Below are positions 1 to 64,000 of a stretch of 64,000 nt of DNA, piece after piece. The first letter of the stretch is position 1, and every line of letters begins with the position of its first letter. The DNA comes from a virus. The notes under the pieces were generated by a model. That model had not been told where the DNA came from. It ran no database searches and saw nothing but the letters and a program-made list of their open reading frames with translations. The stretch lies in UHGV virus genome UHGV-0178594; one strand, given 5' to 3'. The position numbers and the translations under genes are program-made.

Positions 1-600
1 GATATTGGCGCTGCCATCAAATGACACTCCGCCGATTGTGCGTGCCGTCTGAAGTTTCGTTGCGGTTGCAGCATTACCTGTTGTGTTCTGGTTACCGGCA
101 ATGTTCACACCCGGCAGGTTGATATTGGCGCTGCCATCAAATGACACTCCGCCGATTGTGCGTGCCGTCTGAAGTTTCGTTGCGGTTGCAGCATTGCCGG
201 TAGTGCTCTGATTACCTGTTTTATTCACGCCTGGCAGGTCGATATTGGCGCTGCCATCAAATGACACTCCGCCGATTGTGCGTGCCGTCTGAAGTTTCGT
301 TGCGGTTGCAGCATTACCTGTTGTGTTCTGGTTACCGGCAATGTTCACACCCGGCAGGTTGATATTGGCGCTGCCATCAAATGACACTCCGCCGATTGTG
401 CGTGCCGTCTGAAGTTTCGTTGCGGTTGCAGCATTGCCGGTAGTGCTCTGATTACCTGTTTTATTCACGCCTGGCAGGTCGATATTGGCGCTGCCATCAA
501 ATGACACCCCGCCGATTGTGCGTGCCGTCTTGAGCTTTGTCGCAGTATCTGCGTTTCCCGTCAAATTACCTGTAATGCCACCACTAACTGTTACCCCATT
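1..600. repeat. Tandem coding repeats inside tail-fibre gene: 1-240 identical to 241-480, each made of two diverged 120-bp units; diverged copies continue to ~960
   Basis: Direct comparison of sequence lines 1-240 and 241-480 shows identity; unit starts GATATTGGCGCTGCCATCAAATGACAC. Confidence 0.9.
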
Positions 601-2262
601 ACCGATCGACACCAACCCAGTTCTTAAATTTATAGCAAAAGGTCTTAATGGGCCGATGTCACCATTTTCTCCCTCACCTTCATTTGTCGGGATAAGATGC
701 AGAGATTCCTCGGATCTCCTGAAGATAAGGCCAAAGTCCTGGTTAAATATTCGAAGGGCATTTATTGTGCCAATTTTTAGCTGCCCCCCCATTGTGTCGC
801 CAGAACGCTGAACTGCGTTACCAGCTTGAGAAGCAATATCCGTTAAGCCAAGATCTTCAGGGGTCAGAGTAATATCTGCCGACCCATCAAATGCCACACC
901 GTTAATCTTTCTGGCTGTTTTTAATTTCGTCGCAGTATCGGCGTTCCCGGTCAGCGTACCAGTGATCCCCGCGCTGAAAGTCTGGCGTGCACTCCAGGTA
1001 TTAGCTGTGCTCAACAGGGGGAGCTTTTCTCCGCTGGTTCCGAGTTCTCTTAAACCAAGGTATTGGATAACAGCCAGTGTGCTTGTTTTAGCAAGAATAT
1101 CGCGACCGACTGACGTTAAATCAGTCTGGGCTACAGTGTCTGTTCCGGTAAAGTACGGTAATTTATTTGCCCCCGTCGCCAGGCCAGCGAGCGCGGTTAA
1201 GGTTGCGTCGAGAGGCTGCTTACCTGCCAGGGCATTTGTCATTGTAGTCGCAAAGTTCGGGTCATTGCCCAGCGCCGCAGCAAGCTCATTAAGAGTATCA
1301 AGAGCTTCTGGTGATGAGCCGACCAATGCAGAAATAGCGGCACGAACATAAGCGGTTGTTGCAATCTGAGTGTTGTTCGTACCTTGTGACGCCGTAGGAG
1401 CTGTTGGAACCCCCGTAAATGCCGGGCTTAATAACGGCGCTTTAAGAGCTAAAGCATCATTAATCGTCTGGCTAAACTGGGGATCATTGTTTATTGCATC
1501 TGCAATTTTTTTCAGCGTATCCAACGCTGAAGGAGAACCATCAATAAGGGCGGTTATAGCGGCCTGAACAAAGGCAGCGTTTGCGATTTGTGTACTGTTT
1601 GTACCTTGTTCCGGAGTTGGAGATGTAGGGATACCTATAAATTCCGGGCTATCAACCGGAGCTTTAAGTTTATTTAACGTGCTGATAGCAAGGGGGGTTG
1701 CAGCTTTATATTCTTCGTCACTATCCAAAGCACTGGAGAACTCAACACCTACAGCACGATTAGCGCGATATTTAGTGCTAATCATATCTGCGGTAACGGC
1801 TTGAGCATTGTCAGGCACGATCACTCGGCATAGCTCAATCTGGTTAGATGCTATGCCCTCATCAACGAGAGCTATAATTCTCGCAGCACTAATATCCGAT
1901 GAACTATCTACCTGGCTGGTTTTCACTCCATGTTCGTAATTAGCTTCAAGAACGATGATTGTCGTTACACCTGCTTCTACAGGAACAACAACATCACTGA
2001 CTTGCTGCACGGATATCTGACATTTACCCACGTCAACTGAAGCCGCCCCTCTTCCCTCTGTTTTCTCGGATGTAATCCGCACAAACAGGCCATCCCCTGG
2101 CACCGGTTCAAACCCACAGTACACACCGGGCAGAACGATATTTTTCATCTTCCTGTTTAGAGCTTCGGTGCTATACAGCTCAAAGTATTGCATGTCTGCA
2201 ATTAGTGGAGCGGAAATGTCCGAAGATAAGGTGACAATGTTCTTTACTTTATCTGCGCACAT
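1..2262 (-). CDS. Tail fibre protein, partial (C-terminal end runs off the window); ~40-aa phage tail-fibre repeats
   Basis: Minus-strand ATG at 2262-2260; no complete minus ORF is listed here although the reverse translation reads through repeats of the type ..TGNADTATKLKTARTIGGVSFDGSANI..; plus-strand ORFs at 485-1567 are antisense artefacts. Confidence 0.6.
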   Translation of the reverse strand, partial: MCADKVKNIVTLSSDISAPLIADMQYFELYSTEALNRKMKNIVLPGVYCGFEPVPGDGLFVRITSEKTEGRGAASVDVGKCQISVQQVSDVVVPVEAGVTTIIVLEANYEHGVKTSQVDSSSDISAARIIALVDEGIASNQIELCRVIVPDNAQAVTADMISTKYRANRAVGVEFSSALDSDEEYKAATPLAISTLNKLKAPVDSPEFIGIPTSPTPEQGTNSTQIANAAFVQAAITALIDGSPSALDTLKKIADAINNDPQFSQTINDALALKAPLLSPAFTGVPTAPTASQGTNNTQIATTAYVRAAISALVGSSPEALDTLNELAAALGNDPNFATTMTNALAGKQPLDATLTALAGLATGANKLPYFTGTDTVAQTDLTSVGRDILAKTSTLAVIQYLGLRELGTSGEKLPLLSTANTWSARQTFSAGITGTLTGNADTATKLKTARKINGVAFDGSADITLTPEDLGLTDIASQAGNAVQRSGDTMGGQLKIGTINALRIFNQDFGLIFRRSEESLHLIPTNEGEGENGDIGPLRPFAINLRTGLVSIGNGVTVSGGITGNLTGNADTATKLKTARTIGGVSFDGSANIDLPGVNKTGNQSTTGNAATATKLQTARTIGGVSFDGSANINLPGVNIAGNQNTTGNAATATKLQTARTIGGVSFDGSANIDLPGVNKTGNQSTTGNAATATKLQTARTIGGVSFDGSANINLPGVNIAGNQNTTGNAATATKLQTARTIGGVSFDGSANI

Positions 2263-2264
2263 AA

Positions 2265-2711
2265 TTATCCCTCGACCTGTTCAATGGTCATGAGCAAGCT
2301 GTATCGCTTACCTTTGAATAAGGTGTCCTGTTGAGTACAAACAACCCCAAAAGCCTGATCCTCTGCATCTACGAGAACCAGCGTATTGAAATCGTAAGGT
2401 GTATCGTCCGGCATCGTTTCTTGTGGAAAAGCGGCATTAATCGTAATGACACCATCGAGGCTGGAAAGAATGAGATTGGATTCAGCAAAATGCTGTGCAT
2501 CACTTAACTTGAAGTCGAGCGGAATATCAGAAATAGTCCAGCCACCAGCACTATTTACCGTCACAAGATCGGACTTGCACCAATAAGCCTTTGTCATAAC
2601 AAAACGCTCACCTCTGCCGATTGCAGACTCTGCACGGCGAGAGTAGTAGTAAGAAAGGAGTTGCGCCTTGTAAATACTGGAATCGCTTTGGGATTTTAAA
2701 GTTTCAGCCAT
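2265..2711 (-). CDS. Tail-associated protein immediately upstream of tail-fibre gene
   Basis: 148-aa ORF in the baseplate/tail-fibre operon; no recognised motif. Confidence 0.3.
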   Translation of the reverse strand: MAETLKSQSDSSIYKAQLLSYYYSRRAESAIGRGERFVMTKAYWCKSDLVTVNSAGGWTISDIPLDFKLSDAQHFAESNLILSSLDGVITINAAFPQETMPDDTPYDFNTLVLVDAEDQAFGVVCTQQDTLFKGKRYSLLMTIEQVEG

Positions 2712-2827
2712 ACGAACATAGCCCCTTTAACAAGCAATAAATCGAAGGGCAGTATGTTCAGTTTGTGATTTCCAGTGGTTTTTTGTTTTGAGAAATGGCC
2801 CCACCCAGGTTGGCGGGGCCTGGTTTG

Positions 2828-3670
2828 CTAAGGTGCAAAATTATAATCCAGCGCCCAGGCGTCGAGCGGGAGTTCATCGAGATGAAGCACTCTTTCCGTC
2901 GTCCGGTCTGGCCTTCCTGCGAACTGGATGCCGCCTATTTGAATGATCGTATCGCTAATAGATAGCTCATCGACCATCTCTTGCGTCGTGTACACCCCCT
3001 CAATAAAGGACACTTCCGCAGATAAGCAATTCAGGATCTCCGCCATTTCCGGCAATGTTGCGCTTAACTGGAAAGAAACACCATCAAACACGATATGCAA
3101 TGGCAATAGCGGCGCTATAACCGTATCAAAATCAGCAAGTAGCTTCTGTACAGCAACGTCTCGGTCATCGCTATCATAAGCTCGATACAGCTTATTTTGG
3201 TTGACGACAACCAGCCCTCTGGATGTCAGGAAAAACTCACCATATTGTGCCTGAGCGGTCGGTATTTCATTTGCGGTCGCGAAGAATGAACCATAGGGAT
3301 GTTTTTCTGTATCGACAGGCGCATACAAAGGTTCCCATGAGACGGGGATTGTGCCAAATTCACGCCAGAACGTTTGCTCTATCGGCCTTACTGTTCCTTT
3401 GAAGTGCACCTCATCCAGTCGTTGAGCTAATAGCATTGGCCTGCGTGTTTTGTCCGTTTCTGTGATAACAAAGAAACGACCATATTCAGCAATGCGAGTG
3501 TCCATATCCTCCCTTGCCATTGTGAAAAACGATTTACGGTTGCTTATTCGCGTGAGAATAGGTTCAACCGATTCATTCCACACGTCCTGAATCGTATCAA
3601 CAAAGGCGGCCCACAATTTAGAATCCTGTTTAAATTGCGTCAGACGCTCTTTTAGCCAGTTATTCTGCAT
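2828..3670 (-). CDS. Baseplate/tail protein (gpI-like position)
   Basis: 280-aa ORF; gene order W-like, J-like, this ORF, tail fibre resembles P2-type baseplate wedge modules. Confidence 0.3.
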   Translation of the reverse strand: MQNNWLKERLTQFKQDSKLWAAFVDTIQDVWNESVEPILTRISNRKSFFTMAREDMDTRIAEYGRFFVITETDKTRRPMLLAQRLDEVHFKGTVRPIEQTFWREFGTIPVSWEPLYAPVDTEKHPYGSFFATANEIPTAQAQYGEFFLTSRGLVVVNQNKLYRAYDSDDRDVAVQKLLADFDTVIAPLLPLHIVFDGVSFQLSATLPEMAEILNCLSAEVSFIEGVYTTQEMVDELSISDTIIQIGGIQFAGRPDRTTERVLHLDELPLDAWALDYNFAP

Positions 3671-3679
3671 TGTGACCTC

Positions 3680-5110
3680 TTACGGATAGGTTATGCTGAA
3701 CGTTGATGATTCCACGTCCAGATAAACAAAATCATTAAAGTACACAGCTTCTTTCATGTTCTGCGTAGCCACGTCATAAGACAGGAACATATCCAGCGAT
3801 TCGATTACTCGCCAGATATCTTTTACTTTGACCTGTGCATAACATTGCTGTGAATCGTCATCACTCTGCAATAGCTGGCTAAATGACATGGAGTCTTTAC
3901 CGAAGTTCTCCTCCAGTGCCGCTTTAATTGCAGTTAGCGCGTCATCCACCAGCACACTCTTTTTTACGATACCGGTAAATTTGATGTTGAACGGCTGTTC
4001 ATTGGTGGCGACGTATTCGAACTTCTTATTCAGCTCATTAGGGATACTCTCAAGGGCTGATAATATCTCTGTTTTCAGAGCTTCCTGTGTTACGCCGGGC
4101 TTGTGCCCACAAAAGAAAATTTTGTTGATATTACGCACATCAAAGCCCGTGATTTTCTCCTGTAGCGCCTCCCCCCACACGTTAAGCCATGACGTGCCAC
4201 TGACCACGTTCTGAATGAACTGTCGGTAATCACCGCCCCAAACAACCTGCTCATCGTAGGCCACATAATACTGCGCCCTGTTTCGGGTTTCCTCGGTAGT
4301 TTCCATGCCACCACCGCCAGAAATGATCGAATCGGTTTTTACTTCCAGTGATTCGACATACCCGGAGATGTTCCCTGCTGGTTCAAGTTTCTGGCCTTCA
4401 GCCAGCGTGTAATCACCGAGGCTTGCCATAATATCAATGCGTACCTGACTCCCTGCCGCTGGCATCATCCCCATTGATCCATCACCGAAGCGCACGCCGA
4501 TCTGTTCTGTCGGCTTATAAACCAACACATAATGTTTACTGTTATCCCTGGACATGCGGAACAGGGGGTTATGTGTCCATTTTTCCTCGACACCATTAGT
4601 TATCACGACAACTTCCAGGCTGGCGACTTCTGCTGTTAACTCACGGGAAAGTAACAGCGTCAAGAATGGTGTTTCTTGCACCACGTCGAACGTTACGCTG
4701 ACTGCTTCATGCTGTTTTACTTCTATGCCGGGTACTGTTTCACCAGCAGGGATAACAACACTACTGCTGGTTGCAATTGGTGTCTGGTCACTTGTCAGTA
4801 ATTCAGCCCCTCCGGGTAGCGTAATATCCCTGTCGGTTTTGTTGGTGATGGAAACAGTGCCGTATGACGCATCGACCAAACGACCGACATAGCCACGGTC
4901 TTCCGCTGCCGCGAGAATACTTGCTCTACGCGTCGCGGTGGAAATGAATCCTTCTGTAAGTGCACGGCTTGCAAATGTACGCGCAATATAAACAATCTGC
5001 GCGCCCAAAACGGACTGCATTTGAATAAACTGGCTGTTTACAAATCGCGCCCACCAGGGGTTTTCGTTCAGCTTGGCATTAAACTTGTCCAGTAATTCGG
5101 TAATACTCAC
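3680..5110 (-). CDS. Baseplate protein (gpJ-like position)
   Basis: 476-aa ORF between a W-sized ORF and the tail-fibre block; call is by position and size only. Confidence 0.35.
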   Translation of the reverse strand: MSITELLDKFNAKLNENPWWARFVNSQFIQMQSVLGAQIVYIARTFASRALTEGFISTATRRASILAAAEDRGYVGRLVDASYGTVSITNKTDRDITLPGGAELLTSDQTPIATSSSVVIPAGETVPGIEVKQHEAVSVTFDVVQETPFLTLLLSRELTAEVASLEVVVITNGVEEKWTHNPLFRMSRDNSKHYVLVYKPTEQIGVRFGDGSMGMMPAAGSQVRIDIMASLGDYTLAEGQKLEPAGNISGYVESLEVKTDSIISGGGGMETTEETRNRAQYYVAYDEQVVWGGDYRQFIQNVVSGTSWLNVWGEALQEKITGFDVRNINKIFFCGHKPGVTQEALKTEILSALESIPNELNKKFEYVATNEQPFNIKFTGIVKKSVLVDDALTAIKAALEENFGKDSMSFSQLLQSDDDSQQCYAQVKVKDIWRVIESLDMFLSYDVATQNMKEAVYFNDFVYLDVESSTFSITYP

Positions 5111-5481
5111 GCTGTATCTCCGCTATCTTTCTGCATAACAACATTCACGGTGCCTCCTTTTGCCTGGAAGCTAATTAGTAACTGGTCTTCAGAGACAGTC
5201 GCGCAGCGGATCGCCTGGAGTCCAAGCCCTGGTAAGTCCTGCTGTAGCTTCGTCATCATTCGCGCTTCAATCGCCACTTCAACAATGTGTGACGTATCAG
5301 AACCGAAGGGTTCGTGTTTGAACTCCTCCATCGGATTCCCCCATGACGGCAATCCGTAAACGCTGCCATTTGGTGTCCGTAGCCATTCATCGAGTCGGGC
5401 TATCCAGGCGTTTGTGTCGCCTTCAGCGATCACCACCCCGCTCTCGTTTGTCTGAAGGCGGGCATCAATCTCATAAAGCAT
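5107..5481 (-). CDS. Baseplate wedge protein (gpW-like size/position)
   Basis: 124-aa ORF, 4-bp overlap with the downstream gene. Confidence 0.3.
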   Translation of the reverse strand: MLYEIDARLQTNESGVVIAEGDTNAWIARLDEWLRTPNGSVYGLPSWGNPMEEFKHEPFGSDTSHIVEVAIEARMMTKLQQDLPGLGLQAIRCATVSEDQLLISFQAKGGTVNVVMQKDSGDTA

Positions 5482-5486
5482 CAGTC

Positions 5487-8400
5487 TTAATCCTCCAGTA
5501 ATTTGTCAAGAGATGGGTCATTGATAGTCGTGCTGGCACGCTGACGAGGTTGTGGTTGTGATGTGTTCACAACTTTGTCCTGATCGCCTTTGCGGTTGTC
5601 TTTGCTTACGCCAAGAATCTCTTTGAGAACGGAATAAACGTTCTCCAGTGCTTTCAACATAGCCGGATCGTTATTTGCGGTATCTGTTGTTAGCATCTGC
5701 CTTATTCCGCTTCGTGCGAGGTCCGTGACGGTTGGTAGCTGAGGAGGCATTGCAAGGAACGGTTCTTTAGCAGCCACGCCCGAAGCAAACAGGCTTTGAT
5801 TGATTGCGCCAGTCGTGTCCCTGATCGTATCCGCCGTTTTCTGTATGCCACCATTCAGCCAACCGCCAACACTCCTTGTTAACGGACTAATAGCGCGAGC
5901 AACATCGGTATTCTGTCCAGAGGACTGCAATACAAAGTCATTTAACATTCCGGTGCTATCAATACCGCCCACAAGTCGCGAGAGGTTATCTCCAACGGCG
6001 GGGAGGACGGCGGAGCCTACCTGGTTAAGCCCTGACACAGTTGAATCAAATAGCGAGCCAAAGAAGCCCCTGTCCTCACCTTCAACCACCTTGTAGCCGT
6101 TGTCGTAAATCTGCACACCCGCCGGTGTCGATGTGGCACGCTTCTCGCTGATGGTTGCCGGACTCTCCGGAAGCAGGTCAATGGTTTCTGTATCGCGGTT
6201 AACGTTGCGCTTTTGCTGTATAGCCGTAGTGATATCGGCGATCGGTTCCGCCTTCTGGAAACTAAAGTTTTTGCCCGTTGCTCTGGATATTTTTTCAACA
6301 AGAAACTTATCCAATTGCTTGGCTTTTGCTGCTAACGAGGACATCTCTTCCGGAGAACTGGCAGGGCCGAGATTTAGCCCCATATTGGGATCTCCCCCAA
6401 CTATCCCGGCGATGACGCCCCCAACACCGTCTGCACTCATTAACCGCTCCGTCAATCCGGCTGCGGCGGAAGAATTGCCACTAGCTTTCGCGTGGCTGAT
6501 CGCTTGGGCATTTTCCTGTTGAGCTGCCTTCGGTTTTTTAGCTGCCTGTGCGTGTTGAACCACGTCAGTAGGGCTAGGCATTACAGCCTGGGCTACGCTT
6601 GACGCAGGAATAGCAGAAGATGAGCCGTTGGCGTATTTGACTTTGCTACCGACACTATATTGGGAGTTGCGAGCGATTAGAGGACCGCCCTTTTCCTTCT
6701 GGATTTTATTAATGTGTTCCAGCGTTTCATCATTGAATTGCCCTTCCCAACGCCCAGTTTTAGCGTTGAATGAACCAAGAGCTGTTTTGATGAAATTGTT
6801 GTTAACCGCCGGGTTACCCCCCTCCTTCGTCGCAATAGCGCGAACAAGGTGCGTCATAACTTCAGGGTTGCTAACGTCTATTTTATCGTTGGGGGATACC
6901 CCTAGATATTTGCTGACGTTTTCAATGTACTGATTGGTGTTGTTCTCTGTTGGTGGTGCCCATTTTGAAATGATGCTGGATACTGTTTGCAGCTTCTGAT
7001 ACCCAGCGGCAGCACTTGTACCGTTGTAATAACTCGATACCTGGTTTGCCAATGCCCGAATCCCTTCTTCGGGCGTATTAAACCGCGCAAAACGCTGTTC
7101 GCCTTTCGCGTTCGGCGCTTCCAGTACCGCCCCCTCCTGATTTGCAAAAACCAGGTTCCCCAGGTTGTTATTCCGGTAATTCCTGTTCTTGGCGTTGCTT
7201 CCGCCTATATTCAGATCAGTCGTTATTGTATTTTTTTCAGGCGCTTTAAATTCGTCTGGCGATTTGTAGCCGTGTTCACCCACGCCATCCTCACCTCTGC
7301 GCCCGCCCTGTAGCTGTCGGGACAGATCATTAATTGCGGCTACCGTTTGCTTGGTGCCATCTTCAACGGCTTTCTTAACCTGCGCAGTGCCTTCGCTGCT
7401 TGATGAGAACGATTCTTTTAGGCTGCTGAATGCGTTCTTCGACGCGTCGATAGAACTATTTATGCCGCGAGCAATATTGCTGGTATCAAGACTCTGAAGT
7501 TTTTGTCCGACACCTTCAAAGCCTAGCGCGGACATCCCCTCGCCAATGAGGTTAGCCGCTCCCGTCACCAGACCGCCCATATCCAGGACGTTAGCAGCGG
7601 CGTAGGCGCTCTTTTGCTGTGTTGTAACGTCCTGCCCTTCCTTCAGGTTATAAGTCGCCCTCTGCGCTTCTGTGTCGCTGTAGCCGTCTACGGCATCATA
7701 ACCAACCATAGCCACCTGGCCGATGACTGGAATCGCCCTGAATCCGGCCCTTGCGGCAACACCTCCGGCAGCTTTGAGAGCCACTTTTCCAGCTTCTTTT
7801 TTCGCGATGTTTTCACCAGTGGCAACGGCAACCTTACCCGCCTCTTTCCTGGTAAGGCTTTCCCCAGCGGAAGTTGCCGCTTTACCAGCGTCTTTCCCTG
7901 CCGCTCCACCAGCCGCCGTTTTGGCTACGCTTTCTTCAGTGACCTTACCTGCTCTGGTTTTAACTGAAGATTTATCACCCGATGATTTTGGTGAGGTACT
8001 ACCCTCGTTCCCACCAGCATTTTTTGTCCGATTTTTTTCCTCGCCCGCACTGTTGTTTTTGCCTGGCTGATTTTTTTTCCCCTCTTTGCCTTCCTGACTC
8101 CTGCCCGTCTCAGTAGGTTTGCTGGTGTTTTTTCCCTTCTTGCCCTTGTTTTCTTTACTGTCTCCAGTGCGGCCCGTGTTGCCACCACGTGCACTGCTAC
8201 GACCGCGTGTAGGGGATATTTTGGTACGTAATCTGCCACCGCCGAGGAGGTCGCTCAGTTTTAGCCCACTCTCCTGGGACTTTCGTAGCTTCCGGATCTC
8301 TTCGGATACAGTTTCCAGCTCATCAATTATCTGGCTGTCGTTGCGTTGAAGAACTTTCGTTTGTTCTTCGATCGCACGCACAGATTTTTCTTTAACGGCT

Positions 8401-9350
8401 TCAGTAAATGCCTTTGCTGAACCGGGCGCGTTATCTGGAGTCTTCCTTTCATTGTCAGGTGCCGGGTAAGTAATGGCGGGGGCTTTTGCGACCACCGGTG
8501 CGCCAGCCGCCTTGTCGTTGCCATTATCTATCCATTCTTTCAATGATTTAGCCTTACCAGTAATCTCGCGGCTGATATCAAATACGCCCCGTGCTGCCAT
8601 CCATAGTGGACCACCAGCCCCTACCCCGGCAGCATCGGTTACAGCTCCATCGTCGGCTTTCCCTGAACCATCAACCCCCATAATGGAACCGAGTTTTCGC
8701 AGGAACCCAACCTGTAGTTTTGCCTGTGCGCGTAGCTCATTCTGGCGTGCGAGATCCTCGTTTTTTTTCTGAGAGGCAAATCGTCCGTTGCTATCCCGTA
8801 ACGGTGCACCAGAGGTGCTCTGGCTTTCTCTAACTGGTTGTTCTTGCCTTGCAGGCTGAATGTCAGGAGTGAGCAACTGAATGCGCTCAGGCGATGACTT
8901 CGTGGCTTTGCCTTCAGCCAGCGGTGCTGTTTTTGATTCCGAATGAGCGGTGCGGTGATCTGCTGCTGCTTTTTGCGGATTATCTATCTCGCTAGTGTTG
9001 TTTATACGTAATCTCTGTTTCCTGGTAGGGAGCCGGTCTTTATACGGCCCCTGTGTGAAACTGTTGCGTTGCGCCCCTGCTTTCCCTGTTCGGGCCAGGC
9101 GACGACTTACGCGTCCTTGTGGTGCGTCGCTGGTATCAGGATTGCGTCCGTAAGACTCAAGTGCTTTTTTTATTTCTGAAAGCGCAGCTAGCTCTTTCGC
9201 GTTTGCCGTTTGTATTGCGTCGATTATCGCTATTCGGTCTTTTTTATCGTTCAAAATAACCTCACTTACATCGGCGGTGATCACCCTGTTTTTTTGGCGT
9301 GGGCTTTGTATTTCTCTTCCAGTGCTTTTTCCATATGGAGTGCCCGCCAC
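5487..9350 (-). CDS. Large tail protein, tape-measure / Sit-like (injection protein) candidate
   Basis: 1287-aa ORF with long K/G/A/E-rich low-complexity centre and a C-terminal globular part (..NYRNNNLGNLVF..WAPPTENNTNQY..); sits just upstream of the baseplate genes. Confidence 0.45.
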   Translation of the reverse strand: MAGTPYGKSTGREIQSPRQKNRVITADVSEVILNDKKDRIAIIDAIQTANAKELAALSEIKKALESYGRNPDTSDAPQGRVSRRLARTGKAGAQRNSFTQGPYKDRLPTRKQRLRINNTSEIDNPQKAAADHRTAHSESKTAPLAEGKATKSSPERIQLLTPDIQPARQEQPVRESQSTSGAPLRDSNGRFASQKKNEDLARQNELRAQAKLQVGFLRKLGSIMGVDGSGKADDGAVTDAAGVGAGGPLWMAARGVFDISREITGKAKSLKEWIDNGNDKAAGAPVVAKAPAITYPAPDNERKTPDNAPGSAKAFTEAVKEKSVRAIEEQTKVLQRNDSQIIDELETVSEEIRKLRKSQESGLKLSDLLGGGRLRTKISPTRGRSSARGGNTGRTGDSKENKGKKGKNTSKPTETGRSQEGKEGKKNQPGKNNSAGEEKNRTKNAGGNEGSTSPKSSGDKSSVKTRAGKVTEESVAKTAAGGAAGKDAGKAATSAGESLTRKEAGKVAVATGENIAKKEAGKVALKAAGGVAARAGFRAIPVIGQVAMVGYDAVDGYSDTEAQRATYNLKEGQDVTTQQKSAYAAANVLDMGGLVTGAANLIGEGMSALGFEGVGQKLQSLDTSNIARGINSSIDASKNAFSSLKESFSSSSEGTAQVKKAVEDGTKQTVAAINDLSRQLQGGRRGEDGVGEHGYKSPDEFKAPEKNTITTDLNIGGSNAKNRNYRNNNLGNLVFANQEGAVLEAPNAKGEQRFARFNTPEEGIRALANQVSSYYNGTSAAAGYQKLQTVSSIISKWAPPTENNTNQYIENVSKYLGVSPNDKIDVSNPEVMTHLVRAIATKEGGNPAVNNNFIKTALGSFNAKTGRWEGQFNDETLEHINKIQKEKGGPLIARNSQYSVGSKVKYANGSSSAIPASSVAQAVMPSPTDVVQHAQAAKKPKAAQQENAQAISHAKASGNSSAAAGLTERLMSADGVGGVIAGIVGGDPNMGLNLGPASSPEEMSSLAAKAKQLDKFLVEKISRATGKNFSFQKAEPIADITTAIQQKRNVNRDTETIDLLPESPATISEKRATSTPAGVQIYDNGYKVVEGEDRGFFGSLFDSTVSGLNQVGSAVLPAVGDNLSRLVGGIDSTGMLNDFVLQSSGQNTDVARAISPLTRSVGGWLNGGIQKTADTIRDTTGAINQSLFASGVAAKEPFLAMPPQLPTVTDLARSGIRQMLTTDTANNDPAMLKALENVYSVLKEILGVSKDNRKGDQDKVVNTSQPQPRQRASTTINDPSLDKLLED

Positions 9351-9401
9351 TGCGGTAATTGTTCAACGTCACTAACTGGCTGGTAGCCGTATAACGTCAG
9401 G

Positions 9402-10226
9402 TTATTGATAATGGTTAGCCATCCATTCAGATCTAATTGATGGGATAAACTCTCTATTGAGAAATGGGGCGTACAGCGTGGTAGTCACGTCTGCACCCTC
9501 CTTAGCGTTTTTGCAGCGTTGTGGCGGTAGGATCAGGCGGCTTGTGCCTCGTTCAATAGCCATTTTTAAGCCGTGGCGAAGGTCTTTCTGCATGAGCTGA
9601 ATGCGAGCTACCAGAGGGGTAAACTCGGTTTCCAGAGCCATGTTTTCAATGATATCGAATCGTCTGTTTGCAGCTTGTGTGAAGTCTTCTGGATCGTCGT
9701 TCAGAGATGTACACAAGGCCAACTCAGCTATGCGGAGACGAGCAACCTCAGCACTGTACTCTGGAGTTTTCATATCAGGCAAAGTGGCGCGCATACGCTC
9801 AAGCAATTCAGCTCCTTTCCCTGTTAGTGGTTTAAGCGTCCACTCGGTTGGTACTCCGTTTATAGGGACCATAGTTTTAATAAACGGCGGGACAGTCAGG
9901 ATTTCTACCGTTTCGGCAAGGTCTGAAAGGTTAATATCTGCGTGATGAACGTTTCCACAGTGACCACACTCGTATGAGTAAGTCATGACGGCATCAGGCC
10001 TGGAATTAACAAAGATCCACCAAAGCGCGGTTCTGCGATCCTGAACTGTCCAGTTTGAGCTGTCGTTAATTTCGCCGTCTTGCATAGCATTGAGGTATTC
10101 TGTTGTGGTTGCCTCGTCTTCTGCCGGATTGATGTCTGAATATTTCAGGGCATCTTTCACAGTAGGTGCATGAAACTGAATTTCTATTTCAGGCTGTGAA
10201 GGCAATGGGAATTTGGGAATGTTCAA
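9402..10226 (-). CDS. Hypothetical protein with CxxC..H motif (YECGHCGNVHH)
   Basis: 274-aa ORF; no family recognised. Confidence 0.3.
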   Translation of the reverse strand: MNIPKFPLPSQPEIEIQFHAPTVKDALKYSDINPAEDEATTTEYLNAMQDGEINDSSNWTVQDRRTALWWIFVNSRPDAVMTYSYECGHCGNVHHADINLSDLAETVEILTVPPFIKTMVPINGVPTEWTLKPLTGKGAELLERMRATLPDMKTPEYSAEVARLRIAELALCTSLNDDPEDFTQAANRRFDIIENMALETEFTPLVARIQLMQKDLRHGLKMAIERGTSRLILPPQRCKNAKEGADVTTTLYAPFLNREFIPSIRSEWMANHYQ

Positions 10227-10330
10227 GGATTCCTCCGAAAGCTAGGTTCAGTTAGTTTTTCAGAGGATAGGGAGTGTGTGATTTGTGGGAGTATTGAATA
10301 AGGATCTTTGTCGATCGAACAGCAACTATT

Positions 10331-10590
10331 GAGGGTGATTTTTACACCTTAAGTGACGCAATTCACATATCCACAGAGTATTTTTATAAACCTTTTTCTC
10401 TTTTTAATCCTTTTTAGATCCTTTTTAGGCATCGCGGAGGCCAGGGGTGGCGGGGCTTGTAGAGGACCAAGGTGTAAGATTTGCCCTCAATTAAGCTATT
10501 GAGGTGTAAGATTTGCCCTCAGCAGGTGTAAGATTTGCCCTCAAAAGGTGTAGTAATTGCCCTCAAAGTGATGTAAAAATTGCCCTCACC
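10331..10590. promoter_or_regulatory. Plasmid origin region: DnaA-box-like ATATCCACA (10367-10375), AT-rich tract, five ~22-bp-spaced iterons GGTGTAAGATTTGCCCTCA (10471, 10503, 10525, 10547, 10568)
   Basis: Repeats read directly; the last iteron overlaps the repA start region. Confidence 0.6.
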
Positions 10591-11368
10591 ATTTGAAGGA
10601 TCACACAGGGTTATGAACAGAGCGGAATTAACGGCAAAAGCCGTCAGTCTGATTGAATCAGCGACACCAATTAGCCGTAGCTTGGCGCAGGCCAATGAGA
10701 TCACAGAGGCGGCTTATCACCTGACACGCGACCAAAAGCGACTGTTGTTTATTGTGGTGGGAAGACTTCGCTATGCTTCTAAGGATGGCGTTCTTGGTTC
10801 AGGTGCCTGTGAGTTGACGGTCAACGAATATGCAGAGATGTATAATTTGCCCTCTGCTGAAGCCAGCAAGGATATTCGTAAAGCTATCTCCGGACTTAGT
10901 GAGAAGAAAGTCACGATATATAACCCTGATGAATCAACCGAATCAGAAGACAGTTATGAGTCTTATCCCTGGATGATTAAGGAGGCTTACTCACCACGCC
11001 GGGGGACTTACATTATTCATCTGAATCCATATCTCATGCCGTTTTTTACTCTGCTTGATAAGAGGTTCACGAGGCTGAATTTTACTGAAGTGTCTCGCCT
11101 GACAAACCCTTATTCTATGCGGCTTTATGAGTCCTTATGCCAGTATAGAAAGGATGATGGGAGCGGCTTCGCTATACTTGGCGTTGAATGGATGCGGGAG
11201 CGTTATGGTCTTCCCAAAAGCTATCAACGGTACGCCGAATTTAAGAGAAGCTTTCTGGCAAAAGCTGTAGCTGAAATCGAAAAAAACACAAAAATGAAAA
11301 TAGTTTTCTCAGAGGTTACAGAAGGTGGCAGAGTTACAAAAATAAAATTCACCTATCAGCAGTCTTAA
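10580..11368 (+). CDS. repA: Iteron-binding plasmid replication initiator
   Basis: 262-aa ORF flanked upstream and downstream by iterons of the same family; true start may be the internal ATG at 10613. Confidence 0.65.
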   Translation: MPSPFEGSHRVMNRAELTAKAVSLIESATPISRSLAQANEITEAAYHLTRDQKRLLFIVVGRLRYASKDGVLGSGACELTVNEYAEMYNLPSAEASKDIRKAISGLSEKKVTIYNPDESTESEDSYESYPWMIKEAYSPRRGTYIIHLNPYLMPFFTLLDKRFTRLNFTEVSRLTNPYSMRLYESLCQYRKDDGSGFAILGVEWMRERYGLPKSYQRYAEFKRSFLAKAVAEIEKNTKMKIVFSEVTEGGRVTKIKFTYQQS

Positions 11369-11660
11369 GGGCAATTTCTACACCTCTCTGTAGGTGTAGG
11401 ATTTGCCCTTAAAGATGGGAGATTGAGGGCAATTCTTACATCATTAGTTAGTTGGTTGGATCTTTAACGGCTAACATTATTTGTAATTTATTGATTAATA
11501 AGGAATGTGTAAAAATCACCCTCAGATGGCATCGTATGCTATAGCTATTTTTATCGCACTACTGTTGAATGTTTTATGGTTGTAACGCGTTGATTTTGTT
11601 GTGATGTGTAAAAAATGCCATCATTGACGTAAACAGCAGGTGTAGATATTGCCCTCAAGT
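11368..11660. repeat. Downstream iteron cluster (copy-control/incompatibility-like), both orientations
   Basis: AGGGCAATTTCTACACCT (11368), AGGTGTAGGATTTGCCCTT (11392), GAGGGCAATTCTTACATCA (11425), AGGTGTAGATATTGCCCTCA (11639). Confidence 0.5.
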
Positions 11661-11699
11661 TTGCCCCTTCCCCACCTTCTCGCACTTTAATACTGCATT

Positions 11700-12437
11700 T
11701 CAAAACTTGATCACGTTGCTGGCGGCGCTTTTAAGTGCGCTTGTTGCTAAACCAGCAGCTCCATTGACTAATGCGGACAGGCCGGAACCGGCAGATGTGT
11801 ATCGCTGGAACGTGATCGGATAGGACAAGAATTCGGACACCTGATCACGTGAGCGGCTGATCTCTCCTATCTGAGTCGGAAATACACGCATTTCCTCTTC
11901 CAGCTCTTTCCCGCCTTCCTGTGTAACGCGGTATAGCCTGATATTCATGAGATAATCTGGCGGCAGGTTTAGCGTACCATCGCTATTGGTTACACGAGCG
12001 CGGCGCTCTTTGAACCAATTCATTATTTTGCCGTCTTCTGTGTCTCTGACCGTCATTGTTACCGGCCCGGCGGTTACGTGCGTTGGCTTATTGAACTCGA
12101 CGCTACCAATGATTTTGCTTTCTGTTTCAATATTCCCGCTACTGTAAGTGATGTCCTTAACGAACATATCAAAGCCGCTTAATCCGTCTACGTCTACCGT
12201 CCACTGCCAGCCCTGGGCATAGCGGATACGCATAGCCGTAGCAACTACGTTCTTTCCGTAAGCGATGTCATTGCCGTAGCTCCCACTAACGCCACTGCCA
12301 GACACCGCTCTATCCAGAATGTCGCTGATAAGGTTGCTGGTGAACGATTTCGCGCTAAACGATACCGCACTGGATAGCGTTTGCGTTGCAGCACTAAAAA
12401 TACTCACGTAGCCCTCCGTGTTAAAAAATGGTGGCAC
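11700..12437 (-). CDS. Virion morphogenesis protein (unassigned)
   Basis: 245-aa ORF in a tightly packed minus-strand structural operon. Confidence 0.3.
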   Translation of the reverse strand: MPPFFNTEGYVSIFSAATQTLSSAVSFSAKSFTSNLISDILDRAVSGSGVSGSYGNDIAYGKNVVATAMRIRYAQGWQWTVDVDGLSGFDMFVKDITYSSGNIETESKIIGSVEFNKPTHVTAGPVTMTVRDTEDGKIMNWFKERRARVTNSDGTLNLPPDYLMNIRLYRVTQEGGKELEEEMRVFPTQIGEISRSRDQVSEFLSYPITFQRYTSAGSGLSALVNGAAGLATSALKSAASNVIKF

Positions 12438-12972
12438 CAGGGATAATGGCCCGGTTGGCTGCCATTTTTTCTTCTATCTCCTGAACACGCGCGTAGAGCG
12501 TCGCCTCATCAGGAAGATCGGAGTAATCAAACTTGCCATCAATTGACGCCCTTCGCTGGCGGGCAACGTTGCGGACATTGATTAGTGCTTCAAGATATTC
12601 CTCAAGCATTCCGATAATCGCAGGTGGAACTTGCCACTCATCCAGGTTGCGATCGCGGAGATTTACAAGGTATTGCATCTTGAAAGGCCAGCGTTCAGAA
12701 CCGGTAAGCTCAAGTTCGACAAAACCGGCAATCTCGTCGGCGTAAACCAGAAGTCCGTTGTGGTCAGTGACGTGGACCAGAGACAGATAATCATCCGGAA
12801 CAGGGATCGCCGTACCGTCTGCTTTCTCCAGCTTTAATGCCTTCACTACTCCCGCTCTGTCCTGGTAAGTAGTCAATGCTTTGATCAGGAATGCTTTCAG
12901 TGTCTCCTCTTCCCGTACAAGAAGAGGATTGAATCGCGCTTTAACGCTTTCTAATAGTTCAGAAGGTGTCAT
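12421..12972 (-). CDS. Virion morphogenesis protein (unassigned)
   Basis: 183-aa ORF overlapping its downstream neighbour. Confidence 0.3.
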   Translation of the reverse strand: MTPSELLESVKARFNPLLVREEETLKAFLIKALTTYQDRAGVVKALKLEKADGTAIPVPDDYLSLVHVTDHNGLLVYADEIAGFVELELTGSERWPFKMQYLVNLRDRNLDEWQVPPAIIGMLEEYLEALINVRNVARQRRASIDGKFDYSDLPDEATLYARVQEIEEKMAANRAIIPGATIF

Positions 12973-13023
12973 AAATACTCCGGACGGAGGGGGATAATCC
13001 CGCTCTTTTGAGCGGGATCGGTA

Positions 13024-13515
13024 TTACTCAACCCAGTTGTACACAATACGCAGGGTCGGTCTGACAACCGCCGTTACATCTTCTGATGAGAAATCAACGG
13101 CATCGGAATACACTTTGCAGTGTGAGTAAGTACGTGACAGACCTTTGCTGTCACCGCTGTTAGATTCAGCGGCAGCCTGGAAAGAGATATCCAGATATTT
13201 CTTCTGATAAACCATCTCTTTGACGGCAGCGAGTACAACACCTTCAATCGTCTCCGCACAGGTAACCTGAAATTCACCTGAGTTACGCAGCGGGCCGTGT
13301 TGGTTGAACTTCATACCGCCTGGAGCGTAATCTTCTACGTCTTCACGCGTCATTTCCGGTAACTGCGCGGTGCGGATCAGCACTGACAGATTTTCGTATC
13401 CCTTAATGGTCATCCAATATTCAGTGCCAATTAATTTTTCGCCTGCTGCCAGGTTCTTGTTGAATCTGGCTTTCAGGAAGGCGAGATCGGCTTTTGTGTT
13501 TGAAAAACCGGCCAT
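13024..13515 (-). CDS. Tail tube protein candidate
   Basis: 163-aa ORF downstream of the sheath-like gene; size only. Confidence 0.3.
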   Translation of the reverse strand: MAGFSNTKADLAFLKARFNKNLAAGEKLIGTEYWMTIKGYENLSVLIRTAQLPEMTREDVEDYAPGGMKFNQHGPLRNSGEFQVTCAETIEGVVLAAVKEMVYQKKYLDISFQAAAESNSGDSKGLSRTYSHCKVYSDAVDFSSEDVTAVVRPTLRIVYNWVE

Positions 13516-13523
13516 AATTACTC

Positions 13524-14141
13524 CTAAACAAAAACAGATGAGATATTGCTGCGGTTAATAGATGTGTTACCACTGCATTGCAGAGTGACCGTGTTGTGGG
13601 TGAAATAGCCTTCCGATGTGCGCGGGGCGTCAAGCTGATAGCTGACGCTTTTGATCACAACGTTCGTTAACATCACGTTCCTGCCGATATTTATAGTTAC
13701 GGCTTCCGGGATTCGACCAAAAAGAGCAACGTCGTTTAGTTCTGGCGATGCCATTTTCAGCAACGTCGTTATGGCGTCGTTTACCTCAGTTTTTGCGTTG
13801 GACATCGCTAAAAAATCCAGCACCAGGGTAAACTCCGGCGGCTGCTGCCCTTCCCACACAAGGGTGGAGTTGAGGCGGCTTTTGGTTGTGCGCCCGCTTA
13901 TCACCTGTGCCACGCCAGTAAGAGCTGACGTCGCCTCGCTGATAGCGCCTAACACACTGCCCATTGCCTTATCTTCGAACGGCGACTGCCACAGAGACGT
14001 TAATTCGGCAGAGGAACCTTCGCCGATATATCCGATGACCATATCCTCGCTTGATATGATGTATGCTTTCATTAGCGGACTGATTCCGTCCGCAACGTTA
14101 GCGCCGCAAATCACTGCTATTTCTCCCAAACAGGCCACCAT
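13524..14141 (-). CDS. Virion morphogenesis protein (unassigned)
   Basis: 205-aa ORF. Confidence 0.3.
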   Translation of the reverse strand: MVACLGEIAVICGANVADGISPLMKAYIISSEDMVIGYIGEGSSAELTSLWQSPFEDKAMGSVLGAISEATSALTGVAQVISGRTTKSRLNSTLVWEGQQPPEFTLVLDFLAMSNAKTEVNDAITTLLKMASPELNDVALFGRIPEAVTINIGRNVMLTNVVIKSVSYQLDAPRTSEGYFTHNTVTLQCSGNTSINRSNISSVFV

Positions 14142-14159
14142 TACAGGTGGCTTACATCA

Positions 14160-14906
14160 TTACAGACCGCGTTTTTTGCGAATGCGGATAGACTTGCGGC
14201 GGCGAGTGTTAGCTATCGACGTATGCGCCTTAAGGCGAGCTTTTTTCAGCGCCTGCTTTTGTAAGGACGTCATGCGACGCGGGCGCGGGCGTTTGCGGAT
14301 GATAGTAACCTTGCCATCACGAACGACTTTTTTGCTGACAGCTTCGAGCATTGCGGCATTGCCACCAGCAACGGTGTAAATCGCAATGGCTTCTTCCATC
14401 ATTTCGCTATCGCTTTCTGACAGTGCGTCAAATACGCGTTCTGCTGCCGCGTCATCTTCGTCATCGATCATCTCGGTGACGTCGTCCTGATCAGCGCCCA
14501 GGGCCACAGCCGCGTTAGCCAACGCCGCGAGTGCGTCGTTATATGCGTCAACCTGTTCGTCGGTCAGTTCTGTGTCGTCGTCAATGTCGGCCAGGCCAGC
14601 CATTGTGATTGCCAGCGCATCAAATGAATCCGCTTCAGGGTCGCCATCTTCTACCCAGCTCGCCAGCATTGAAGCTGCCAGACTGCGGATGTCACTTTGT
14701 GCACGGGATTCCACCGCTTCCATCATTGCGGCTTCGATATCCGCGCCATCGGTTCCATTCTTGGCACTTTCCAGGATGGCGTTATCGCCACTTTCAAAAC
14801 AACCAGAATCTTTGGCGCTTTCCAGTATGGCTGTATCTGCGTTATCGGCTGTTTTGCCTGCAAATAGCGCGCGCATGAATGGATCAACAACAGAATAGTT
14901 TTTCAT
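14160..14906 (-). CDS. Acidic protein with strongly basic C-terminal tail (scaffold or internal protein candidate)
   Basis: 248 aa; D/E-rich body, C-terminus ..RKRPRPRRMTSLQKQALKKARLKAHTSIANTRRRKSIRIRKKRGL. Confidence 0.3.
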   Translation of the reverse strand: MKNYSVVDPFMRALFAGKTADNADTAILESAKDSGCFESGDNAILESAKNGTDGADIEAAMMEAVESRAQSDIRSLAASMLASWVEDGDPEADSFDALAITMAGLADIDDDTELTDEQVDAYNDALAALANAAVALGADQDDVTEMIDDEDDAAAERVFDALSESDSEMMEEAIAIYTVAGGNAAMLEAVSKKVVRDGKVTIIRKRPRPRRMTSLQKQALKKARLKAHTSIANTRRRKSIRIRKKRGL

Positions 14907-14949
14907 TAGGAAACCTCATTCATCCCCGCGTTTCAGCGGGGAAGATAAA

Positions 14950-16605
14950 TCAACGCATCAGGATTGGTTTGCCGAGGATTCGACGGGCAGTGCCTGTTGG
15001 GCACACGGACCATTCCACTTCCCACAAGTCGATGTCTTTTTGAGTTACCTTGACCACATAAGGGTCAGAACCTTGAGATTCATCGCGTGGTGTAACCAGC
15101 GCACCAGCCGCATAAAAACGGTCCAGAAGATCTGTCAGTGCGTTAGTCAGACTTTCCTGCGTAACGCCATCAGGTTCATGCTTGATTGCCTGAGCAACTT
15201 CATAGAAATTGCGGGCAATTGCATTCATCAGTGATGAAACGTGCTGGAATCGCAGATAGTTATTTTTGCTGTATGTCGTCAGGGAGTCGTCGATGTAGAC
15301 AGAACCATCCGCTGCAACGCTTACAGGGTTAATACGAGCGGTCACATACGCTTCACGATCGATTGTGCCAATTCCGGAGAGTCTGGTGATGTTCTGGCGA
15401 TCAATGATTGCGCGAGACAGACCAGCCGGGGCGTAATGCCAGCCGCCTACATCAGACACAAGCGCAACGCCTTTCGCTTTTGCCACGAACGCATCACAAC
15501 TGATTCCGTAAACCACATTCATACCGCTGAAAGTGTCACGGCATGAGTACGGGAAGTGATAACGTGCAGCCTGGTGGGATTTGCCGAAACCATGTGATTT
15601 AGCTTCCGCGATAGCGTTATCACCAGTCTGAGCACATTTCAGGTCGTAGAACATATCCACGCGAACGTCTTCTGCCAGCGAATTAATTTTTGCCAGCACG
15701 GATGCGTCGTAGCAGCCCATAGAAAGCAGTGCGGTATAATTAACTTCTGACGCTTCGAGAACCTCTAACGCTTTCAGATAATCATCAGCGTCAATTGAGG
15801 ACAGATCGCCATCTGTACCGCCTTCAAACGCTACATCTTCGAAAGTCAGCAAGTGAGCGGAGTCTTCGGCACCATCAGCCAGTACAGCTCCAAGCCTGGA
15901 GGACTGACTTTCTAACAGCGCAGGAATCCATGCTGGCTGGCCCATATCGTTCGTTGCATCCGGATCGAAAGAAACCTGGTAGCTTTCCAGAGTTTCTACA
16001 GAACCATCGGTCTGTGTCTCTTTCAGTTCCAGAGTGAACAGGTCATTTTCTTCATCCTCACGGATCAGTGATAACGTGCGGTTGGTCGAAGCATCACCGT
16101 CCTTAATGTAGAAAATAGCCAGTTCACTGCCGGAAATTTCAGGTGTTTCGCTTGCAGCGAAAGTTACCGGAGAAGTGGCTCCGGAAATGGCGCGAATGGT
16201 CAGTGTATCGCCGATATTTACCGTTGCTTCGGTCGGAGCAATTTGCAGAGTTTTTGCAGACTTGGTGCTTTTAGACCTGGCCTGAACAGAAACGGCAATG
16301 CCCGGTACTTTCATGTCTTTTGCGCATACGCGAACTACATAACCGGTGCCGCCTTTTACTGCGCGTTCAACGTGGCGATATGGTTCAAATGCGGCCCCGG
16401 TGCGCGGGTGAAGAGGTGAACCTAACACGCTCTGATAGTTGGCTGCTGTAACCTGCAAAACCTTACCTGGCGCCCCTCTGCGGGAAATGACCAGCCCGGC
16501 AAAGACGGAAGCACCGCCAGATGTATTAGTCAGAGTAGCATCGGCATTAACGTCCGCTACCGCAACGCCCGCAGCCTGACCAACAGAAAAACCAATTTTA
16601 TTCAT
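14950..16605 (-). CDS. Contractile tail sheath protein candidate
   Basis: 551 aa; N-terminal segment ..SVFAGLVISRRGAPGKV..YVVRV and C-terminal ..GGWHYAPAGLS.. resemble conserved sheath regions (remembered pattern, not aligned). Confidence 0.45.
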   Translation of the reverse strand: MNKIGFSVGQAAGVAVADVNADATLTNTSGGASVFAGLVISRRGAPGKVLQVTAANYQSVLGSPLHPRTGAAFEPYRHVERAVKGGTGYVVRVCAKDMKVPGIAVSVQARSKSTKSAKTLQIAPTEATVNIGDTLTIRAISGATSPVTFAASETPEISGSELAIFYIKDGDASTNRTLSLIREDEENDLFTLELKETQTDGSVETLESYQVSFDPDATNDMGQPAWIPALLESQSSRLGAVLADGAEDSAHLLTFEDVAFEGGTDGDLSSIDADDYLKALEVLEASEVNYTALLSMGCYDASVLAKINSLAEDVRVDMFYDLKCAQTGDNAIAEAKSHGFGKSHQAARYHFPYSCRDTFSGMNVVYGISCDAFVAKAKGVALVSDVGGWHYAPAGLSRAIIDRQNITRLSGIGTIDREAYVTARINPVSVAADGSVYIDDSLTTYSKNNYLRFQHVSSLMNAIARNFYEVAQAIKHEPDGVTQESLTNALTDLLDRFYAAGALVTPRDESQGSDPYVVKVTQKDIDLWEVEWSVCPTGTARRILGKPILMR

Positions 16606-16670
16606 GCTGCTCTTTTCCTCTTTATCGAGCGGATGAGAGAAGCCTCCCCATTTGCATGGGGAGGCTTTTA

Positions 16671-16961
16671 TCAGGCTTCGCCGACCGTGAAGCTGTCACC
16701 TACCGTCACTTCTTTGGTTGACGGATCAACGCTGACAGAGTTGACACTTACTGCGGCTTCATTAACCGTTACAGTGCATGTTGCGGTTTTATTTCCATCT
16801 GTAGTTTTGATGGTTAGTACCGCAGTACCAGCAGATACTGCGGTGCATGTGGTTCCATCAACACTCACAATTTCCGGATGATCGGATTCGACAGTGAAAG
16901 TTTTATCTGTCGCATTTGATGGGGTAATAGTTACTTGGATATCAGCCATTTTTTCCTCCAT
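16671..16961 (-). CDS. Bacterial Ig-like (Big_2-type) domain protein
   Basis: 96 aa, T/V/S-rich beta-strand pattern ..TFTVESDHPEIVSVDGTTCTAVSAGTAVLTIKTTDGNKTATCTVTV.. Confidence 0.5.
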   Translation of the reverse strand: MEEKMADIQVTITPSNATDKTFTVESDHPEIVSVDGTTCTAVSAGTAVLTIKTTDGNKTATCTVTVNEAAVSVNSVSVDPSTKEVTVGDSFTVGEA

Positions 16962-17090
16962 ATAGCCCCTTATTCAGGGGCTGGTCTTACTTCTTTTTGG
17001 GTGTTTTTCGTGTCTTTGAAGTGCTCGCGGCGATAGTTTCACCTTCGTTTACTTCAATTGCCGTTGGTGAAACTGACACGTTCGCCACTG

Positions 17091-18788
17091 CTACTTTTTT
17101 TCGTTGATTTGCCCGCTCAACATGTCAATCGCACCTTCTTTCGAACGTGTCAGGCGAAGGCGAGTGAAATAGTTCTCACCGTTGCGCGGATGCACATCGT
17201 TGATTGCTGTACCCCAAAGAGTGGTGCGGTTTACCAGGGCTGGATTTGTTTCGTGGACATACGGAATAGCAGGCACGGCATCACCAGCGACCAGGCCAGC
17301 TTTACCAATGCCTTCGCCACGACCATAGAAGTAGATGTCGTCCAGGCCAAAGTCGTAGCCATGTTCCTGGAATTGTTTGCAGATAGGCTTCGGCACTTCG
17401 TAGATACGAATGGAACCAAACAGGGTGCCGATGTATTGAATGTACGGCGACTGTACATAGCCCGGTGCCAACTGGAAGTGCTGCGGCGGTAAGGAACGCA
17501 GGAAGTTAGCAGCATCGCCACCAGCAAAGCCACCACGGATACCGGTAGTCAGGGTGCGGTCAGCCATGTCCTGTGACAGCGCGTTCACTACATGGCGAAT
17601 TAAACCAACCCACGATTCGTAGTTCTGCGCTTCTGGCAGTGCCACATCAAATTCACGACCGTAAACTGTGTGGAATACCAGAGTGCGCAGGCGCATCATA
17701 TCGATTTCGTGGGAAATCCAGTTGCGCATTGCGGAGAATTGCAATGCTGCCAGTTCGAGTCCGTGTTCACGGCTCAGGTCAGATGCTGTCATAACCGTAT
17801 GTTCGGATGCGATCACGTACTGCGACGGGCGCAGGGCGTAATTGCGCATGGACTGGTTAATGACTGGTATCAGGCTCGGATTGCGTTCAATGTTGATTTC
17901 AACCTGAACAGCGATTTCTGTGCCTTCTGCTGGTGCTTCATTAAAGGTGATATCGATAACGCCGGTATCGTATCGAACCTTTGCCGTCACAGAGAAAGAG
18001 TTGCCGTTGACGTCTTTGTCGTTGAAATACAGGTTGCCGTCACCATCATCTACTTTGGACGGTTTGCGGTTAATCAGCAGTTTGTTGTAGCCCTGGCGCA
18101 GCGGGCAGGCCTGGCCTTCGAAGTTCTGGATATCAAACTGGAAGGTGGTTTTGCTGCCATCGCCTTTTTCGGTCAGGATGTACAGGCGTTTCATCTGCGA
18201 ATACACGCCAGCAGACTGCATGTTCAGTTCATCGCCCTGCTCGAATGTACCGAATTTTGTACCAGCAACGTTGGTCAGCTCGTAAATATTGGTTTCATCA
18301 CGATCACAAGGGATAAACGTACATGCGTCGCTGGTGGCTGCGCCGAGAGAAGCAGGCAGGATCAGTGCGGCATATTGTGCAACCTTCATTACACCATCGG
18401 AGGTGCGCATGTCCTTGGCTACTGATTCAAACATGGCTTTGCCAGCGCCTTCATGCGTCTCTTTAGCGGACTCCATCATCAGGCGCTCAAGTGCTACATG
18501 GGCGTTGGCTAATACATCGCTTGCCGGATAATGCCCATGCTGGCGTTTGTATTCATGAATAGACATGGCCCAGCTACCAATGATCTGGCGAGCTGCTTCT
18601 GGTCCAACGCCTTCAAACATTGGCTCTTTCTGGATAGCTTTTTCCAGGTTAGCCATCATCACTTCGTTGTCGGTAATCATGTTACCGGCAGCATCAGTGG
18701 TTGGATCGACGGTCATAGCCATGACGCTTGCCGCCCGATTCATAATCTCGCGCTCGCGCTTACGAGCTGGCTCAATGTTCTTGTTCAC
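17091..18788 (-). CDS. Major virion structural protein (major head protein candidate)
   Basis: 565 aa with helical N-terminal ~150 aa followed by a large globular domain; position upstream of the Ig-like and sheath-like genes. Confidence 0.3.
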   Translation of the reverse strand: MNKNIEPARKREREIMNRAASVMAMTVDPTTDAAGNMITDNEVMMANLEKAIQKEPMFEGVGPEAARQIIGSWAMSIHEYKRQHGHYPASDVLANAHVALERLMMESAKETHEGAGKAMFESVAKDMRTSDGVMKVAQYAALILPASLGAATSDACTFIPCDRDETNIYELTNVAGTKFGTFEQGDELNMQSAGVYSQMKRLYILTEKGDGSKTTFQFDIQNFEGQACPLRQGYNKLLINRKPSKVDDGDGNLYFNDKDVNGNSFSVTAKVRYDTGVIDITFNEAPAEGTEIAVQVEINIERNPSLIPVINQSMRNYALRPSQYVIASEHTVMTASDLSREHGLELAALQFSAMRNWISHEIDMMRLRTLVFHTVYGREFDVALPEAQNYESWVGLIRHVVNALSQDMADRTLTTGIRGGFAGGDAANFLRSLPPQHFQLAPGYVQSPYIQYIGTLFGSIRIYEVPKPICKQFQEHGYDFGLDDIYFYGRGEGIGKAGLVAGDAVPAIPYVHETNPALVNRTTLWGTAINDVHPRNGENYFTRLRLTRSKEGAIDMLSGQINEKK

Positions 18789-18869
18789 GGTTAAACCCTA
18801 AATTCGGGCGCGGCGTGAAGATTCTTTTGACGAGGTGACAATACTCACTTTGTTATTTAGTCAATAGCA

Positions 18870-18945
18870 TTAGAAAAATAATTTTCTTTAACAAAATCGT
18901 CATGGTGTGTTTTAATCTTAATTTTCTAACACATAACATTAGAAC
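18870..18945. promoter_or_regulatory. Two operator-like palindromes (TTAGAAAAATAATTTTCTTTA at 18870; TTCTAACACATAACATTAGAAC at 18924) upstream of the 18948 gene
   Basis: Members of the recurring GTGTTAGAAAAT-type motif family. Confidence 0.4.
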
Positions 18946-18947
18946 AA

Positions 18948-19340
18948 ATGGCGTACAAGATCTTCGTTTCATACAAAAATGGTGCTAAAAGCCATTCTCT
19001 GAACACAAGCAGCAGATGCCTTGTAGAAGCTCAACTGTCATCAATTCTTACCGAAAGAGATATTCTTTCCCTGGCTGAACGAGTCGTGATTCTGCATTCA
19101 GGAAAGGCTATTCTTGATGTTCCCGCGCTTACCCCGCCTTCTGACGTTTTGGCATCTGTTAAGTGGCCTCAAATGGGCACACCTGTAAGAGTGGAAGATC
19201 CTGTAACCACCACTCTTTATATGCCGAAGTCAGTAAGGGATTGGCTTGCTGCGGTTGGTAATGGGAAGGTCAGCGCGGGGCTTCGGAAGTTAGTGGAAAT
19301 GGCTGATATTCCGGAGCTGAAAAATGCATGGAGACAGTGA
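18948..19340 (+). CDS. Hypothetical protein (early, operator-controlled)
   Basis: 130-aa ORF with ATG at 18948 directly after the operator-like sites. Confidence 0.35.
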   Translation: MAYKIFVSYKNGAKSHSLNTSSRCLVEAQLSSILTERDILSLAERVVILHSGKAILDVPALTPPSDVLASVKWPQMGTPVRVEDPVTTTLYMPKSVRDWLAAVGNGKVSAGLRKLVEMADIPELKNAWRQ

Positions 19341-19810
19341 GTAGAGGAAACATGAGTCACGCGAACCCATCGAAAACACAATATCGTTTAATGCTGGCTA
19401 TCGCGTCAGCTATACCAACCAGCCTGAATCCACCCGCTGGCTATCCCGCTATTGTTGATGATTGTTTTCAGTATTACGGTGAAGACATCCTGAGTCAGTC
19501 TAAGGCACTCAAACAGTTATGCAAGGCAGGCATTCTTCACTGCATAGGCGATCCAGATGATTTTGTAGTCATGCTGGCAGATCGTGACTCTTTTCTGCTG
19601 TCCTGGAAAGCTGGGGCGCGCGAAGCGCGTTTGGGTAATGGTATTGGCTACATCGACTATAGCGATTGTCCGCTGGCATTTGCTGGTGGATATATGCATT
19701 GGCATGAGCGAAATAGAGGCCGTCAGCGCCAGTATCGCTTGAGTGACTTTAACGTCTGTCACGGTTTCGAAGAAGCTGACAGCCAGGACATCTGGCTTCA
19801 GGAGCCTTGA
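19328..19810 (+). CDS. Hypothetical protein
   Basis: 160-aa ORF overlapping the upstream gene end. Confidence 0.35.
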   Translation: METVSRGNMSHANPSKTQYRLMLAIASAIPTSLNPPAGYPAIVDDCFQYYGEDILSQSKALKQLCKAGILHCIGDPDDFVVMLADRDSFLLSWKAGAREARLGNGIGYIDYSDCPLAFAGGYMHWHERNRGRQRQYRLSDFNVCHGFEEADSQDIWLQEP

Positions 19811-20130
19811 TCCCCCTTCCCTTCCCAAATCTCCCTGTTTCTTTGGTTATTCAGTGCGTTTCTTTGGTTGCATTCATCGATAGTGCTGAATAACTGTTCA
19901 GTGTATGCCGGATACTTGTTTAACAGCACAGGCGTGTCCTCTGGCACTATGCAAGGGGTATAATCAATCAGATTTGCCTGCGGTTTGCTGGTGGCTTCTA
20001 CGGTAATTTTCACTGGCACGCTGATTGATTTCTTTTGCCCGTTCCCGCTGCATCCTGATAACGTCATCAGGCACACGCACATCATTAACCCCAGCATTGC
20101 GTAAAGCAGTTTCAAGACGAGTAATTTCAT
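19798..20130 (-). CDS. Outer-membrane lipoprotein, o-spanin candidate (overlapped architecture)
   Basis: Signal sequence ending in lipobox LSGC; reading frame overlaps the 3' half of the i-spanin candidate in another frame. Confidence 0.35.
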   Translation of the reverse strand: MKLLVLKLLYAMLGLMMCVCLMTLSGCSGNGQKKSISVPVKITVEATSKPQANLIDYTPCIVPEDTPVLLNKYPAYTEQLFSTIDECNQRNALNNQRNREIWEGKGDQGS

Positions 20131-20422
20131 TCTGGCTTTCCTCCCGTTGTTTGATCAGGCTGGTATTCAGTTCTGCTGTTTTGCGCTGGTACTCCTTCTC
20201 CAGTGTTTTAATTCTTTCGTTTTCAGCCATCATGGCAGATCGCGATTTTTCACTTAACTGCAATGCGGTAGAAAGCGTGTTGTTCTCGCTTTCAAGTTGT
20301 GATTTTGAGTCTTCCAGGGAACGGATATACCTGATGTGATCGATAACTGCCGCCGTAGTACGGTAAATTCCATAAATGGCTAAAAGCGCAACTACTATCA
20401 AAATTATCTTTTTCAAAACCAT
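19964..20422 (-). CDS. i-spanin (Rz-like) candidate: N-terminal TM anchor plus periplasmic coiled coil
   Basis: From internal ATG at 20422: MVLKKIILIVVALLAIYGIY then heptad-rich helix; ORF track gives a longer 19964..20527 version. Confidence 0.4.
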   Translation of the reverse strand: MVLKKIILIVVALLAIYGIYRTTAAVIDHIRYIRSLEDSKSQLESENNTLSTALQLSEKSRSAMMAENERIKTLEKEYQRKTAELNTSLIKQREESQNEITRLETALRNAGVNDVRVPDDVIRMQRERAKEINQRASENYRRSHQQTAGKSD

Positions 20423-20492
20423 CCTCTTCAGATTTTTTGTTGGTGTGATATGTGTACCAATTTGTAACCATTTATGGGCTAAAATGGTGTGG

Positions 20493-21287
20493 TTATGGTT
20501 CCTTTTTAGTGTTGCTTTGGAGCGCATCGATCACACCTTGTGGCATGATCAAACTGATTGCCGGACTCATTACTTCATCGCCCAGTAGAGAACCGGTTAA
20601 CGTAATAGCTACAGCATTCTCCAGTCCCTGTTTGGCTTTTCCGGTAGAGTCCTTAACTTGCTGTACAAGTGTTGAGAGACTACTGCTCGTGTTGTTTATT
20701 GCATTTATTTGTTCTGTTGCTGCTTCCACTGCGTCTTTTAGTGCTTTGATCTCTTCTTCTGTTAGTGCTGGTTGCTGTGTTGTTCCGGTGGAACTTCCGT
20801 TGCCTGAAGCCTCCCCGCTTGACGCCTGAACTTTTGCATTTATAGCGGTCATGGCTGAAGTGATTGGCACCAGTTCAAATGCTGCCAACGCGTCAATAAG
20901 CGATTGCGGATGCAGGGTATCTCCCATAACTGTTACGAGAGCAAATTCTGGCGCAGGAGATAACTCATTACCTTTGACGTAACATTCCCAGCCAATTTTC
21001 ATCTGAAGTAATTCAGTTGGCGAAGTATACGGAGACAGCGAGTCGGCTAAATTGGTTGCTTCTGCACTGACAGTTTTCAGTTGTTCTGAAAAGACAGAAA
21101 GCTGATTGACCCATGAAACCACCGACGCCGGGTATGCTTTATCCTTCAGGATAAGAGCCTGGATATTCTCTTCCAGAGAACTGGCATTGGATGACGCTGT
21201 TTTACTTAGCGTGATAGATGCAGGCGTAGTTGTGCCTGATGCATTTAGAATTTTGAATGCATTAACTTCAGCGATTGAATCAAGCAT
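20493..21287 (-). CDS. Hypothetical protein
   Basis: 264-aa ORF, S/T/A-rich. Confidence 0.3.
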   Translation of the reverse strand: MLDSIAEVNAFKILNASGTTTPASITLSKTASSNASSLEENIQALILKDKAYPASVVSWVNQLSVFSEQLKTVSAEATNLADSLSPYTSPTELLQMKIGWECYVKGNELSPAPEFALVTVMGDTLHPQSLIDALAAFELVPITSAMTAINAKVQASSGEASGNGSSTGTTQQPALTEEEIKALKDAVEAATEQINAINNTSSSLSTLVQQVKDSTGKAKQGLENAVAITLTGSLLGDEVMSPAISLIMPQGVIDALQSNTKKEP

Positions 21288-21571
21288 TATGACACCTGAA
21301 AAATTGCCTCACCATTGGCGATGACTGAGCCACAAGAAAGGGGATCTCCCACACAAACAACTCCTTTCCCGCCTATTGCAAACCATGAGCGCGTCGATAC
21401 GGCTGATCCGGGGTGCGCGCTATTTCCGTCTGTATGGCTGGGGAACGCTCCCCCATCTACAACTACTGGCTTTCCATTTACGGTAAACCAGGAAACTGTT
21501 TCTGCTACAGGTCGCGGAGGGAATCCTCCATGACCAGAACAAACTGTGTCACTGGTCGCTATTGCACTCAT
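21287..21571 (-). CDS. PAAR-like small Cys/His/Gly-rich protein (spike-tip candidate)
   Basis: 94 aa with repeated G-x-V / CxG / H motifs (..VCSGHGG..SHTDGNSAHPGS..VCVGDPLSCGSV..). Confidence 0.35.
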   Translation of the reverse strand: MSAIATSDTVCSGHGGFPPRPVAETVSWFTVNGKPVVVDGGAFPSHTDGNSAHPGSAVSTRSWFAIGGKGVVCVGDPLSCGSVIANGEAIFQVS

Positions 21572-21574
21572 CTA

Positions 21575-21815
21575 ACACCTCCTTTTTCTTAAATCTTCTC
21601 CACTTTGTGATTTTCACTCTTCAGATTTCTTACTTCTCATATTTGTCTCTGATTTGTCTCAAAAGGGTATCATGGGTACATCATGTATCATCTAAGTCTC
21701 TTCTTTGTCTCTCTTACGTCTCTAGTTTGATGCTTTTTACGCTATCTAACTTCTGGTCTTATTTTGTTTTCTCATATAAAATTCAATTCTTTCTCAAATG
21801 TGTCTCAGAAGTGGA
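21575..21815. promoter_or_regulatory. parC-like centromere/promoter: about six TGTCTC-type short repeats upstream of parM
   Basis: TTTGTCTCTGA, TTTGTCTCAAA, TAAGTCTCTTC, TTTGTCTCTCT, TACGTCTCTAG, TGTGTCTCAGA read directly. Confidence 0.45.
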
Positions 21816-21820
21816 GCAAT

Positions 21821-22780
21821 ATGATGCGCATTTTTATCGACGATGGTTCTACCAATATCAAAATGCTGTGGGAACAGGACGGGGAAACTCGAACCCATAT
21901 CTGTCCGAACAGTTTTAAACGTGGATGGTCCGCCACATTTGGCGCAGGAAAGCCGTTTAACTACATCATTGATGACGAAAAATATTCATATGACTTGATC
22001 TCGCCGGATGTGCTGCCGACGAATAACGTTGAATGGCAATACAGCCCGCTTAATGTGCTTGCTGTTCATCATGCCCTGCTTACAAGTGGCATTGAGCCTC
22101 AAGAAGTGGAAATAGTTGTCACGTTGCCACTGGCAGAGTTTTATGACGACGACGCACAATACAACATGAAAAATATTGAGCGGAAAAAGGCCAGCCTGAT
22201 GCGACCAGTCACCCTTAACAAAGGTCAGGTTTTTACTATCAAAAAAGTGACTGTGCGCCCGGAGTCAATACCCGCAGGGATCGGTCTGTGCGACAGCCTT
22301 GTGCCAGCGCATTCTGTGCTTATTGTTGATCTTGGTGGGACTACTCTGGATGTGTCGATGGTCGCCGGGCAAATGACCGCCGTTTCTCGCGTATTTGGCG
22401 ATTCTAATCTCGGCGTTTCGCTGGTAACTAAAGAGGTCAGACAGGCACTTGCAAAAGCGAATACCGAAACCTCTAATTATAATGTCGATCAATTAATCAT
22501 TAATCGTGATGATGAGGATTATTTGACCGACAATATTAACGATCCGTCTGCTATTGATGATGTTAAGAAAGCCATTTCGTCAAGCATAGAACGACTCCGT
22601 ACACGCGTACTGGATGTGATCAGTGATTTCAAAGGATACACGCATGTTATGGTCATTGGTGGCGGCGCGCCGCTTGTTGCTGATGCTATCCGTGAGCAGG
22701 TAAACATTCGTGACGATAGGTTTTTCGTTGCTGATGATCCACAACTTGCTCTTGTCTATGGTCTAAAATCTATCGGTTGA
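21821..22780 (+). CDS. parM: Actin-like plasmid segregation ATPase
   Basis: MMRIFIDDGSTNIKMLW.. with ..LAVHHALLTSG.., ..IVDLGGTTLD.., ..GYTHVMVIGGGA.. closely matching remembered R1 ParM/StbA; start taken at ATG 21821 after GGAG. Confidence 0.85.
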   Translation: MMRIFIDDGSTNIKMLWEQDGETRTHICPNSFKRGWSATFGAGKPFNYIIDDEKYSYDLISPDVLPTNNVEWQYSPLNVLAVHHALLTSGIEPQEVEIVVTLPLAEFYDDDAQYNMKNIERKKASLMRPVTLNKGQVFTIKKVTVRPESIPAGIGLCDSLVPAHSVLIVDLGGTTLDVSMVAGQMTAVSRVFGDSNLGVSLVTKEVRQALAKANTETSNYNVDQLIINRDDEDYLTDNINDPSAIDDVKKAISSSIERLRTRVLDVISDFKGYTHVMVIGGGAPLVADAIREQVNIRDDRFFVADDPQLALVYGLKSIG

Positions 22781-22790
22781 TGAGGTTGCC

Positions 22791-23156
22791 ATGTCTCAGG
22801 AACGTCGAAAAGTATTGTTTTATCTTCGTCCTGGTCTTAACGCCAGTGAGCAATATGCTGATGCAAAACTTGAGGGCCATCCATTAAGAGATCGCAATGA
22901 TATGGCGCGCACAGCGATGCTTGCAGGTATCGCTCTTGGCGAGGTTGATAGCAGATTACCTCCCATGTTGGCATCGCTTTTATCCGGTGATAATAGCCCT
23001 GAAGTGATCAGAAAAATGCTGGTTTCATTTCTTGAAATTTCGCCTGAAGTTCGGGAAAACCCTGAAGGAAACCCCTCAGCCTCAGCGGATGTTAAAAAAC
23101 CTGGCGTTTCGAAAAGCCGCTCTGCACAGAATTTGGCAAACTCACTCCCTGATTAA
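22791..23156 (+). CDS. parR: Centromere-binding adaptor
   Basis: 121-aa ORF directly after parM; N-terminal ..RKVLFYLRPGLN.. pattern like ParR. Confidence 0.6.
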   Translation: MSQERRKVLFYLRPGLNASEQYADAKLEGHPLRDRNDMARTAMLAGIALGEVDSRLPPMLASLLSGDNSPEVIRKMLVSFLEISPEVRENPEGNPSASADVKKPGVSKSRSAQNLANSLPD

Positions 23157-23171
23157 CAAATCTACATCTTC

Positions 23172-23197
23172 AAAGGCTGCAATTTGCAGCCTTTTTT
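23172..23197 (+). terminator. Rho-independent terminator after parR
   Basis: AAGGCTGCAATTTGCAGCCTT hairpin followed by TTTTTT. Confidence 0.55.
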
Positions 23198-23225
23198 ATA
23201 CTGTTATGGTTCTAATTTGGTGTTC

Positions 23226-23290
23226 TTTTAGTACCAAAACGGTGTTGTTATGGTGCTGTTTTGTGTCTGGTTCCACTTTGAGGCTGGTTT
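23226..23290. repeat. Centromere-like GGTGTT/TAGTACCA repeats upstream of the Walker ParA gene
   Basis: TTTTAGTACCAAAACGGTGTTGTTA; a near-identical copy lies downstream at 24420. Confidence 0.35.
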
Positions 23291-23441
23291 CGTGTTAAAC
23301 AGGATGCAACAGAGGGTAAATTTAGAGTGTTTAGTGTTATACTTTTGCAAAGCATAGTGACTCCACTATAGAGCCAAAACCGCATCAATAAGGCTTCTGT
23401 TTGGAACCAGTTTGATACCAAAATAACACCGAGGAACGGAT

Positions 23442-24083
23442 ATGATTATATTGGTAGTCAGCCAAAAAGGTGGCTGTGGAAAATCAACCACAAGCGTAAA
23501 CATCTGTGCGGAGCTTGCCCGCGAAAATAAGGATGTAGTGTTACTAGATGCAGACAAGCAAGGAACAGCTGCCCGCTGGGCAGCTGACCGTAACACGGCA
23601 GAGGTTTCTCCTGTAATTCATTGTGTCCAGAAGTTTGGTAATATTCGAGAAACACTTCTCGATCTGGATAAGCGTTATGAATTTGTAGTTGTTGATACAG
23701 CCGGGCGCGATAGCAAAGAGATGCGTACAGGCATAACCGCTGCAGATATTGTGTTGGTCCCATTTAGACCATCTCAACCAGATTTAGACACGCTGGCACA
23801 CTTTGTTGAAGTGTTTGAAGAGGCTTTGGACCTGATGCCTAATCCTAGCATTAAGGCGTTCGCAGTCTTAACAATGGCCCCATCCAATCCGGTTGTGAAT
23901 GAAACCAATGAGGCCAAAGAGTACCTGGCTGAATATCCGCAACTGAAGTTGCTGAAAACCATCATTCGTGATCGTAAGGTTTACCGCGATTGCATGGCTG
24001 AAGGGAAGGGCGTTGTTGAGATGGACAACGGGAAAGCTAAAGGTGAAATCCAGATGTTGGTTAAGGAGTTATTAAGTGATTAA
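23442..24083 (+). CDS. Small Walker-type (ParA/ParF/MinD-family) partition ATPase
   Basis: N-terminal deviant Walker A VSQKGGCGKSTTS, ..VVLLDADKQG.., ..VVVDTAG.. Confidence 0.8.
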   Translation: MIILVVSQKGGCGKSTTSVNICAELARENKDVVLLDADKQGTAARWAADRNTAEVSPVIHCVQKFGNIRETLLDLDKRYEFVVVDTAGRDSKEMRTGITAADIVLVPFRPSQPDLDTLAHFVEVFEEALDLMPNPSIKAFAVLTMAPSNPVVNETNEAKEYLAEYPQLKLLKTIIRDRKVYRDCMAEGKGVVEMDNGKAKGEIQMLVKELLSD

Positions 24084-24363
24084 GCCTCGTAAATCGGTAA
24101 AAGCCCCCGAAGTAAAAGACCCCGATCTTGAACGCCGAATTGAGGATTTTGCCAGTAAGGCTGATTTGGTGCCGGGTGAGCAACCAGAAGACAACAAAGT
24201 GCTCGATAAGGACGCCCCACGTGATTTTAAATCCATTCGTGTTGGCTTCAATGAATACGAGTACCAGGTACTTGATGCGTTAAGCAAAAAGCATAATCGC
24301 AGCAAATTGAATATGATCCGCCATGCTATCCTCATGCTTGCAGAGTCTGAGGATACAAAATGA
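24076..24363 (+). CDS. ParG-like small RHH partner protein
   Basis: 95-aa ORF overlapping the ParA stop; C-terminal ..SKLNMIRHAILMLAES.. ribbon-helix-helix-like. Confidence 0.45.
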   Translation: MIKPRKSVKAPEVKDPDLERRIEDFASKADLVPGEQPEDNKVLDKDAPRDFKSIRVGFNEYEYQVLDALSKKHNRSKLNMIRHAILMLAESEDTK

Positions 24364-24372
24364 CGCCGGAAT

Positions 24373-24444
24373 AACACCGTTTTGGTTCCATGTGGTGTTT
24401 TGATACTACCTTGATGCCTTTTTAGTACCAGAATGGTGTTATTA
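24373..24444. repeat. Centromere-like repeats downstream of the ParA/RHH pair
   Basis: AACACCGTTTTGGTTCC (inverted) and TTTTAGTACCAGAATGGTGTTATTA (direct) relative to the upstream set. Confidence 0.35.
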
Positions 24445-24497
24445 GTGTACCGTAATGGCGTTTATTTGATGTTATAAAGCCCCATATGGGGCTTTTC

Positions 24498-26912
24498 TTA
24501 ATTGAGCGTGGCTATAATGTCGTTAGCTATCATTCGGGTTGATGCTTTACAGGATACAGAGCGACGGGATGGCATAGGATACACCTTGAAGCCATTGCCA
24601 ACGTAAAGTTCGCGAATGTTAGGCGCACCACTGTTTGTTATCACAATTTTCGCTCCGCGTCTGTGGGCATCCACCAGCAGTGACACCAGCCGTTGTTGAT
24701 CTTCAAACCTAAAGCTATGCCCTGAGTAATTTGTAAATCCGGTAGTGTCGGGCAATGGTTCATAGGGGGGATCGCAGAAAATCACATCATCATTCCCTGC
24801 AGCCTCAATTACACCAGCAAAATCGCCGGACACAAATTCCGAATACTTTGAAATATCGTCAGCCAGGAACGCCTCCATTTCCGCGAGAGGGAAGTGGGGG
24901 GATTTCTGCTTTCCATATCCGACGTTGAACTCTCCTTTACGGTTATAGCGAGTGACGCCATTAAAACAATGACGATTGAGATACAGGAACGCCGCTGCAT
25001 GGTGAAGGGAATCATAAGCACCATTGTTGAATGCATTGCGAACATTCAAAAATGCATCAGCAGAGTTGTAATCCTGAAAAAAACGATATGCCAGTGTGAT
25101 AAGAGAATGCCCTTCACGCTGCAATGTCTGATAGAAGTTAATCAGGTCACCGTTAATATCATTAAGCAGGTTGTGGCGAAAACCTGCATTCGTAAATACG
25201 GAACCGCCACCAACGAATGGTTCTATTAACCGCTTGCCGTGTGGCAGATGCTCAAGCACTGTAGGCAACCCTGAGAATTTACCGCCTACCCATTTGAATA
25301 TTGGGCGCTCATATTCATCCGGAGTCCGGAGTTTTCTTGTGTAGGTAATGGTATTTATTGTTTTTTGCTGTTTATCCGCCACGGTCGCAAGAATGCGACA
25401 CCCAATCCATTGCATAACAGGAACTGCCATGCTGTTGCCGATCGCTTTGTAACGCGGTCCGTCAGCAGCGAGCATCGCGGCCTCTTCTTCGCTTAAATCT
25501 GGATAGTGATTGCGAAGATATGCCAGTTCATCTGAATTAACTTTTTTACGCTTTTCCGTCGGGATCAACGTATGCCCATCAGGAAAACCTTGCAGCCTTT
25601 CACATTCGACAGGGGTAAGACGGCGGACAGCTACTTCTGCGTTTCTTACTTCATAGCAAACAGCTGTTGGATTTTTAGCCATTAGAGATGGTGAAGTATT
25701 CTTAGTTGCAGCATGTTGTGTACCGCTCATACGCTCAGGAAAAGCCAATGTAACAAGATGCTCATGGCTTTCTTGCTCACGTGCCCGCAATGTACCATGC
25801 CCTTCTGACCAAAAACCTGCTCCTGTGCTGCTAAAAACGGCAAGGTCAGTGGCATCTTTAAAATCTCTTGCCTTTACTGTCGATGCGGTTTCATCGTCAA
25901 TATATTCCCCAAATGCTGCCATCCTGAAAGCGTTTACGGCTTTCGTCGATTTCATACCGGGTGGCATGTCAGCGTGTAGGCATGGATTTAGGCTTTCGCC
26001 ACTGATTGCAGCGCCATTTGCAATAATGGCGGAAGCGATTTCCTTCTTTTTTCGGCTCGGCGCAATATTCCGGCGCACGCCTTCGAACTCAAAAAGTACC
26101 GTTGCGGGATCGAGGTCTGTTCGAGCACTTGCGACAACAAACACGCGTCGGCGTCGTTGCGCCACTCCGAAGTATTGGGCATCAAGGATTCTCCAGGCCA
26201 CTTTTCGCTGCGGTCCATAAATACAACCACACTGCGGCCACTTTGGAGCATGGCAACCGGTTTTGACATCCCACCGCCAGAACGAGTTACTTTTTCCTGA
26301 TTCAGGTCGATCACCTGGTTCGAATGGCGCATCTTCTCCAGCCAATCCGGCAAGGAAACATCCGAAGGCGTTATCTGCCGATGACAGGACTCCTGGGACA
26401 TTTTCCCAGACGATAACTGTCGGTTTGAGGAAGGACTCAGACCGTTTGTCGTCAATTGCATTTGCAAGCTCCACATACTTCAAAGTTAGCGCGCCGCGTT
26501 CATCATCAAGCCCACCACGTAAGCCCGCGATACTGAATGCCTGACAAGGGGTTCCTCCGACGAGGACATCCGGGGCTTCAATTTTTCCAGCCCGGACCTT
26601 CTTAGCAAGTTTTGTCATGTCGCCAAGGTTGGTAACATGAGGCCAGTGGTGCGCAAGAACGGCAGACGGAAAAGGCTCAATTTCAGCAAACCAAGCCGGA
26701 CGCATACCCAACGGTTCCCAGGCAATGCTTGCGGCTTCAATTCCACTGCAAACCGAACCATATCGAAGATTAATGCTTTGCTTCACCGCCAATGGCCTCC
26801 ACCAGCGAGCTAAACATCGCGGATAATTCGCTTGTGAACAGAATGAAGTCAGCATCAAATCGCTGGGCAACATCTTCACGGTCGATGTCATCGTTCTGGT
26901 CATAGAGATCAT
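24498..26912 (-). CDS. dmt: Bifunctional DNA methyltransferase: N-terminal C5-cytosine MTase fused to C-terminal Dam-like N6-adenine MTase
   Basis: C5 motifs ..YGSVCSGIEAA.., ..GGTPCQAFSIAG.., ..VIVWENVPG..; Dam motifs ..FKWVGGKF.., ..FLYLNRHCFNG.., ..FCDPPY..; 5' end uncertain (143-bp overlap with rdgC as listed). Confidence 0.8.
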   Translation of the reverse strand: MISMTRTMTSTVKMLPSDLMLTSFCSQANYPRCLARWWRPLAVKQSINLRYGSVCSGIEAASIAWEPLGMRPAWFAEIEPFPSAVLAHHWPHVTNLGDMTKLAKKVRAGKIEAPDVLVGGTPCQAFSIAGLRGGLDDERGALTLKYVELANAIDDKRSESFLKPTVIVWENVPGVLSSADNAFGCFLAGLAGEDAPFEPGDRPESGKSNSFWRWDVKTGCHAPKWPQCGCIYGPQRKVAWRILDAQYFGVAQRRRRVFVVASARTDLDPATVLFEFEGVRRNIAPSRKKKEIASAIIANGAAISGESLNPCLHADMPPGMKSTKAVNAFRMAAFGEYIDDETASTVKARDFKDATDLAVFSSTGAGFWSEGHGTLRAREQESHEHLVTLAFPERMSGTQHAATKNTSPSLMAKNPTAVCYEVRNAEVAVRRLTPVECERLQGFPDGHTLIPTEKRKKVNSDELAYLRNHYPDLSEEEAAMLAADGPRYKAIGNSMAVPVMQWIGCRILATVADKQQKTINTITYTRKLRTPDEYERPIFKWVGGKFSGLPTVLEHLPHGKRLIEPFVGGGSVFTNAGFRHNLLNDINGDLINFYQTLQREGHSLITLAYRFFQDYNSADAFLNVRNAFNNGAYDSLHHAAAFLYLNRHCFNGVTRYNRKGEFNVGYGKQKSPHFPLAEMEAFLADDISKYSEFVSGDFAGVIEAAGNDDVIFCDPPYEPLPDTTGFTNYSGHSFRFEDQQRLVSLLVDAHRRGAKIVITNSGAPNIRELYVGNGFKVYPMPSRRSVSCKASTRMIANDIIATLN

Positions 26913-27675
26913 CGCAAAACGTCAGTGCTTTGATGCTCATGTCATCGTTTAACCTGAAGGTCGCGCGGTCCTGCCAGTTGATTGCAACTGTTGTTGCAAC
27001 TTTTCCGGCTTCAATATGAGTCATTATTTCCTCTGACTGTAGGTCTACTTTCTTGCAACGAACTGCGCCGCCGTCATCGAACAGAGATTTCAATATGGCT
27101 TCTTCGCCTGCTTTAAAGCCTTGAGGAAATGTTGACTTGAACCATTCGGTCATAGTCATTTCGAGCGGTTCTATCGGCGTGAATGGAATCACTGGCAGGC
27201 TGCCAAGTGATTTACGTAAGAGCGCCAGCATTTCTTCAGCTTTTCTGGCGCTGGAAGCTTCTACGAAGACCAGATAGTTGTCGCGATCAATAAGGATTCG
27301 CGACAATGATTTGCGAGTGAATGCGCGAGGCAACAAAGAGTGGAGAACTTCATCCTTCAGGGTGTTTTTTTCCGACTTCTTCAGCTTACGAGATTGCTCA
27401 TTTTCGAGCTTTTCCACTTTTTTCTGCACTTCCTCCTTAATGACATGAGAGGGCAGGAGCTTAATTTCTCGCTGTTGCTGGAGAAGTAGAAAACCGTGGT
27501 ATTCATGGATCAGGTTGTCAGCCAGAACCGGCACCCATCCGACTTTTGCCATTTCTTGTGATGCGCATGGAGTGAATGTGAATTGGCTTAAGGCATCACT
27601 AACGGTGGTTGAGTCCAGTTTAATTTCGCGGGCAAGGCGATAGACGTATATGTTTTTAAAGGCGACTAATCTCAT
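26770..27675 (-). CDS. rdgC: Recombination-associated protein RdgC homologue
   Basis: Near-collinear similarity to remembered E. coli RdgC (..FKNIYVYRL.., ..LLPRAFTR.., ..LRKSLGSLPV.., ..DREDVAQRFDADFIL..); start set at internal ATG 27675. Confidence 0.85.
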   Translation of the reverse strand: MRLVAFKNIYVYRLAREIKLDSTTVSDALSQFTFTPCASQEMAKVGWVPVLADNLIHEYHGFLLLQQQREIKLLPSHVIKEEVQKKVEKLENEQSRKLKKSEKNTLKDEVLHSLLPRAFTRKSLSRILIDRDNYLVFVEASSARKAEEMLALLRKSLGSLPVIPFTPIEPLEMTMTEWFKSTFPQGFKAGEEAILKSLFDDGGAVRCKKVDLQSEEIMTHIEAGKVATTVAINWQDRATFRLNDDMSIKALTFCDDLYDQNDDIDREDVAQRFDADFILFTSELSAMFSSLVEAIGGEAKH

Positions 27676-27688
27676 GTTTCGCAAAACT

Positions 27689-27720
27689 GTGTTAGAAAAT
27701 AAAACTCAATTATCTAACAC
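27689..27720. promoter_or_regulatory. Operator-like palindrome GTGTTAGAAAAT..TATCTAACAC immediately upstream of rdgC-dmt
   Basis: Member of the recurring motif family; 14 bp from the rdgC start. Confidence 0.45.
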
Positions 27721-27734
27721 AGTTATGTATTTTG

Positions 27735-28412
27735 CTATCCCTTCACAAAGGAGAAATTGCTCGCTGTTGCTTTTAGCGCGCCACCAGCTTTCAGGGCTAT
27801 ATCACCATCAGCGGCGACGGTTACATTGCTGCCTTTTACATTAACGTCTCCATCTGAGGATACATTGGTTTTGCTGCTTGATTTGACGTTAACTTCACCT
27901 CCAGCATTAAGCACTATATTCGCTGGGCCAATTATGTAAATCTGGCCGGATTCGTTCATCCCTATCCTTGATCCTGCGGCGGTGTTTGCTATTTCATAGC
28001 CACCGCCAGCCGTTCTGACCTCAAGGATATTGTTTCGGTGAATAACAAAATCTTCAGTCGCCGAAAACTGGGGGCGGGCAGGGGCACCATCAACTTCTTC
28101 TGGCGACCATCCACTTCCTTGTCCGGAGGCTTCCGGAGGCACATTTGGTACGCCTCCTGGGGCATCCTGCGCCGCACCAACGATTAAAGGTCGGCGCGTG
28201 TCTATCCTGCCTTTAGCATCCAGATAAGGAAATTCGACCCAGACTAAATCGCCGCTGACTGTAGGTGTAAAGGCGTTACCGATAGGCATTTGATACTCTG
28301 CCCATGGGAGGTCTTCATCCGGTACACCGTTCCAGTCAGGCAGTATGCGGACCTGCGCTCGCATAAGTCCGGCAGGGTGTTTGGTCCCTACGATTTGCGC
28401 TCTGCGTTTCAC
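27735..28412 (-). CDS. Baseplate spike/hub protein (gpV / gp5-like) candidate
   Basis: 225 aa; N-terminal OB-fold-like ..PTVSGDLVWVEFPYLD.. then G/N/V-rich beta-helix-like C-terminus. Confidence 0.4.
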   Translation of the reverse strand: MKRRAQIVGTKHPAGLMRAQVRILPDWNGVPDEDLPWAEYQMPIGNAFTPTVSGDLVWVEFPYLDAKGRIDTRRPLIVGAAQDAPGGVPNVPPEASGQGSGWSPEEVDGAPARPQFSATEDFVIHRNNILEVRTAGGGYEIANTAAGSRIGMNESGQIYIIGPANIVLNAGGEVNVKSSSKTNVSSDGDVNVKGSNVTVAADGDIALKAGGALKATASNFSFVKG

Positions 28413-29389
28413 TGGTTGGGTACTCCTAATATCATTCGTGTTGTATAGCCGATCCGGTCCTCAAAATGGGCTACGTTTTTCACCAACAGCTTACGAGGCA
28501 ACGATTCGTCCAGCTTATTTTCCTGGTCGTAACGATACACGAGGATCTCAATAACCATTCCCGGCGTGATGTCGGGATTACCCGCGACCTCAATATCCAT
28601 TTTGGGTACGAGCGACAATTGCATATTGCGCAGAGTTTCCATATCCGGATCGGATATATAGCGTATTGGAAGTGAGCTATCGCCATATTCGACATAGCCT
28701 TCAGTCATTGAATAGCCGGTAAATCGATACTGAGTATTTGCCGTAACGGCATACTCTTGCTGTATAAGCCTCATTTTTGAAATCGTGTATTCCGCCCTGG
28801 GGTTGTTCCCTTCATAGGTGAATGATGGTTTGGCTTTCATAAGGTCAGCTAATGTATAAAAGTTAAACTGACCACGGCAGGCCCAGCATAAAGCGCCTTT
28901 ATCGCGGGCCATTTCAGATAGCATTTTGGAGGGTTTTTCCCCGGCGGAAAGATGGTACGTACAGCTTCGTTTCAATGCGCTGGAGGCGATTTTCAGTGTA
29001 CCGGTATACGTCTTGAAAATGGTATCAGGCGTTTTATTTGTATGCAGGTTAGCCCGTATGGCGGGGATCTTAAATATCCGAACGTCTTCACTGACTGCAA
29101 TGACCGTGATGACATCACCAGCCAGCACCGCAGATGTTACGAAAAAAGTTGTTTTAAACGTGCCTGAATTGCCTTGTGGATCTCCCATCTCTGCAACCAG
29201 TGCTGCGCCGTATTTTGTTTTCCAGTCATCAATTATGGTGCCGGTAATGTCGTGAATTTCCAGTTTCAGCAATGGTGCACGCAGGTTTGCCTTTTCCACA
29301 TATACGGAAGTGAATATCCACTCCCTGGGTACTTTGTTTCCGTTGATGGTAACGGACTGTAGAAAGTATTGCTGTAGCTCCTGGGACAT
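28409..29389 (-). CDS. Baseplate/tail protein (unassigned)
   Basis: 326-aa ORF in the same operon. Confidence 0.3.
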   Translation of the reverse strand: MSQELQQYFLQSVTINGNKVPREWIFTSVYVEKANLRAPLLKLEIHDITGTIIDDWKTKYGAALVAEMGDPQGNSGTFKTTFFVTSAVLAGDVITVIAVSEDVRIFKIPAIRANLHTNKTPDTIFKTYTGTLKIASSALKRSCTYHLSAGEKPSKMLSEMARDKGALCWACRGQFNFYTLADLMKAKPSFTYEGNNPRAEYTISKMRLIQQEYAVTANTQYRFTGYSMTEGYVEYGDSSLPIRYISDPDMETLRNMQLSLVPKMDIEVAGNPDITPGMVIEILVYRYDQENKLDESLPRKLLVKNVAHFEDRIGYTTRMILGVPNQ

Positions 29390-29392
29390 GGC

Positions 29393-30160
29393 TTACCCCA
29401 TTCTCAGAGAGGTTTCAGTAATAATTCGTTTCGCGTCCAGCTCCCAGGCGGTGATCACGTCTGCTATAACACTAATTGCCGTTTGTGCAGCATAAATACG
29501 CTCTTCCCCAATTGGGGCTGAAACATCAGTAAAACTGATGTCTTTAGCATCCTGAATCGCGCAAATTAGCGGGACGGGTACTCGTACCAGCGGGGTTGTT
29601 GCTTCAAACTGCGTTCCTGCCATCAAGCGAAGACGTGCTCCTAGCGAGTTACACATCAGACTCATGGTCGCCTTATCCGTCGCCATTAATGTAACGTCAT
29701 ACGTCAGATTTGCCTGGGTGTATTCCAGGGCTACTAAAGGCATACCGCTGCCAGGTTCGCAGAAGTGATCACATCTTTTGCGGTCTATCTGCTGGTCATT
29801 GTTGATATAGCTGATATCCATTGAGCGCGAGATATTAATCAGAGGGAGTGCATCGCGATTAATGTTCGGATTCTCTGGCTTTCTCCCTTGCCCGGCATTA
29901 GCACGGCGAACCGCTTTAAGGAACTCGACCGCGTTATCAAAACGGGCAACATAAACACGCTCCGCTGGTGGGCGACTCAGGAATGATGCAAAGCGCCTTT
30001 CTTCTTTTGCTGGTTCCACCAGCGTTACGTCAGAAAAAATGTCACTGATTAGCGTAGCAAAAGCGTTATCCACTCTTTCCAGACCAGTTGTCTGGAATTT
30101 TCCAGTACGCGTTGTCTGCCACTCGCCAATGCGGGACAGGAGAGTTTTGTTGGGTGTCAT
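29393..30160 (-). CDS. Baseplate/tail protein (unassigned)
   Basis: 255-aa ORF. Confidence 0.3.
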   Translation of the reverse strand: MTPNKTLLSRIGEWQTTRTGKFQTTGLERVDNAFATLISDIFSDVTLVEPAKEERRFASFLSRPPAERVYVARFDNAVEFLKAVRRANAGQGRKPENPNINRDALPLINISRSMDISYINNDQQIDRKRCDHFCEPGSGMPLVALEYTQANLTYDVTLMATDKATMSLMCNSLGARLRLMAGTQFEATTPLVRVPVPLICAIQDAKDISFTDVSAPIGEERIYAAQTAISVIADVITAWELDAKRIITETSLRMG

Positions 30161-30960
30161 TCGATCACTCCGTTTTGAGTGGTATCAAAGTTCCTGGCCG
30201 GGATGCAGTAATAAAGGGAGCCGACGTGTTGTGTTCCGTAGCTGAAGATTCGATGCACGTACCACCAGCGGCGGGCGAGGCCATTCGCCATTTCTTCGTT
30301 CCATTCCAGGATTGAACCAACAGGTACGTTGTTTGCAGCAATACGCAGGATTAGCACTTCATCAGCAAGACCATCCTGTTCTCCATCGGCATCAATGGCA
30401 TGAAACGAATCCCTTCCGTCCGGGTTATCCAGGACGTATACGATTTCCGGTTCCAGATAGGTAAGCTCACGCTGGTTGTTGTCCAGTTGCGTGAAAGACT
30501 CTTCACCTGTTTCATCGTTTACGACGCCATAGGTGCCATCAGCCGGGCGGTATAAAAGCGCCTCGAACGCGTCAGGGCTTGATTCAATAATGAGCATCCA
30601 ATCGGCGCGGATCTGGTCGTTGAACGCTTTATGTCCGTTATATCGGGTTTTAAGCTGCTGGTTTGGTTCTCTGTTAGCGAGCGATGCCGGTAGGGGAGCG
30701 ATGTCAGGTTCAATCACTTCCGTAACAGAGTCACCAGCATTATCAGGCCAATTATCATGGCTATTAGATTGGGTGGCGGCGTGCTCTTCCAGAATACTGA
30801 ATGGCCCTGCACTGACATTCCCATTTTCCGTTGTGCTTCCTTCATTCGCTTCAACCGTCGTTGTCTCTTCTCTCTGCGTGCTGTCATGTTCTGTTCCCTT
30901 TCTCATCAGGCTTGCATCATCAGCAAGCCATTCATCAAAACGGCCCATAAGCGTCCTCAA
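30157..30960 (-). CDS. Tail/baseplate-operon protein (unassigned)
   Basis: 267-aa ORF, first gene of this minus-strand block. Confidence 0.3.
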   Translation of the reverse strand: MRTLMGRFDEWLADDASLMRKGTEHDSTQREETTTVEANEGSTTENGNVSAGPFSILEEHAATQSNSHDNWPDNAGDSVTEVIEPDIAPLPASLANREPNQQLKTRYNGHKAFNDQIRADWMLIIESSPDAFEALLYRPADGTYGVVNDETGEESFTQLDNNQRELTYLEPEIVYVLDNPDGRDSFHAIDADGEQDGLADEVLILRIAANNVPVGSILEWNEEMANGLARRWWYVHRIFSYGTQHVGSLYYCIPARNFDTTQNGVIE

Positions 30961-31111
30961 AGGTCGATTTATCAGGTATCGAAAGGAAGATTTTCGGGAG
31001 ATTGTGATTTTGGATGGAGGAGGGGAATTGTTATAATATGCACTTGCGCACGGTGCAACGGTGCGCTATCATTATGACATTCATTAATAATCATGGAGGA
31101 TAAAATGATCG

Positions 31112-31414
31112 ATGAACAAAAAGATTAACATAAAGAATTTCAGGGATGAGTGGCTTGATGATTTTTTTGAATTTTCAATACCACACAAAAAGATACCTTC
31201 TGATATTCAGATTACATTGTTGCGGAAGCTGGATATTATCAATGCTGCAACTACTTGGAAGGACTTGAGATCACCACCAGGTAATCGGTATGAGGAATTG
31301 TCAGGGAAGCTAAACGGCTATTCATCAATAAGGGTGAATAAGCAATACAGGTTAATTTTTAAGTGGGTTAACGGAAAGGCCGAGGACTTGTATCTCGACC
31401 CTCACAAATACTAA
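31112..31414 (+). CDS. higB: HigB-family (RelE/ParE superfamily) toxin, 'plasmid maintenance system killer'
   Basis: ..NFRDEWLDDFF..KKIP..LLRKL..LRSPPGNRYEELSGKLNGYSSIRVNKQYRLIF.. matches the remembered HigB pattern; TTGTTATAAT -10-like element upstream. Confidence 0.7.
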   Translation: MNKKINIKNFRDEWLDDFFEFSIPHKKIPSDIQITLLRKLDIINAATTWKDLRSPPGNRYEELSGKLNGYSSIRVNKQYRLIFKWVNGKAEDLYLDPHKY

Positions 31415-31485
31415 AACAAATACCCGGCGGATGGGCCGGGTACTGACCAGAGTCCACTTAATACGCACGCTAGTAAGGGCAAAAA

Positions 31486-31824
31486 ATGAAACAGGCAACC
31501 AGAAAACCGACGACTGTAGGTGATATCCTGCTGTACGAATACCTGGAGCCGTTAGAGCTTAAGATCAACGAGTTAGCAGAAATACTTCATGTTCATCGTA
31601 ACACCGTAAGTGCTCTTGTTAATAACAATCGTAAGCTAACGATGGATATGGCATATCGCCTGGCAAAAGCATTCGATACTTCTGTAGATTTTTGGATTAA
31701 TCTTCAGACCGCAGTAGACCTGTGGGAAGTCGAAAATGATATGCGCGTTCAGGAAGAGTTAAGTCGTATCAATACTGCTGAAAAATTTATTTCTCAGCGG
31801 AACCTGAATAAAAAAGCAGCCTGA
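31486..31824 (+). CDS. higA: HigA-family HTH antitoxin
   Basis: ..TVGDILLYEYLEPLELKINELAEILHVHRNTVSALVNNNRKLTMDMAYRLAKAFDTSVDFWINLQ.. typical HigA HTH. Confidence 0.7.
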   Translation: MKQATRKPTTVGDILLYEYLEPLELKINELAEILHVHRNTVSALVNNNRKLTMDMAYRLAKAFDTSVDFWINLQTAVDLWEVENDMRVQEELSRINTAEKFISQRNLNKKAA

Positions 31825-31843
31825 TATAGTTAAACACATACAA

Positions 31844-31868
31844 AAAGCCCACTTAACAAGTGGGCTTT
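31844..31868 (+). terminator. Hairpin AAAGCCCACTTAACAAGTGGGCTTT after higA (weak U-tract)
   Basis: Perfect 9-bp stem read directly; followed by CCTTTGG. Confidence 0.3.
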
Positions 31869-31880
31869 CCTTTGGAATTA

Positions 31881-32240
31881 ATGAACATTAAACCTATCCG
31901 TACAGAACAAGATTATGAGGCCGCACTGCGTGAAGTCGAACCGATGTTCGATAACGAACCGGAAATGAATACTCCGGAAGGTGATTTCTTTGAGGTTATG
32001 AGTCTTCTCATTGAGGAGTACGAGAAGAAACATTACCCAATTCAGCCACCATCACCTATTGAGGCCATTAAGTTCCGCATGGAACAGCAAGGGCTGACCG
32101 TGAAGGATCTGGAACCGGCTATTGGTAAATCAAATCGTGTTTACGAGGTGCTAAATGGGACACGAAATTTGACGTTACCTATGATTCGTCGTTTACATTC
32201 CCAGTTTGGCATTCCTCTTGAAAGCCTGGTTGGTGTTTGA
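31881..32240 (+). CDS. Orphan YgjM/HigA-type antitoxin-like protein with C-terminal HTH
   Basis: ..IGKSNRVYEVLNGTRNLTLPMIRRLHSQFGIPLESL.. resembles the C-terminal HTH of E. coli HigA (YgjM); no cognate small toxin ORF directly upstream; start set at ATG 31881. Confidence 0.5.
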   Translation: MNIKPIRTEQDYEAALREVEPMFDNEPEMNTPEGDFFEVMSLLIEEYEKKHYPIQPPSPIEAIKFRMEQQGLTVKDLEPAIGKSNRVYEVLNGTRNLTLPMIRRLHSQFGIPLESLVGV

Positions 32241-32289
32241 GTTTGGCGGTCTGGAAGACCGCCTTCACCAAAAATAAAGATAAGAAGGT

Positions 32290-33039
32290 TTGAATTTTTA
32301 TATGAGCAAAGATTCATCATTAGAAAATAAAGATGAAAATGTCACAGTCAGGAACACAATAGAAGAAGCCATAAGAGACAAGTTATTTAATAAGTTGTTT
32401 GCATATGTTGTGGTTTCTTTTTTAGTCGTTAACTGGCAGGATATTATTATATTATTTAAATCAAAGTACGATATATATACAACATTGTCTATAGTATGGG
32501 TTGGTGAGAAATATCACTTTCCTTATGTTGGCCCCATCATTGTATCTCCGTTTGTGGCTCATTTTGTTATGCCATTTATATATGGAACCACTGCGTCAGT
32601 GGTAATGCCTTATATAACAATGTATATATCAAAAGCAACAGGCAGGAACTATGCAAGAATTAGATACATTGACTATGAGTTTGATTTAGAAGAGAGGGCA
32701 AGAATAAAAGAGTTGCAGATCAACTTGAAGCAAAAAGAGAGCAAGCTTTTAAGTCTAGAAAAGCAAACAGAAGATCAATATAAATTATTGTCTGCAATTG
32801 AAGAGAAGAAGAGAGAGACTGAGAGTGCCAGAGTGGCTCTGTATCACGGCATAAAAGTAATTGTCGATGTATATAAAGCAAAAAAGAAAAGAATTTCCAC
32901 CCAAGAAGATTTTGCCGATTTATTAAAAGCAATTGAAGAAAGCGATTTTTATAAAGACACTGGATTGTGGGGTATTAATAAACTAATAGATGACGTAGAG
33001 AAAATATATGAGTCTCAATCGACAACAAAGGACAAGTAA
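32290..33039 (+). CDS. AT-rich membrane protein with N-terminal TM helices and C-terminal coiled coil
   Basis: 249 aa; hydrophobic stretches (FAYVVVSFLVVNW, IVSPFVAHFVMPFIYGTTASVVMPYI) then K/E-rich heptads; local GC visibly lower than its flanks. Confidence 0.4.
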   Translation: MNFYMSKDSSLENKDENVTVRNTIEEAIRDKLFNKLFAYVVVSFLVVNWQDIIILFKSKYDIYTTLSIVWVGEKYHFPYVGPIIVSPFVAHFVMPFIYGTTASVVMPYITMYISKATGRNYARIRYIDYEFDLEERARIKELQINLKQKESKLLSLEKQTEDQYKLLSAIEEKKRETESARVALYHGIKVIVDVYKAKKKRISTQEDFADLLKAIEESDFYKDTGLWGINKLIDDVEKIYESQSTTKDK

Positions 33040-33072
33040 TATAAAAGGCGGGATAACCGCCTTTGTTGTAAA

Positions 33073-34269
33073 TTAAGAACCTTTCTTCACATACTCCATA
33101 AACATTTTTTCAGCTTGCTCAGGTGACGTTCCTGTCATGACCAGCGCATCAATGAACGCTTGCTTCTTCAGTGCGAATTGATCGGCAAGGCGTTGCTGAA
33201 GCTCCTTGTTTTTCTGTTTCTCACGTTGCAAGGCTGCTTCTTTTGCTGCTGCCCGTTTTTTCTGTGCATCGGACAACTTTCTGGCCCTGGTCAGCTGGTC
33301 ACGTAGCTTGTCAATCTTGCCGTTGTCCTTTGCCAGTTTTGTGCTTAAAGCGGCCTGGCGTTTCTGATAGAGCTTCCATTCACGTTTAGCTGCCTCAACA
33401 TTCGTTTTGCTGCTACGGTTTCGATTGAACGCCTTCTCGTCTTCTTTTGTGAAGTGTTTTGTCGTGCGGCGGCGATCGTCACCAAAGGCAACTTGCGTTG
33501 CAGCTTTTTGCAGGGCGCGAGCAATACTCATCTGCCAACTGGCAGACTGTAGTCGTGTCATTGAGTGGATCACATGTTTACAGGCGACGCCTTGCAGCTT
33601 AGGGTTGCGAACTTTTGGATAGGCGTATTCTTTTGGCGGGGCCAGGGCAAAGTTACCTGCAGTGGCGATGTAGCGATACCAGTATTGATGGCGACCGCAG
33701 TCACAATCGAAAGACACTCGCCCGGCACACAGTGATTTTGTGACTTTCAGGGCTGATTTATCGTCTTCTGCGATGTCATCGACCATCTGATCCCATTCTT
33801 CAAAACGTACCCGGACAATGTGGTGCTGGTGAACGGATATATCGGACGCTTCCACGCGGATATTAATCACATTGTGACGAAGAGATACGGGCGTAGCTCT
33901 TTTGATACCAGAACCGTCGTCTACGGCGTTATTTGCTCGCTTAATATCGATAGCCTGGCTGGACGCTACCAGTTGTGCGTATGTAATGCCAGCCGTCTTG
34001 CTGTCGTATTTTTCGCGAGCTTTGCTTCGCAGCTTTTCGAAGCCTTTCAGATCGTCACGCGTAAAGAACGTGCCGCCTTTCTTTTTCCCCAGCTTAAGAA
34101 TGTCTTCGGCTGATTTATTCCTAAGCCTGCCCGGCGTGAGTGTCCTGTTCGCCTGGCGGCGTTTGCGGTTTTGCTCTTTCCTGATGAGTTCAAATACGCG
34201 TGTGAAATCCTTAGAGGACAGGCCGTCAGTGATATATCGCCCGTCCTGATTTTTCAGGAAGTCAGGCAT
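33073..34269 (-). CDS. SWIM zinc-finger protein with basic coiled-coil C-terminus
   Basis: CxC..CxH signature ..FDCDCGRHQYW..GVACKHVIH..; K/R/Q-rich C-terminal third. Confidence 0.45.
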   Translation of the reverse strand: MPDFLKNQDGRYITDGLSSKDFTRVFELIRKEQNRKRRQANRTLTPGRLRNKSAEDILKLGKKKGGTFFTRDDLKGFEKLRSKAREKYDSKTAGITYAQLVASSQAIDIKRANNAVDDGSGIKRATPVSLRHNVINIRVEASDISVHQHHIVRVRFEEWDQMVDDIAEDDKSALKVTKSLCAGRVSFDCDCGRHQYWYRYIATAGNFALAPPKEYAYPKVRNPKLQGVACKHVIHSMTRLQSASWQMSIARALQKAATQVAFGDDRRRTTKHFTKEDEKAFNRNRSSKTNVEAAKREWKLYQKRQAALSTKLAKDNGKIDKLRDQLTRARKLSDAQKKRAAAKEAALQREKQKNKELQQRLADQFALKKQAFIDALVMTGTSPEQAEKMFMEYVKKGS

Positions 34270-34591
34270 TTTCTATCTCCGGTGCCGAGCCAGCGTAATC
34301 GCGAATCTTGTTTCTTAGCCATGCTGCGTCAGGAAGAGTTAACGTTGTCCCTACCGGCATTTCTTCCATTTCTGACTCATGGCCCACCAGCACGCGAAAT
34401 ACCCAGCGCAAATCAGCGTTGCCATAGGCGCGATAGGCCGCCAGGTCTGAGCGATAAACCTCATCAATTTTTATCGTGTACTGGAAATTATCGGAGTGAT
34501 ACTCCGATACCCGCTTGATCATCTCCTGATGGAATAGTGCGCGCAGCACATCGTCTTCAATGCATCGATCGTCGAGCCTGCTGTAACTCAT
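34262..34591 (-). CDS. Hypothetical protein
   Basis: 109-aa ORF overlapping the SWIM gene start. Confidence 0.3.
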   Translation of the reverse strand: MSYSRLDDRCIEDDVLRALFHQEMIKRVSEYHSDNFQYTIKIDEVYRSDLAAYRAYGNADLRWVFRVLVGHESEMEEMPVGTTLTLPDAAWLRNKIRDYAGSAPEIENA

Positions 34592-34787
34592 AACAGTTCC
34601 TCACAGTCATAACCTGGGGGGAACTGTATGCAGGGTGTGAAATGCGAGAAACAGACAGGCCACCAGTTCAGGGGGATGTGGTTCATAAATCCCCTCACTG
34701 GTGACAAGTGACTTTCATTAATCTTTATGCGGGGGCCAGCTTCATTGTTTGCTGGCTGTAGATTAAAAATTAAATAGTGTGAATGAC

Positions 34788-34922
34788 ATGGACGTTATTC
34801 TCGAATTGTTAAAGCTAATTGTTCTGTTTATGAACGCCTCGTTGACCACGCAAATACTGGCGTTAGTATTTTTGTTACTCTTCTACCTGGTATTAAGGGA
34901 GTTAACAAAGCTACTGAGTTGA
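34788..34922 (+). CDS. Small hydrophobic peptide (44 aa) MDVILELLKLIVLFMNASLTTQILALVFLLLFYLVLRELTKLLS
   Basis: ATG at 34788 to TGA 34920-34922, hand-translated; below the ORF-track size cutoff; weak RBS. Confidence 0.2.
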   Translation: MDVILELLKLIVLFMNASLTTQILALVFLLLFYLVLRELTKLLS

Positions 34923-35576
34923 TTAAAGTATCACCGTATCTTCATCAATTACTTGCCCGGCCAGCGATTTTGGTTGGGTATTTCCTGCTTTAGCTTTTTG
35001 ATCGCTGATAATGGACAGGAACGAGGCCATTATCCCTGCTTTGTTTTCTTTCTCTACCGCTCCTGTCATTTGTTTCAGGTAATCCGCGCTGGCAACATTA
35101 TGGTATACCGTTGCATAGCAGCACAGAATCATCAGGATGTGCTCTGGTCGGATATCTTGCCAGTTAACTCGATAAACCTCTTCACCGTTGCCGTTGTATT
35201 CGGTATCGACGATAGAGTCGGGGATCTCAAATGCCCCTTTGTTCTTGTCAGGCAGGGATAGCAGCCTTTGTAGTTTCAGCTCCCGGTATCTCTCCATGCC
35301 GACAATGATCGCTGCTCTGCCGTCGGCGTGCCGTGTTTTTAATGTTACCTGGCTGGCACCTGTACCGGCTGAAATGGTTGGCGTGATTTCGTCAACCAGC
35401 ACCTTAAATTCACTTTTACGCAGCTCGGCAATTGCTGGTGGAATTTTTCGTTTTTGTTCAATAGCAGATGCAGGGAGCGGCTTTACTTTGTCAATTACAA
35501 GCGCGCCGTCTTTCAGGACTGCCGTAGCCATCAGCGGCTTGTTAGTAGAAAGACTGAATATTGCGATCTTTTGCAT
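34923..35576 (-). CDS. Hypothetical protein
   Basis: 217-aa ORF. Confidence 0.35.
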   Translation of the reverse strand: MQKIAIFSLSTNKPLMATAVLKDGALVIDKVKPLPASAIEQKRKIPPAIAELRKSEFKVLVDEITPTISAGTGASQVTLKTRHADGRAAIIVGMERYRELKLQRLLSLPDKNKGAFEIPDSIVDTEYNGNGEEVYRVNWQDIRPEHILMILCCYATVYHNVASADYLKQMTGAVEKENKAGIMASFLSIISDQKAKAGNTQPKSLAGQVIDEDTVIL

Positions 35577-35847
35577 GGCTTTTACTCCACGATAGCAGGC
35601 ACAAAAAAAGGCCGCACATGGCGGCCTGCTTTGGCGTTATGACTCCCTACCGCGCATCGGCTGAAAGTTAGTCGTCAAAAGAACCTTCAACGGGAGCCGT
35701 TTGCGCAATGGATTTTGTCCAGATTGTGATTTCCAGAATAGTGTCAACAATTTTTTTGAATTTTTTATTCGCGCTGAATTTGGCCTAGGTCATTTTGGCG
35801 TAGATGTTTGCTTTTGTAACATAAAACTTCAGTTTTTTTACATGAAG

Positions 35848-36465
35848 GATGGTTTTGTGAAGTTAAGGGTTTTGGGAGCAGTGCTCGCGGTTATATTGGG
35901 GGGAGTTTCTCTTAATGCTGCCTATGCAGGCGCATTACCTGCAAAGTATGAGGCTGGGCTGAAGGTGTTGCGAAACGCCAAAACAAACTATACGCCTGAT
36001 GAAGTTTCAAACTATTGCCAAAAAGAAAATATCCCACTGAAACCTGTAGAGCCATTCTTTAAAAGCAACATTGAGTTCTGTGTATTTGCGTATGCAGCAG
36101 ATGAAACAGGAAAGGCCATACAAAAGACAGGGTATTCCACCAAAGACACAATGTCGGTGTTAAGTAACGGCGTGTTGCAGTTTGAGCTTTATCGTCAGCA
36201 AGGAATGGGAGATCTATTGCAGCCTTTGTATGGTCTAGCATTGGTGCCGGAAGGTCAGCAGTTTCTGATCAAAAAAGGCCTCATGAGGCAGGAAGATGTA
36301 GCTGGTTTCGATGCCATCGTTGCCTATGAAAAACAACTCAAGGAACAGCGCAATAAAAAACCATCTGCCTCATGCGTGCAAAGCAAAACAGCAGAATACA
36401 GCGCAGTGGCTGGGCCTTTAGCCCCACAAATGGCAGAGCAATGGTGTAAACAATACGGGCAATAA
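35848..36465 (+). CDS. Secreted/periplasmic protein with signal peptide
   Basis: From ATG 35848: MKDGFVKLRVLGAVLAVILGGVSLNAAYAG; the ORF track gives a longer 35701 start. Confidence 0.4.
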   Translation, partial: DGFVKLRVLGAVLAVILGGVSLNAAYAGALPAKYEAGLKVLRNAKTNYTPDEVSNYCQKENIPLKPVEPFFKSNIEFCVFAYAADETGKAIQKTGYSTKDTMSVLSNGVLQFELYRQQGMGDLLQPLYGLALVPEGQQFLIKKGLMRQEDVAGFDAIVAYEKQLKEQRNKKPSASCVQSKTAEYSAVAGPLAPQMAEQWCKQYGQ

Positions 36466-36485
36466 GTTACGCAGCGGAGGCAGAA

Positions 36486-36878
36486 TTGAAAAGATTAGCT
36501 ATTGCTTTATTGGCAGCTTTCCCTTTGATCGCTCACGCCGGGAATTTACAAGTGAAGTGCGGTAGGTTTGATATAAAAATCTATCCGAACGCCATATTTC
36601 TGAATGGGAATAAGGTCGATAACGCGCACCGGAAAACTGAATCTGACGTAATGAGCTATGTGTTCCAGGAGTATGCCGAGATGGGGGGAACTTACACGTT
36701 GTACTCGCTGGATGTTCCTTCTCGCGGTGATATGACGTTATCTCATCAATGGCAGAACGCCGATGGCGAAGCTCTGCGCGAGGTTAAAACAGAAAAATGT
36801 GGCACTTTCCATTCTTTTAAAGGGAAAGCGCCCAATGTTAAATCTACGCTTGAAAAACAGCGTGCTGGTGAGCTTTAA
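36486..36878 (+). CDS. Secreted/periplasmic protein with signal peptide
   Basis: MKRLAIALLAAFPLIAHAGN.. classic Sec signal with AHA cleavage site. Confidence 0.45.
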   Translation: MKRLAIALLAAFPLIAHAGNLQVKCGRFDIKIYPNAIFLNGNKVDNAHRKTESDVMSYVFQEYAEMGGTYTLYSLDVPSRGDMTLSHQWQNADGEALREVKTEKCGTFHSFKGKAPNVKSTLEKQRAGEL

Positions 36879-37213
36879 GCCCCTTTAATCACGGAGATTT
36901 CGTTTCCCGCACGATAGCGGCGGGGAACGGAACTCTCCATCAGGTCACGAATTACTCCCGCTTCACGCAGTTCCTCTGTCTCCCAGTATCTGTTTGTCAC
37001 CAGGTCAAGGCTGGCAATGACTTTATGCCGGTCATTCGGCATTGCTTCTTTTTCAGCCATTATCATCAGTGAGAACTCTTCATCCAGTAGAATTTGATAC
37101 CAGACTTTTGACAGTTCCAACTCTCTAATGAGGGTGAAGCGCCGCTCAATTGTGGCGGAAGAATAAGTGAAATCAATTTTTTTCGTGACATACATTTTGC
37201 TGTGTCCGGTCAC
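36875..37213 (-). CDS. Hypothetical protein
   Basis: 112-aa ORF. Confidence 0.3.
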   Translation of the reverse strand: MTGHSKMYVTKKIDFTYSSATIERRFTLIRELELSKVWYQILLDEEFSLMIMAEKEAMPNDRHKVIASLDLVTNRYWETEELREAGVIRDLMESSVPRRYRAGNEISVIKGA

Positions 37214-37251
37214 TTAGTAGTTAAAGCCCCGGCATGACCGGGGCAAATCTA

Positions 37252-38178
37252 TTAACTAACAATCCAGTCGGTCGCTGCTACATCTTCTGGCTGTAAATCA
37301 ATCGCACAGATCTTGCCGTCGCGAAAGGTGCGCCAGTTTTTCCGTGAGCCTCTTTCGGGCCATACCCAGACACTTTCAGGCCAGGATGCTCGACGGCATA
37401 CGGTTGCATACCCTGTTTTAATCTTCTCTCTGGCGGTATGCAACGACAGGTTTGCCTTTGGACTTTCAGGCACAGGATGGTGAATGGCCTGAAATAGCCC
37501 CATCCTGGGATGATACCAGCGTTTGTTGCGTGGTTCAGCCTCCGACATAACCTGCTTAAAGGCTTTCCGGAAGGGGGCCAGGGCCACAATGGAGCGTCTC
37601 GCAAGCAAACCATCGGGAGTTAAAAACTCATGCGTATCTGTGGGGATCCGGTAAGCGTTGACCAGGTTGCGGCATTTGGCTTCAGTCAGGCCGCATTTCG
37701 CCGCTAACTGGCGATAGCCAATGTAGCCTTCCGGAATATTGCCTTTCTTTATTTGCTCGACGGTTTCAGCGACTTTGGTCACTTGTGCCGATACTTCGGC
37801 TACCTGGGCATTAACGGCGTTGATCCGGCGTTCATGCTCAAGATGCATTTGCGCCATTTCGGCCAGAATTTCGGCTTTTGATTTTAACGGTCCTCTGGCA
37901 TTCTCCAGTTCGCGCCAGCGGTCCACCAGCCGGGCGGTGAATTCGGGAGAGAGCTGCGCGACGACGATAATGCTATCGCGCTTGCCTTGTTCGCCTTCGA
38001 AGACGTAATAGCTCGCCGGGCGGCCTGCAGTGGGCTTTTCCTCAATTTGAGGAAAAGTTATTACGCCCCGTTCCGCCAGGTGTTCAATGGTGCGTTTAAC
38101 GTTGTCAGGACGCTTACCCACCAGCTCCGCGATCTCAATACTGGTCATTGTCGCTTTTTGAGAGATGGACAGATTCAT
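37252..38178 (-). CDS. Rha-family regulatory protein / antirepressor candidate
   Basis: N-terminal ..MTSIEIAELVGKRPDNVKRTIEHL.. resembles the Rha/antirepressor N-terminal domain; coiled-coil middle. Confidence 0.5.
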   Translation of the reverse strand: MNLSISQKATMTSIEIAELVGKRPDNVKRTIEHLAERGVITFPQIEEKPTAGRPASYYVFEGEQGKRDSIIVVAQLSPEFTARLVDRWRELENARGPLKSKAEILAEMAQMHLEHERRINAVNAQVAEVSAQVTKVAETVEQIKKGNIPEGYIGYRQLAAKCGLTEAKCRNLVNAYRIPTDTHEFLTPDGLLARRSIVALAPFRKAFKQVMSEAEPRNKRWYHPRMGLFQAIHHPVPESPKANLSLHTAREKIKTGYATVCRRASWPESVWVWPERGSRKNWRTFRDGKICAIDLQPEDVAATDWIVS

Positions 38179-38393
38179 CAGTGCACCTCCACGCAGTTCA
38201 TTGGCAGATTCCAGTAATTGAGGATCTCCATCGCATCAAGAGTGAAGCGAGCAGCAAAAATGCAGGGTTCTTCGGGAAGGTATGAGCGCGCTTCTGCTTC
38301 GGTTGCAGCCATGACGCAGATATACAGGTGTTTTTGGCAGGAATAGAAACGCCAGATAAATTCAGAATGAGTTGGGGTAGGGATAGTAGCCAT
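38178..38393 (-). CDS. Small protein upstream of and overlapping the antirepressor gene (icd-like position)
   Basis: 71-aa ORF with strong RBS AAGGAGG; 1-bp overlap with the antirepressor start. Confidence 0.3.
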   Translation of the reverse strand: MATIPTPTHSEFIWRFYSCQKHLYICVMAATEAEARSYLPEEPCIFAARFTLDAMEILNYWNLPMNCVEVH

Positions 38394-38399
38394 ATTGGC

Positions 38400-38640
38400 A
38401 GCCTCCTTTGACTAAGTTAAGGAGCTACCGCGTGAGGTTCCAATCTCAATGGCGGTAGCACTGACTGGGTTGGAACTACCGGCGTCAAAGGGAACCGGCC
38501 TGCCTTTCGGCAGCCCAGCCAGCACTACCATTGATCTCTGAGCTAAACGCTAAGTATGGCTGTGCGATGGCATGACACAAAAAAAGACGCGTTCGGCGTC
38601 TGTGTCGCCTTTGACATTATCCGGGGTTCCAATCCCGGCA
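38400..38640 (-). ncRNA. Structured leader / candidate c4-like antisense regulatory RNA region
   Basis: Hairpins GCTACCGC..GCGGTAGC and CTGCCtttcGGCAG; GGTTCCAATC occurs twice (38427, 38619) with its complement TTGGAAC at 38466. Confidence 0.25.
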
Positions 38641-38706
38641 CCCGTTTTTCTAAGGTGCCGTAGAAATATACCCCACGATAATGCCAGGGCGCAACTGTGT
38701 GTTTTC

Positions 38707-38874
38707 TTATGCTTTTCTTTTCTTCTTTTGGGCTTGCTTGCAGGCGTAGGCCATTGCTTTAGCTTTCACTTCATCCAGCTTTCCGGTGATCACTTCTTTT
38801 CCGAGAGTGACAAACCAGTCATAGCAACCGCCAGTGATGTTCTGGATTTGAAAGTTGAGGTAGCGAACGGTCAT
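38707..38874 (-). CDS. Small basic protein (55 aa) MTVRYLNFQIQNITGGCYDWFVTLGKEVITGKLDEVKAKAMAYACKQAQKKKRKA
   Basis: Hand-translated; below the ORF-track cutoff. Confidence 0.25.
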   Translation of the reverse strand: MTVRYLNFQIQNITGGCYDWFVTLGKEVITGKLDEVKAKAMAYACKQAQKKKRKA

Positions 38875-39195
38875 TTTGACACCCCCAGCGCGAGTAAAGA
38901 ATGCAGATTATCGCGTGAGTGGCGGACAACGAGTGATGGGAAAAGACAGTAGCTGTTCATAGTGTAGTGACTCCTTGCTTTCGGAGCCGCCATCGACTGT
39001 TCCACGGTCTGGTGGCGGCGCAATAAAGGTTGGAACACCGTGAGTCAACGGGGGCTTTTCAGCCACCTATATTGCACCGCCATTGGTATGGCGGCGGCAA
39101 TCATACGAAAAACCAAACGGTTTGTCTCAAAAAGTTGACCGGTGTACCAATCGGTTGTGAATGTACAACGGCGAATCTCACAATTCAACTTAAAA

Positions 39196-39218
39196 TGTTA
39201 GAAAATTAATTTATCAAT
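39196..39218. promoter_or_regulatory. Operator-like element TGTTAGAAAATTAATTTATCAAT overlapping the ref stop codon
   Basis: Nearly identical to the element overlapping the dre stop codon at 58095. Confidence 0.4.
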
Positions 39219-39823
39219 TCAGTCACCATCTGATACAACGTCATTTCATCAGCATTGTGCCGCCTGAAATCTGCTTTGCCGCCTATTTTTCCATCAGCAT
39301 GAACAGGAACCAACCAGGGGTATTGCTCGCGGATCTCTGCTGGCGCTGCGTGTTGATGGTGCCATTTACACAAAGGGAGGACGTATTTATGCGCGTTCTC
39401 TGCTGTTCTCCCGAAGATGTGGTGCAGGGATACCACAGGGCTATGCTGTCCGTGCATATGGCAGGCAATGCAGGGGAGAGCACCGATGGCAGTTTGTATC
39501 CGGCGCTCATCTGCTGTGAGTGTTCTGCCTTTCAGGCCGCGTGACGCGCGAGTTTTTTTGACAGGAGCAGAAGCGGCCTTCTCTTTTCTTCGCTGTTCAT
39601 ATTGCTTCGCTTTTTCAATTTTCTTTTGCCGATATTCAGGCGATGCGGCTTTTTCTCGCGCACGCTGCTGCTGGCGTTGAGCTTGCTGAAGACGCTTTGC
39701 CCTTTGTTCCTCCCGCCATTTCGGATCAGCCAGTTTTTGCAGGGCTTTTTGTGTCTGTTTCTCCCAATAGCTTTGCTTCATAGAAATACCCGGTTTGTCT
39801 ACATCGCCGCTATGGTTGATCAA
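39206..39823 (-). CDS. ref: Ref-like HNH endonuclease (recombination enhancement function)
   Basis: K/R/Q-rich disordered N-terminal ~80 aa followed by HNH-type core ..CIACHMHG..HHIFGR..CKWHH..; matches the described architecture of P1 Ref. Confidence 0.6.
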   Translation of the reverse strand: MINHSGDVDKPGISMKQSYWEKQTQKALQKLADPKWREEQRAKRLQQAQRQQQRAREKAASPEYRQKKIEKAKQYEQRRKEKAASAPVKKTRASRGLKGRTLTADERRIQTAIGALPCIACHMHGQHSPVVSLHHIFGRTAENAHKYVLPLCKWHHQHAAPAEIREQYPWLVPVHADGKIGGKADFRRHNADEMTLYQMVTELIN

Positions 39824-39825
39824 AT

Positions 39826-39857
39826 GTGTTAGAAAATCAAAATTGATTTTCTAACAC
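39826..39857. promoter_or_regulatory. Near-perfect 32-bp palindrome GTGTTAGAAAATCAAAATTGATTTTCTAACAC directly upstream of ref
   Basis: 15-bp arms are exact reverse complements; 3 bp from the ref start. Confidence 0.55.
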
Positions 39858-39898
39858 AAAATGAAGATACTTTTTTTCAGACGCTATATCAGGAGGTC

Positions 39899-40054
39899 AT
39901 GATGCTTGTCGCAATAAGTGCAATCCACCAGCAATCCGGTACAGAAATTGGGTTGCTATATGCCCTGTTTTTCACTGTCCTGGCGTTGTTTGAGCTGGGC
40001 ATTGAACTCTTTGCTCTCATCAACTTTTGCGTAACGTTCCTGGGGAAACTTTGA
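39899..40054 (+). CDS. Small hydrophobic peptide (51 aa), translationally coupled to the next gene
   Basis: AGGAGG RBS at 39891, ATGATG start, TGATG stop/start overlap at 40052-40056; hand-translated MMLVAISAIHQQSGTEIGLLYALFFTVLALFELGIELFALINFCVTFLGKL. Confidence 0.3.
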   Translation: MMLVAISAIHQQSGTEIGLLYALFFTVLALFELGIELFALINFCVTFLGKL

Positions 40055-40665
40055 TGTCAAAACGCATTATGAAAATTTACATCGCGGGTCCGATGACTGG
40101 TTATCCCGACTACAACCGCACAGCGTTTTTTTCGAAAGCAAAAGAGCTGATGGAGGTAGGGCATATTGTTCTGAATCCGGCGCTGTTACCTGCTGGCCTC
40201 TGCGAGAGCGAATACATGGATATTTGCCTTGCAATGGTGCGTTCGGCTAATGCGGTCTATTTGCTCAAGGGGTGGGAGGAATCAGTTGGCGCTCGTGCAG
40301 AGCACGAGCTGGCTCAAAAGCTGGGGCTGAATGTAATTTATGAGTCACCAACCAACATTGAATGCCAGGTTGCTCCGCATATTTACCGGGAACTGGTCAA
40401 TGCACTGCGTGATATCGCTGCTGTATATCACGGCACAGAACAGCTTCGTGAGCGTTTAGCCCATACCATTTCCTATTACCTGTCTGCATCTCATGAGCAC
40501 AAGCTCCGTCAGAAGGTAATGATCAAATTTATCATGAGGTTATCGAAATCCCTGGCAAACGCCGATCCAAAGAATCCATTACCGAAAGTGGCAATGAATT
40601 ACCTGAAGTCCTGCAACATTGTTTCTGAAGATGGCGTTCTTTTGGTTAGAAGGAGTTCTGCGTGA
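40054..40665 (+). CDS. DUF4406-like (nucleoside 2-deoxyribosyltransferase-like fold) protein
   Basis: N-terminal ..KIYIAGPMTGYPDYNRTAFF..GHIVLNPA.. motif; C-terminal half unassigned. Confidence 0.45.
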   Translation: MSKRIMKIYIAGPMTGYPDYNRTAFFSKAKELMEVGHIVLNPALLPAGLCESEYMDICLAMVRSANAVYLLKGWEESVGARAEHELAQKLGLNVIYESPTNIECQVAPHIYRELVNALRDIAAVYHGTEQLRERLAHTISYYLSASHEHKLRQKVMIKFIMRLSKSLANADPKNPLPKVAMNYLKSCNIVSEDGVLLVRRSSA

Positions 40666-41012
40666 GCTGGCGGGGATGGGGAAGGGCAGAAATCATGATA
40701 CTCCGCCAGTGCGCCGGGACTATGACAGTCGAGGGTATTGGGAGACTGATCGGGCGTACCGGTGGTGCTGTCAGGACTAAAGCGCGGCAATTGCGGATCA
40801 GCATGATTCTGAAAGGTGACTTTCACCAGTCAGCCAAATACCGGCAGAGCGATATAGAGCTGGCGCGGCAGCTTCATCAGTGTGGCGTTCCCCGCCGTGA
40901 GATCGCAGAAAAACTCGAAATGCCCCTGGGCATGATTAATCAGTACGTTTATTTCGAAAGGAGAGTGCATGAAGTCAGAAGGTTTAACGCCCGCACAACT
41001 GGCAGAGCGTAA
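40662..41012 (+). CDS. Hypothetical protein with HTH-like segments
   Basis: 116-aa ORF. Confidence 0.3.
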   Translation: MSWRGWGRAEIMILRQCAGTMTVEGIGRLIGRTGGAVRTKARQLRISMILKGDFHQSAKYRQSDIELARQLHQCGVPRREIAEKLEMPLGMINQYVYFERRVHEVRRFNARTTGRA

Positions 41013-41478
41013 CGCTGAGTATGTAACGGAAATTTCCCGACTTGAGAAAGAGCGCGCGGCGCTGGCGGCAGAGAATGCGACACTGAAGGCGATATGTGAG
41101 GACCGCCGCACGTTCATCATGAATGGCGTGCTGCTTGGTTTTATCCAGATGCCAACAGCGGAAATAGATCCAGCTCTTGAAACAATTCGTGTCGCCCTAT
41201 CACCACAAAATCCTACCCCTGCGACCGACGCTTTCTTGGATGAAATGAAGACTGAAGCACGCAAGGAAGGGGCTTACTTTGTGGCGAACAGAATGTTGGC
41301 TGCCTGGAAAGCTGGTTTTATTGATGATACTGCGAAGAACGCCGCGGATATTGCCCGGATGATTCTTACCTCTACTGATTTTATGGCTAATGCGCCGGAA
41401 GGAGATTTTGACCGCTCATTCTCTGATGGCGTTCTCGAAGATATCGCTGAACAGCTTCGTAAAGGAGTCATCCAGTGA
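40969..41478 (+). CDS. Modular coiled-coil protein, family member 1 (Ea22-like?)
   Basis: Coiled coil ..LEKERAALAAENATLKA..; C-terminus ..[10 protein letters not shown] shared with paralogs. Confidence 0.4.
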   Translation: MKSEGLTPAQLAERNAEYVTEISRLEKERAALAAENATLKAICEDRRTFIMNGVLLGFIQMPTAEIDPALETIRVALSPQNPTPATDAFLDEMKTEARKEGAYFVANRMLAAWKAGFIDDTAKNAADIARMILTSTDFMANAPEGDFDRSFSDGVLEDIAEQLRKGVIQ

Positions 41479-42197
41479 GCGAAATTAATTACCAGGCACT
41501 GCGTGAGGCGGCGGAACGTGCAATTCCAGCAATGGAACGCCTGTTAATGTTGCCAGCTGATGATGATTTGTTAAGTGAACAGGAACTTAAAGATTACGGT
41601 GTGGATATTGATGCGCTCAACGCCTTCAAATTTCTGGCCGGACCAGAAACCGTGCTGGCACTACTGGATGAACGGGAAAGAAACCAGCAATACATCAAAT
41701 CTCGCGACCAGGAGAACGAGGATATTGCGCTAACGGTAGGGAAGCTGTTAATCGAAAACGGTCAGCTTGTTGCCGATACGCTACGCCACTTAGCTGATAA
41801 CGAAATCGACTCTGATTATTTTGCTATCACCTCAACTAATGAGAACGGTACTGAAATTGATCATGAGATGTCTATTACCGATTACGCACTGCAAGCTGCC
41901 GGAACTGTAGACGAATTGGTTGCGGCGCTGGAAGCCGCAAAATCAAAACTCAACGAGCAGCGTGAATATTACGAGGGAGTAATCGCGGATGGAAGTAAGC
42001 GCATAGCAGAGTTAGAAAGTGGTTCTCAGGCACAAAAGTTAGTTGAAGCAATCATTGTTGCGATAGAAAACGAACAGGAACGTCTTTTTGATGAAGATTA
42101 CCTAATGGATTCGAAAGAATGCATTGACGTAATTCGTGAAGAAGTAAAGCGATGGAATGATTCCCGCGCCGCTGGCATTCGCATCAAAGGAGAGTGA
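41475..42197 (+). CDS. Modular coiled-coil protein, family member 2
   Basis: GTG start inside the GTGA junction; N-terminus [13 protein letters not shown] shared with 47610. Confidence 0.4.
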
Positions 42198-42198
42198 G

Positions 42199-42522
42199 AT
42201 GACCACATCGCATTCTGCAATCACCCAGGAAAAAGTATTTCGCTTGCTCGAACGTCTGGAGGCGCTCGCCACGGAGGAGGATATATCCCCGGAGATGCTG
42301 GTCGAGTGCAGCCGTGTGATATTGCGTCGCAAGAACGACATCGCGCGGCTGACATCTGGCGCACAATCCGTATCAGCCAGTCCAACGCTTTATTGCAGCT
42401 TCTGCAACAAATCCCAGCACACCGTTAAAAAGTTAATTGCCGGGGACAACGTTTTCATCTGCAACGAGTGCGTGAAAGATTGCAACAACATTATCCAGGA
42501 AGAGCAAAGGGAATCAGCATGA
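42199..42522 (+). CDS. Small protein with C-terminal ClpX-type C4 zinc-binding domain
   Basis: ..[39 protein letters not shown].. closely matches the remembered N-terminal zinc-binding domain of E. coli ClpX; no AAA+ module follows. Confidence 0.55.
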
Positions 42523-43229
42523 AATTTTCCAAATTCTCGGAGTTGGTGAATCGTATTTTGTCCAACAACCACAGCCATCGTCGCGATATGGATGTAACGA
42601 TCGTTGTTCATTCGCCTGGTCGCATCGGTTCAACACCATCAGTTGAGGTTCAGTCAATTCAGGTGGGTTTTGATTGGGATGCCGGGAAAGTGCTGATTTT
42701 CCCAGCACAGCCACTGACCACGCTAACACCAGAACAGATTACTGATATTACGGATAGTGTGCGCAAAGGTCAGTCTTGGCACGCATATCAGGAATACAAG
42801 AAGCATAAAGAGCAGTTGGAAAAATTGTCGATTGAACTGGATGCTGCAAGACGGCGCATTACAGAACTGGAGAGCGAACGCGCGGTGCTGGCGGCGGAGA
42901 ATGCGGAGCTGAAGTCTGTGCACCCTCAACCATTCGGAGCTGAGATGATGAAGGCTCTTGATGCGTATGAGAAGCATCAGGATGAAGTGCCAGAGACTGG
43001 AATGCTCAATGCATTTTTCATCTTGCGCGACAGTATCCGTGTTGACACCCCAGCCACCGATGCTTTCCTGGCTGAAGTACGTGCGCAGGGCGTGGATATG
43101 GCTCGTAACGCGATGATTGATTTTGTCGATGGTGAAGTTGGGCCAAACAAGAACGTTCCGGGGCTGATTAGAGGCGCAGAGATATGCGTAAGTATTGCTG
43201 AACAGCTTCGCAAAGGAGGCAGCCAGTGA
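42519..43229 (+). CDS. Modular coiled-coil protein, family member 3
   Basis: ..[18 protein letters not shown]..; C-terminus ..[10 protein letters not shown]; ATGA overlap with the previous gene. Confidence 0.4.
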
Positions 43230-43501
43230 ATATCGACACGACAATAACGATCGATACGCTCCTAAATACCGGTCTGGCACTTCTCGGTTGGCTTTACATC
43301 ATGTCCCGTACATGGCGATGGCTGGGTTCCATTTTCCTAAAACAGTGGAAAAAACGGCGCAAACAGGAACTACGTCAGAAGGCATTAGAAGCGTTCTATG
43401 ACGCATTTGAGCTTAGCCGCATTGAACCAGGTACAACAGCCAGGATAGCGACAAAAGGCGACCTGATGATAGTGATGTTCAGACAGGAGAAAACAAAATG
43501 A
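43226..43501 (+). CDS. Small membrane protein
   Basis: 91 aa with one TM segment (LALLGWLYIM); GTGA junction start. Confidence 0.3.
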   Translation: MNIDTTITIDTLLNTGLALLGWLYIMSRTWRWLGSIFLKQWKKRRKQELRQKALEAFYDAFELSRIEPGTTARIATKGDLMIVMFRQEKTK

Positions 43502-43722
43502 CAGAACAGACGATGACAAATCGCGAACTTGTTGATGCCGCGATTGAACTTGCTGGCGATTTTTATTCCATGTTGGGTTACGAGCATCGACCTGGTTTTA
43601 AGTATTGGGAGTCACCGCATCCGCAAGAACAACAGGTGTTTGAAATGGCCTGCCGTGCTTTTGAGGTTATTCGCGGTTCTGATGTGATGGAGGCCGTTGC
43701 CGACTTGGAGGATGAAGAGTGA
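43498..43722 (+). CDS. Hypothetical protein
   Basis: 74-aa ORF, 4-bp overlaps on both sides. Confidence 0.3.
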   Translation: MTEQTMTNRELVDAAIELAGDFYSMLGYEHRPGFKYWESPHPQEQQVFEMACRAFEVIRGSDVMEAVADLEDEE

Positions 43723-44030
43723 GCATCATTAAAGAAATGCCGGTAGAACGTGATGAATATGGCTGCTGGACACATCCGGAGTATGAAAAGTTTTGCGCAG
43801 GTCGTGAATATATATCCACTGAGGAATTTGACGCCTGGATGAAGGAAAATAATCTTCAGTGGACTATTCGCAGTATGGATGAAGATCATTTTAATCTGGA
43901 CGCAGATGGTCCCGATATTGCCGCCTGGGAACCAGAGCGACCAGAGGGCGAAGGATGGTTTGTTGGCTCTATTCATGACACTGAAGATGGCCCGGTTTGT
44001 ATCTGGCTGCGGGAGAAGGTTGCCGCATGA
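43719..44030 (+). CDS. Hypothetical protein
   Basis: 103-aa ORF. Confidence 0.3.
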
Positions 44031-44713
44031 CCCAGGCGCTGCATGAAGTGAATTTATATAGCCGTATTGATGGTTCAGGCTACAGAAACATATGGGTTGT
44101 TGGTGATCTGCATGGTTGCTACACCAGATTGATGTCTGAACTTCATCGTGTGGACTTTGACCCGACACAGGATTTACTGATATCGGTTGGCGACCTTATC
44201 GATCGCGGCACCGAAAATGTTGAATGCCTGGAGCTATTGCAGATGCCCTGGTTTCGGTCGGTTATGGGAAACCACGAGCGATTAATGATCGATGCGTTAA
44301 GCCCCGCAGGCAACGTGAATAACTGGCTAATGAATGGCGGCCAATGGTTCTTCATGCTGGACGCTGATCGGGAAATATTAGCCAGGGCGCTGGTGGAGCT
44401 GGTAAAGCGTCTGCCCTATATCATTGAGTTGAACACCGGGCATGAAACTATCGTTATAGCCCATGCCGACTATCCTGATAACGAATACCAGTTTGGTAAA
44501 CCTGTTAGCGATCTCAATGTTACCTGGCGGCGTGAGCGATTTTATGACGCGGTTGATGGTGTTGGTGGAATGATCACTGGTGCAGATAGCTTTATTTTCG
44601 GGCATACGCCAGTAAACAGCCCGAAATCTTTCTGGAACCAGCACTACATAGACACTGGCGCGGTTTTTTGCGGAAATCTGACGCTAAAGCAGGTGAAGGG
44701 AGGCCAGCCGTAA
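44027..44713 (+). CDS. Ser/Thr protein phosphatase (calcineurin-like metallophosphatase, lambda PPase-like)
   Basis: Motifs ..VVGDLHGC.., ..GDLIDRG.., ..GNHE..; start at ATG 44027 inside the listed 43997 ORF. Confidence 0.75.
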
Positions 44714-44744
44714 TCCTGAACACATCGTTTATGCACTCAAAACC

Positions 44745-44775
44745 GTGTTAGAATATTGATTTTAATTTTCTAACA
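44745..44775. promoter_or_regulatory. Operator-like palindrome GTGTTAGAATATTGATTTTAATTTTCTAACA upstream of the 44818 gene
   Basis: Member of the recurring motif family. Confidence 0.45.
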
Positions 44776-44817
44776 TATTATTTTACCGCTCGGAACAAAA
44801 CAGAGTCGGTATACATT

Positions 44818-45813
44818 ATGAGTGCAATAATCACACCTCATTTCGTAAACGGAGCTGGTGTGGCTGTCTTTCCGGTAGACAAGCCCACCAGCAACTACAT
44901 TGGCGCAGGTCGCCGTTTCATTATCTCTCCACTTCCGCGCGAACAGGCTGAAAACACGCCAGATGGCGTAGTGGATCTGAACTATTCGCTGGTTGCCAAC
45001 CAGTCTCTGAAAGCATTTTTTCAAAGCGAGCGCGTATTTAACGCATTAGGCGGTGAAGATTCGCTTGTTCATTGGGTAAGTTCCAATATCCACGATTGCC
45101 AGGCGCACGATAAGCGCGATTGCAGCCACCAGCTAACCACTCATTTCTATAACGGCTCTGCCGTTCGCCTGTGCTGGAAGCATGATGCGGAATACATGAT
45201 GAAGGGGTACGGCAAGCTGGATGACCAGTTATCCCTAAATCGTGCCAACTGGGTTATGAACTGGGCTGCGAGCGAGTTAAAACTACCGCCAGAACGCGAT
45301 CTGAGCATGGTTGAACTCACTTTTTGGGCCATTCGCCGGAATCTGAAAGACGAGCTGCCAGATGAAGCCGGTCGCATTGCATTTTGTCAGCCAAAACAGG
45401 AAATCCCTACCGGCACACTGAAAGAATCGGATATCACCTGGGAGCACAGCACCCGTGAGCTGGTGGACATAACCGCAGAGCAGATCGTCAACCTGTCTGT
45501 AGATGAGGATTCCGGCCTGCTGTATATGCGCCGACCAAAAGCGGTTCTCGGTAAAAGCCCGGCTTATCTCCGGTTTGTGATTTCTCGTCCGTGCATCGGA
45601 TGCGGAGGCAAAGTTAATCACCCGTTCATGTACCGCGCCCGCTCGTTAAACGAACACGATCGCTGGGCCGTTCCTCTTTGCGATGAATGCGCCAGAAGCG
45701 CAGAAAACGATGTCCGGGCATGGGAAAAAGCACATGGCATACGCCTTTACGTAGCCGCCAACCAGCTTTTCGACTTCGCCATCGAGCGCGGAGTGATCAC
45801 GTTCAATAACTGA
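44818..45813 (+). CDS. Hypothetical protein with C-terminal Cys cluster
   Basis: 331 aa; ..RPCIGCGGKVNH..VPLCDEC.. Confidence 0.35.
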   Translation: MSAIITPHFVNGAGVAVFPVDKPTSNYIGAGRRFIISPLPREQAENTPDGVVDLNYSLVANQSLKAFFQSERVFNALGGEDSLVHWVSSNIHDCQAHDKRDCSHQLTTHFYNGSAVRLCWKHDAEYMMKGYGKLDDQLSLNRANWVMNWAASELKLPPERDLSMVELTFWAIRRNLKDELPDEAGRIAFCQPKQEIPTGTLKESDITWEHSTRELVDITAEQIVNLSVDEDSGLLYMRRPKAVLGKSPAYLRFVISRPCIGCGGKVNHPFMYRARSLNEHDRWAVPLCDECARSAENDVRAWEKAHGIRLYVAANQLFDFAIERGVITFNN

Positions 45814-45817
45814 TGGA

Positions 45818-46396
45818 GTGGATCAAAAAATGAAAGAACGCGGGATGATTTTTAACGATGAGATGGTCCGGGCAATTCTTGGCGGGAATAAAACACAGAC
45901 TCGCAGGATTGTTGAAGAAAAATTCTATGGACGAGCAGTTGCCGCAGAGTTGCTTGCCAAGCATTGTCCATATGGTCAACCGGGCGATCGTATTTGGGTT
46001 CGCGAAACCTACCGGGTACATGGCAAAGCGACGGACGTCGCAACGCTGGTTTATCGCGCAAGCGTGCGTAACTCCTGGACAGAACAAACGCACCGGGTTC
46101 CGGTCGATGTTTGTAATAAACCAGTATCAGAAAAGTGGACGCCATCAATTCACATGCCGCGCTGGGCATCGCGCATTCTTCTGGAAATTACCGACGTGCG
46201 TGTGGAACGGCTGCATGACATGAGCGAGGCAGATGCTAAAGCAGAAGGCGCAACTCCGGCGACGTACAAGATTACGCCACCTGAAGCTGTTTATCGCGTT
46301 GGTTTTGGTGATATCTGGCGCAGTATTTACGGGCAGGATAACTGGCTATCTAACCCGTGGGTATGGGTAATCGAGTTTAAGCGCATTCAGGAATAA
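45818..46396 (+). CDS. ASCH-like prophage protein
   Basis: N-terminal ..MIFNDEMVRAILGGNKTQTRR.. signature common in enterobacterial prophage proteins. Confidence 0.4.
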   Translation: MDQKMKERGMIFNDEMVRAILGGNKTQTRRIVEEKFYGRAVAAELLAKHCPYGQPGDRIWVRETYRVHGKATDVATLVYRASVRNSWTEQTHRVPVDVCNKPVSEKWTPSIHMPRWASRILLEITDVRVERLHDMSEADAKAEGATPATYKITPPEAVYRVGFGDIWRSIYGQDNWLSNPWVWVIEFKRIQE

Positions 46397-46479
46397 ACCG
46401 TGAGTATGCATCAAATCGTCAGTTTTTCAGGTGGACGAGCATCGGCCTGTCTCGTTCATCTGTTCGAAGAGGTAGTGGA

Positions 46480-46683
46480 ATGACAATCGTAAAAACCCAT
46501 ACCGGTACCGTGATCACCAAAGATGGCCCGCAGGTAAAAAAACTGCACCAAACAGAGCGGATGTGGGTCGTTGGCAAAAACGAGTTTTACCACAAAGAAA
46601 CTGGACGCCGCCATTTTGCAGAAAATACGCGCCGCCGACTGCTGTTAGACACCATCAAGCCTATCGAGGTGAAGCATGTTTAA
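46480..46683 (+). CDS. Hypothetical small protein
   Basis: 67-aa ORF. Confidence 0.3.
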   Translation: MTIVKTHTGTVITKDGPQVKKLHQTERMWVVGKNEFYHKETGRRHFAENTRRRLLLDTIKPIEVKHV

Positions 46684-46915
46684 ACAGAACGAAAAAGCTA
46701 TCGCTCAAATTGCTGATTATATCCCGCGTGCGTGCCGAGGTATGCAGTTGCAGGAAGCCAAAGCGCGCCTGGAGAAAAAAATTGCGCTCTATATTGATGA
46801 CGGCTGTGATGCCGCCGTTCTTAACGCGGCGTTCGCACCAGCTCTTAACCGTCATACTCGGGAGTCTTTTTTTTCGTGCATCGCAGCGCAACTCCGCAAA
46901 GGAGGCAACCAGTGA
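46676..46915 (+). CDS. Small protein sharing the family C-terminus ..AAQLRKGGNQ
   Basis: 79 aa; ends in the GTGA junction. Confidence 0.35.
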   Translation: MFKQNEKAIAQIADYIPRACRGMQLQEAKARLEKKIALYIDDGCDAAVLNAAFAPALNRHTRESFFSCIAAQLRKGGNQ

Positions 46916-47178
46916 GTGAGTCAAAATGCCAAATTAATGGCAACAAGATAGAACCGTGCGCGGCGTTGACGCAATCCCTGGAACATGACGCTGAATACAC
47001 GACGCGAAAAGGTCTGCTGAAATACAAAATCTATAACCATGCATTAATTCATTCACAAGACCTGATCATGCTGCGGTCAGGCGAGTTTTCTAAATCGCCG
47101 ATTCGAATTTCATTTTGCCCGTTCTGTGGTGAAAGTCTGAAAACGTGGGAAGCGGAGGCAACCAGTGATCAAAATTAA
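46912..47178 (+). CDS. Small protein with CPFCG zinc-ribbon-like motif
   Basis: GTG start in the GTGA junction. Confidence 0.3.
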   Translation: MSESKCQINGNKIEPCAALTQSLEHDAEYTTRKGLLKYKIYNHALIHSQDLIMLRSGEFSKSPIRISFCPFCGESLKTWEAEATSDQN

Positions 47179-47623
47179 CTATCAAGAACTGCGCGAGGCG
47201 GCGGAACAGGCAACGCAAGATGAATGGGTAGCATATATTTTGCCGGGTCATAACGGCATTTATCCTGCGCGCACGTCTGAGGGTAGGCATTGCGGATACT
47301 TTATTGACTGGCCTGGTATTGATGGGCTGAGAAACGCTGGTGCCAATGCCCGTTATATCGCGGCTATCCCACCAAAAGTTGCTCTGGCGCTACTGGGCGA
47401 AATTAAGCGCCTGGAAGACGCAAATATTGATGCCATGTGCCGAATTGCAGAACTGGAGAGCAATCGCGCGACGCTGGCGGCGGAGCAGCGTATTCAGATT
47501 GCAATAAATGAACTGGTTGCTCTGGCCCCGCGCCTGGATAAACGAGCGATGGATGCACTCTCTGTGACTGTGGTGCACCTGTATAAACTGATTAATAAGG
47601 AGGCAACCAGTGAGCGAAATTAA
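47165..47623 (+). CDS. Modular coiled-coil protein, family member 4
   Basis: N-terminus IKINYQELREAAEQ; ..ELESNRATLAAEQ.. Confidence 0.4.
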   Translation: MIKINYQELREAAEQATQDEWVAYILPGHNGIYPARTSEGRHCGYFIDWPGIDGLRNAGANARYIAAIPPKVALALLGEIKRLEDANIDAMCRIAELESNRATLAAEQRIQIAINELVALAPRLDKRAMDALSVTVVHLYKLINKEATSERN

Positions 47624-48308
47624 TTACCAGGCACTGCGTGAGGCGGCAGTGAAAGCAACGTGGGGAGACTGGGACTCATATAAACCACACCGTGGCGCAC
47701 GTGGTTATGAGGTCCGACTAAGTAGTCAGGCCATTGCGCAACACGTTCTGAAAAACAACGCTGAATTTATTGCTGCCTTTAATCCCAAGGTTGCTTTGGC
47801 ACTACTGGATGAGATCAACGCATTAGAGGAAACGCGTATCAACGATGTTTGCCGTATTGTGGAACTAACAAAACAACTGGAGTCGGCAAAATCAAAACTC
47901 AACGAGCAGCGCGAGCATTACGAGGGAGTAATCGCGGATGGAGGTAAGCGCATAGCAGAACTGGAAAAACAATGCGCTGAATCGGAGCGAAAAGCATTAA
48001 GCAACTTTGAAGAGTGTGCTGCGATGGCTGAACGTATCGAAGAGTTGGAGCAGGCCAACACAAGACAGGACGCCAATATAAACCACCAGCAGGAGGGCGT
48101 GACTCAATCAGTCACCCGATACATATATCACTACAACGCAGTGAATGGTTCTGACTCTATGTCTGGAATTGCGCGGTTAACTTTCATGATCAAATCACAA
48201 TCTGACCTTGACGCACTTAAAAGCGCACTTAGCAAGGTTGGTGGTTTCCGTGCAAAAGCAATTACATCTCTTTCATATCTTGGGTGTGAGGAAGATAGCA
48301 AACGATGA
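47610..48308 (+). CDS. Modular coiled-coil protein, family member 5
   Basis: N-terminus [12 protein letters not shown]; ..[27 protein letters not shown].. nearly identical to a segment in 41475-42197. Confidence 0.4.
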   Translation: MSEINYQALREAAVKATWGDWDSYKPHRGARGYEVRLSSQAIAQHVLKNNAEFIAAFNPKVALALLDEINALEETRINDVCRIVELTKQLESAKSKLNEQREHYEGVIADGGKRIAELEKQCAESERKALSNFEECAAMAERIEELEQANTRQDANINHQQEGVTQSVTRYIYHYNAVNGSDSMSGIARLTFMIKSQSDLDALKSALSKVGGFRAKAITSLSYLGCEEDSKR

Positions 48309-48838
48309 AAGAAGGATTTAAAGATAATTCAGGTGCAGCGCAAAACACTGGAGAAATCATTGAGGCATTTAATGGGGAGGAAATGCCCACTTTATTCAGA
48401 AAAGAATATCCGCGAAAGAGTAGAGCACTAGAATTGCTGTTTATCATTCTGTTTTTCGTGTTGCTGATACCAATAGCCTCAATATTAGTGACTGTTCTAA
48501 TGGGGAAAGTATTTGAACCGTTAGTTGAACTGTATATCGATATAGTGTGGACCCCATTCAGGAAGCTACACAATAAAATTAACCCACATAAGGAAACAGA
48601 TATGGCAACTTTGAAAAAAGAAGATCGTTTTACCAAAAAACAAATCGCCGAGGCAAAAATCCTCGATAACAACGGAACCTACTTCATCAACGGTTCCATT
48701 CTTCCTGTTTATATCAATGAAGATGGAGACACTTACCTTATTGAAGAGTACGAAAAAGGCGAGCCGAGCGAACACCTCATTAAAGATTTGTTCGCGGATG
48801 GCGTTATTGTTGCTGTTAATCCGATTGGCTACAACTAA
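48305..48838 (+). CDS. AT-rich membrane protein
   Basis: 177 aa; TM stretch ALELLFIILFFVLLIPIASILVTVLMG. Confidence 0.3.
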   Translation: MKEGFKDNSGAAQNTGEIIEAFNGEEMPTLFRKEYPRKSRALELLFIILFFVLLIPIASILVTVLMGKVFEPLVELYIDIVWTPFRKLHNKINPHKETDMATLKKEDRFTKKQIAEAKILDNNGTYFINGSILPVYINEDGDTYLIEEYEKGEPSEHLIKDLFADGVIVAVNPIGYN

Positions 48839-48848
48839 AGCATAAATT

Positions 48849-49361
48849 ATGACCAGTATTACCAGAGAACAGGCCAAGAAAATTATTGAAGCTGCCGATG
48901 AGGTTATTAGTGCGCTTGCCGGAACTAACGAGGATGTTCACCCTGGTAGCGATAACATGCTACGTCTGTGGGATGACCTGAATGACCGTTACGCGCCGCC
49001 GGAAGTTGTGCGTGAGCTGGCGCGTATCGTGCTGGCATCGCTGGAAGCGGAGCCTGTAGCGTGGCGATATCGCTACGTGAAAAAAGGCGTTACGGACTCT
49101 CAGGGGGAGCCGTGGGTTGGTGACTGGAAATATGTACCGACAAAAGAGGATTGCAACGACAGGCCGAGCTATGAGATTCAGGCCTTATTCACTGCCCCGC
49201 CAGTCCCGGTGACATCAGAAGGACTGGTTAAAGCCGTGCGTTTCTATGAACAAGTTAAGCGTGAAAATCCGCCAGTCGAAACCGGAGCATGGAAAGACGC
49301 GATTGACTGGGTGCTCAAAGAGGCCTGCCAGGTTGTAAACACTGGCATCAAAGGAGACTGA
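48849..49361 (+). CDS. Hypothetical protein (shares ASLEAEPVA / APPVPVT segments with 49569)
   Basis: 170-aa ORF. Confidence 0.35.
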   Translation: MTSITREQAKKIIEAADEVISALAGTNEDVHPGSDNMLRLWDDLNDRYAPPEVVRELARIVLASLEAEPVAWRYRYVKKGVTDSQGEPWVGDWKYVPTKEDCNDRPSYEIQALFTAPPVPVTSEGLVKAVRFYEQVKRENPPVETGAWKDAIDWVLKEACQVVNTGIKGD

Positions 49362-49362
49362 T

Positions 49363-49572
49363 ATGGCTATTGCCGCAAGTTACACCATGCATCTCTATTG
49401 TGATTGCCTCCAGTGTACAGATGGCAAATATAAGTCGCCAGACTTCGGTGAGTATATCGGTACGTCATGGGCTGGCTGTGCAAAAGAGGCGCGCAAAGAT
49501 GGCTGGCGAATAAGCAAAGACAAAACGCGTGCTTTTGCGCCCGGGCATAAAGTTTTGAGGATTAACAAATGA
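49363..49572 (+). CDS. Small Cys-rich protein
   Basis: 69 aa; ..YCDCLQCTDGKYKSPDFG.. Confidence 0.3.
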   Translation: MAIAASYTMHLYCDCLQCTDGKYKSPDFGEYIGTSWAGCAKEARKDGWRISKDKTRAFAPGHKVLRINK

Positions 49573-50633
49573 CCACTTTAACCGACAAAGAACTGATTAA
49601 AGAAATCAAAGAGCGAATCGGCAGCCTGGACGTGCGAGACAATATTGAGCGCCGTGCTTATGAAATTGCTCTGGCATCGCTGGAGGCAGAGCCAGTGGCA
49701 AAAATTATAGCTCACTACCCATTAGGAATTGACGTAGGCAAACAAAAGTTCGTACAGGCCATTGGAGAGCTTCCTGACTTTGGAGGATATCTATTCGCCG
49801 CTCCACCTGTGCCGGTAACACAGGCTAATGTCGCGCAAGCAATTGAAAATCTTAAGCAGAAGTTAGTGGAATGCAATCGCTATAACTACTGCGCAGATGC
49901 AGTTAAAGATGTTGAGGATGCCAGCCGCGTCTTGGCACTCCAAAATCAAAATATGTCAGCACCGATAACGCAGGAGGCCATTGAAAACGCAATTGAATAT
50001 ATCCGCAGTATTGCTTTTCACATCGATGAAGACGATTACCACGGCAAGCATATTGCGTATTTCATGCGACAAGCACTGGTCTGGCTGGAAGGGCATTCAT
50101 GCAGCGACGACAGACAGGATAAAGCCGAGAATCAACCAGTACGCGGTAACCAGGCTGCCGAATCCAATCGCGGTAATGAGTGGACCGGCAATCCTGATAT
50201 TGATAACGCCATCATCATGCTTGACCGCATAGATACGGCGGAAAGTTACGATGATGACCGTATTGAGGCTGTTAAGGCTGTTTTGCGTAGACTGGCAGGC
50301 AACTCTCCGGTAATTCCGGATGGTTTATCCACGGTATGCGCTGAGGCTTATCAGGTTGTAGGAGTTATGGCAGATGCGCTTGGTGTATTCGGTGATGCAG
50401 CAGTACAGAAAGTTCTGGATAACCTGTCACAGCAAAAACTTGTTCACAGAGATGTGCTGCCGTTCTCGCTTCCGGTAACTCCGGATGGTTGGGTTATGGT
50501 TCCTAAACAGGTAACGCCGGAAATCAGCAACGCGATAAACGTTGTGGGTCAACGCTGTACATGCGGAAATTGCTCTCAGCGGTTGTGGGATTTATTACTC
50601 GACGCCACACAGCAAGGAGTTAACCGTGGCTAA
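49569..50633 (+). CDS. Hypothetical protein
   Basis: 354-aa ORF. Confidence 0.35.
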   Translation: MTTLTDKELIKEIKERIGSLDVRDNIERRAYEIALASLEAEPVAKIIAHYPLGIDVGKQKFVQAIGELPDFGGYLFAAPPVPVTQANVAQAIENLKQKLVECNRYNYCADAVKDVEDASRVLALQNQNMSAPITQEAIENAIEYIRSIAFHIDEDDYHGKHIAYFMRQALVWLEGHSCSDDRQDKAENQPVRGNQAAESNRGNEWTGNPDIDNAIIMLDRIDTAESYDDDRIEAVKAVLRRLAGNSPVIPDGLSTVCAEAYQVVGVMADALGVFGDAAVQKVLDNLSQQKLVHRDVLPFSLPVTPDGWVMVPKQVTPEISNAINVVGQRCTCGNCSQRLWDLLLDATQQGVNRG

Positions 50634-50809
50634 CCTGCAACTTATCCTCAAAGGTGAAAAGATTTGAGGATTCGCATCATTAATAACACCGACAAGCATC
50701 CGGATGATTATTTGGATTGCTCGTTAGCAGAGCGCGTGGAATTGATATAAGAGAATCTCCGCGCATCGGCAACACACAGCTAAATATGTTCGCAATAAAG
50801 GGTAAATCA

Positions 50810-51211
50810 ATGGCTAAATTTCGGAGAACTATTATTTTTCTGGCAATGTTATCTGCCTGCCATTTATCACATGCATCGGTTATTGTTGCAACCGCCGCAA
50901 CAACGGCAGCAATTAGCGCCTCAGCCGCAAGCGAGCAGGAGCAACGCACTGCAATCAATGCATCCGCAAATACTACCACTGTAGCAGTCACGCAAGATAA
51001 GCCAAATATAGGCTTTGTTACTTGCGGAAAACGGTATGGAGAGACGGTCGGTTCTCTTGGTTGCGCAGTGTGGCATGACGAACGAGCAGAAATTCCGTGG
51101 AAATCATGGCCTGGTTACATTCTTGGCGAAAAGATACCCACCAGCTATGAAGTAAATGCTATTTCGTTCGACCAATATAACAGAGTCGCAACGGTCTACT
51201 TTTCTTATTAA
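50810..51211 (+). CDS. Lipoprotein candidate
   Basis: From ATG 50810: MAKFRRTIIFLAMLSAC.. (lipobox-like LSAC). Confidence 0.35.
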   Translation: MAKFRRTIIFLAMLSACHLSHASVIVATAATTAAISASAASEQEQRTAINASANTTTVAVTQDKPNIGFVTCGKRYGETVGSLGCAVWHDERAEIPWKSWPGYILGEKIPTSYEVNAISFDQYNRVATVYFSY

Positions 51212-51217
51212 CACGGA

Positions 51218-51517
51218 GTGATTATGTGGCGCGGTAATAATCATGGCAGAAGCCATATGATACTTACCGAATATAAGCTAGACCACAAAACCAATAAATC
51301 ACGCTCAGTATATTTGCTCCGGCACAATAGCCGCGTAAGGAATACCGTGCTGGAGCAATATCTGACCGTTGAAATGGATAATTTCGGGAATTTCAAGCCA
51401 ACAATATCGCTTGATGATTTCCCTCGTGGTTTAAGCGAAAGAGAAGCAATGCTGAAATTAGCAGAATGGCTACAAAGATTGAGCATTGTTATTGAAGATA
51501 ACTGGAGTCAACCATAA
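51218..51517 (+). CDS. Hypothetical protein
   Basis: 99-aa ORF. Confidence 0.3.
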   Translation: MIMWRGNNHGRSHMILTEYKLDHKTNKSRSVYLLRHNSRVRNTVLEQYLTVEMDNFGNFKPTISLDDFPRGLSEREAMLKLAEWLQRLSIVIEDNWSQP

Positions 51518-51693
51518 TGAAAAACAGAAAGAAATTTTGGATTACTTTTTTGTTTGTATGCCTTTGCGGTTCATTTGTTTTGTTGGCTGGTGGTGTTGAA
51601 TGGGGAACGATGGGATGTGGAGTTGGGAGTGGCTTTACGCTTCTTGCAGCCTGGGTTATCGCTGGCGTTCAGTCTGGAGGAGGGTATTACTAA
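51517..51693 (+). CDS. Small membrane protein (58 aa)
   Basis: TAATG overlap with the previous gene; MKNRKKFWITFLFVCLCGSFVLLAGG.. hand-translated. Confidence 0.25.
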   Translation: MKNRKKFWITFLFVCLCGSFVLLAGGVEWGTMGCGVGSGFTLLAAWVIAGVQSGGGYY

Positions 51694-51713
51694 GTAATTT
51701 TATTACCCCCTTC

Positions 51714-51765
51714 ATAACGGATATCACTCTCGTGATAACGGATATTCCAATTTTGATAACGGATA
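51714..51765. promoter_or_regulatory. Three direct repeats ATAACGGATA spaced 21 bp upstream of the 51773 gene
   Basis: Copies at 51714, 51735, 51756. Confidence 0.45.
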
Positions 51766-51772
51766 AAGCCAA

Positions 51773-51982
51773 ATGAGGCATTTTTTAAGGCTGGCATTTG
51801 TTCTGGCGCTATTTGCTCCTCCGGCTGCGATGGCTGGAGAACAGCAGCACTGTGTAACTGAATCAGAGAATCTTGTAATAGTCACTCAATGCGATGACGG
51901 AACGGTGACCGTGGTTAATGTACGAGATAACCGTGTAGCCGTGTGTCGTAAAGGCGAATCATGCAAGGAGATAAAGCTATGA
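51773..51982 (+). CDS. Small secreted Cys-containing protein
   Basis: Signal-peptide-like MRHFLRLAFVLALFAPPAAMA. Confidence 0.3.
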   Translation: MRHFLRLAFVLALFAPPAAMAGEQQHCVTESENLVIVTQCDDGTVTVVNVRDNRVAVCRKGESCKEIKL

Positions 51983-52743
51983 CCAAAATCACTAAAGAGC
52001 GTATATCAGAGATTATTTCCCGTATCGAAATGTATGGTCACGGTGCTGGATATACGGCAGATGAAGTATTGGCGCTTGCCAAAATAGCGTTAGCGCCTTG
52101 CAAGGATGGTAACGGAATGACACTGATTGACTTTTTAGTGAAGGAATTATCTAAGGGAGCTGGATGGCCTGATGGAAAAGATTTTTGCTATCTACCCATT
52201 CCGCTGGCAGGTTGTAGTTGGGCTACGGTTCGTTTTGATACGCGCCATAAAAATTACCAATCATCAAAGAATTATTCCTTTGATGGCATTATTTGCGATA
52301 TCAGTGACCTTGATCGCAGTGCGTTTACATCGGTTGTCACTCGTGAACAATATGAAGCAGCTCGCATAGCGTCTCAGAAAGTCGAGTTCAATGGTGATGA
52401 ACTTGAAAGTAAGGCTTACAAGTTAGATTTTGAGCAATGGCTGGAACAGCAACGCGGGAAAATCGATGTGGACTGCGGTTGTGTGTCTGCGGAAACATTC
52501 ATGCACTGGTTGCGGGTAGCTTATGAGGCTGGCAACCATCCGGATTTTCCGGATAGTTCCCAACAATCGCCCAAGAAAAGCGTAAAAACCTCTCTGGAAA
52601 GAGGCTATCTTGAGGCCGCATTAAAGATTAAGCCGGGCCATACGCTAGGCGTCATTGATGCCATGTTGGTTCATGAAATGGCTAAGGCTTTATTGCCACT
52701 GGTAGCAGATCAACATGAGGCGAGTCATGCCAACGAAAGCTGA
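51961..52743 (+). CDS. Hypothetical protein
   Basis: 260-aa ORF. Confidence 0.3.
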   Translation: MQGDKAMTKITKERISEIISRIEMYGHGAGYTADEVLALAKIALAPCKDGNGMTLIDFLVKELSKGAGWPDGKDFCYLPIPLAGCSWATVRFDTRHKNYQSSKNYSFDGIICDISDLDRSAFTSVVTREQYEAARIASQKVEFNGDELESKAYKLDFEQWLEQQRGKIDVDCGCVSAETFMHWLRVAYEAGNHPDFPDSSQQSPKKSVKTSLERGYLEAALKIKPGHTLGVIDAMLVHEMAKALLPLVADQHEASHANES

Positions 52744-53011
52744 ACTACAGACGCGTGTAGAGGAACTTGAAAAAGAGAACACTGGCCTCAAAAAAATGCT
52801 GGCACGGGCAGAAAGGGAGTTATCTGGCAAACTTCTGCCAGAAGAACTGCCACCAGCAGATATACCAAAGCGAGTGTCTCGGTGGATGAAGTCTTTTTGT
52901 TTGCCGTGGGAGGCGTTTTGGTGCTACGACCATCGCAGATGGTGTGATGAACTTGATAGCAGTTTTCCCTACTTTGCGGAAGGTAACACCTGCCCTCAAT
53001 GCAGGGGATAG
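52715..53011 (+). CDS. Hypothetical protein with coiled coil and Cys-rich C-terminus
   Basis: 98-aa ORF. Confidence 0.3.
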   Translation: MRRVMPTKAELQTRVEELEKENTGLKKMLARAERELSGKLLPEELPPADIPKRVSRWMKSFCLPWEAFWCYDHRRWCDELDSSFPYFAEGNTCPQCRG

Positions 53012-53346
53012 CATTTAACGAAATCGATCACCCTATCCTGAACTTCGGAAAGAAGGTATTTTTCACGAGCCAGGACGTCAGGATATTGACGTTCTGGCCT
53101 TACCAGATGCCGGAGCTTCCCATTAAGCAGAATGGCCTCAGAAAACACTTTTACGCTGTGCTTTATCCCCTCTGTTTCACTTTTCAGCGTCAAAATAAAG
53201 CGCAATTGCTTGTTAGCCTGATTCAGATTCAATACCCGAATTTGCAGTTCGTCTATGCTATTTCGCAATGGGATTGATGCCACCACACTGGTGCAGTCTC
53301 TGATTGTCTGAATTGAACGGCTAACATTGAGAACGTTATTGTGCAT
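52996..53346 (-). CDS. Paralog of the lxr-position protein, encoded on the opposite strand
   Basis: 116 aa; shares ..RS.QTIR..T.VV.S.P.. pattern and length with 53654-54004. Confidence 0.3.
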   Translation of the reverse strand: MHNNVLNVSRSIQTIRDCTSVVASIPLRNSIDELQIRVLNLNQANKQLRFILTLKSETEGIKHSVKVFSEAILLNGKLRHLVRPERQYPDVLAREKYLLSEVQDRVIDFVKCYPLH

Positions 53347-53378
53347 GTGCCTGATCCACTAACTCCGGGAGGTTTCTT

Positions 53379-53651
53379 GTGTCAGATCGAAATATAGCAG
53401 CTAAAAGCAAGGAAGAGCGAGACAAGGTGAACGTAGACCTTGCCGCCAGCGGCGTTGCTTACAAAGAACGGCTGAATATACCTGTGATTGCAGAGCAGGT
53501 GGCCCGTGAGCAACCGGAAAACCTGCGCGCCTATTTCATGGAACGGCTACGGCACTACCGGCTGTTAAGCCTCCAGTTGCCAAAAGGGAGCGATCCGGTG
53601 TATCAGAACGAGGATGCGAAAAAAAATAACGGCAAGATGGGGGAGACTTAA
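53379..53651 (+). CDS. hot: DNA polymerase III theta-subunit homologue
   Basis: ..[43 protein letters not shown].. closely matches remembered E. coli HolE. Confidence 0.8.
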
Positions 53652-53653
53652 AC

Positions 53654-54004
53654 ATGCTTAACTATCACGACAACACGCGTTCTATGCAGACAATCCGCAC
53701 CAATACAGCGGTGGTCGATAGCTTTCCTGTACATACTCAAGGCCGTGAAGATACCGTGGAAGTGCGACGCATGTTGTGTCGCCGGTCACCGGGCCACCAG
53801 CACTTCATCGTAACGTTTAAAAGCGATGTAGAGCGCGCCGAGAAAATCTCTAACTCCACATCTCTGGTTAAGCCGTTAGCGGAGGTTATTGTGCGCAACA
53901 ATAAGGCGCGCTTTGTCCTTGAGGAGCATCATTCTGATTTTAATGAAAAAATCGAGTCAAGCATTTTGCAATATATGAATGGCACGTTCACGCCACCAAT
54001 GTGA
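53654..54004 (+). CDS. Hypothetical protein at the position of P1 lxr (between hot and humD)
   Basis: 116-aa ORF; assignment by position only. Confidence 0.35.
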   Translation: MLNYHDNTRSMQTIRTNTAVVDSFPVHTQGREDTVEVRRMLCRRSPGHQHFIVTFKSDVERAEKISNSTSLVKPLAEVIVRNNKARFVLEEHHSDFNEKIESSILQYMNGTFTPPM

Positions 54005-54067
54005 TTAGCCCCCAGCGTGGCGCGCGTACAAACCCCGCTTTCACAAACTATGCCTTTTCAATGTATA

Positions 54068-54083
54068 CTGTATGAATAAACAG
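54068..54083. promoter_or_regulatory. LexA box CTGTATGAATAAACAG upstream of humD
   Basis: Exact CTGT-N8-ACAG SOS-box architecture 21 bp upstream of the humD ATG. Confidence 0.6.
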
Positions 54084-54103
54084 TATTATTGAGGTAAAAC
54101 GCT

Positions 54104-54493
54104 ATGGGCTTCCCTTCTCCTGCGGCGGATTATGCAGAGAGCCGTATTTCTCTTGATCAGCAACTAATCAGACATCCTTCTGCGACCTACTTCATGCGGG
54201 CGGCAGACAGCCATCACCGTGAGGGAATATTGCAAGGTGCTTTGCTGGTGGTTGATTCCTCACTTACTCCGGTTGATGGTTCACTGCTTATATGCGCTAT
54301 GGAGGGTGAATATCGCATAAAGAGATACAGGAAGTATCCGCGCCAGCACCTGGAGGATTTAAGCACCGGGAAGAAAGAGGCGTTACCAGTGGATGACGAT
54401 GGATACACGGGCAGTAATGCTGTTTTTGGTGTGATCACTCATGTCATCAATGATGCCCGAAGTGGGGAATTTGATGATTGTCCGGTTATTTAA
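54104..54493 (+). CDS. humD: UmuD'-like protein
   Basis: MGFPSPAADY..LIRHPSATYF.. and ..VFGVITHV.. collinear with the C-terminal part of UmuD, lacking the cleavable N-terminus. Confidence 0.85.
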   Translation: MGFPSPAADYAESRISLDQQLIRHPSATYFMRAADSHHREGILQGALLVVDSSLTPVDGSLLICAMEGEYRIKRYRKYPRQHLEDLSTGKKEALPVDDDGYTGSNAVFGVITHVINDARSGEFDDCPVI

Positions 54494-54565
54494 GCTGCAA
54501 AGTGCTGGTGCTTTATGCCTGTGAAGTTTATAATTGTGTACACATAACGAGTACACGAGGTGTTT

Positions 54566-54787
54566 ATGCAATCCATTAACTTCCGTACCGCGCGCGGCAA
54601 CCTTTCTGAAGTGCTCAACAATGTTGAAGCCGGGGAAGAGGTTGAAATCACCCGCAGAGGCCGTGAGCCAGCAGTAATTGTCAGCAAGGCTACTTTCGAA
54701 GCCTACAAAAAAGCGGCGCTGGATGCTGAATTTGCATCCCTGTTTGACACCCTGGACTCCACCAACAAGGAACTGGTTAACCGATAA
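54566..54787 (+). CDS. phd: Phd antitoxin
   Basis: [39 protein letters not shown].. matches remembered P1 Phd; TAATG overlap with doc. Confidence 0.9.
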
Positions 54788-55167
54788 TGAGGCATATATC
54801 ACCGGAAGAACTTATTGCGCTTCATGATGCGAATATAAACCGCTACGGCGGCCTGCCGGGAATGTCAGATCCGGGTAGGGCAGAGGCCATTATCGGGAGA
54901 GTTCAGGCAAGAGTTGCCTACGAAGAGATCACCGACCTTTTCGAAGTCTCCGCAACCTACCTGGTGGCTACAGCGAGAGGGCATATATTCAATGATGCCA
55001 ATAAGCGTACCGCGCTAAACAGTGCGCTGCTATTTCTACGCCGTAACGGTATACAGGTATATGATTCTCCCGTGCTGGTGGAACTTGCGGTGGGGGCTGC
55101 AACTGGTGAAATCCCCGTATCTTCAGTAGCGGAAAAACTACGTGAACTATATGGTTCCAATATTTGA
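54787..55167 (+). CDS. doc: Doc toxin (Fic-fold kinase)
   Basis: [38 protein letters not shown].. matches remembered P1 Doc. Confidence 0.9.
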
Positions 55168-55247
55168 AAAGAAGCCCGCTCAACCAAGCGGGCTTCCTAC
55201 TATCACTCAATGATTTTTTCTGCTGTCAGCCAGCTAATTTCTTGCTT

Positions 55248-56045
55248 TTAGGCGTCAGCATCAGCATCCTCTGCTTCCACATCTGCCGCGACTTCATCGG
55301 ACTGTTCTTCTTTGGCCTGTTCTGCAATCGCCGCACGGCATTTCGCCCTGGCTGTAGCGATGGCCTCAACTTTCACGTCATTAGGAATACTTGAGGTGAC
55401 ATACATATCCAGTTCTTCAGCACGGAATACTGTTTTGTCCAGGAATTCATCAAGCATCCAGGTTAAGGAAAAGTCGCAGGAAATCAGCTCTACTTCGCCT
55501 TCCGCGCCGTTTGGGAAATGGATAAACATCTGCTTGCCCAAGCCAAGCACGCGACAAGCAGCCATCATTACTGCAAGTTCCAGGTCTTTGTTTTCACCTG
55601 CTACTGGTTGATCCACACCAGTAATAGTGCCGTTCAAATGGATATTATATGGCTGATATTTAGAGATGCGTTCTACACGCCATGTGCCGGTTAAGGTTCC
55701 CTGGCGGAAGATTATTGGCGTGACCGAAAGCGACAGCTCTCGAATGAGTTGTTGTGCTATGGCTGGGTCATACAGGGGATCTAACGCGATGCATCCATAA
55801 GACTGCGCCAGTTCAAACAATTCTTCCTGTGTGCACTGAATGTCTCTTGCCGTAATAAAACGTCTGACTCCCGTTTTTCCGTCACGCCAGATAGCAATGC
55901 CATTCTCACTATCTAACTCTTCGTCTAAACCCAGGTATGTAAGGATGGTTCGCTCAATGGTGGCAAAGGGCAGGGACATATCATCGTTTACATCCACCAG
56001 CAGGCCGTTACGCAGGCGATATTGAATGTTTTTGGTATTTTCCAC
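55248..56045 (-). CDS. Hypothetical protein with poly-acidic C-terminal tail
   Basis: 265 aa ending ..EEQSDEVAADVEAEDADADA. Confidence 0.3.
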   Translation of the reverse strand: MENTKNIQYRLRNGLLVDVNDDMSLPFATIERTILTYLGLDEELDSENGIAIWRDGKTGVRRFITARDIQCTQEELFELAQSYGCIALDPLYDPAIAQQLIRELSLSVTPIIFRQGTLTGTWRVERISKYQPYNIHLNGTITGVDQPVAGENKDLELAVMMAACRVLGLGKQMFIHFPNGAEGEVELISCDFSLTWMLDEFLDKTVFRAEELDMYVTSSIPNDVKVEAIATARAKCRAAIAEQAKEEQSDEVAADVEAEDADADA

Positions 56046-56051
56046 GTTAAA

Positions 56052-56702
56052 TCACTCCACAACAAACCAGTCACAGGCCAGTAAATCATCCACAGACGGC
56101 AACCAAACGCTGTCCATATTTTGTGCATCTTTCAATACAAAATGGTCACCATAAGGAACGTGAATGCCGTGTAAATTGACGCTTCCAGCGAGAACTAACC
56201 AGCAGAATTGCTTTTCGCCTTTCCACTCGCGTCGGGCAACTTTCTTGCCTTCCTTCAACCACATTAGCGCATCAGAGAAGTCGGCTGCTTCAAGGTCGAT
56301 TTCTTCTTGCTGGGTGGTGATGCCACCAGCAGAAATAGTTACGCTCCCAGTAAGATTAATCATTACGCCGTTGTCATCCGTAATGATGACCGTGGTTCCA
56401 TTTTTGGAGGCGTCGTTAACCAGGCCATAGCATTCCTCAAATGGTTTCTCCGGGGCATAGAACAGATAACCGTTTTCATAAACGATCAGATACCCGCCAG
56501 TTTTTGGTCGGTGTTTTTGTAAAAACATTGCGTCAACACAAACTGTTGCCCCTTTTGGTTCAACGAGTTCGATGCAGCCCCAAAGTGGGGCATCAGTTAC
56601 TCCGAAAATAACAACATTTTTGATTTTCGATGCACTAACGTTTTTGTGAGCTTTGTATTTGGGAAGGAACTTAAAAAGCTCTTTCGTTGGCATGTTATTC
56701 AT
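56052..56702 (-). CDS. Protein with C-terminal DUF2829-like domain
   Basis: ..FSDALMWLKEGKKVARREWKG..WLP..DLLACDWFV.. resembles the DUF2829 phage domain (from memory). Confidence 0.4.
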   Translation of the reverse strand: MNNMPTKELFKFLPKYKAHKNVSASKIKNVVIFGVTDAPLWGCIELVEPKGATVCVDAMFLQKHRPKTGGYLIVYENGYLFYAPEKPFEECYGLVNDASKNGTTVIITDDNGVMINLTGSVTISAGGITTQQEEIDLEAADFSDALMWLKEGKKVARREWKGEKQFCWLVLAGSVNLHGIHVPYGDHFVLKDAQNMDSVWLPSVDDLLACDWFVVE

Positions 56703-56716
56703 AGCCTTTCCTCTAC

Positions 56717-57211
56717 TTAAAACTTTGCGTACTGAAGCGGTGTACGCTTGATTTCAATGCGGTCTTCCGATGTGCTACCAAAGCCACCAGCACCTCGCTC
56801 TGTTTCATCGAGTTCATCAACTTCTACCAGCGATACCGGTTCAACACGCTCAAAAATGCCTTGCATGACCGCCATTCCTGGCTTGAGGCAAACGCCTTCA
56901 CCACCGGGATCTGTAATCAGTTTTGCTTTGATTTCACCGCGATAATCGGAGTCGATAATTCCTACGCAGTTAGCCAGGCGCGTATGCTTTTTGCAGCCCA
57001 ATCCGGAACGAGGATAAAGTTTCAGACACCAGCCAGGAGGGATCGCCATAGCGAGGCCGGTATGCACCCACCAGCTTGAGGAAATAGCGCCGTTGCTATT
57101 GATACCTGGCGTTATTTCAACAGCAATAAAATCCATCGCCGCCGATCCGGCGGTGGCGTAAACGGGGAGTCTTGCCGCCGGATGAAGGCGTTTCACTTTC
57201 ACGTTAATCAT
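56717..57211 (-). CDS. dut: dUTP pyrophosphatase
   Basis: dUTPase motifs ..ATAGSAAMDF.., ..PRSGLG.., ..GIIDSDYRGE.., ..GGFGSTS.. Confidence 0.85.
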   Translation of the reverse strand: MINVKVKRLHPAARLPVYATAGSAAMDFIAVEITPGINSNGAISSSWWVHTGLAMAIPPGWCLKLYPRSGLGCKKHTRLANCVGIIDSDYRGEIKAKLITDPGGEGVCLKPGMAVMQGIFERVEPVSLVEVDELDETERGAGGFGSTSEDRIEIKRTPLQYAKF

Positions 57212-57696
57212 TGCTTTTTAGCTCTCCGGGTAAATGTATAAATCCGGCGTTTGATATGCGGAGCGGTCGGAACGGAGACGCAGGTATTCTCGATAACACC
57301 TTGTTCCTCCAGCGATCGCACAGCACGCAAGAACTGTGATGCATCACCACCGCCAGACAGCCAGAATTTGCGGGCATAGACGCTGCCATTACGGATAATT
57401 TCTGCGATCACCCGCGCTTGCGTCTGGCTTTCTCGATAGCCAAAGAGTTCTCTTGCCTCTCCTTGTGGGATAGCCAACTGATAGCCTTTCCCGCTACGGT
57501 GACGGACAAAACCGTGAGCAATGAGGTTCTTCAGCTCATTTCGGGTGCGGATACACCCGTACTCAGGGAACTGTGTGTTGATATCACCAGGCTTATGCCA
57601 TTCATCAGGACTATCAGCCAGGAGGGACAGAAGTTTCCCTGACAGCTCAGGATTAGTGGTTGGATAGCAGTTCAGGGATGGGTAGTAAGTTTTCAT
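57208..57696 (-). CDS. Hypothetical protein
   Basis: 162-aa ORF with 4-bp overlaps on both sides. Confidence 0.3.
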   Translation of the reverse strand: MKTYYPSLNCYPTTNPELSGKLLSLLADSPDEWHKPGDINTQFPEYGCIRTRNELKNLIAHGFVRHRSGKGYQLAIPQGEARELFGYRESQTQARVIAEIIRNGSVYARKFWLSGGGDASQFLRAVRSLEEQGVIENTCVSVPTAPHIKRRIYTFTRRAKKQ

Positions 57697-58037
57697 TTGC
57701 GCCCCCTTGCCGGATAGCGCCCGGCATTTGCATCAGGAGCAATGAAGCCGCTGGTGGGGCGAGTGAAAACATGGTTAATTTTCTCGGTCATAGCGCGATA
57801 ATTTTCCTGATAGTGGGCCAGGAGTTTTTCAGCAGCAATGACGGTTACTTTCCGGACGTAGCGTTCAGCTTCCTCCAGATTTCGCCAGTTTTTTTCGAGG
57901 GTAAACACGGGAACGGCATCAAGTCCGGTCATAACACCGAACACCACGACCGCCTGGTCGCGCTTAACGCCCGCAGTGAAGGTTATGGTGTAACCGTCAA
58001 CAGTGAAGCGTTTTGATTCCGTAATACGATTGTGCAA
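57693..58037 (-). CDS. Hypothetical protein downstream of the recombinase gene (cra-like position)
   Basis: 114-aa ORF. Confidence 0.3.
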   Translation of the reverse strand: MHNRITESKRFTVDGYTITFTAGVKRDQAVVVFGVMTGLDAVPVFTLEKNWRNLEEAERYVRKVTVIAAEKLLAHYQENYRAMTEKINHVFTRPTSGFIAPDANAGRYPARGRK

Positions 58038-58094
58038 AGTACCCTCCGCAATAGGCGAGGGTACTTTACATTAAAATGCACTGTCTAAAAAGAT

Positions 58095-58117
58095 TGTTAG
58101 AAAATTAATTTATGAAT
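58095..58117. promoter_or_regulatory. Operator-like element TGTTAGAAAATTAATTTATGAAT overlapping the dre stop codon
   Basis: 19 of 23 positions identical, in one run, to the element at 39196. Confidence 0.4.
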
Positions 58118-59138
58118 CCATCAGGCGACTATTTGCACCAACGGATGCCCCGCTACGGCGCAAATATCGCATAAGTGTTTCGGGCTTTTTCCATGTGCCT
58201 TCCTGCATGATCTCGACCATTGACACCTGTTTCTCAGCCATATCAATTGCCGCACCAACACGCGCACTATGGCCTGTCCACGTCCGGTATCTTCCTTTGT
58301 TCGGCGTGGCATCTCGTTTGTTCAGCAACCCCCAGGCATCGCTGAATATTTTCTCCATTGCAGGTGCAGTAAGGGGAGTTGTCGTGATTCTGGCCTTATT
58401 ACTGCGGTGTATTGGCGGGAATAGCACCGCGTCCGGATGTTGACGAAGTCCGGACACCTCCAGCCAGTCGTTCAGTACGGCGGTAGTGCAACGAGAAAGC
58501 ACCTTATCAAGTCCGGCGGCGGTCGTGATGGTCTTCGTGTGCGAAATATGCAGCGTTACAGTGTCACCTGTTTGGTCCAGATCTCCGACGCGGATGCGCG
58601 AGATTTCTGACATACGCATCAGGGTATTGTATGCCACGAAGAGAAACGCCCGATTGCGCAGGTCCACCAGCCGCTCGGAACGGGACAGCAATACGTCGAG
58701 CAATTTCAGATCATCCCACCGCAACGGTATAGCCTGGCCTGTTCGCTCGCCTTTTTCCGTTGCCGCTTCGCGCCGGATGCGCCGCATGGCCAGAGACACA
58801 CTTTTATCGTCCGACAGCGGCGGGAGGCCACATTGCGAAAGCAGCATGTTAAGCATGGCATAGTGCTTATCAATGGTGGTCGAAGCCAGATCGGCCTCAT
58901 GCAACTGGAGAAGATACTCGCGGGCCATTTCCGACGTAATCGGGAACCAGGGGCGCTGGCGCGAGTTACACCACCGCGCCCAGGAATGAAACACCAGACG
59001 GAGATCACGAAGTGTATTTGGGGCATAAGCTCCCTGGTCGTTCATGAACTGCATAAAGTTTTTTGCAGCTTCCTGGTATTCGGTGCCAATATCGCGCAGA
59101 AAACCACCAGAACCGCCGGAGATAACTAGTTCACCCAT
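58110..59138 (-). CDS. dre: Cre-family tyrosine recombinase (Dre-type)
   Basis: Collinear with remembered Cre (..WFP..DVR.YLL.LQ..GLA..TI..H...LNML.., ..RNLAF..AYNTL.R..EI.RIRV.D.., ..WSGHSARVGAA.DMA..GVS..EIMQ.G.W..); adjacent exact rox site. Confidence 0.85.
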   Translation of the reverse strand: MGELVISGGSGGFLRDIGTEYQEAAKNFMQFMNDQGAYAPNTLRDLRLVFHSWARWCNSRQRPWFPITSEMAREYLLQLHEADLASTTIDKHYAMLNMLLSQCGLPPLSDDKSVSLAMRRIRREAATEKGERTGQAIPLRWDDLKLLDVLLSRSERLVDLRNRAFLFVAYNTLMRMSEISRIRVGDLDQTGDTVTLHISHTKTITTAAGLDKVLSRCTTAVLNDWLEVSGLRQHPDAVLFPPIHRSNKARITTTPLTAPAMEKIFSDAWGLLNKRDATPNKGRYRTWTGHSARVGAAIDMAEKQVSMVEIMQEGTWKKPETLMRYLRRSGASVGANSRLMDS

Positions 59139-59290
59139 GAAACTATTAAACCTCTATATACAGATAACGCTACGTGAAAAATAGAAAACTGACAGGGTAG
59201 TTATAAGTTAATTTTCAAAATTCAAGCCTTTGATTCGAGGCATGATTTTTCATCCTTGTCAATACTGCCAGTTTACTGGAGATTATAGCC

Positions 59291-59322
59291 TAACTTTAAA
59301 TAATGCCAATTATTTAAAGTTA
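59291..59322. other. rox: rox recombination site TAACTTTAAATAATGCCAATTATTTAAAGTTA (14-bp inverted arms, 4-bp spacer)
   Basis: Perfect inverted arms read directly; sequence matches the rox site as I remember it from the Dre/rox system. Confidence 0.85.
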
Positions 59323-59403
59323 GAAATCGGAACTTTTTTCCCAAAAAAACACCGACCAGATCACTTCGCAAATCCGTCAGCCATGCGGTAGCCGCTCCTG
59401 GTT

Positions 59404-59506
59404 ACATTTTCTAATAGGAACAATCAAAAAAAAGCGGTTTTATCCTTTACTCACCTTGTTATTCAGCATAAATTTGTCACAGGACTTTTATGTTAGAAAA
59501 CTAAAT
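59404..59506. promoter_or_regulatory. Two operator-like sites (ACATTTTCTAATAGG at 59404; ATGTTAGAAAACTAAAT at 59490) upstream of the c1-position gene
   Basis: Half-site variants of the recurring motif. Confidence 0.4.
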
Positions 59507-59518
59507 CGAGTAGGAATA

Positions 59519-60556
59519 ATGAGTAAGAAGTCGATCGAGAATGAGTACAAACGGTTCCTGCAAACCGCTGAACGGTGGAAAGAGCTGGTGGTCGCAAACT
59601 CTGTTTTCCATGATACCAGTTATGTTGGCGAGGAATTTCGCCATGTTGCATTAACACATGATCCGGCTGTATTAGAAGAAGCTGAAAAATGCATAGCCGA
59701 ATGGAAAGCCTTTGTTGATCTGTGTCGCAAGGATGATGACAAAGCCTCAAACATTGTTGAGTCGGTTTATTTACCGATCCCATTCATTGTTGAGGATACT
59801 AATCAGAGTACGCACATCGTTATGCAAAGCGCAACCACAACGAGAACATTTACGCGCGAAGACCTGCTGAAAAAATACGATAAAACTATAAAGAAAAGCA
59901 TGAAAAACAGGATATTTTCACAGGTTGTCGGTGCGCTTGAAGAAGAACGCAGATTCTTCGCCGCTGAACGTGAGGGCGAGGTATACCGCGCAAGAAAAGA
60001 AGGTTATACCGATGTGGTGATTACCACCAATATTGAGGGCAACAATGGACTTTCACGCTTCAGAGTGGGTACGCACGGTGCGCTGATCTTTGCAAAAAAA
60101 GCAAACACAGAGATTCCCGTTGTTAACAACGTTGGTGAGCGCCGCACCCTTACCATTTACACTGGCATTAAACCGCTTCCGTGCGGACTTCTCGGCGAAT
60201 TTGACCTTTATCGGGTTCGTGATCTGGAAAAGCAGCAGCCAAGCTACGTCGTGAAGTCATATATCCTGAGAAACATTGATATCCGCAATCAGAGTTTAAA
60301 AAACAAATCAGATAAAATGCTGGCCGAAGCCGATCCAGCCATACACCAGATCGTAAGCCGGAAAATTCAAGAGGCTAAAGATGCAATGGCAAGGCTGGAT
60401 AAAATGGACCTGGAACTACTGGAAGTTATGATTGCCTCCGGCGATGACCTGACAGGCATCCGCCTTACTGAAGCCAGGAAAAAATACGGTAAAAGCGTTG
60501 AAGAACGCTATGGGTACACATTCACACAAACGATGTACGCGGCAAAACTCTGGTAA
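59519..60556 (+). CDS. Immunity repressor candidate by position (c1 locus between rox and pacB); family not recognised
   Basis: 345 aa from ATG 59519 (track lists a TTG-initiated 59456 start); convergent with pacB as c1 is in P1; longer than P1 C1, so identity unproven. Confidence 0.35.
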   Translation: MSKKSIENEYKRFLQTAERWKELVVANSVFHDTSYVGEEFRHVALTHDPAVLEEAEKCIAEWKAFVDLCRKDDDKASNIVESVYLPIPFIVEDTNQSTHIVMQSATTTRTFTREDLLKKYDKTIKKSMKNRIFSQVVGALEEERRFFAAEREGEVYRARKEGYTDVVITTNIEGNNGLSRFRVGTHGALIFAKKANTEIPVVNNVGERRTLTIYTGIKPLPCGLLGEFDLYRVRDLEKQQPSYVVKSYILRNIDIRNQSLKNKSDKMLAEADPAIHQIVSRKIQEAKDAMARLDKMDLELLEVMIASGDDLTGIRLTEARKKYGKSVEERYGYTFTQTMYAAKLW

Positions 60557-60593
60557 TCGCAAGCCACCCACAAGCCCCGAATCGCCGGGGCTT

Positions 60594-62102
60594 TTAAATG
60601 TCAATATCAGGAATATCCACTTCTGCCAACACCTGATCGCGGAATGTTGCGAGTTCTGCGCCAATGTCTTCATTAGCAGGCACGTAATCCACCAGCATAG
60701 TGAAGCAGTAGGTATCCCATCTGTCCGGTGACTTGATGTTTAACTTCTGCCGCATGTGCTCCTTGCGCATCATCGCTACCTTCCCTTCTTCGTTAAGCAT
60801 ATACGGGATTTTTGATGCCTGATCTGCGGTTTTGGGGTCACTATCGATACGCATACGCCCGGATTTAATGGCATCCCCTGCCATAATATTGGCGTAAGCA
60901 CGCTGATTGACAAAGCGTTCTCTGTCTCTTAGCGCAAACATAGGCTTACCCCAACGGATGCGAACGGGATTAGCACCACGGCGGACAAGCTGCGCACACG
61001 TATCTGAACCAAAGCCATCAGCATCCACAGCAATGGTGATGTTCGGGTATTTATCAGGAGTGCATTCGTTATAGATAAAGTCGGCAAAAGCCAACGGGTC
61101 CATAGTGCCTGGCATCTCCAGTATCTTAAAGTTCACAACGCGTCGTTTCTCACGATAACCGGATACTTTGCATATATTGAGCACCGATTTATCGCGACCA
61201 TTACCGACGTCAGCGGTCGCTACCCAGCCCCAATCTTTCTCCAGCAACACTTTACGCCGTGCGGCGCGGTCGCACTCATCACGACCAAGCAAATACCCGT
61301 TAATTGCACGCGGGAACTGGCCCAGCACCTTAACCATGTACTCCAGCGAATCCCTGCCGCCGTACTCCAGCAATTTCTCACGAATAAAGCTCGGTTCAAC
61401 GAATGGTGATTCTTCAGAGTTAAGGACTATTGCCGTCCAGACACCTTCCGGATTGCCTTCTGCCTTTGCCCTTGAATGGTGAGATTCATAAAAGTAACCG
61501 CTTGGACGCGTAGGCTGGGAAAGCATGAGCATACGGTTATCTTTCTGCGTTAACGCCCCCGTCATGACGTTAATCGCCTTATCGGATATGCCCGATGCTT
61601 CATCAAGAATTAGCAGTAAATGCTCCGCGTGCTCCCCCGCCAGTGCCTCTTCGTTACCGAGTCGATAACCTTTACAGAGCACTTCCCATATCCCTTTACG
61701 GGAACGCTCATAAAACATGGTGTCAGACAGGACAAAATAGGTCTGTAACCAGCCGTGGCGCTTAACAGCATTCGCCCAAAACTGTTTCACGTATTTGAAT
61801 ACGCCTGTTTTTACCTGGCCTATTTTGTTCGCAACAATAATGACGCGGGCGTCGGGGAACAGGATCATAAAAATTAGTAGCAACATCGCGGTAAGGGACG
61901 ACTTACCCGTTCCGTGTCCGGACGTAACGGTCGTCCTGCTTCCCGTCTCCTGCACTGACTGAATGATCTGCTGCTGCTGGTGGGAGGGGAACATCCCAAA
62001 AATATCGACAACCGCCTGGGTAAAGTTGTATCGATACCTGATAACCATATCGCGCCAACGTGGATCACTGGTGACGCACTTAATCTTACGACCACCAGCC
62101 AT
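60594..62102 (-). CDS. Terminase large subunit (PacB-like)
   Basis: P-loop ..TSGHGTGKSS.. near the N-terminus, 502 aa, immediately downstream of the small-subunit gene. Confidence 0.6.
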   Translation of the reverse strand: MAGGRKIKCVTSDPRWRDMVIRYRYNFTQAVVDIFGMFPSHQQQQIIQSVQETGSRTTVTSGHGTGKSSLTAMLLLIFMILFPDARVIIVANKIGQVKTGVFKYVKQFWANAVKRHGWLQTYFVLSDTMFYERSRKGIWEVLCKGYRLGNEEALAGEHAEHLLLILDEASGISDKAINVMTGALTQKDNRMLMLSQPTRPSGYFYESHHSRAKAEGNPEGVWTAIVLNSEESPFVEPSFIREKLLEYGGRDSLEYMVKVLGQFPRAINGYLLGRDECDRAARRKVLLEKDWGWVATADVGNGRDKSVLNICKVSGYREKRRVVNFKILEMPGTMDPLAFADFIYNECTPDKYPNITIAVDADGFGSDTCAQLVRRGANPVRIRWGKPMFALRDRERFVNQRAYANIMAGDAIKSGRMRIDSDPKTADQASKIPYMLNEEGKVAMMRKEHMRQKLNIKSPDRWDTYCFTMLVDYVPANEDIGAELATFRDQVLAEVDIPDIDI

Positions 62103-63466
62103 TAGTCATCCTCCGGCTGGTCTATCGCAATCTCGTCATCTACAGCATCAAAACCGGTATCCCCCGCGTCATAATCACCGTAGATATCAGCCGTGGCGTA
62201 AGGGTCTATATTCAGGTCTTCATCATTGGCCTCAAATTCACCGGCTTTACGTTCTCCGTTCCGGTCGTAATCCCCCATCCCAAGCCTATCAACGATTTTC
62301 GCTACTTCAGCCCGGCGTTGTGCAAGCCATTGTGGGAGTCCAGCTTGTTGCTCGGCAAACTGCTTCGCCTCTTTATCCAGTTGCTCATCATCAACATCGT
62401 TAACGTCAGAAACCGGAGGCTCCAGAAGTGAGATCGCTTTTGCCGCTCGTGCCGCCAGGATAGCCGGGACACTGACGCCCTGCCGCTCGATATATTCAGC
62501 AACACCTATATCATCCAGCTCCTCGCGCTCACGCATACGTATAGCGGCGGCGATAACCCTGGCGGCGCGTGCGTCAGCGCCAATGCGATACTCAATCTCC
62601 TTGCCACGCTGCTCGGCTTGTAGGCGGGCAATCGCCAGTTTTTCTCTGGCCTCAGCCTCCCTGAATGCCTGCTGACGCGCGCCCTGCGCAAGTTTTTCAT
62701 CCCCCTGGCGTAGCTTCTGCTCGTTCTGATAGATGGCTGCCAGCCTGGTGATAAAGTCATTCATGTAGTAGGCCGCATCGCTGATCAGTCCGAGAAGACG
62801 CTGCCCTGGGTGCATCCCCTCTGGCTGTGTATCACCGAGGGCGTCAATCTCTTCCTGTAGTCGCTCCGCTTCCTGGTCAACGATAGCCTGATACTGAATT
62901 GCTCGTTCCTGCGCCATCTGAATCGCAAGTCGTAAATGTTCAGTCGCGCCGTTCTTCATCATCTCACGGGCGACGTTGGTGGCAGGCAAAGTGGTGCTTT
63001 GAGCTGATGAATCAGGGATCATTTGCAATGATCCCTTGTTTCGTTGGGCTTTATCGCTGCTTTTAGGGATCATTTCTCCCATTTCATCACAAAATGATCC
63101 CTTCACATCCTTGTGTATCTTGTTGTTATTACTTGGCTTTTCTTTGTGATCCGCATTTTGTTTTTGCGGCATGGCGCGGAACCGTCCACCAGCCAAAGAT
63201 TTGTCAGTTTTTGTAAATTCTGTGCTTTTATTAGCCTTTTTTTGCTCTTTTTTTGAGCCGGTGGCGCTGCTTTTTGCGCGCTGTTTTGTACTTTTCCCGG
63301 TAGCCTTAGCTTTCGCCTTAACCTCATTTTTTTTCATATTGAGATGCTTTCTGGCGGTGTTAAAGCTGAGGTCATGCTGCTCGCAATATTCTTTTATGGT
63401 GATCCCGGTTTCTTCTCTTAACTCCAGGAACTTAGCTCGATGCGCTTCCCAGTTAATTAACGTCAT
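62102..63466 (-). CDS. Terminase small subunit / pac-recognition protein (PacA-like)
   Basis: N-terminal HTH-like ..ITIKEYCEQHDLSFNTARKHL.., basic linker, GATC-rich pac-like cluster inside the 5' part of the gene. Confidence 0.5.
   Translation of the reverse strand: MTLINWEAHRAKFLELREETGITIKEYCEQHDLSFNTARKHLNMKKNEVKAKAKATGKSTKQRAKSSATGSKKEQKKANKSTEFTKTDKSLAGGRFRAMPQKQNADHKEKPSNNNKIHKDVKGSFCDEMGEMIPKSSDKAQRNKGSLQMIPDSSAQSTTLPATNVAREMMKNGATEHLRLAIQMAQERAIQYQAIVDQEAERLQEEIDALGDTQPEGMHPGQRLLGLISDAAYYMNDFITRLAAIYQNEQKLRQGDEKLAQGARQQAFREAEAREKLAIARLQAEQRGKEIEYRIGADARAARVIAAAIRMREREELDDIGVAEYIERQGVSVPAILAARAAKAISLLEPPVSDVNDVDDEQLDKEAKQFAEQQAGLPQWLAQRRAEVAKIVDRLGMGDYDRNGERKAGEFEANDEDLNIDPYATADIYGDYDAGDTGFDAVDDEIAIDQPEDD
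63014..63102. other. pac-like cluster: four GGGATCATT / AATGATCCC elements with GATC sites at 63017, 63030, 63068, 63096
   Basis: Read directly; resembles the Dam-sensitive hexamer organisation of the P1 pac site. Confidence 0.4.
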
Positions 63467-63855
63467 AGGGAAGCCTCACGTTTTTTCACAGCGGCGTTCC
63501 ATAGCTGGTTAGTCATCGCCACCAACTGACGCTGCTCCTTTCGTAATTGAGCTTCTATCTTTCGGTTGGTGTTTTTCACCAACAGCCGACCGAATTCAGG
63601 AGTGCGCCCGCGCACCTTGAACTGGTATCCATTCAGGCCATGTAACCAATATTTCCGGGGGTATACGCGGTCGTCTATTTCGCAAATGGCACGACTGGAA
63701 CGAACAAAAAAACGTATGATGTTATTTACGTTTACGCGCGACACATGAAGGTGAGGATATTGTGCTTTTGCACGGCTGGTGATTTCGGTGACCGTCAGAT
63801 AGCAGTTAGCCCTGATCATGATATCCGCTATTTCGGCGCTACTGATTTGCTCCAT
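63463..63855 (-). CDS. Hypothetical protein upstream of pacA (position of P1 lpa)
   Basis: 130-aa ORF; positional inference only. Confidence 0.25.
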   Translation of the reverse strand: MEQISSAEIADIMIRANCYLTVTEITSRAKAQYPHLHVSRVNVNNIIRFFVRSSRAICEIDDRVYPRKYWLHGLNGYQFKVRGRTPEFGRLLVKNTNRKIEAQLRKEQRQLVAMTNQLWNAAVKKREASL

Positions 63856-63934
63856 TTATCCCCCGGATAGAAAAAGACCGAGGGGATGATAATCAGCTTG
63901 TTAATACTGAGAAGACTGTCAAAAACACGATCTA

Positions 63935-63963
63935 TTAGAAAATTAATATCAATTTGCTAACAC
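63935..63963. promoter_or_regulatory. Operator-like site TTAGAAAATTAATATCAATTTGCTAACAC upstream of the pac operon
   Basis: Member of the recurring motif family. Confidence 0.4.
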
Positions 63964-64000
63964 TACCAGCGGGATAAACGAACAACATGCTTAACTTTTG

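What the first reader, a model, noticed from the sequence alone, without database searches (positions are those of the whole stretch)
55248..58037. dut, DUF2829-like and poly-acidic-tail genes downstream of the recombinase, where P1 has cra-ref
A dUTPase, a DUF2829-like protein and a protein with an acidic C-terminal tail (a possible DNA mimic) occupy the slot after the recombinase, while ref sits 19 kb away. Phage dUTPases can have regulatory moonlighting roles, and the acidic-tail protein could be anti-restriction, but I have no direct evidence.
Basis: inference. Interest (0 to 1): 0.35.

Follow-up and report, generated by a model that had tools for sequence, protein, structure and literature searches.

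The report
D6-type accessory operon with Tad2-like sponge
The genes after the recombinase are the standard accessory operon of a D6-type phage-plasmid: an ordinary dUTPase, a probable immune-signal "sponge" of the Tad2 family, and an uncharacterised acidic protein that shows no sign of being a DNA mimic.

Summary
The ORFs are real and at the stated coordinates. The window is an E. coli D6-like (P1-related) phage-plasmid, 99.7% identical to plasmid NZ_LR890273.1. It carries a Dre recombinase and an exact rox site.

Five tightly packed minus-strand genes follow dre:
- two small basic proteins of unknown function
- a canonical trimeric dUTPase
- a 216-aa two-domain protein
- a 265-aa P1 IsaA homologue

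Phage D6 has the same gene order, so the arrangement is not new.

The DNA-mimic idea for the acidic-tail protein has no support. The tail is variable and sometimes absent, and the fold matches no known mimic. A moonlighting role for the dUTPase has no support either.

Verdict: an anti-defence role is plausible, but through a different protein and mechanism than proposed. Novelty is low.

The parts
59291..59322 (.). rox recombination site (TAACTTTAAATAATGCCAATTATTTAAAGTTA). A promoter-like site on the minus strand (59309-59282, TTGGCA-16-TATAAT, 11 of 12 matches) overlaps it.
   Evidence: Perfect 15-nt inverted repeat with a 4-nt spacer. Promoter scan. D6 annotates the rox half-site at the equivalent place. 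That this sequence equals the published rox sequence rests on my own recall.
58110..59138 (-). Dre, a Cre-like tyrosine recombinase (342 aa).
   Evidence: PF00589 and PF02899. 93.6% amino-acid identity to D6 Dre. 42% identity to P1 Cre.
58033..58070 (-). Stable RNA hairpin in the dre-orf114 spacer. It buries the GGAGGG Shine-Dalgarno sequence and the TTG start codon of the 114-aa ORF.
   Evidence: -23.5 kcal/mol, z -4.84, 0 of 200 shuffles fold as well. Conserved in D6 with one change that keeps a G-U pair.
57693..58037 (-). 114-aa basic protein (pI 9.8) of unknown function. It is the D6 orf117 homologue.
   Evidence: phrog_1968, E 4e-44. No Pfam, NCBIfam or PDB match. A positional homologue exists in a distant P1-like plasmid (L006, E 5e-10).
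57208..57696 (-). 162-aa basic protein (pI 9.7) of unknown function. It is the D6 orf116 homologue. It overlaps both neighbouring genes by 4 nt.
   Evidence: phrog_6669, E 2e-86. No Pfam or PDB match. 48% identical to the homologue at the same position in L009.
56717..57211 (-). Homotrimer-type dUTPase (164 aa). Motifs: I 21-27, II 67-70, III 84-92, IV 112-117, V 139-146. A 16-aa C-terminal extension follows motif V.
   Evidence: PF00692, TIGR00576 and NF001862, the last two above their curated cutoffs. End-to-end alignment to solved bacterial dUTPases. Motif positions.
56052..56702 (-). Two-domain Tad2-family protein (216 aa). Residues 1-98 form a Dec-like OB fold. Residues ~99-134 are a low-confidence beta-rich linker. 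Residues 135-216 form the Tad2 (DUF2829) sponge domain.
55248..56045 (-). IsaA-family acidic protein (265 aa, pI 4.39) with a variable acidic C-terminal tail (~241-265). Function unknown.
   Evidence: phrog_2326, E 4e-125. 47% identical to P1 IsaA. The family has only 32 representatives among 1.84 billion. Model pLDDT 83. No informative fold match.
55174..55189 (-). Terminator-like hairpin after the last gene of the row. It is a weak consensus match only.
   Evidence: Terminator-like sites are not enriched over shuffled sequence in this region, so this assignment is tentative.

Best explanation
Window 55248-58037 is the distal part of the dre-proximal accessory operon typical of D6-like phage-plasmids. 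The five genes are co-oriented and separated by -4, -4, +14 and +6 nt. They are probably transcribed from the promoter-like site at rox/dre.

The dUTPase is a conventional house-cleaning enzyme. It hydrolyses dUTP so that uracil stays out of the element's DNA.

The 216-aa protein is a Tad2-family counter-defence protein. Its C-terminal domain most likely forms the family's homotetramer. It would then sequester a nucleotide-derived immune signal, either a Thoeris-type ADPR derivative or a cyclic nucleotide, so that the host effector is never activated.

The identity of the ligand is open for three reasons:
- This allele has Lys in place of the canonical Asn next to the first pocket Trp.
- It has Asp in place of Thr or Gly before the pocket Asp.
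- It has a shortened beta2-beta3 insertion.

The N-terminal Dec-like OB domain is an accessory module of unknown role. The IsaA-like protein and the two small basic proteins are conserved neighbours of Cre-like recombinases. Their function is unknown, and none shows a signature of DNA mimicry.

Shown here: gene identities, family membership, synteny and the fold of the Tad2 domain. Inferred: operon expression, tetramerisation, sponge activity and the ligand.
For: Synteny and identity with D6:
- D6 has the same gene order.
- 103 plasmids cover at least 80% of the 4.2-kb query.

Operon structure:
- Gene spacing.
- Promoter-like site at rox.

dUTPase:
- Scores exceed the curated cutoffs and all motifs are present.

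Tad2 domain:
- Pfam hit of 66.7 bits against a cutoff of 25.
- Sequence hits to four experimentally characterised Tad2 structures.
- W160, W200, S203 and D206 align to SPO1 W25, W73, S76 and D79, and are invariant across relatives and two solved Tad2 proteins.
- The family is shown experimentally to sequester gcADPR, His-ADPR, N7-cADPR, cyclic dinucleotides and cCMP/cUMP.
- An independent survey reports Tad2 in 93% of D6-like and 56% of P1-like phage-plasmids.

Accessory character:
- P1 isaA is non-essential for lytic growth.
- Lab P1 lacks the Tad2-like gene altogether.
Against: - No experiment exists on this protein or on any P1/D6-family homologue.
- N26 of SPO1 Tad2 (N22 of HgmTad2) contacts the ligand diphosphate. 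Here it is Lys161, alone among the six sequences aligned. In HgmTad2 the W21A/N22A double mutant loses binding.
- The window's allele is the minority. About 16 of 244 plasmid records are at least 90% identical to it.
- The oligomeric state was not modelled.
- The promoter and terminator calls are consensus matches. Neither kind of site is enriched over shuffled sequence.
- A strong hairpin occludes the start of the first downstream ORF, so simple read-through expression is not assured.
Confidence: 0.6

Rival explanations
1. One reading: the 265-aa acidic protein, through its acidic tail, is a DNA mimic that blocks restriction enzymes in the manner of Ocr or ArdA.
For: - The protein is acidic throughout: pI 4.39, net -22, and the core residues 1-225 have pI 4.54.
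- Many distant family members also carry acidic, Pro- or Gln-rich tails.
- It is adjacent to a counter-defence gene.
- In P1-like phages it follows ssb in an operon under a C1 operator (early expression), close to the dar/ddr antirestriction genes.
- It is non-essential in P1.
Against: - The tail is absent in P0101, P0102, P0104, P0108, P0125 and P0133, and is otherwise not alignable.
- In the model the tail is a low-confidence helix (pLDDT 54-59).
- The charge density is well below that of Ocr or ArdA (from my own knowledge).
- Only five columns are invariant across the family, and no acidic surface pattern is conserved.
Confidence: 0.08
2. The dUTPase has a regulatory moonlighting role, like the staphylococcal phage Dut proteins that derepress SaPI Stl, or it acts together with Tad2 in counter-defence.
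For: - dut and the Tad2-like gene are adjacent, with a 14-nt gap.
- They are fused into one polypeptide in two independent lineages: P0062, and L009:5064-5978 with both domains intact.
- Some Tad2 homologues bind cUMP and cCMP.
Against: - The enzyme aligns end to end with ordinary 150-aa bacterial dUTPases. It has no internal insertion, only a 16-aa C-terminal extension.
- All catalytic motifs are intact.
- Fusion of adjacent genes can arise from a simple deletion. In P0062 the junction sits at a GAGG microhomology and truncates motif V.
- The full-text search found no paper that links dUTPase to counter-defence.
- A distant P1-like lineage has the flanking genes without dut or Tad2.
Confidence: 0.07
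3. The Tad2-like domain of this allele no longer acts as a signal sponge. It is either degenerate or re-purposed, for example as an oligomerisation or structural module attached to a Dec-like capsid-binding domain.
For: - N-to-K at a ligand contact and a 9-17-residue shorter insertion loop than the common alleles.
- The N-domain is homologous to a capsid decoration protein.
- A stand-alone homologue sits inside the head gene module of Ralstonia phage GP4.
Against: - The two pocket Trp, the Ser and the Asp are invariant.
- The allele is kept intact at 96-100% identity in about 15 E. coli and Salmonella plasmids.
- Lys can still contact phosphates.
- The family is known to retune its specificity rather than lose binding. 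One study predicted about 1% of members to be non-binders.
- D6 and P0062 keep the Tad2 domain while losing the OB domain.
Confidence: 0.2

Closest known systems
Escherichia phage D6: dre-orf117-orf116-dut-orf114-orf113 region (NC_050154 / AY753669)
   Same: Identical gene order and orientation, the same rox site and the same neighbouring phd/doc genes. Dre is 93.6% identical, dUTPase 86.6%, the 114-aa protein 82.5%, the 162-aa protein 71.6% and the IsaA-like protein 69.8%.
   Different: The D6 Tad2-like protein is 146 aa. It has an in-frame deletion of the OB domain and carries the common WNG/long-loop allele. The window has the full two-domain protein with the WKG/short-loop allele.
Tad2 immune-signal sponges (SPO1 Tad2 8SME, ModTad2 9EIB, HgmTad2/AcrIIA7 8KBI; Pfam PF11195)
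   Same: Same domain by sequence and by predicted fold. The pocket residues W, W, S and D are conserved.
   Different: The characterised Tad2 proteins are single-domain proteins of about 90-105 aa. Here the domain follows about 135 residues of Dec-like OB fold plus linker. The canonical Asn is Lys and the Thr is Asp. The ligand and oligomeric state are untested.
P1 IsaA (IS1-associated gene A), and the SJ46/RCS47 gp048-isaA pair
   Same: The 265-aa protein is 47% identical to P1 IsaA. In SJ46 a Tad2-like gene 60% identical to the window's lies immediately before isaA, as it does here.
   Different: In P1-like phages the pair follows ssb and is not near cre. Lab P1 has lost the Tad2-like gene. 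A distant lineage has IsaA without Tad2.
Phage L decoration protein Dec (6E3C)
   Different: Here the domain sits in an accessory operon, fused to a sponge domain. There is no evidence of capsid binding or trimerisation.
DNA-mimic antirestriction proteins (T7 Ocr, ArdA)
   Same: Acidic overall (pI 4.4).
   Different: No sequence or fold similarity. The tail is not conserved.

Membership tests
Homotrimeric dUTPase (PF00692 / TIGR00576) | Score above the curated family cutoffs | tested here: met
   TIGR00576: 116.8 bits against 102.55. NF001862 equivalog: 116.7 against 103. PF00692: 49.9 against 22.
Homotrimeric dUTPase (PF00692 / TIGR00576) | Five conserved motifs, including the motif III Asp and the motif V RGxxGFGS | tested here: met
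   AGSAAMD 21-27, PRSG 67-70, GIIDSDYRG 84-92, GMAVMQ 112-117, RGAGGFGS 139-146. Alignment to solved enzymes.
Homotrimeric dUTPase (PF00692 / TIGR00576) | dUTP hydrolysis | not testable with these tools
   Needs an enzyme assay.
Tad2 sponge family (PF11195) | Domain match by sequence | tested here: met
   PF11195: 66.7 bits against a cutoff of 25, residues 141-215. ModTad2 E 7.5e-11 and SPO1 Tad2 E 5e-6.
Tad2 sponge family (PF11195) | Tad2 fold (alpha1 plus an antiparallel beta sheet) | tested here: met
Tad2 sponge family (PF11195) | Ligand-pocket residues (SPO1 W25, N26, W73, S76, T78, D79; HgmTad2 W21, N22, G23, W87, S90, T92, D93) | tested here: inconclusive
   W160, G162, W200, S203 and D206 are conserved. 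The Asn is K161 and the Thr is D205.
Tad2 sponge family (PF11195) | Homotetramer with pockets at the protomer interfaces | not tested
The alpha1 segment IDLEAADFSDALMWLKEGK is nearly invariant.
Tad2 sponge family (PF11195) | Binds and sequesters an immune signalling molecule and relieves the defence | not testable with these tools
   Needs binding and plaque assays.
DNA-mimic antirestriction proteins (Ocr, ArdA) | Sequence or fold relationship to a known mimic | tested here: not met
DNA-mimic antirestriction proteins (Ocr, ArdA) | A conserved array of surface carboxylates that imitates the DNA backbone | tested here: inconclusive
   The protein is acidic (pI 4.39). However, the tail is variable or absent, and D213 is the only invariant acidic residue across the family. 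Surface geometry was not analysed.
P1 IsaA family (phrog_2326) | Full-length homology to P1 IsaA | tested here: met
   phrog_2326, E 4e-125. tblastn to P1 isaA at 47% identity over 85% of the length, E 4e-65. Reciprocal hit.
Dre/rox site-specific recombination module of phage D6 | Dre-type recombinase with an adjacent rox site | tested here: met
   93.6% identity to D6 Dre. Perfect 14-4-14 rox-type palindrome at 59291-59322.
Dec-like OB fold (phage L decoration protein) | Significant profile and fold similarity to the Dec OB domain | tested here: met
Dec-like OB fold (phage L decoration protein) | Capsid binding as a trimer | not testable with these tools
   Genomic context is mixed. Most homologues lie among early or accessory genes. 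One lies in a head gene module.

The most novel reading that the evidence does not exclude
The roughly 95-residue Dec-like OB domain at the N-terminus of the 216-aa protein has the signature ELPxYKCHKxVxAxKI...KHxPxxGGYLVxYxDGYxSYSPxxxFExGY and has no Pfam family. It may be an uncharacterised counter-defence module in its own right, for example a further immune-signal sponge, or an avidity or oligomerisation module for sponges.

The case rests on its fusion partners and distribution:
- Tad2 in P1- and D6-like elements and in Klebsiella phage SopranoGao.
- Tad2 plus Sequestin in metagenomic relatives.
- Sequestin alone in the sister phage LASTA, at the same locus as in SopranoGao.
- It also occurs as a stand-alone protein of about 90 aa in Ralstonia, Pseudomonas, Salmonella and E. 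coli phages.

The same guilt-by-fusion logic was used to discover Sequestin.
Probability: 0.2. Interest if true: 0.6.

Novelty: new member of a known kind. Interest (0 to 1): 0.25.

Why it matters
This result mainly clarifies an annotation. The block is the standard D6 accessory operon, and its only gene with a predictable counter-defence role belongs to the well-studied Tad2 family, which has already been reported in D6- and P1-like phage-plasmids.

Three modest leads remain:
- P1- and D6-like elements carry at least three mosaic alleles of the Tad2 pocket and loop. They could serve as a natural series for studying ligand retuning in E. coli.
- The Dec-like OB domain is a recurrent fusion partner of two sponge families and has not been characterised.
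- IsaA is a narrow orphan family that stays next to Cre-like recombinases, or next to ssb, across diverged P1-like elements.

None of these addresses a long-standing open question.

Tried and rejected
- IsaA function by sequence gave nothing: Pfam, NCBIfam, single-sequence PDB, a family profile against PDB, and Pfam on 28 family members.
- A nuclease reading was rejected. The family has no conserved D...(D/E)xK constellation; only L118, W122, A158, G168 and D213 are invariant.
- The afdb50 fold library was unavailable.
- The search for related loci failed with the IsaA family alignment. Three distant members used as queries found nothing in viral contigs. The look-up of encoding contigs did work.
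- I tested whether Tad2-like and IsaA form an obligate pair. They do not: L006-L008 have IsaA without Tad2 or dut.
- I searched for the P1 C1 operator consensus to test for repressor control. There were no matches within 3 mismatches anywhere in the window.
- A word-indexed search with the N-domain alone returned only close relatives.
- Literature searches that link dUTPase to Tad2 or to counter-defence found nothing relevant.
- The 366-aa gene that some close relatives carry between isaA and doc is unrelated to the window's 366-aa ORF at 59456-60556.
Full report
**What is there.** The minus strand carries a row of closely spaced ORFs:
- a Cre-like tyrosine recombinase at 58110-59138 (342 aa)
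- a 114-aa ORF at 57693-58037
- a 162-aa ORF at 57208-57696
- a dUTPase at 56717-57211 (164 aa)
- a 216-aa ORF at 56052-56702
- a 265-aa ORF at 55248-56045

The spacings are 72, -4, -4, +14 and +6 nt. On the plus strand, hot (53379-53651), humD, phd and doc converge on the far end of the row.

**Origin of the window.** The DNA is 99.7% identical to E. coli plasmid NZ_LR890273.1. It is about 82% identical to phage D6 over 89% of a 4.2-kb query. Of the plasmid records, 103 cover at least 80% of that query. D6 is annotated with the same order: recombinase, orf117, orf116, dUTPase, a DUF2829 protein and orf113 ("similar to P1 isaA"), next to phd/doc. The D6 rox half-site lies beyond the recombinase.

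The window has a perfect 14-4-14 rox-type palindrome at 59291-59322, and its recombinase is 93.6% identical to D6 Dre. The element is therefore a D6-like phage-plasmid, and the slot after the recombinase is the normal D6 arrangement.

In P1, cra lies upstream of cre, and c8, ref and mat follow it. The window's ref homologue is at 39209-39655.

**dUTPase.** The protein scores above the curated cutoffs of TIGR00576 and of the equivalog model NF001862. It has all five motifs. It aligns end to end with solved 150-aa bacterial dUTPases and has no internal insertion, only 16 extra C-terminal residues. Nothing suggests a function other than dUTP hydrolysis.

Two relatives encode dUTPase-Tad2 fusion proteins:
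- P0062 has a junction at a GAGG microhomology that truncates motif V.
- L009:5064-5978 has both domains intact.

These fusions show that the two genes are co-expressed neighbours. On their own they do not establish a shared function.

Tad2 proteins are homotetramers that sequester immune signals. Reported ligands are gcADPR, His-ADPR, N7-cADPR, cyclic dinucleotides and cCMP/cUMP, depending on the homologue.

The published contacts are SPO1 W25, N26, W73, S76, T78 and D79, and HgmTad2 W21, N22, G23, W87, S90, T92 and D93. The window protein compares as follows:
- W160, G162, W200, S203 and D206 are kept.
- K161 replaces the Asn.
- D205 replaces the Thr.

**Tad2 alleles in relatives.** Relatives in P1- and D6-like plasmids are mosaic. 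There are three alleles of the pocket and beta2-beta3 loop region. The window's WKG/short-loop allele is the minority: about 16 of 244 plasmid records are at least 90% identical to it, and 203 fall at 60-80%. Family membership is therefore secure. Sponge activity is likely but unproven, and the ligand cannot be named.

A 2025 preprint already reports Tad2 in 93% of D6-like and 56% of P1-like phage-plasmids. This is not a new observation for the element type.

The domain is dispensable for keeping Tad2. D6 has an in-frame deletion of it, and P0062 lacks it.

Its fusion partners and contexts are:
- Tad2 plus Sequestin (PF21825) in metagenomic relatives
- Sequestin alone in Klebsiella phage LASTA
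- Tad2 in the sister phage SopranoGao, at the same locus
- stand-alone in several phages, mostly among early or accessory genes, and once inside a head gene module

Sequestin itself was discovered through its fusion to Tad2 and Acb4. The same reasoning makes this OB domain a candidate counter-defence module. That is speculation, and I put its probability at about 0.2.

**The acidic-tail protein.** It is a homologue of P1 IsaA (47% identity). The family is narrow, with 32 representatives among 1.84 billion clustered proteins. P1 isaA is non-essential.

The protein is acidic overall (pI 4.39, net -22). The tail is missing in 3 of the 10 close homologues, and in the wider family it is variable low-complexity sequence. 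In the model it is a low-confidence helix.

**Context in other elements.**
- In P1-like phages (SJ46, RCS47, Ro157c2YLVW) the Tad2-like and isaA genes sit together after ssb. In P1 that operon has a C1 operator.
- Lab P1 has lost the Tad2-like gene, and its annotated 320-aa IsaA starts in an upstream ORF.
- In the more distant P1-like plasmids L006-L008 the order is recombinase, three further genes (91 aa, 326 aa and a 106-aa homologue of the 114-aa ORF), a 176-aa ORF (only weakly similar to the 162-aa ORF), IsaA, DUF4406 and ParDE. There is no dut or Tad2.
- In L009 the order is recombinase, a 162-aa homologue, the dUTPase-Tad2 fusion and IsaA.

The conserved core next to Cre-like recombinases is thus the small basic proteins plus IsaA. 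The dut and Tad2-like genes look like an inserted accessory pair.

**Expression.** A near-consensus sigma-70-like site overlaps rox upstream of dre. A stable hairpin in the dre-orf114 spacer (-23.5 kcal/mol, z -4.8) buries the Shine-Dalgarno sequence and the TTG start of the 114-aa ORF. It is conserved in D6. No P1-type C1 operator occurs in the window. Regulation is therefore unresolved.

**Verdict.** The arrangement and the presence of Tad2 are already known for D6-like elements, so interest is low. The Dec-like OB fusion partner and the allelic series are modest leads.

Noticed in passing
window 59291-59322 (and 59282-59309, minus strand): A perfect rox-type site, TAACTTTAAATAATGCCAATTATTTAAAGTTA, overlapped by a near-consensus promoter-like site (TTGGCA-16-TATAAT) that faces dre. 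The recombinase is 93.6% identical to D6 Dre.
   Followed up: yes
window ~58033-58070, minus strand: A stable RNA hairpin (-23.5 kcal/mol, z -4.8) in the dre-orf114 spacer sequesters the GGAGGG Shine-Dalgarno sequence and the TTG start codon of the 114-aa ORF. It is conserved in D6 with one change that keeps a G-U pair. It may be a translational control element.
   Followed up: partly
P0062; L009:5064-5978: Natural dUTPase-Tad2 fusion proteins occur in two lineages of related phage-plasmids. One arose by deletion at a GAGG microhomology and truncates dUTPase motif V. The other keeps both domains intact.
   Followed up: partly
L003:4570-5532 (P1 isaA) compared with L004:3149-3994 (SJ46 gp048): Lab phage P1 lacks the Tad2-like gene that its wild relatives carry between ssb and isaA. 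The annotated 320-aa P1 IsaA begins with about 55 residues that match the start of the annotated SJ46 gp048 ORF, so the true IsaA start is probably internal.
   Followed up: partly
L012:1486-2361 (Klebsiella phage LASTA gp52) and L011:2986-3582 (SopranoGao gp55): At the same locus in two sister phages, the Dec-like OB domain is fused to Sequestin (PF21825) in one and to Tad2 in the other. The OB domain is a recurrent N-terminal partner of sponge domains.
   Followed up: partly
L005:704-1804 (plasmid NZ_CP104667.1): Several relatives, including near-identical ones, carry an extra 366-aa gene inserted between the isaA-like gene and doc. By eye its sequence resembles a terminase large subunit, but no search was run on it. 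The gene is absent from the window.
   Followed up: no
window 52996-53346 (-) and 53654-54004 (+): Two paralogous 116-aa ORFs (35% identity, E 3e-9) of unknown function flank the hot (DNA polymerase III theta-like) gene in divergent orientation.
   Followed up: partly
whole window: The P1 C1 operator consensus ATTGCTCTAATAAATTT has no match within 3 mismatches anywhere in the 64 kb. The repressor of this element presumably recognises a different operator.
   Followed up: no
L006:6838-7173: In a distant P1-like plasmid lineage, IsaA is followed by a DUF4406 protein and a ParDE toxin-antitoxin pair, where the window has phd/doc. The gene row after the recombinase ends at an addiction module in both lineages.
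   Followed up: no
window 59456-60556 (+): A 366-aa ORF runs divergently from dre on the other side of rox and has no Pfam match. It is not detectably a C1-type repressor.
   Followed up: no

What the first reader, a model, noticed from the sequence alone, without database searches (positions are those of the whole stretch)
58110..59322. Exact rox site with adjacent Dre-type recombinase: element is D6-like rather than P1 itself
The 32-bp site matches rox, not loxP (which has 13-bp arms and an 8-bp spacer), and the neighbouring recombinase is Cre-like but clearly diverged. This places the window in a P1-family plasmid prophage of the D6 lineage and explains the P1-like but rearranged gene order.
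Basis: partly seen in the sequence, partly recalled or inferred. Interest (0 to 1): 0.45.

Follow-up and report, generated by a model that had tools for sequence, protein, structure and literature searches.

The report
Dre/rox recombination module, D6-like phage-plasmid

Summary
Confirmed and already explained. The sequence at 59291-59322 is the published wild-type rox site, 32/32 bases, present once, with none expected by chance. The ORF at 58110-59138 (minus strand, 342 aa) is a tyrosine recombinase. It is 93.6% identical to D6 Dre and only about 41% identical to P1 Cre, and every other phage recombinase found is a Cre at about 42%. All catalytic residues are kept, and dN/dS against Dre is 0.045. 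loxP is absent. The window is collinear with the D6 genome at 72-93% nucleotide identity, covering 77% of the window. It is 98-99.8% identical to unnamed ~90-kb E. coli and E. marmotae plasmids. It is therefore a D6-like phage-plasmid of a sister sub-lineage, neither D6 nor P1. The most likely function, inferred from P1 Cre-lox, is resolving plasmid multimers and circularising infecting DNA.

Three things were noticed beyond the finding. First, the best sigma-70 promoter match in the window (TTGGCA-16-TATAAT) has its -35 in the rox spacer and points at dre. It is conserved in 34 of 38 related loci, which suggests Dre may repress its own promoter; this is untested. Second, this copy has a private P69S change at an otherwise invariant proline. 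Third, relatives carry natural rox spacer variants.

The parts
59291..59322 (+). rox recombination site: left arm 59291-59304, spacer GCCA 59305-59308, right arm 59309-59322
   Evidence: Exact single match with 0 expected by chance. Identical to published roxP and to the D6 rox feature.
58110..59138 (-). dre orthologue: a 342-aa Cre-family tyrosine recombinase
   Evidence: Pfam PF00589 and PF02899. 93.6% aa to D6 Dre and 40.8% to Cre. R175, E178, K202, H290, R293, W316 and Y325 are kept. dN/dS against Dre is 0.045. The best solved relatives are Cre structures, E about 1e-70.
58932..58934 (-). Codon 69 of dre: private P69S change (CCG->TCG)
   Evidence: Pro in all 23 other distinct family proteins examined and in Cre (P68). 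The 99.7%-identical plasmid CP104667 differs from the window only here.
59282..59309 (-). Candidate dre promoter overlapping rox: -35 TTGGCA at 59309..59304 (spans the rox spacer), 16-nt spacer, -10 TATAAT at 59287..59282
   Evidence: An 11/12 consensus match. It is the only match of at least 11/12 in the 64-kb window, against 0.6 expected. The same hexamers and geometry occur in 34 of 38 related loci, and TATAAT is kept in a 70%-identical homologue. Promoter function is inferred, not shown.
59150..59208 (-). Conserved block in the dre leader, ending at the GAGG ribosome-binding site; role unknown
   Evidence: Near-invariant across 32 distinct upstream sequences, including the 70% homologue. 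No Rfam family matched and there is no folding signal, z = 0.58.
59519..60556 (+). D6-type c1 prophage repressor gene, divergent from dre across rox
   Evidence: 345 aa, 80% identical to D6 C1. Same position as in D6.
60594..62102 (-). pacB, terminase large subunit
   Evidence: 502 aa, 92% identical to D6 PacB.
62102..63466 (-). pacA-like terminase subunit ORF
   Evidence: A 454-aa ORF at the position and length of D6 pacA, within the block collinear with D6.
56717..58037 (-). Genes downstream of dre: orf2-like (57693-58037), orf3-like (57208-57696) and dut (56717-57211), in the same order as in D6
   Evidence: ORFs, D6 annotation, collinear blastn block 56641-59306 at 83% identity.

Best explanation
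This is the Dre/rox site-specific recombination module of a D6-like plasmid prophage (phage-plasmid) of Escherichia. The 342-aa Cre-family tyrosine recombinase binds the two 14-bp arms of rox. Two rox sites and four protomers form a synapse, and Tyr325 cleaves and rejoins strands around the 4-bp asymmetric core through a Holliday intermediate, with no accessory proteins needed. In the element's life cycle the module most likely converts plasmid multimers into monomers, so that the low-copy prophage segregates faithfully. It probably also circularises terminally redundant DNA after infection, as Cre-lox does for P1. What is shown here: the site identity, orthology to Dre, intact catalytic residues, purifying selection, the D6-type genomic context and the absence of loxP. 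What is inferred: catalytic activity of this allele, its specificity, and its biological roles.
For: rox is exact and unique in the window. The recombinase is 93.6% aa identical to Dre, with no closer family. The catalytic residues correspond to those reported for Dre (Arg175, His290, Arg293, Trp316, Tyr325) and all are present. Against D6 dre, dS is 0.69 and dN 0.031, so the gene has stayed under strong purifying selection while the 32-bp site did not change at all. Of the 22 residues that differ from Dre, 21 also occur in other natural recombinases that sit next to a canonical rox. None of the 22 is one of the seven aligned catalytic positions. The local arrangement pacA-pacB-c1-rox-dre-orf2-orf3-dut is the same as in D6. 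The rox-to-ATG distance is fixed at 152 nt in 37 of 38 related loci. The relatives are ~90-kb circular, non-mobilizable plasmids with a RepB-type replicon. Published work on a D6-like plasmid assigns multimer resolution to this recombinase and site (PMC6799933). Dre recombines rox and not loxP or vox (PMC3553980; PMC4777119).
Against: No activity data exist for this allele. It carries a private P69S substitution at a proline that is invariant in the other 23 distinct family proteins and in Cre; the effect is unknown. The cluster of TGATCR hexamers that I recall as marking the P1 pac site was not seen in the window's pacA, so the packaging geometry behind the circularisation role is assumed rather than demonstrated. 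The window holds only one rox, as expected for a monomeric plasmid, so no recombination product can be observed in the sequence.
Confidence: 0.9

Rival explanations
1. The module is present, but this copy of the recombinase is impaired or has altered properties, because of the private P69S change or the 22 differences from Dre. In that case rox would be conserved for another reason, such as its overlap with a promoter.
For: P69S lies at an otherwise invariant proline. The rox spacer and flank also match a strong promoter consensus, which could constrain the sequence independently.
Against: The ORF is intact and full length, with all catalytic residues. dN/dS is 0.045. The other 21 differences recur in relatives paired with canonical rox. 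Sister plasmids that differ only at residue 69 have the same rox. A promoter would constrain only about 12 of the 32 bases, yet all 32 are unchanged at dS 0.69.
Confidence: 0.07
2. The sequence is laboratory Dre/rox vector material or contamination rather than a natural element.
For: Dre and rox are widely used engineering parts.
Against: The recombinase differs from the laboratory Dre at 22 residues and 13% of nucleotides. rox sits in its native flank, 152 nt from the gene. The whole 64 kb is collinear with a phage-plasmid genome and 98-99.8% identical to natural isolates' plasmids.
Confidence: 0.01
3. The element is P1 or P7 proper with a Cre/loxP system that was misread.
For: Many genes are P1 homologues (D6 annotation).
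Against: There is no loxP within 3 mismatches. The recombinase is 41% identical to Cre. No P1 C1 operator consensus was found. The gene order follows D6.
Confidence: 0.01

Closest known systems
Dre recombinase / rox site of Escherichia phage D6 (Sauer & McDermott 2004; records AY753669, MF356679)
   Same: Identical 32-bp site. Same 342-aa length, with 93.6% aa identity and the same catalytic residues. Same 152-nt spacing and orientation, and the same flanking genes (c1, pacB, pacA on one side; orf2, orf3, dut on the other).
   Different: 22 amino-acid and about 13% nucleotide differences in dre. The rox-to-c1 intergenic stretch 59326-59425 cannot be aligned. C1 is only 80% identical. The genome as a whole is 72-93% identical over 77% of the window. 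This copy also has a private P69S.
Cre / loxP of phage P1
   Same: Same fold family and catalytic residues; the best solved-structure match is Cre, E about 1e-70. Same place in the immC region, between c1 and the recombinase gene. The presumed roles are the same, by established knowledge of P1.
   Different: 41% aa identity. loxP has 13-bp arms and an 8-bp spacer and is absent here. Published work reports Cre and Dre as heterospecific. In P1 the annotated cre promoters lie downstream of lox and a cra ORF intervenes, whereas here the best promoter match overlaps the site.
Other Cre-like tool recombinases (Vika/vox, VCre/VloxP, SCre/SloxP, Nigri/nox, Panto/pox)
   Same: Simple two-arm sites, tyrosine recombinase, no accessory factors.
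   Different: Far more distant: Vika is reported as 23% identical to Dre. None can be closer than Dre's 93.6%.
Other natural Dre-family clades in plasmids and viral contigs
   Same: Same module and geometry. The arms are identical or differ by one base.
   Different: A third clade, about 79% nt and about 87% aa identical (81 PLSDB records at 60-80% nt identity), often has spacer ACTA. A 70%-identical homologue has spacer GCTA, and one contig has CCCC.
Tn3 / gamma-delta resolvase at res (analogy for the novel reading only)
   Same: A recombination site overlaps the recombinase gene's promoter, so site occupancy represses the gene. This rests on established knowledge, not on a test here.
   Different: That is a serine recombinase with a multi-subsite res. 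Here the overlap is only a sequence prediction.

Membership tests
Dre/rox system | A 32-bp site with 14-bp inverted arms and a 4-bp asymmetric spacer, identical to TAACTTTAAATAATGCCAATTATTTAAAGTTA | tested here: met
   Exact match at 59291-59322; published sequence and anatomy.
Dre/rox system | The recombinase is an orthologue of D6 Dre, closer to Dre than to any other characterised recombinase | tested here: met
   93.6% aa to Dre; the next phage hits are Cre at about 42%.
Dre/rox system | Catalytic Arg175, His290, Arg293, Trp316 and Tyr325, plus the Glu and Lys equivalents of Cre E176 and K201 | tested here: met
   All present at the aligned positions; the residue list comes from PMC4777119.
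Dre/rox system | The site lies immediately upstream of the recombinase gene, between c1 and dre | tested here: met
   152 nt from the ATG, as in D6 and 36 other loci.
Dre/rox system | Catalyses rox x rox recombination without accessory proteins and does not act on loxP | not testable with these tools
   Requires an excision or integration assay with this allele.
D6-like plasmid prophage (P1 supercluster) | Genome collinear with D6, with D6-type immC genes | tested here: met
   Collinear blastn blocks D6 36252->91159->1->4699 at 72-93% identity with 77% coverage. C1 80% and PacB 92% aa.
D6-like plasmid prophage (P1 supercluster) | Maintained as a circular ~90-kb plasmid | tested here: inconclusive
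   The window is a 64-kb piece, so its own topology is unknown. Relatives 98-99.8% identical are circular 89.7-94.2-kb plasmids.
D6-like plasmid prophage (P1 supercluster) | Produces infectious myovirus particles | not testable with these tools
   Requires induction and plaque assays.
Phage P1 / Cre-loxP | A 34-bp loxP site and a Cre recombinase | tested here: not met
   No loxP within 3 mismatches; 40.8% identity to Cre.

The most novel reading that the evidence does not exclude
rox may also be part of the dre promoter. On the dre-sense strand, the last base of the upstream arm, the TGGC spacer and the first base of the downstream arm spell a -35 hexamer, TTGGCA. A perfect TATAAT sits 16 nt downstream, 3 nt outside the site. 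Dre bound to rox would then block RNA polymerase and repress its own synthesis. Natural spacer variants (ACTA, GCTA, CCCC) would change crossover compatibility and promoter strength together. I found no description of this arrangement for Cre-family recombinases in the searchable literature, but the two primary D6 papers could not be read.
Probability: 0.3. Interest if true: 0.4.

Novelty: new member of a known kind. Interest (0 to 1): 0.15.

Why it matters
It matters little as a discovery. Dre/rox and D6-like phage-plasmids are well described, and near-identical plasmids are already public, where the gene is annotated only as 'tyrosine-type recombinase/integrase'.

There are three practical points:
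- It classifies the window firmly as a D6-type phage-plasmid, not P1.
- It shows that rox is held invariant across recombinase alleles whose genes have diverged to dS of about 0.7-1.4. These alleles form a natural panel of Dre variants (94%, 88% and 70% identical) and of rox spacer variants that could be mined for orthogonal tools.
- The promoter overlapping rox, if real, would give a simple autoregulatory circuit. It would also warn that rox with its native flank may act as a promoter in bacterial constructs.

Tried and rejected
- **P1-type pac site.** I searched for the cluster of TGATCR hexamers (a P1 pac feature recalled from memory) in pacA. Only one site falls in 62102-63466 and there is no enrichment in the window, so no P1-type pac could be located.
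- **P1 C1 operator.** The consensus ATTGCTCTAATAAATTT gave no match with up to 3 mismatches.
- **RNA element in the conserved leader.** There was no Rfam hit for 58900-59650 at E <= 1 and no thermodynamic signal, z = 0.58.
- **A second promoter.** TTGACA at 59262-59257 is invariant in the 9 plasmid and D6 sequences, but its only partner is TCGAAT at 18 nt, which lacks the key A2, and it is not conserved in the 70% homologue. I left it unexplained.
- **Genome-contig scan with a relaxed rox pattern.** It returned only 7 loci, all from Pelagibacteraceae, Clostridia, Erysipelotrichaceae or Bacillota assemblies; none has a Dre-like gene beside the site, so I take them as chance matches.
- **Primary D6 papers.** Sauer & McDermott 2004 and Gilcrease & Casjens 2018 are not held in the library. 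I therefore could not check whether the promoter overlap or the D6 pac site is already described.
- **Laboratory-vector origin.** Considered and rejected; see the rival explanations.

Full report
**Observation.** The 32-mer TAACTTTAAATAATGCCAATTATTTAAAGTTA is at window 59291-59322 on the + strand. It occurs once, nothing else lies within 3 mismatches, and none of 100 shuffles gave a match. It equals the wild-type roxP printed in PMC4777119, which also gives the anatomy of 14-bp inverted repeats and a 4-bp asymmetric spacer. It also equals the 'rox' misc_recomb feature of D6 record AY753669. The adjacent ORF at 58110-59138 (minus strand, 342 aa) matches Pfam Phage_integrase (E 1e-16) and the N-terminal SAM-like domain.

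**What the recombinase is.**
- BLASTP against D6 Dre gives 320/342 identities (93.6%) with no gaps.
- Nucleotide identity of the gene is 86.9%, and global identity to P1 Cre is 40.8%.
- A tblastn of the protein against 50,697 phage records finds only D6 above 90%. Every other substantial hit is a Cre of P1, P7, phiW39, SJ46 or RCS47 at about 42%. The remainder are a Cronobacter phage JK004 protein at 40% and Vibrio and Microcystis phage proteins at 23-24%.
- No Dre structure is in the PDB; the best solved relatives are Cre chains, E about 1e-70.
- Aligned to Cre, the residues R175, E178, K202, H290, R293, W316 and Y325 are all present. They match the Dre active-site list in PMC4777119.
- Nei-Gojobori counts against D6 dre give dS 0.69, dN 0.031 and dN/dS 0.045. 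The gene has diverged a long way under strong purifying selection while the 32-bp site has not changed.
- Of the 22 residue differences from Dre, none is one of the seven aligned catalytic positions. Sixteen of them fall in residues 2-102. From my recollection of Cre-loxP contacts, not tested here, none coincides with the main base-contacting residues.
- Twenty-one of the 22 differences also occur in other natural family members that sit next to a canonical rox.
- The exception is S69. All 23 other distinct family proteins, and Cre, have proline there. The 99.7%-identical plasmid CP104667 differs from the window only at this codon, CCG against TCG. The consequence is unknown.

**Context.**
- blastn of the whole window against the D6 genome (MF356679) gives collinear blocks running from D6 36252 to 91159 and on through 1 to 4699, at 72-93% identity and covering 77% of the window.
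- The local order pacA, pacB, c1, rox, dre, orf2, orf3, dut is the D6 order. C1 is 80% and PacB 92% identical in protein.
- The D6 annotation shows many P1 homologues in a different order from P1.
- loxP is absent and no P1 C1 operator consensus is present.
- Against PLSDB and complete E. coli genomes, this region is 97-99.6% identical in 7 plasmid records and 17 E. coli genome records, about 86% identical in the D6-proper group (105 PLSDB records in the 80-90% band), and about 79% identical in a third group (81 records in the 60-80% band).
- Larger pieces of the window are 98-99.8% identical to ~90-kb circular, non-mobilizable plasmids of E. coli and E. marmotae with a RepB-type replicon.
- The element is thus a D6-like phage-plasmid of a sister sub-lineage. 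D6-like plasmid prophages are an established group (PMC6799933).

**How it most likely works.**
- By orthology with Dre, which has been shown experimentally to recombine rox and not loxP or vox, the enzyme binds the two arms of rox. It then exchanges strands around the central core through Tyr325.
- By analogy with P1 Cre-lox (established knowledge), and as assumed for a D6-like plasmid in PMC6799933, the module resolves plasmid multimers and can circularise terminally redundant infecting DNA.
- These functional steps are inferred; nothing in a single monomeric sequence can show them.
- I could not locate a P1-type pac hexamer cluster in pacA, so the packaging geometry is assumed.

**Beyond the finding: a promoter overlapping rox.**
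- The promoter scan gave an 11/12 sigma-70 match on the minus strand. The -35 TTGGCA is at 59309-59304 (one arm base, the spacer TGGC, one arm base). After 16 nt comes the -10 TATAAT at 59287-59282, just outside rox and reading into dre.
- It is the only match of at least 11/12 in the 64-kb window, against 0.6 expected in first-order Markov simulations of the window.
- I collected 37 related loci: the D6 record, 7 PLSDB plasmids, and 29 IMG/VR contigs found with a relaxed rox pattern.
- Counting the window as well, 34 of 38 loci have TTGGCA plus TATAAT in the same geometry. The rox-to-ATG distance is 152 nt in 37 loci and 153 nt in the 70% homologue.
- In that homologue, only 70% identical to Dre (L019), the arms and TATAAT are kept while the neighbouring bases differ. 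A per-column conservation profile shows the same pattern.
- This suggests that Dre occupancy of rox could repress dre. It is a sequence-based inference, and I found no mention of it in the searchable literature. The primary D6 papers were not available.
- A further conserved leader block (about 59208-59150) has no Rfam match and no folding signal.

**Natural variation.**
- Relatives carry rox variants: an arm change, T24C, in 11 of 38 loci.
- Spacer ACTA occurs in third-clade plasmids, GCTA in the 70% homologue and CCCC in one contig.
- Published mutagenesis indicates that changes in the central 4 bp have only a mild effect on compatibility with wild-type rox, whereas the bases flanking the spacer matter more.
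- Some third-clade dre-rox modules sit between IS26, IS5 or IS903B copies in large IncFIB resistance plasmids.

**Verdict.** The system is known, so this is a new allele of a known kind and interest is low. The only part with some novelty potential is the promoter overlap, which needs an experiment.

Noticed in passing
window 59282-59309 (minus strand): The best sigma-70 promoter match in the whole window (TTGGCA-16-TATAAT, 11/12) has its -35 across the rox spacer and its -10 3 nt outside rox, pointing at dre. It is conserved in 34 of 38 related loci, which suggests possible autoregulation by Dre.
   Followed up: partly
window 58932-58934 (codon 69 of dre): A private P69S change (CCG->TCG) at a proline that is invariant in 23 other distinct Dre-family proteins and in Cre. 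The closest plasmid differs from the window only here.
   Followed up: partly
window 59150-59208 (minus strand): A strongly conserved block in the dre 5' leader, kept even in a 70%-identical homologue. It has no Rfam hit and no folding signal, and its role is unknown.
   Followed up: partly
window 59257-59262 (minus strand): A perfect TTGACA hexamer, invariant in the 9 aligned plasmid and D6 sequences but not in the 70% homologue. Its only -10 partner is a poor TCGAAT at 18 nt.
   Followed up: partly
L009 2792-2823, L010 2789-2820, L019 3706-3737, L032 12405-12436: Natural rox variants in relatives: spacer ACTA (third clade), GCTA (70% homologue) and CCCC (one contig). The arm change T24C is common. 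These are possible natural heterotypic rox sites.
   Followed up: partly
L010 (NZ_CP060135.1) and L011 (NZ_MG825383.1): Third-clade dre-rox modules are found outside phage-plasmids, bracketed by IS26, IS5 or IS903B next to mph(A), in 113-192-kb IncFIB plasmids.
   Followed up: no
window 59326-59425: The stretch between rox and the c1 promoter region cannot be aligned with D6, and megablast alignments to other clades stop 4-19 bp past rox. Homology resumes at about 59425.
   Followed up: partly
whole window; pacA 62102-63466: No P1 C1-operator consensus within 3 mismatches, and no cluster of TGATCR hexamers of the kind I recall for the P1 pac site in pacA. The operators and pac site of this lineage are not identifiable by P1 rules.
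   Followed up: partly
E. coli complete genomes: Five of the 158 matching places for the dre-rox region are on chromosomes rather than plasmids. Whether these are integrated copies or assembly artefacts was not examined.
   Followed up: no
L047 6241-6272 and L052 3733-3764 (Pelagibacteraceae contigs): rox-like AT-rich palindromes lie about 2 kb from a tyrosine recombinase 22% identical to the window protein. They are probably dif-like or chance matches.
   Followed up: no

What the first reader, a model, noticed from the sequence alone, without database searches (positions are those of the whole stretch)
59404..60556. Gene at the c1 position is autoregulation-ready but not recognisably C1
The ORF between rox and the terminase genes is flanked upstream by two operator-like half-sites and converges on pacB exactly as c1 does in P1, yet it is ~345 aa, longer than P1 C1 as I remember it, and I see no P1-type coi ORF in the 200 bp upstream. 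It may be a different immunity repressor family occupying the same slot.
Basis: inference. Interest (0 to 1): 0.5.

Follow-up and report, generated by a model that had tools for sequence, protein, structure and literature searches.

The report
D6-type C1 prophage repressor gene
The gene is the known c1 immunity repressor of a phage-D6-like plasmid prophage, a distant, longer relative of phage P1's C1 and not a new repressor family, sitting behind a conserved promoter flanked by two of its own likely binding sites.

Summary
A 345-aa ORF (59519-60556, +) lies between the Dre/rox recombination module and pacB, converges on pacB, is longer than P1 C1 (283 aa), has two operator-like half-sites upstream, and has no coi. 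The interpretation, a different repressor family, does not hold. The protein is 80% identical to phage D6 C1, annotated as the repressor in both D6 records. It also shares PHROG 1678 with P1 C1; pairwise BLASTP gives E=1e-7 and hhalign 96.6% probability over about 230 residues. Relatives carry Pfam PF27008 'Phage_P7_repressor_C1'. It is therefore a D6-type C1: the shared C1 core plus a conserved helical C-terminal module of about 100 aa. The half-sites belong to a family with core TGTTAGAAAAT (7 exact copies against 0.06 expected). Copies are single or 30-bp inverted pairs, all intergenic, including upstream of lpa, ref and c1, which carry C1 operators in P1. The P1 operator consensus is absent. 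Upstream of c1, two inverted sites 85 bp apart bracket a conserved promoter, and this layout persists in relatives whose C1 is only 43-50% identical. No Coi or Lxc homologue was found. Side result: the predicted C1 core resembles the replication terminator protein Tus. The gene is already known and of low to moderate interest.

The parts
59519..60556 (+). c1 gene, D6-type C1 prophage repressor, 345 aa. Residues about 1-240 are the C1 core shared with P1; residues about 233-345 are the D6-type helical C-terminal module.
   Evidence: ORF. 80% aa identity to D6 C1. PHROG 1678. Homology to P1 C1. AF2 models.
59406..59416 (-). Distal operator-like site upstream of c1 (TATTAGAAAAT read on the - strand).
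   Evidence: One mismatch to the family core. The core TTTTCTAA is an island of conservation in otherwise diverged DNA.
59446..59474 (+). Putative c1 promoter: -35 TTTACT (59446-59451), 17-bp spacer, -10 TAAATT (59469-59474).
   Evidence: Both hexamers and the spacing are invariant in five sequences whose C1 proteins diverge to 43% identity. It falls below the consensus threshold of the promoter scan (8 of 12 matches). Assigning it as a promoter is inference.
59491..59501 (+). Proximal operator-like site (TGTTAGAAAAC), about +11 to +21 relative to the inferred transcription start and 17 bp before the ATG.
   Evidence: TTTATGTTAGAAAA is invariant in all five sequences.
60572..60593 (+). Hairpin followed by TTTT between c1 and pacB; probable c1 terminator.
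   Evidence: RNAfold gives -14.9 kcal/mol with an 8-bp stem.
59291..59322 (.). rox site for the Dre recombinase.
   Evidence: Perfect 13-4... inverted repeat. Annotated as rox in D6 records.
58110..59138 (-). dre (Cre-like tyrosine recombinase).
   Evidence: Pfam Phage_integrase. 94% aa identity to D6 Dre.
60594..62102 (-). pacB (large terminase subunit), convergent with c1.
63933..63962 (.). Bivalent (inverted, head-N8-head) operator-like site upstream of lpa.
   Evidence: P1 has the C1 operator Olpa at the equivalent place.
39827..39856 (.). Bivalent operator-like site between ref (-) and the orf88-like gene (+).
   Evidence: P1 has Oref in the ref promoter.
27690..27719 (.). Bivalent operator-like site 15 bp upstream of the hrdC-like gene (-).
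44746..44775 (.). Bivalent operator-like site upstream of the pdcB-like gene (+).
18921..18931 (-). Monovalent operator-like site 17 bp upstream of the orf52-like gene.
39196..39206 (+). Monovalent operator-like site upstream of the immI-like operon (orf86/85, isrK, C4 RNA, icd, ant).
58095..58105 (+). Monovalent operator-like site between the dre stop codon and the orf117-like gene.
38448..38535 (-). C4 antisense RNA of the immI-like antirepressor module, the probable route for inactivating C1.
   Evidence: Rfam RF01695, 77 bits. icd and antirepressor homologues lie downstream.

Best explanation
This is the c1 gene of a D6-like plasmid prophage. It encodes the primary repressor of lytic functions and belongs to the P1/P7 C1 family in its D6-type (long) form. 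Shown: homology to D6 C1 and P1 C1; P1-like placement next to the recombination site and convergent with pacB; and a dispersed, strongly over-represented site family in promoter regions. Inferred: the protein's Tus-like core binds an asymmetric operator of about 17 bp (TGTTAGAAAAT plus an AT-rich tail), which differs from the P1 operator. The sites occur singly or as inverted overlapping pairs, as in P1. Binding would shut off lpa, ref, hrdC, the immI-like operon and other early genes. The repressor would limit its own synthesis by occupying the two inverted sites that bracket its promoter, one about 29 bp upstream of the -35 and one just downstream of the start. The two sites are 85 bp apart, about eight helical turns, so they may act together. 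No Coi or Lxc is encoded, so relief of repression probably runs through the c4-RNA-controlled antirepressor module. The conserved C-terminal helical module may provide the protein-protein contacts that Lxc or Coi mediate in P1.
Against: No experiment here links this protein to the motif, to repression or to immunity. NCBI's equivalog model for P1 C1 is missed by a wide margin (24 bits against a cut-off of 500), so function is transferred across about 21% identity. The putative promoter is weak by consensus (8 of 12) and was not picked up by the scan. The operator core does not co-vary with C1 divergence down to 43% identity, so there is no specificity-switch evidence tying the protein to the site. 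The window covers only part of the element; absence of Lxc and Coi rests on the complete D6 genome as a proxy. The Tus similarity rests on predicted models, with TM-scores of only 0.37-0.43.
Confidence: 0.87

Rival explanations
1. One reading: an unrelated immunity repressor family has replaced c1 in the same slot.
For: No Pfam hit in the local Pfam copy. About 60 aa longer than P1 C1. The P1 operator consensus is absent from the window. No coi.
Against: Direct and profile homology to P1 C1 across the whole core. Shared PHROG. PF27008 on relatives. In an exhaustive search the family splits into long forms and short P1-like forms that share profile positions about 5-245.
Confidence: 0.02
2. The protein is a C1 homologue, but the TGTTAGAAAAT family is the binding site of some other factor (another phage regulator or a host protein), and the real C1 operators are elsewhere.
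For: No binding data. The motif core is unchanged although C1 diverges to 43% identity, which would also fit a more conserved unknown factor.
Against: The sites lie where P1 has C1 operators: c1, lpa and ref. Their mono/bivalent architecture matches P1 C1 operators. It is the only short motif that stands out in the k-mer counts apart from Chi sites and a tandem repeat. The P1-type consensus has no match within three mismatches.
Confidence: 0.08
3. The Tus-like protein acts mainly as a DNA-bound roadblock or replication-fork barrier, or in plasmid maintenance, rather than as a transcriptional immunity repressor.
For: The predicted core fold resembles Tus. The sites are asymmetric and oriented.
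Against: The homologous P1 C1 is an established transcriptional repressor (PMC8546580). The sites sit in promoter regions directly upstream of gene starts. There is no sequence-level link to Tus.
Confidence: 0.03

Closest known systems
C1 repressor of Escherichia phage D6 (AAV84948.1 in AY753669; ASR76322.1, D6_1, in MF356679)
   Same: 345 aa, 80% identical over the full length. Same neighbours (dre, rox, pacB, pacA, lpa). Same upstream promoter and operator layout and the same operator core throughout the genome.
   Different: 20% amino-acid divergence, which is typical of the whole element (73-93% nucleotide identity to D6). The distal operator region has diverged apart from its core. The spacing of the two sites is 85 bp here and 84 bp in D6. 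Seven plasmids in PLSDB carry this allele at 98% identity or more, and about 100 carry the D6 allele.
C1 repressor of phages P1/P7 (NCBIfam NF041318 phage_rep_C1; Pfam PF27008 Phage_P7_repressor_C1; PHROG 1678)
   Same: Homologous core of about 240 residues. Gene convergent with pacB beside the lox-type site. Many dispersed asymmetric operators, single or as overlapping inverted pairs, including at c1, lpa and ref. A c4-RNA/icd/ant module is present.
   Different: About 21% identity. A different operator sequence: TGTTAGAAAAT-type against ATTGCTCTAATAAATTT, with no P1-type site in 64 kb. Inverted pairs are spaced head-N8-head rather than head-N6-head. A conserved helical C-terminal module of about 100 aa replaces P1's short basic tail. 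No Coi, ImcA/B or Lxc. The c1 promoter is bracketed by two separated sites instead of being overlapped by a bivalent Oc1ab.
Tus, the E. coli replication terminus-site binding protein (PDB 1ecr, 4xr0-2)
   Different: No detectable sequence similarity, 9-13% identity in the structural alignments, and modest TM-scores (0.37-0.43). The comparison uses predicted models. The biological role differs (fork arrest against transcriptional repression).

Membership tests
P1/P7 C1 repressor family (PF27008 / PHROG 1678) | Sequence homology to P1 C1 across the core | tested here: met
   BLASTP E=1e-7 over 241 aa. PHROG 1678 matched by both proteins. hhalign 96.6%. PF27008 precomputed on relatives, including a 97%-identical one. 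PF27008 is not in the local Pfam copy.
P1/P7 C1 repressor family, NCBIfam equivalog NF041318 | Score above the curated equivalog cut-off (500 bits) | tested here: not met
   24.4 bits, E=1.8e-5, against 607 bits for P1 C1. It is a distant subfamily, not an equivalog of P1 C1.
P1/P7 C1 repressor family | Gene placed beside the lox-type site and recombinase, convergent with pacB | tested here: met
   also in three distant relatives.
P1/P7 C1 repressor family | Many dispersed asymmetric operators, monovalent and bivalent, at early promoters including its own | tested here: met
   13 half-sites at 9 intergenic loci, with enrichment far above shuffles. The sequence differs from the P1 consensus, which is absent. 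Binding by this protein is inferred.
P1/P7 C1 repressor family | Operator binding, repression of lytic genes, superinfection immunity | not testable with these tools
   Needs EMSA or footprinting, reporter assays and an immunity assay.
P1 immC/immT circuit | Partner proteins Coi (inactivator, upstream of c1) and Lxc (corepressor) | tested here: not met
   tblastn finds no hit better than E=0.7 in the window or the complete D6 genome. No ORF lies between rox and c1. Very divergent small proteins could escape tblastn.
P1 immI circuit | c4 antisense RNA with icd and an antirepressor | tested here: met
   Rfam C4, 77 bits, at 38448-38535. icd and ant homologues at 38393-37255.
D6-type (long) C1 subfamily | About 345-380 aa with the conserved C-terminal module (...MD.EL..VM..SGDDL....L..AR..YG..IEE.YG.TF...) | tested here: met
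   Alignment A2/A3 shows invariant C-terminal residues. Long forms match profile positions 2-347 and short P1-like forms only about 5-245.
Tus family (replication terminator protein) | Tus fold | tested here: inconclusive
   Predicted models give Tus as the unique significant match, but TM-scores are 0.37-0.43 and there is no experimental structure.
Tus family (replication terminator protein) | Sequence homology to Tus | tested here: not met
   A profile search of the C1 core against all PDB sequences finds nothing.
Lambda-type CI / HTH-S24 repressors | HTH_3 or Cro/C1 DNA-binding domain and an S24 peptidase domain | tested here: not met
   No such Pfam hit at E of 1 or below. The model shows an alpha/beta core with no match to HTH repressors.

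The most novel reading that the evidence does not exclude
D6-type C1 proteins may be Tus-fold repressors that have internalised the accessory functions of the P1 circuit. Their conserved C-terminal helical module would let two operator-bound protomers pair. That would explain the head-N8-head palindromes and the two inverted sites held about eight helical turns apart around the c1 promoter, with autoregulation by looping. It would also make Lxc and Coi dispensable. More broadly, the unsolved fold of the classic P1 C1 repressor would be a Tus-like clamp on an asymmetric site.
Probability: 0.25. Interest if true: 0.55.

Novelty: already known. Interest (0 to 1): 0.3.

Why it matters
As a gene call it adds little. 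D6 c1 has been annotated as a phage repressor similar to P1 C1 in both D6 records, and near-identical plasmid copies are already labelled 'phage repressor protein'. The follow-up does give a usable picture of immunity control in the widespread D6-like phage-plasmids of Escherichia, Salmonella and Shigella; 140 PLSDB plasmids matched. That picture comprises a candidate operator consensus that differs from P1, a candidate C1 regulon, and a conserved autoregulatory layout. It also shows a circuit without Coi or Lxc. The predicted Tus-like core offers a structural hypothesis for how the C1 family reads asymmetric operators; no solved structure was found.

Tried and rejected
- **P1 operator consensus:** ATTGCTCTAATAAATTT has no match in the window even with 3 mismatches, so P1-type operators were rejected.
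- **Local Pfam copy:** no family matched either this protein or P1 C1. The family PF27008 appears only in the precomputed annotations.
- **Alternative start:** the TTG at 59456 (366 aa) was rejected. It is not conserved in D6 (CTG there), the region carries the conserved promoter and operator, and D6 annotates 345 aa.
- **P1 accessory proteins:** tblastn with Coi, ImcA, ImcB, Lxc, Cra and C8 found nothing. BLASTP of Lxc or Coi against the C-terminal module also found nothing, so there is no sequence support for a fused Lxc.
- **LexA box near c1:** none found; the only good box in the window is at 54068.
- **Divergent immunity allele:** the idea that c1 is unusually diverged was rejected, because its 79% nucleotide identity to D6 is typical of the whole window.
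- **Repressor/operator co-variation:** not seen; the operator core is unchanged in relatives with 43-50% identical C1.
- **Unavailable resources:** the papers by Sauer & McDermott 2004, Gilcrease & Casjens 2018 and Lobocka 2004 are not in the held library. I therefore cannot say whether the D6 operator motif has already been published. A text search for the motif found only unrelated papers. The afdb50 fold library was not available.

Full report
**1. What is at the coordinates**

The window end is collinear with Escherichia phage D6 at 73-93% nucleotide identity. The local gene order is as follows.
- A Dre-like tyrosine recombinase lies at 58110-59138 (-). It matches Pfam Phage_integrase and is 94% identical to D6 Dre.
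- The 32-bp rox site lies at 59291-59322.
- The ORF in question is on the + strand.
- pacB lies at 60594-62102 (-), pacA at 62102-63466 (-) and lpa at 63463-63855 (-).

The mechanical ORF starts at a TTG at 59456 (366 aa). The ATG at 59519 gives 345 aa and is the better start. An AGGA precedes it. Both D6 records annotate 345 aa. The TTG is CTG in D6, and the DNA between the TTG and the ATG carries conserved promoter and operator elements. A hairpin with a T-run at 60572-60593 (-14.9 kcal/mol) follows the stop codon.

The gene converges on pacB as c1 does in P1, and it is longer than P1 C1, which has 283 aa. Nothing codes between rox and the ATG.

**2. What the protein is**

It is 80% identical, without gaps, to the D6 protein annotated 'c1, phage repressor protein; similar to the C1 repressor of phage P1' (AY753669) and 'prophage repressor' (MF356679). 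Several independent tests show homology to P1 C1.
- BLASTP gives 21% identity over 241 residues with E=1e-7.
- Both proteins hit PHROG 1678 end to end, at E=6e-159 and 3e-140.
- A profile of 12 D6-type sequences aligns to P1 C1 with 96.6% probability over 230 columns.
- NCBI's phage_rep_C1 model matches residues 9-244 at E=1.8e-5. The score is 24 bits against a 500-bit equivalog cut-off, so this is a distant subfamily and not an equivalog.
- Relatives, including one 97% identical, carry the precomputed Pfam family PF27008, named Phage_P7_repressor_C1. My local Pfam copy lacks this family, which explains the empty Pfam scans.

An exhaustive profile search of 1.84 billion representatives finds only 93 clusters. 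Long forms (about 345-380 aa) match the whole profile. Short P1-like forms (about 250-290 aa) match only positions about 5-245. The extra length is thus a C-terminal addition to a shared core. That addition is itself highly conserved, with invariant residues in ...MD.EL..VM..SGDDL...AR..YG..IEE.YG.TF. The suggestion of a different repressor family is refuted.

**3. The half-sites and the operator family**

The P1 operator consensus ATTGCTCTAATAAATTT (PMC8546580) has no match in the 64-kb window, even with three mismatches. K-mer counting instead singles out TGTTAGAAAAT. It has 7 exact and 8 one-mismatch copies, against 0.06 and 1.55 expected from shuffles.

The copies form nine loci, all intergenic and all next to gene starts.
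- Four loci are 30-bp inverted pairs (head-N8-head): 27690-27719 before the hrdC-like gene, 39827-39856 between ref and the orf88-like gene, 44746-44775 before the pdcB-like gene, and 63933-63962 before lpa.
- Three loci are single sites: 18921 before the orf52-like gene, 39196 before the immI-like operon, and 58095 before the orf117-like gene.
- The ninth locus lies upstream of c1 and has two single sites, at 59406-59416 (inverted) and 59491-59501.

Extending the sites gives roughly TGTTAGAAAATTAAwwT, which is asymmetric with an AT-rich tail. P1 has annotated C1 operators at three of the equivalent places: Olpa, Oref and Oc1a-e. It also mixes monovalent sites with overlapping inverted 'bivalent' ones; Oc1ab is head-N6-head and 28 bp long. 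D6 carries the same motif at the homologous positions. This is strong circumstantial evidence that the family is the C1 operator set of D6-type elements. Binding itself is inferred.

**4. The c1 control region**

I aligned the region from the window, from D6 and from three distant relatives: a Raoultella plasmid and two metagenomic contigs whose C1 proteins are 43-50% identical to this one. All keep the recombinase/rox/c1/pacB/pacA/lpa synteny. The alignment leaves only a few invariant blocks.
- The distal TTTTCTAA core.
- CTTTACT (-35 TTTACT at 59446-59451).
- Exactly 17 bp later, TAAATT (-10 at 59469-59474).
- TTTATGTTAGAAAA (the proximal site).
- A Shine-Dalgarno sequence and the start codon.

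The two 11-mers are 85 bp apart, start to start, in four of the five sequences and 84 bp apart in D6. The promoter is weak by consensus and was missed by the scan. Its conservation, however, supports a real Pc1 bracketed by two inverted operators, one upstream of the -35 and one just downstream of the inferred start. That arrangement suits autoregulation. Cooperation between the two sites through looping, at about eight helical turns, is possible but untested.

**5. Accessory factors**

tblastn with P1 Coi, ImcA, ImcB, Lxc, Cra and C8 finds nothing in the window or in the complete D6 genome. The D6 annotation lists none of them either. An immI-like module is present. It has a C4 antisense RNA at 38448-38535 and an isrK-like RNA at 38580-38658, with icd and an antirepressor downstream. 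One of the operator-like sites precedes it. Relief of repression through a c4-controlled antirepressor is therefore the most likely route; this is inference by analogy with P1 (PMC8546580).

**6. Structure**

No solved structure matches the family by sequence. An AlphaFold2 model of the whole protein has mean pLDDT 84. It shows an alpha/beta core (1-232), two long helices (233-270 and 276-307) and three short helices (316-342).

TM-scores are modest (0.37-0.43) and there is no sequence similarity, so I treat this as a well-supported fold prediction and not as proof. It fits what is known. From my own knowledge, Tus clamps an asymmetric site as a monomer; C1 operators are asymmetric. I found no paper in the held library linking C1 and Tus.

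**7. Verdict**

The gene is the already annotated c1 of the D6 lineage. Seven PLSDB plasmids carry this allele at 98% identity or more, some labelled 'phage repressor protein', and about 100 carry the D6 allele. The 'autoregulation-ready' reading is supported and sharpened, and the 'different family' reading is rejected.

Beyond the finding, the work adds a candidate operator consensus and regulon, a conserved promoter-bracketing layout, and a distinction between long and short C1 forms. It also shows the lack of Coi and Lxc and predicts a Tus-like core. Whether the D6 genome paper already reported the operator motif could not be checked, because the paper is not held.

Noticed in passing
[not shown]
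   Followed up: partly
window 38448-38658 (-): A C4 antisense RNA (Rfam RF01695, 77 bits) and an adjacent isrK-like RNA (RF01394, 61 bits) sit upstream of icd and antirepressor homologues (38393-37255). This is a P1 immI-like module, preceded by an operator-like site at 39196.
   Followed up: partly
window, whole (e.g. 2542, 3946, 59584, 60689): Chi sites (GCTGGTGG) are strongly enriched: 43 in 64 kb (13 on + and 30 on -), against about 1 expected per strand from base composition.
   Followed up: no
window 1-530: A tandem repeat of 120 bp (4.4 copies, 90% matches; 240-bp super-period at 99%) in the tail-fibre region. The unit length is a multiple of three, so it probably encodes 40-aa protein repeats.
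   Followed up: no
window 54068-54087: A near-consensus LexA box, TACTGTATGAATAAACAGTA, lies just upstream of the humD (umuD'-like) homologue. No such box occurs near c1.
   Followed up: no
L010 10001-11080 and protein P0001 (403 aa): Gene callers in public data start some c1 homologues too early. In L010 the called ATG lies inside the proximal operator (aTGTTAGAAAA), which gives N-terminally extended proteins of 359-403 aa.
   Followed up: no
D6 genome (L005) 11549-11809 (-), outside the window: D6 orf13 (86 aa) occupies the position next to ulx where P1 has lxc (82 aa), but P1 Lxc shows no tblastn similarity to it. A positional analogue of the corepressor cannot be excluded.
   Followed up: partly

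What the first reader, a model, noticed from the sequence alone, without database searches (positions are those of the whole stretch)
63014..63102. GATC-containing inverted hexamer cluster inside the small-terminase gene: candidate pac site
Four copies of GGGATCATT / AATGATCCC form two inverted pairs within 90 bp in the 5' third of the pacA-like gene. In P1 the pac site lies inside pacA and consists of Dam-methylatable hexamers, so this is the likely packaging initiation site.
Basis: partly seen in the sequence, partly recalled or inferred. Interest (0 to 1): 0.4.

Follow-up and report, generated by a model that had tools for sequence, protein, structure and literature searches.

The report
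Candidate packaging site in D6-like phage-plasmid
Four copies of a 10-base GATC-containing motif inside the small-terminase gene of a D6-like phage-plasmid are very probably where the phage starts packing its DNA; this is expected from its relative P1, but the motif and layout differ.

Summary
Exact 10-mers AGGGATCATT/AATGATCCCT lie at 63014-23(+), 63027-36(-), 63065-74(+) and 63093-102(-). They fall at nt 365-453 of a 1365-nt pacA gene on the minus strand. No dinucleotide shuffle gave four copies of a 9-mer within 100 bp (0 of 200).

The window is a D6-like phage-plasmid with lpa-pacA-pacB-c1-rox-dre. It also encodes a Dmt-like Dam methylase.

The pac reading is supported by comparison, not by experiment:
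- Between this element and phage D6, the linker is 50% identical outside the motifs and 90% inside them.
- Nearly every P1/D6-family lineage surveyed has GATC clusters at nt 140-480 of pacA, in all three codon phases.
- One motif aligns with a hexamer of the right-hand (HEX3) arm of the mapped P1 pac site. The amino acid before that GATC varies, yet the GATC is kept.

Differences from P1:
- The hexamer is TGATCC, not TGATCA/G, and occurs in both orientations.
- There is no left (HEX4-like) cluster.
- No IHF consensus site was found.
- The PacA recognition helix changes in the same clade.

The cleavage point is unknown and may lie outside 63014-63102. I rate this a variant of a known kind, of moderate interest.

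The parts
62102..63466 (-). pacA (small terminase / pacase A subunit), 454 aa. It contains the candidate pac site in the stretch coding for a predicted disordered linker (residues about 58-170).
   Evidence: ORF. It is 77% nt and 74% aa identical to phage D6 pacA and about 20% aa identical to P1 PacA, pairwise E=5e-8. PHROG 1711 terminase at 7e-167, and the N-terminus matches small-terminase PHROGs. In the AF2 model, residues 6-57 are confident helices and 58-170 have pLDDT below 50.
63093..63102 (-). Element 1 in gene order: AGGGATCATT on the coding strand, gene nt 365-374, GATC at nt 368.
   Evidence: In D6 the amino acid changes (Gly to Arg) but the GATC is kept.
63065..63074 (-). Element 2: AATGATCCCT on the coding strand, gene nt 393-402, GATC at nt 396. 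This is the 'anchor' GATC that aligns with the last hexamer of the P1 HEX3 arm.
   Evidence: In the PacA family alignment this is a near-invariant Ile column. In 11 of 12 lineages the codons are ATG, AAG or GTG followed by ATC, so the GATC is kept while the preceding residue varies (M, K or V). The P1 counterpart is the GATC at pacA nt 348.
63027..63036 (-). Element 3: AGGGATCATT on the coding strand, gene nt 431-440, GATC at nt 434.
   Evidence: D6 keeps GGGATC with a synonymous change just outside it.
63014..63023 (-). Element 4: AATGATCCCT on the coding strand, gene nt 444-453, GATC at nt 447.
   Evidence: It is identical in D6 and L027.
63147..63152 (+). Fifth TGATCC hexamer (GATC at gene nt 316). 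It is conserved in D6 and is probably part of the same site.
63200..63217 (-). Conserved island TTTACAAAAACTGACAAA (gene nt 250-267) in the otherwise variable linker. It aligns with left-arm hexamers of other lineages and may be a degenerate left-arm remnant. This reading is speculative.
60594..62102 (-). pacB (large terminase / pacase B subunit), 502 aa.
   Evidence: 56% aa identity to P1 PacB and 92% to D6. PHROG 2 terminase large subunit.
63463..63855 (-). lpa (late promoter activator), overlapping the pacA start.
   Evidence: Pfam BPP1_LPA at 2.5e-50. Same gene order as D6 and P1.
59291..59322 (+). rox site, an exact match to the D6 rox. It lies 3.7 kb from the repeats on the pacB side, as lox lies 4 kb from pac in P1.
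   Evidence: P1 distances. A Dre-like recombinase ORF is at 58110-59138 (-).
24498..26912 (-). Dmt-like fused C5-cytosine and Dam-family N6-adenine methyltransferase (804 aa). It is a phage-borne source of GATC methylation.
   Evidence: tblastn shows 81% identity to the D6 orf63 adenine methylase. TIGR00571 dam scores 221 bits against a cut-off of 115, and PF02086 and PF00145 also match.

Best explanation
The four 10-bp elements, very likely together with the TGATCC at 63147-63152, are the recognition elements of this phage-plasmid's packaging (pac) site.

Inferred mechanism, by homology with P1:
1. Late in infection the N-terminal helix-turn-helix of PacA binds the GATC-containing elements on concatemeric DNA.
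2. PacA recruits PacB, and the pacase cuts nearby.
3. Headful packaging runs towards pacB, c1 and rox. The rox site then falls in the terminal redundancy, where Dre can recircularise the genome.
4. Adenine methylation of the GATCs, by host Dam or the element's own Dmt-like enzyme, probably gates cleavage as it does in P1.

Shown here: the repeats, their conservation at DNA level, their positional homology with the right-hand (HEX3) arm of P1 pac, and the adjacent pacase genes, methylase and rox.

Inferred only: binding, cleavage, its position, packaging direction and methylation control.

Compared with P1 the site is remodelled. It uses an asymmetric TGATCC(C) element in both orientations, and no left (HEX4-like) cluster or IHF consensus was found.
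For: (1) The repeat cluster is far beyond chance.

(2) Context is a D6-like lpa-pacA-pacB-c1-rox-dre module.

(3) Footprint. Over gene nt 300-470, window versus D6 identity is 36 of 40 inside the elements against 66 of 131 outside them (Fisher p=3e-6). The elements were defined from the window alone. In D6 a Gly-to-Arg change keeps the GATC.

(4) Family survey of about 150 loci fetched through PacB. Nearly every lineage surveyed has GATC clusters within pacA nt 140-480. Among 13 representatives the counts were 3-9 against 1.0-1.7 expected, with P from 1e-5 to 0.15. The GATCs occur in all three codon phases.

(5) Anchor. Element 2 aligns with the P1 HEX3 hexamer at nt 348. In 11 of 12 lineages the codons are xxG-ATC, with M, K or V before the Ile.

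(6) P1 pac is documented as 161 bp inside pacA, with 7 TGATCA/G hexamers (HEX4 and HEX3), an IHF site and Dam control (PMC10028697). Cleavage is annotated at pacA nt 276-285.

(7) The elements lie in codons for a predicted disordered linker, where little protein-level constraint is expected.

(8) A Dam-family methylase is encoded on the element.

(9) The hexamer type tracks the PacA recognition helix. NTARKHL or STGRKKL goes with TGATCC; NTARRxL goes with TGATCA.

(10) The window has no other place with at least 4 GATC in 140 bp. In D6 and in the closest plasmid the only others lie in the sit gene, near repL and at the plasmid origin.
Against: - There is no experimental evidence for this element or, as far as I could find, for D6. 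The D6 GenBank records annotate rox and cix sites but no pac.
- The P1 layout of 4 + 3 hexamers around a central cleavage region of roughly 90 bp is not present. The D6/window clade lacks the left cluster that the other lineages have.
- No IHF consensus with at most 1 mismatch lies in 62900-63300, whereas P1's own site has 1 mismatch.
- GATC enrichment alone is modest in this one sequence (P about 0.01).
- The conserved Ile/'MIP' and the invariant Gly145 show that some protein-level constraint overlaps elements 2 and 3.
- The helix-hexamer correlation rests on a single clade-level switch.
Confidence: 0.7

Rival explanations
1. Vestigial or auxiliary site. The repeats descend from the right arm of an ancestral P1-type pac and may still bind PacA. 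In the D6 clade, however, packaging starts elsewhere or is sequence-independent, because the left arm and the IHF site have been lost.
For: The left (HEX4-like) cluster is absent only in the D6/window clade. No IHF consensus was found. The D6 records carry no pac annotation.
Against: The elements are held at 90% identity while the surrounding linker has drifted to 50%, which argues for current selection. The right cluster has expanded rather than decayed: 4-5 elements against 1-4 in other lineages. No alternative hexamer cluster exists in the window, and the extra GATC clusters in D6 and the closest plasmid lie in the sit gene, near repL and at the plasmid origin.
Confidence: 0.1
2. Dam/SeqA-dependent or other regulatory site. 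The clustered GATCs or inverted repeats bind a regulator, or SeqA, and control pacA-pacB expression or replication timing rather than packaging.
For: GATC clusters elsewhere serve replication control. The closest plasmid has 6 GATC in 90 bp upstream of its RepB gene. Inverted repeats are typical operators.
Against: The position is homologous to a mapped pac arm in P1. The elements resemble neither the annotated P1 late-promoter -22 box ATGTGACTT nor the P1 C1 operator consensus as I recall it. They sit 365 nt inside the gene, with no promoter-like site nearby.
Confidence: 0.08
3. RNA-level structure. The two inverted pairs form hairpins in the pacA mRNA, or form a terminator for antisense transcription on the + strand.
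For: The sense RNA folds into two hairpins, at -35.5 kcal/mol and z=-3.2. The + strand palindrome 63014-63036 with its T-rich tail meets a simple terminator pattern.
Against: Hairpins follow automatically from any inverted repeat. The D6 differences are not compensatory: A.C and T.T mismatches appear, and only GGGATC/GATCCC is kept. Other lineages carry direct 12-bp-period repeats with no hairpin potential. The terminator-like count, 3 found against 2.0 +/- 1.5 expected, is not above the shuffles, and the T-run reflects the A-rich Lys/Asn codons. Rfam gave no significant match.
Confidence: 0.05
4. Coding by-product. The DNA repeats merely reflect a duplicated peptide (KGS-x-...-MIP twice) in PacA, with no function at DNA level.
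For: The elements are read in frame as K-G-S-(F/L) and (E/Q)-M-I-P, each twice. Ile133 and Gly145 are conserved in the family.
Against: The two halves of each pair are reverse complements that encode unrelated peptides, which a peptide duplication does not explain. GATC is kept through non-synonymous change (G to R in D6; M, K or V before the Ile) and at synonymous positions (always ATC, and AAG chosen after AAA). GATCs occur in all three phases across lineages. The region is predicted disordered.
Confidence: 0.04

Closest known systems
Bacteriophage P1 pac site (161-162 bp inside pacA; HEX4 and HEX3 arms of TGATCA/G hexamers, IHF site, Dam-regulated cleavage by PacA/PacB)
   Same: It lies inside pacA, just after the helix-turn-helix-coding part, and has several GATC-containing elements with an ATGATC core. 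One element aligns with the last HEX3 hexamer. PacA and PacB are adjacent, a Dmt-like Dam methylase is on the genome, and a Cre/Dre-type recombination site lies about 4 kb further on (PMC10028697).
   Different: The hexamer is TGATCC within a 10-bp asymmetric element, used in both orientations as two inverted pairs. There is no 4-hexamer left arm and no central spacer of roughly 90 bp. No IHF consensus was found. PacA is only about 20% identical to P1 PacA and has a different recognition helix, NTARKHL against NTARRYL.
The same region of phage D6 pacA (MF356679 nt about 3715-3850) and of about 100 D6-like plasmids in PLSDB
   Same: GATC positions are identical (gene nt 316, 368, 396, 434, 447). 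Two of the four 10-mers are identical and two are 8 of 10 identical. Gene order and the rox site are the same.
   Different: pacA is only 77% identical at nucleotide level, and in D6 the inverted symmetry is weaker (GGAGATCATT, AGGGATCTTC). The D6 records do not annotate a pac site. I could not read the D6 genome paper (Gilcrease & Casjens 2018), so I cannot say whether it discusses one.
pac sites inside small-terminase genes of other headful phages (P22 gene 3, SPP1 gene 1, Sf6); named from general knowledge, not tested here
   Same: The general principle is shared: the small terminase recognises a site within its own gene, and packaging proceeds in one direction from there.
   Different: Those sites are not built from Dam-methylatable repeats, and their proteins are unrelated in sequence to PacA.

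Membership tests
P1-type pac site | Located inside the pacA (small terminase) reading frame, downstream of the N-terminal DNA-binding domain | tested here: met
   The elements are at gene nt 365-453 (316-453 with the fifth GATC). P1 cleavage is at nt 276-285 and its hexamers at nt 195-348. The elements fall in the linker after the confident N-terminal helices.
P1-type pac site | Multiple copies of a GATC-containing hexamer (TGATCA/G) | tested here: inconclusive
   There are five GATC elements in 137 bp with a shared ATGATC/GGATCA core, but the hexamer is TGATCC, not TGATCA/G. This counts as met for 'GATC repeats' and not met for the exact P1 hexamer.
P1-type pac site | Bipartite layout: 4 hexamers, a central cleavage region of roughly 90 bp, then 3 hexamers | tested here: not met
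   GATCs are at nt 316, 368, 396, 434 and 447, with gaps of 52, 28, 38 and 13 bp. The left cluster at nt 150-270, seen in all other lineages, is absent.
P1-type pac site | IHF-binding site next to the cleavage region | tested here: not met
   No WATCARNNNNTTR match with at most 1 mismatch lies in 62900-63300. The annotated P1 site has 1 mismatch. A consensus scan is a weak test.
P1-type pac site | Positional homology with the mapped P1 site | tested here: met
   Element 2 falls in the alignment column of the last P1 HEX3 hexamer, and the GATC is kept in 11 of 12 lineages. This depends on an alignment in a low-complexity region.
P1-type pac site | Cognate PacA and PacB pacase subunits encoded together | tested here: met
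   pacA is at 63466-62102 and pacB at 62102-60594. PacB is 56% identical to P1 PacB.
P1-type pac site | A source of GATC adenine methylation (host Dam and/or phage Dmt) | tested here: met
   A Dam-family domain is present in the ORF at 24498-26912 (-): TIGR00571 scores 221 bits against a cut-off of 115. GATC specificity of this enzyme is inferred from family membership.
P1-type pac site | Cleaved by the pacase in vivo or in vitro; cleavage depends on full methylation; virion ends map there | not testable with these tools
   This needs virion DNA sequencing or cleavage assays.

The most novel reading that the evidence does not exclude
The D6 clade has rewired the P1-type packaging signal.
- The palindromic TGATCA hexamer has become an asymmetric 10-bp element (AATGATCCCT) used as inverted pairs.
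- The HEX4 arm and the IHF site have been lost.
- The PacA recognition helix changed in step, from RR(E/Y) to KH or KK.

If so, D6-type and P1-type pacases would be mutually orthogonal and would assemble differently on DNA, possibly cutting at a different position relative to the repeats.
Probability: 0.4. Interest if true: 0.5.

Novelty: new variant of a known kind. Interest (0 to 1): 0.3.

Why it matters
D6-like phage-plasmids are common in E. coli and Salmonella: 110 PLSDB plasmids carry this pacA type.

Knowing their packaging origin would:
- say where headful packaging, and therefore transduction gradients, begin;
- allow correct genome start conventions;
- give a short cassette for building D6-based phagemids that P1 pacase should not recognise.

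The family-wide pattern also offers a natural series for studying how a small terminase and its DNA signal co-evolve inside the same gene. The concept itself (pac inside pacA, Dam-methylatable repeats) has been known from P1 since the 1980s, so a specialist would not be surprised.

Tried and rejected
- IHF consensus scan of 62900-63300: no hit with at most 1 mismatch.
- Rfam search of 62000-64000: only a chance-level miRNA hit, 20 bits, E=0.37.
- Promoter and terminator scan: the palindrome meets a simple terminator pattern on the antisense strand, but counts are not above the shuffles.
- Comparison with the P1 late-promoter -22 box: no resemblance.
- RNA folding: hairpins form as expected from any inverted repeat, but the D6 changes are not compensatory.
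- Pfam and NCBIfam: no family for PacA. A PDB profile search found nothing.
A single-sequence model gave only the N-terminal helices and coiled coils with confidence, and I ran no fold search on it.
- The genome-contig scan gave one locus only.
- Literature. The D6 genome paper (PMC5800970) and the P1 genome paper (PMC523184) are not held. Five searches found no statement on a D6 pac site (papers read).
- Contig ends as a proxy for termini. Only one contig (L049) starts inside pacA, directly after the GATC at nt 316. That is a single coincidence and I did not use it as evidence.
- GATC density alone: rejected as sufficient proof, because a 4-GATC cluster is not rare by chance at 3.4 GATC per kb.

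Full report
**What is there.** Window 63014-63102 holds four exact copies of a 10-bp unit. On the + strand these read AGGGATCATT at 63014-23 and 63065-74, and its reverse complement AATGATCCCT at 63027-36 and 63093-102. They form two inverted pairs, with spacers of 3 and 18 bp. Only one further exact 9-mer copy exists in the 64 kb, at 1480. In 200 dinucleotide-preserving shuffles no 9-mer reached four non-overlapping copies within 100 bp; the maximum was 3, in 9 shuffles. A fifth TGATCC hexamer lies at 63147-63152. With it, this is the only place in the window holding at least 4 GATC in 140 bp. GATC counts alone are only modestly unusual, at Poisson P of about 0.01. The significance comes from the long exact repeat.

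**Context.** The repeats lie on the coding strand of a minus-strand ORF, 63466-62102 (454 aa), at gene nt 365-453.
- This ORF is PacA: 77% nt and 74% aa identical to phage D6 pacA, 99.6% identical to an E. coli plasmid (NZ_CP085065), and PHROG terminase 1711 at E=7e-167. It is only about 20% identical to P1 PacA.
- It is preceded by lpa (Pfam BPP1_LPA) and followed by pacB, which is 56% identical to P1 PacB.
- Next come a c1-like gene on the other strand, an exact D6 rox site at 59291-59322 and a Dre-like recombinase.
- The window is therefore a D6-like phage-plasmid with the P1/D6 packaging-immunity module.
- It also encodes an 804-aa fused C5-cytosine and Dam-family methyltransferase at 24498-26912 (-), like P1 Dmt.

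**Evidence that the DNA, not the peptide, is under selection.**
- Footprint against D6. In the linker (gene nt 300-470), identity to D6 is 66 of 131 outside the four 10-mers and 36 of 40 inside them (Fisher p=3e-6). The elements were defined from the window alone, so this is independent evidence (alignments).
- GATC survives amino-acid change. In D6, element 1 has a Gly-to-Arg change that keeps the GATC. Element 3 has a synonymous change just outside the GATC.
- Unrelated peptides. The two halves of each pair encode K-G-S and M-I-P, so a peptide duplication cannot explain the inverted symmetry.
- Disordered region. A single-sequence AlphaFold model gives confident helices for residues 6-57, with the NTARKHL motif starting the third helix. 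Residues 58-170 have pLDDT below 50. The elements therefore sit in codons for a probably disordered linker.

**Family survey.** I fetched about 150 loci through PacB: 80 from IMG/VR, 80 from metagenomes and one from genomes.
- Nearly every lineage surveyed, from 100% down to about 51% PacB identity, has GATC clusters within pacA nt 140-480. Among 13 representatives the counts were 3-9 sites against 1.0-1.7 expected, with P from 1e-5 to 0.15. The most distant lineages have few.
- The GATCs occur in all three codon phases: GAT-CAx (Asp-His or Asp-Gln) in P1 and the L034 group, and GGA-TCA or ATG-ATC in the window.
- Most lineages have two clusters. P1 has 4 + 3, the L034 group has six at a 12-bp period plus two, and L027 has 3 + 5.

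**Link to the mapped P1 site.** P1 pac is 161 bp inside pacA. It has seven TGATCA/G hexamers (HEX4 and HEX3 arms), an IHF site and Dam-dependent cleavage (PMC10028697). Cleavage is annotated at pacA nt 276-285, and the hexamers are at nt 195-229 and 325-348. In the 12-lineage PacA alignment, element 2 of the window (GATC at nt 396, window 63068-63071) falls in a near-invariant Ile column that also holds the last P1 HEX3 hexamer. In 11 of 12 lineages the codons are ATG, AAG or GTG followed by ATC. The preceding residue varies (M, K or V) but always ends in G. The Ile codon is always ATC, and AAG is used directly after AAA. The window's four repeats therefore correspond to the right-hand arm of a P1-type pac site. 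This rests on an alignment in a low-complexity region.

**How it differs from P1.**
- The D6/window clade lacks the left cluster at nt 150-270. Only the GATC at nt 316 remains, plus one at nt 63 inside the conserved G-I-T codons.
- A conserved island, TTTACAAAAACTGACAAA at nt 250-267, aligns with left-arm hexamers of other lineages. It may be a degenerate remnant, but that is speculative.
- The hexamer is TGATCC within an asymmetric 10-mer used in both orientations. This type is shared by the window, D6, L027 and L055 lineages. All other lineages with clear clusters use TGATCA.
- The switch coincides with a change in the PacA recognition helix: NTARKHL or STGRKKL against NTARRxL. It is a single clade-level event, so it is suggestive only.
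- No IHF consensus with at most 1 mismatch lies in 62900-63300, whereas P1's own site has one mismatch.

**Most likely mechanism.** PacA binds the elements through its N-terminal helix-turn-helix, recruits PacB, and the DNA is cut nearby. Headful packaging then runs towards pacB and rox. GATC methylation by host Dam or the Dmt-like enzyme probably gates cleavage, as in P1. Binding, cleavage position, direction and methylation control are all inferred by homology. The P1 packaging direction towards lox is from my own knowledge of the P1 literature, not from a tool result. Alternatively it could lie near 63052, between the two pairs.

**Rivals.**
- RNA hairpins form (z=-3.2), but the D6 changes are not compensatory, and other lineages have direct repeats.
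- An antisense terminator-like pattern at 63014-63036 is not above the shuffles.
- Rfam gave no significant match.
- The elements do not resemble the P1 late-promoter box.
- No competing hexamer cluster exists in the window. The extra GATC clusters in D6 and the closest plasmid lie in the sit gene, near repL and at the plasmid origin.
- The most serious rival is that the site is vestigial and D6-type phages start packaging differently. The strong conservation of the elements argues against this.

**Novelty.** The concept is P1's. The D6 GenBank records annotate rox and cix sites but no pac. I found no statement on a D6-type pac site in the held literature. The D6 genome paper is not held, so prior description cannot be excluded. 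I rate this a new variant of a known kind, of moderate-to-low interest. The decisive test is straightforward: map virion termini by sequencing, as PhageTerm does for P1 (PMC5557969).

Noticed in passing
window 10470-10590: Five copies, at a period of about 22 bp (one 32-bp gap), of an iteron-like repeat: AGGTGTAAGATTTGCCCTCA three times exact plus two degenerate copies. They lie in a stretch (10284-11604) that does not match the otherwise 98-99% identical plasmid NZ_CP085065. That plasmid instead has a 6-GATC cluster upstream of its RepB gene. This looks like a swapped plasmid-origin region.
   Followed up: partly
window 51714-51765: Three copies of GATAACGGATA at 21-bp spacing, upstream of an ORF at 51961-52743. 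They sit inside a 47941-54484 stretch that replaces the type I hsdRSM genes of NZ_CP085065.
   Followed up: no
window 24498-26912 (-): An 804-aa fused C5-cytosine and Dam-family N6-adenine methyltransferase, like P1 Dmt. In phage D6 the two halves are separate genes (orf64 and orf63).
   Followed up: partly
window 59291-59322 and 58110-59138 (-): An exact copy of the 32-bp D6 rox site, next to a 342-aa Dre-like tyrosine recombinase.
   Followed up: yes
L049 1-20 (IMGVR_UViG_2537562191_000021): This D6-type contig from an isolate genome begins directly after the GATC at pacA nt 316 (first bases ATGAAAATAATGC). It may be coincidence, or it may reflect a real DNA end or a library artefact at GATC.
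   Followed up: no
window 63200-63217 (pacA nt 250-267): TTTACAAAAACTGACAAA is conserved across the window, D6, L025 and L027 in an otherwise highly variable linker. It aligns with left-arm TGATCA hexamers of other lineages.
   Followed up: partly
PacA residues 36-42 (window 63341-63361) versus the elements; loci L004-L168: Lineages whose PacA helix reads NTARKHL or STGRKKL use TGATCC elements. Lineages with NTARRxL use TGATCA. This is one clade-level switch of protein and site together.
   Followed up: partly
window 1-540: Self-similar matches at offsets of about 120 bp (blastn against the related plasmid aligns window 1-410 at three registers). This indicates a 120-bp tandem repeat, probably inside the long phage tail protein gene annotated at the matching position of that plasmid.
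   Followed up: no
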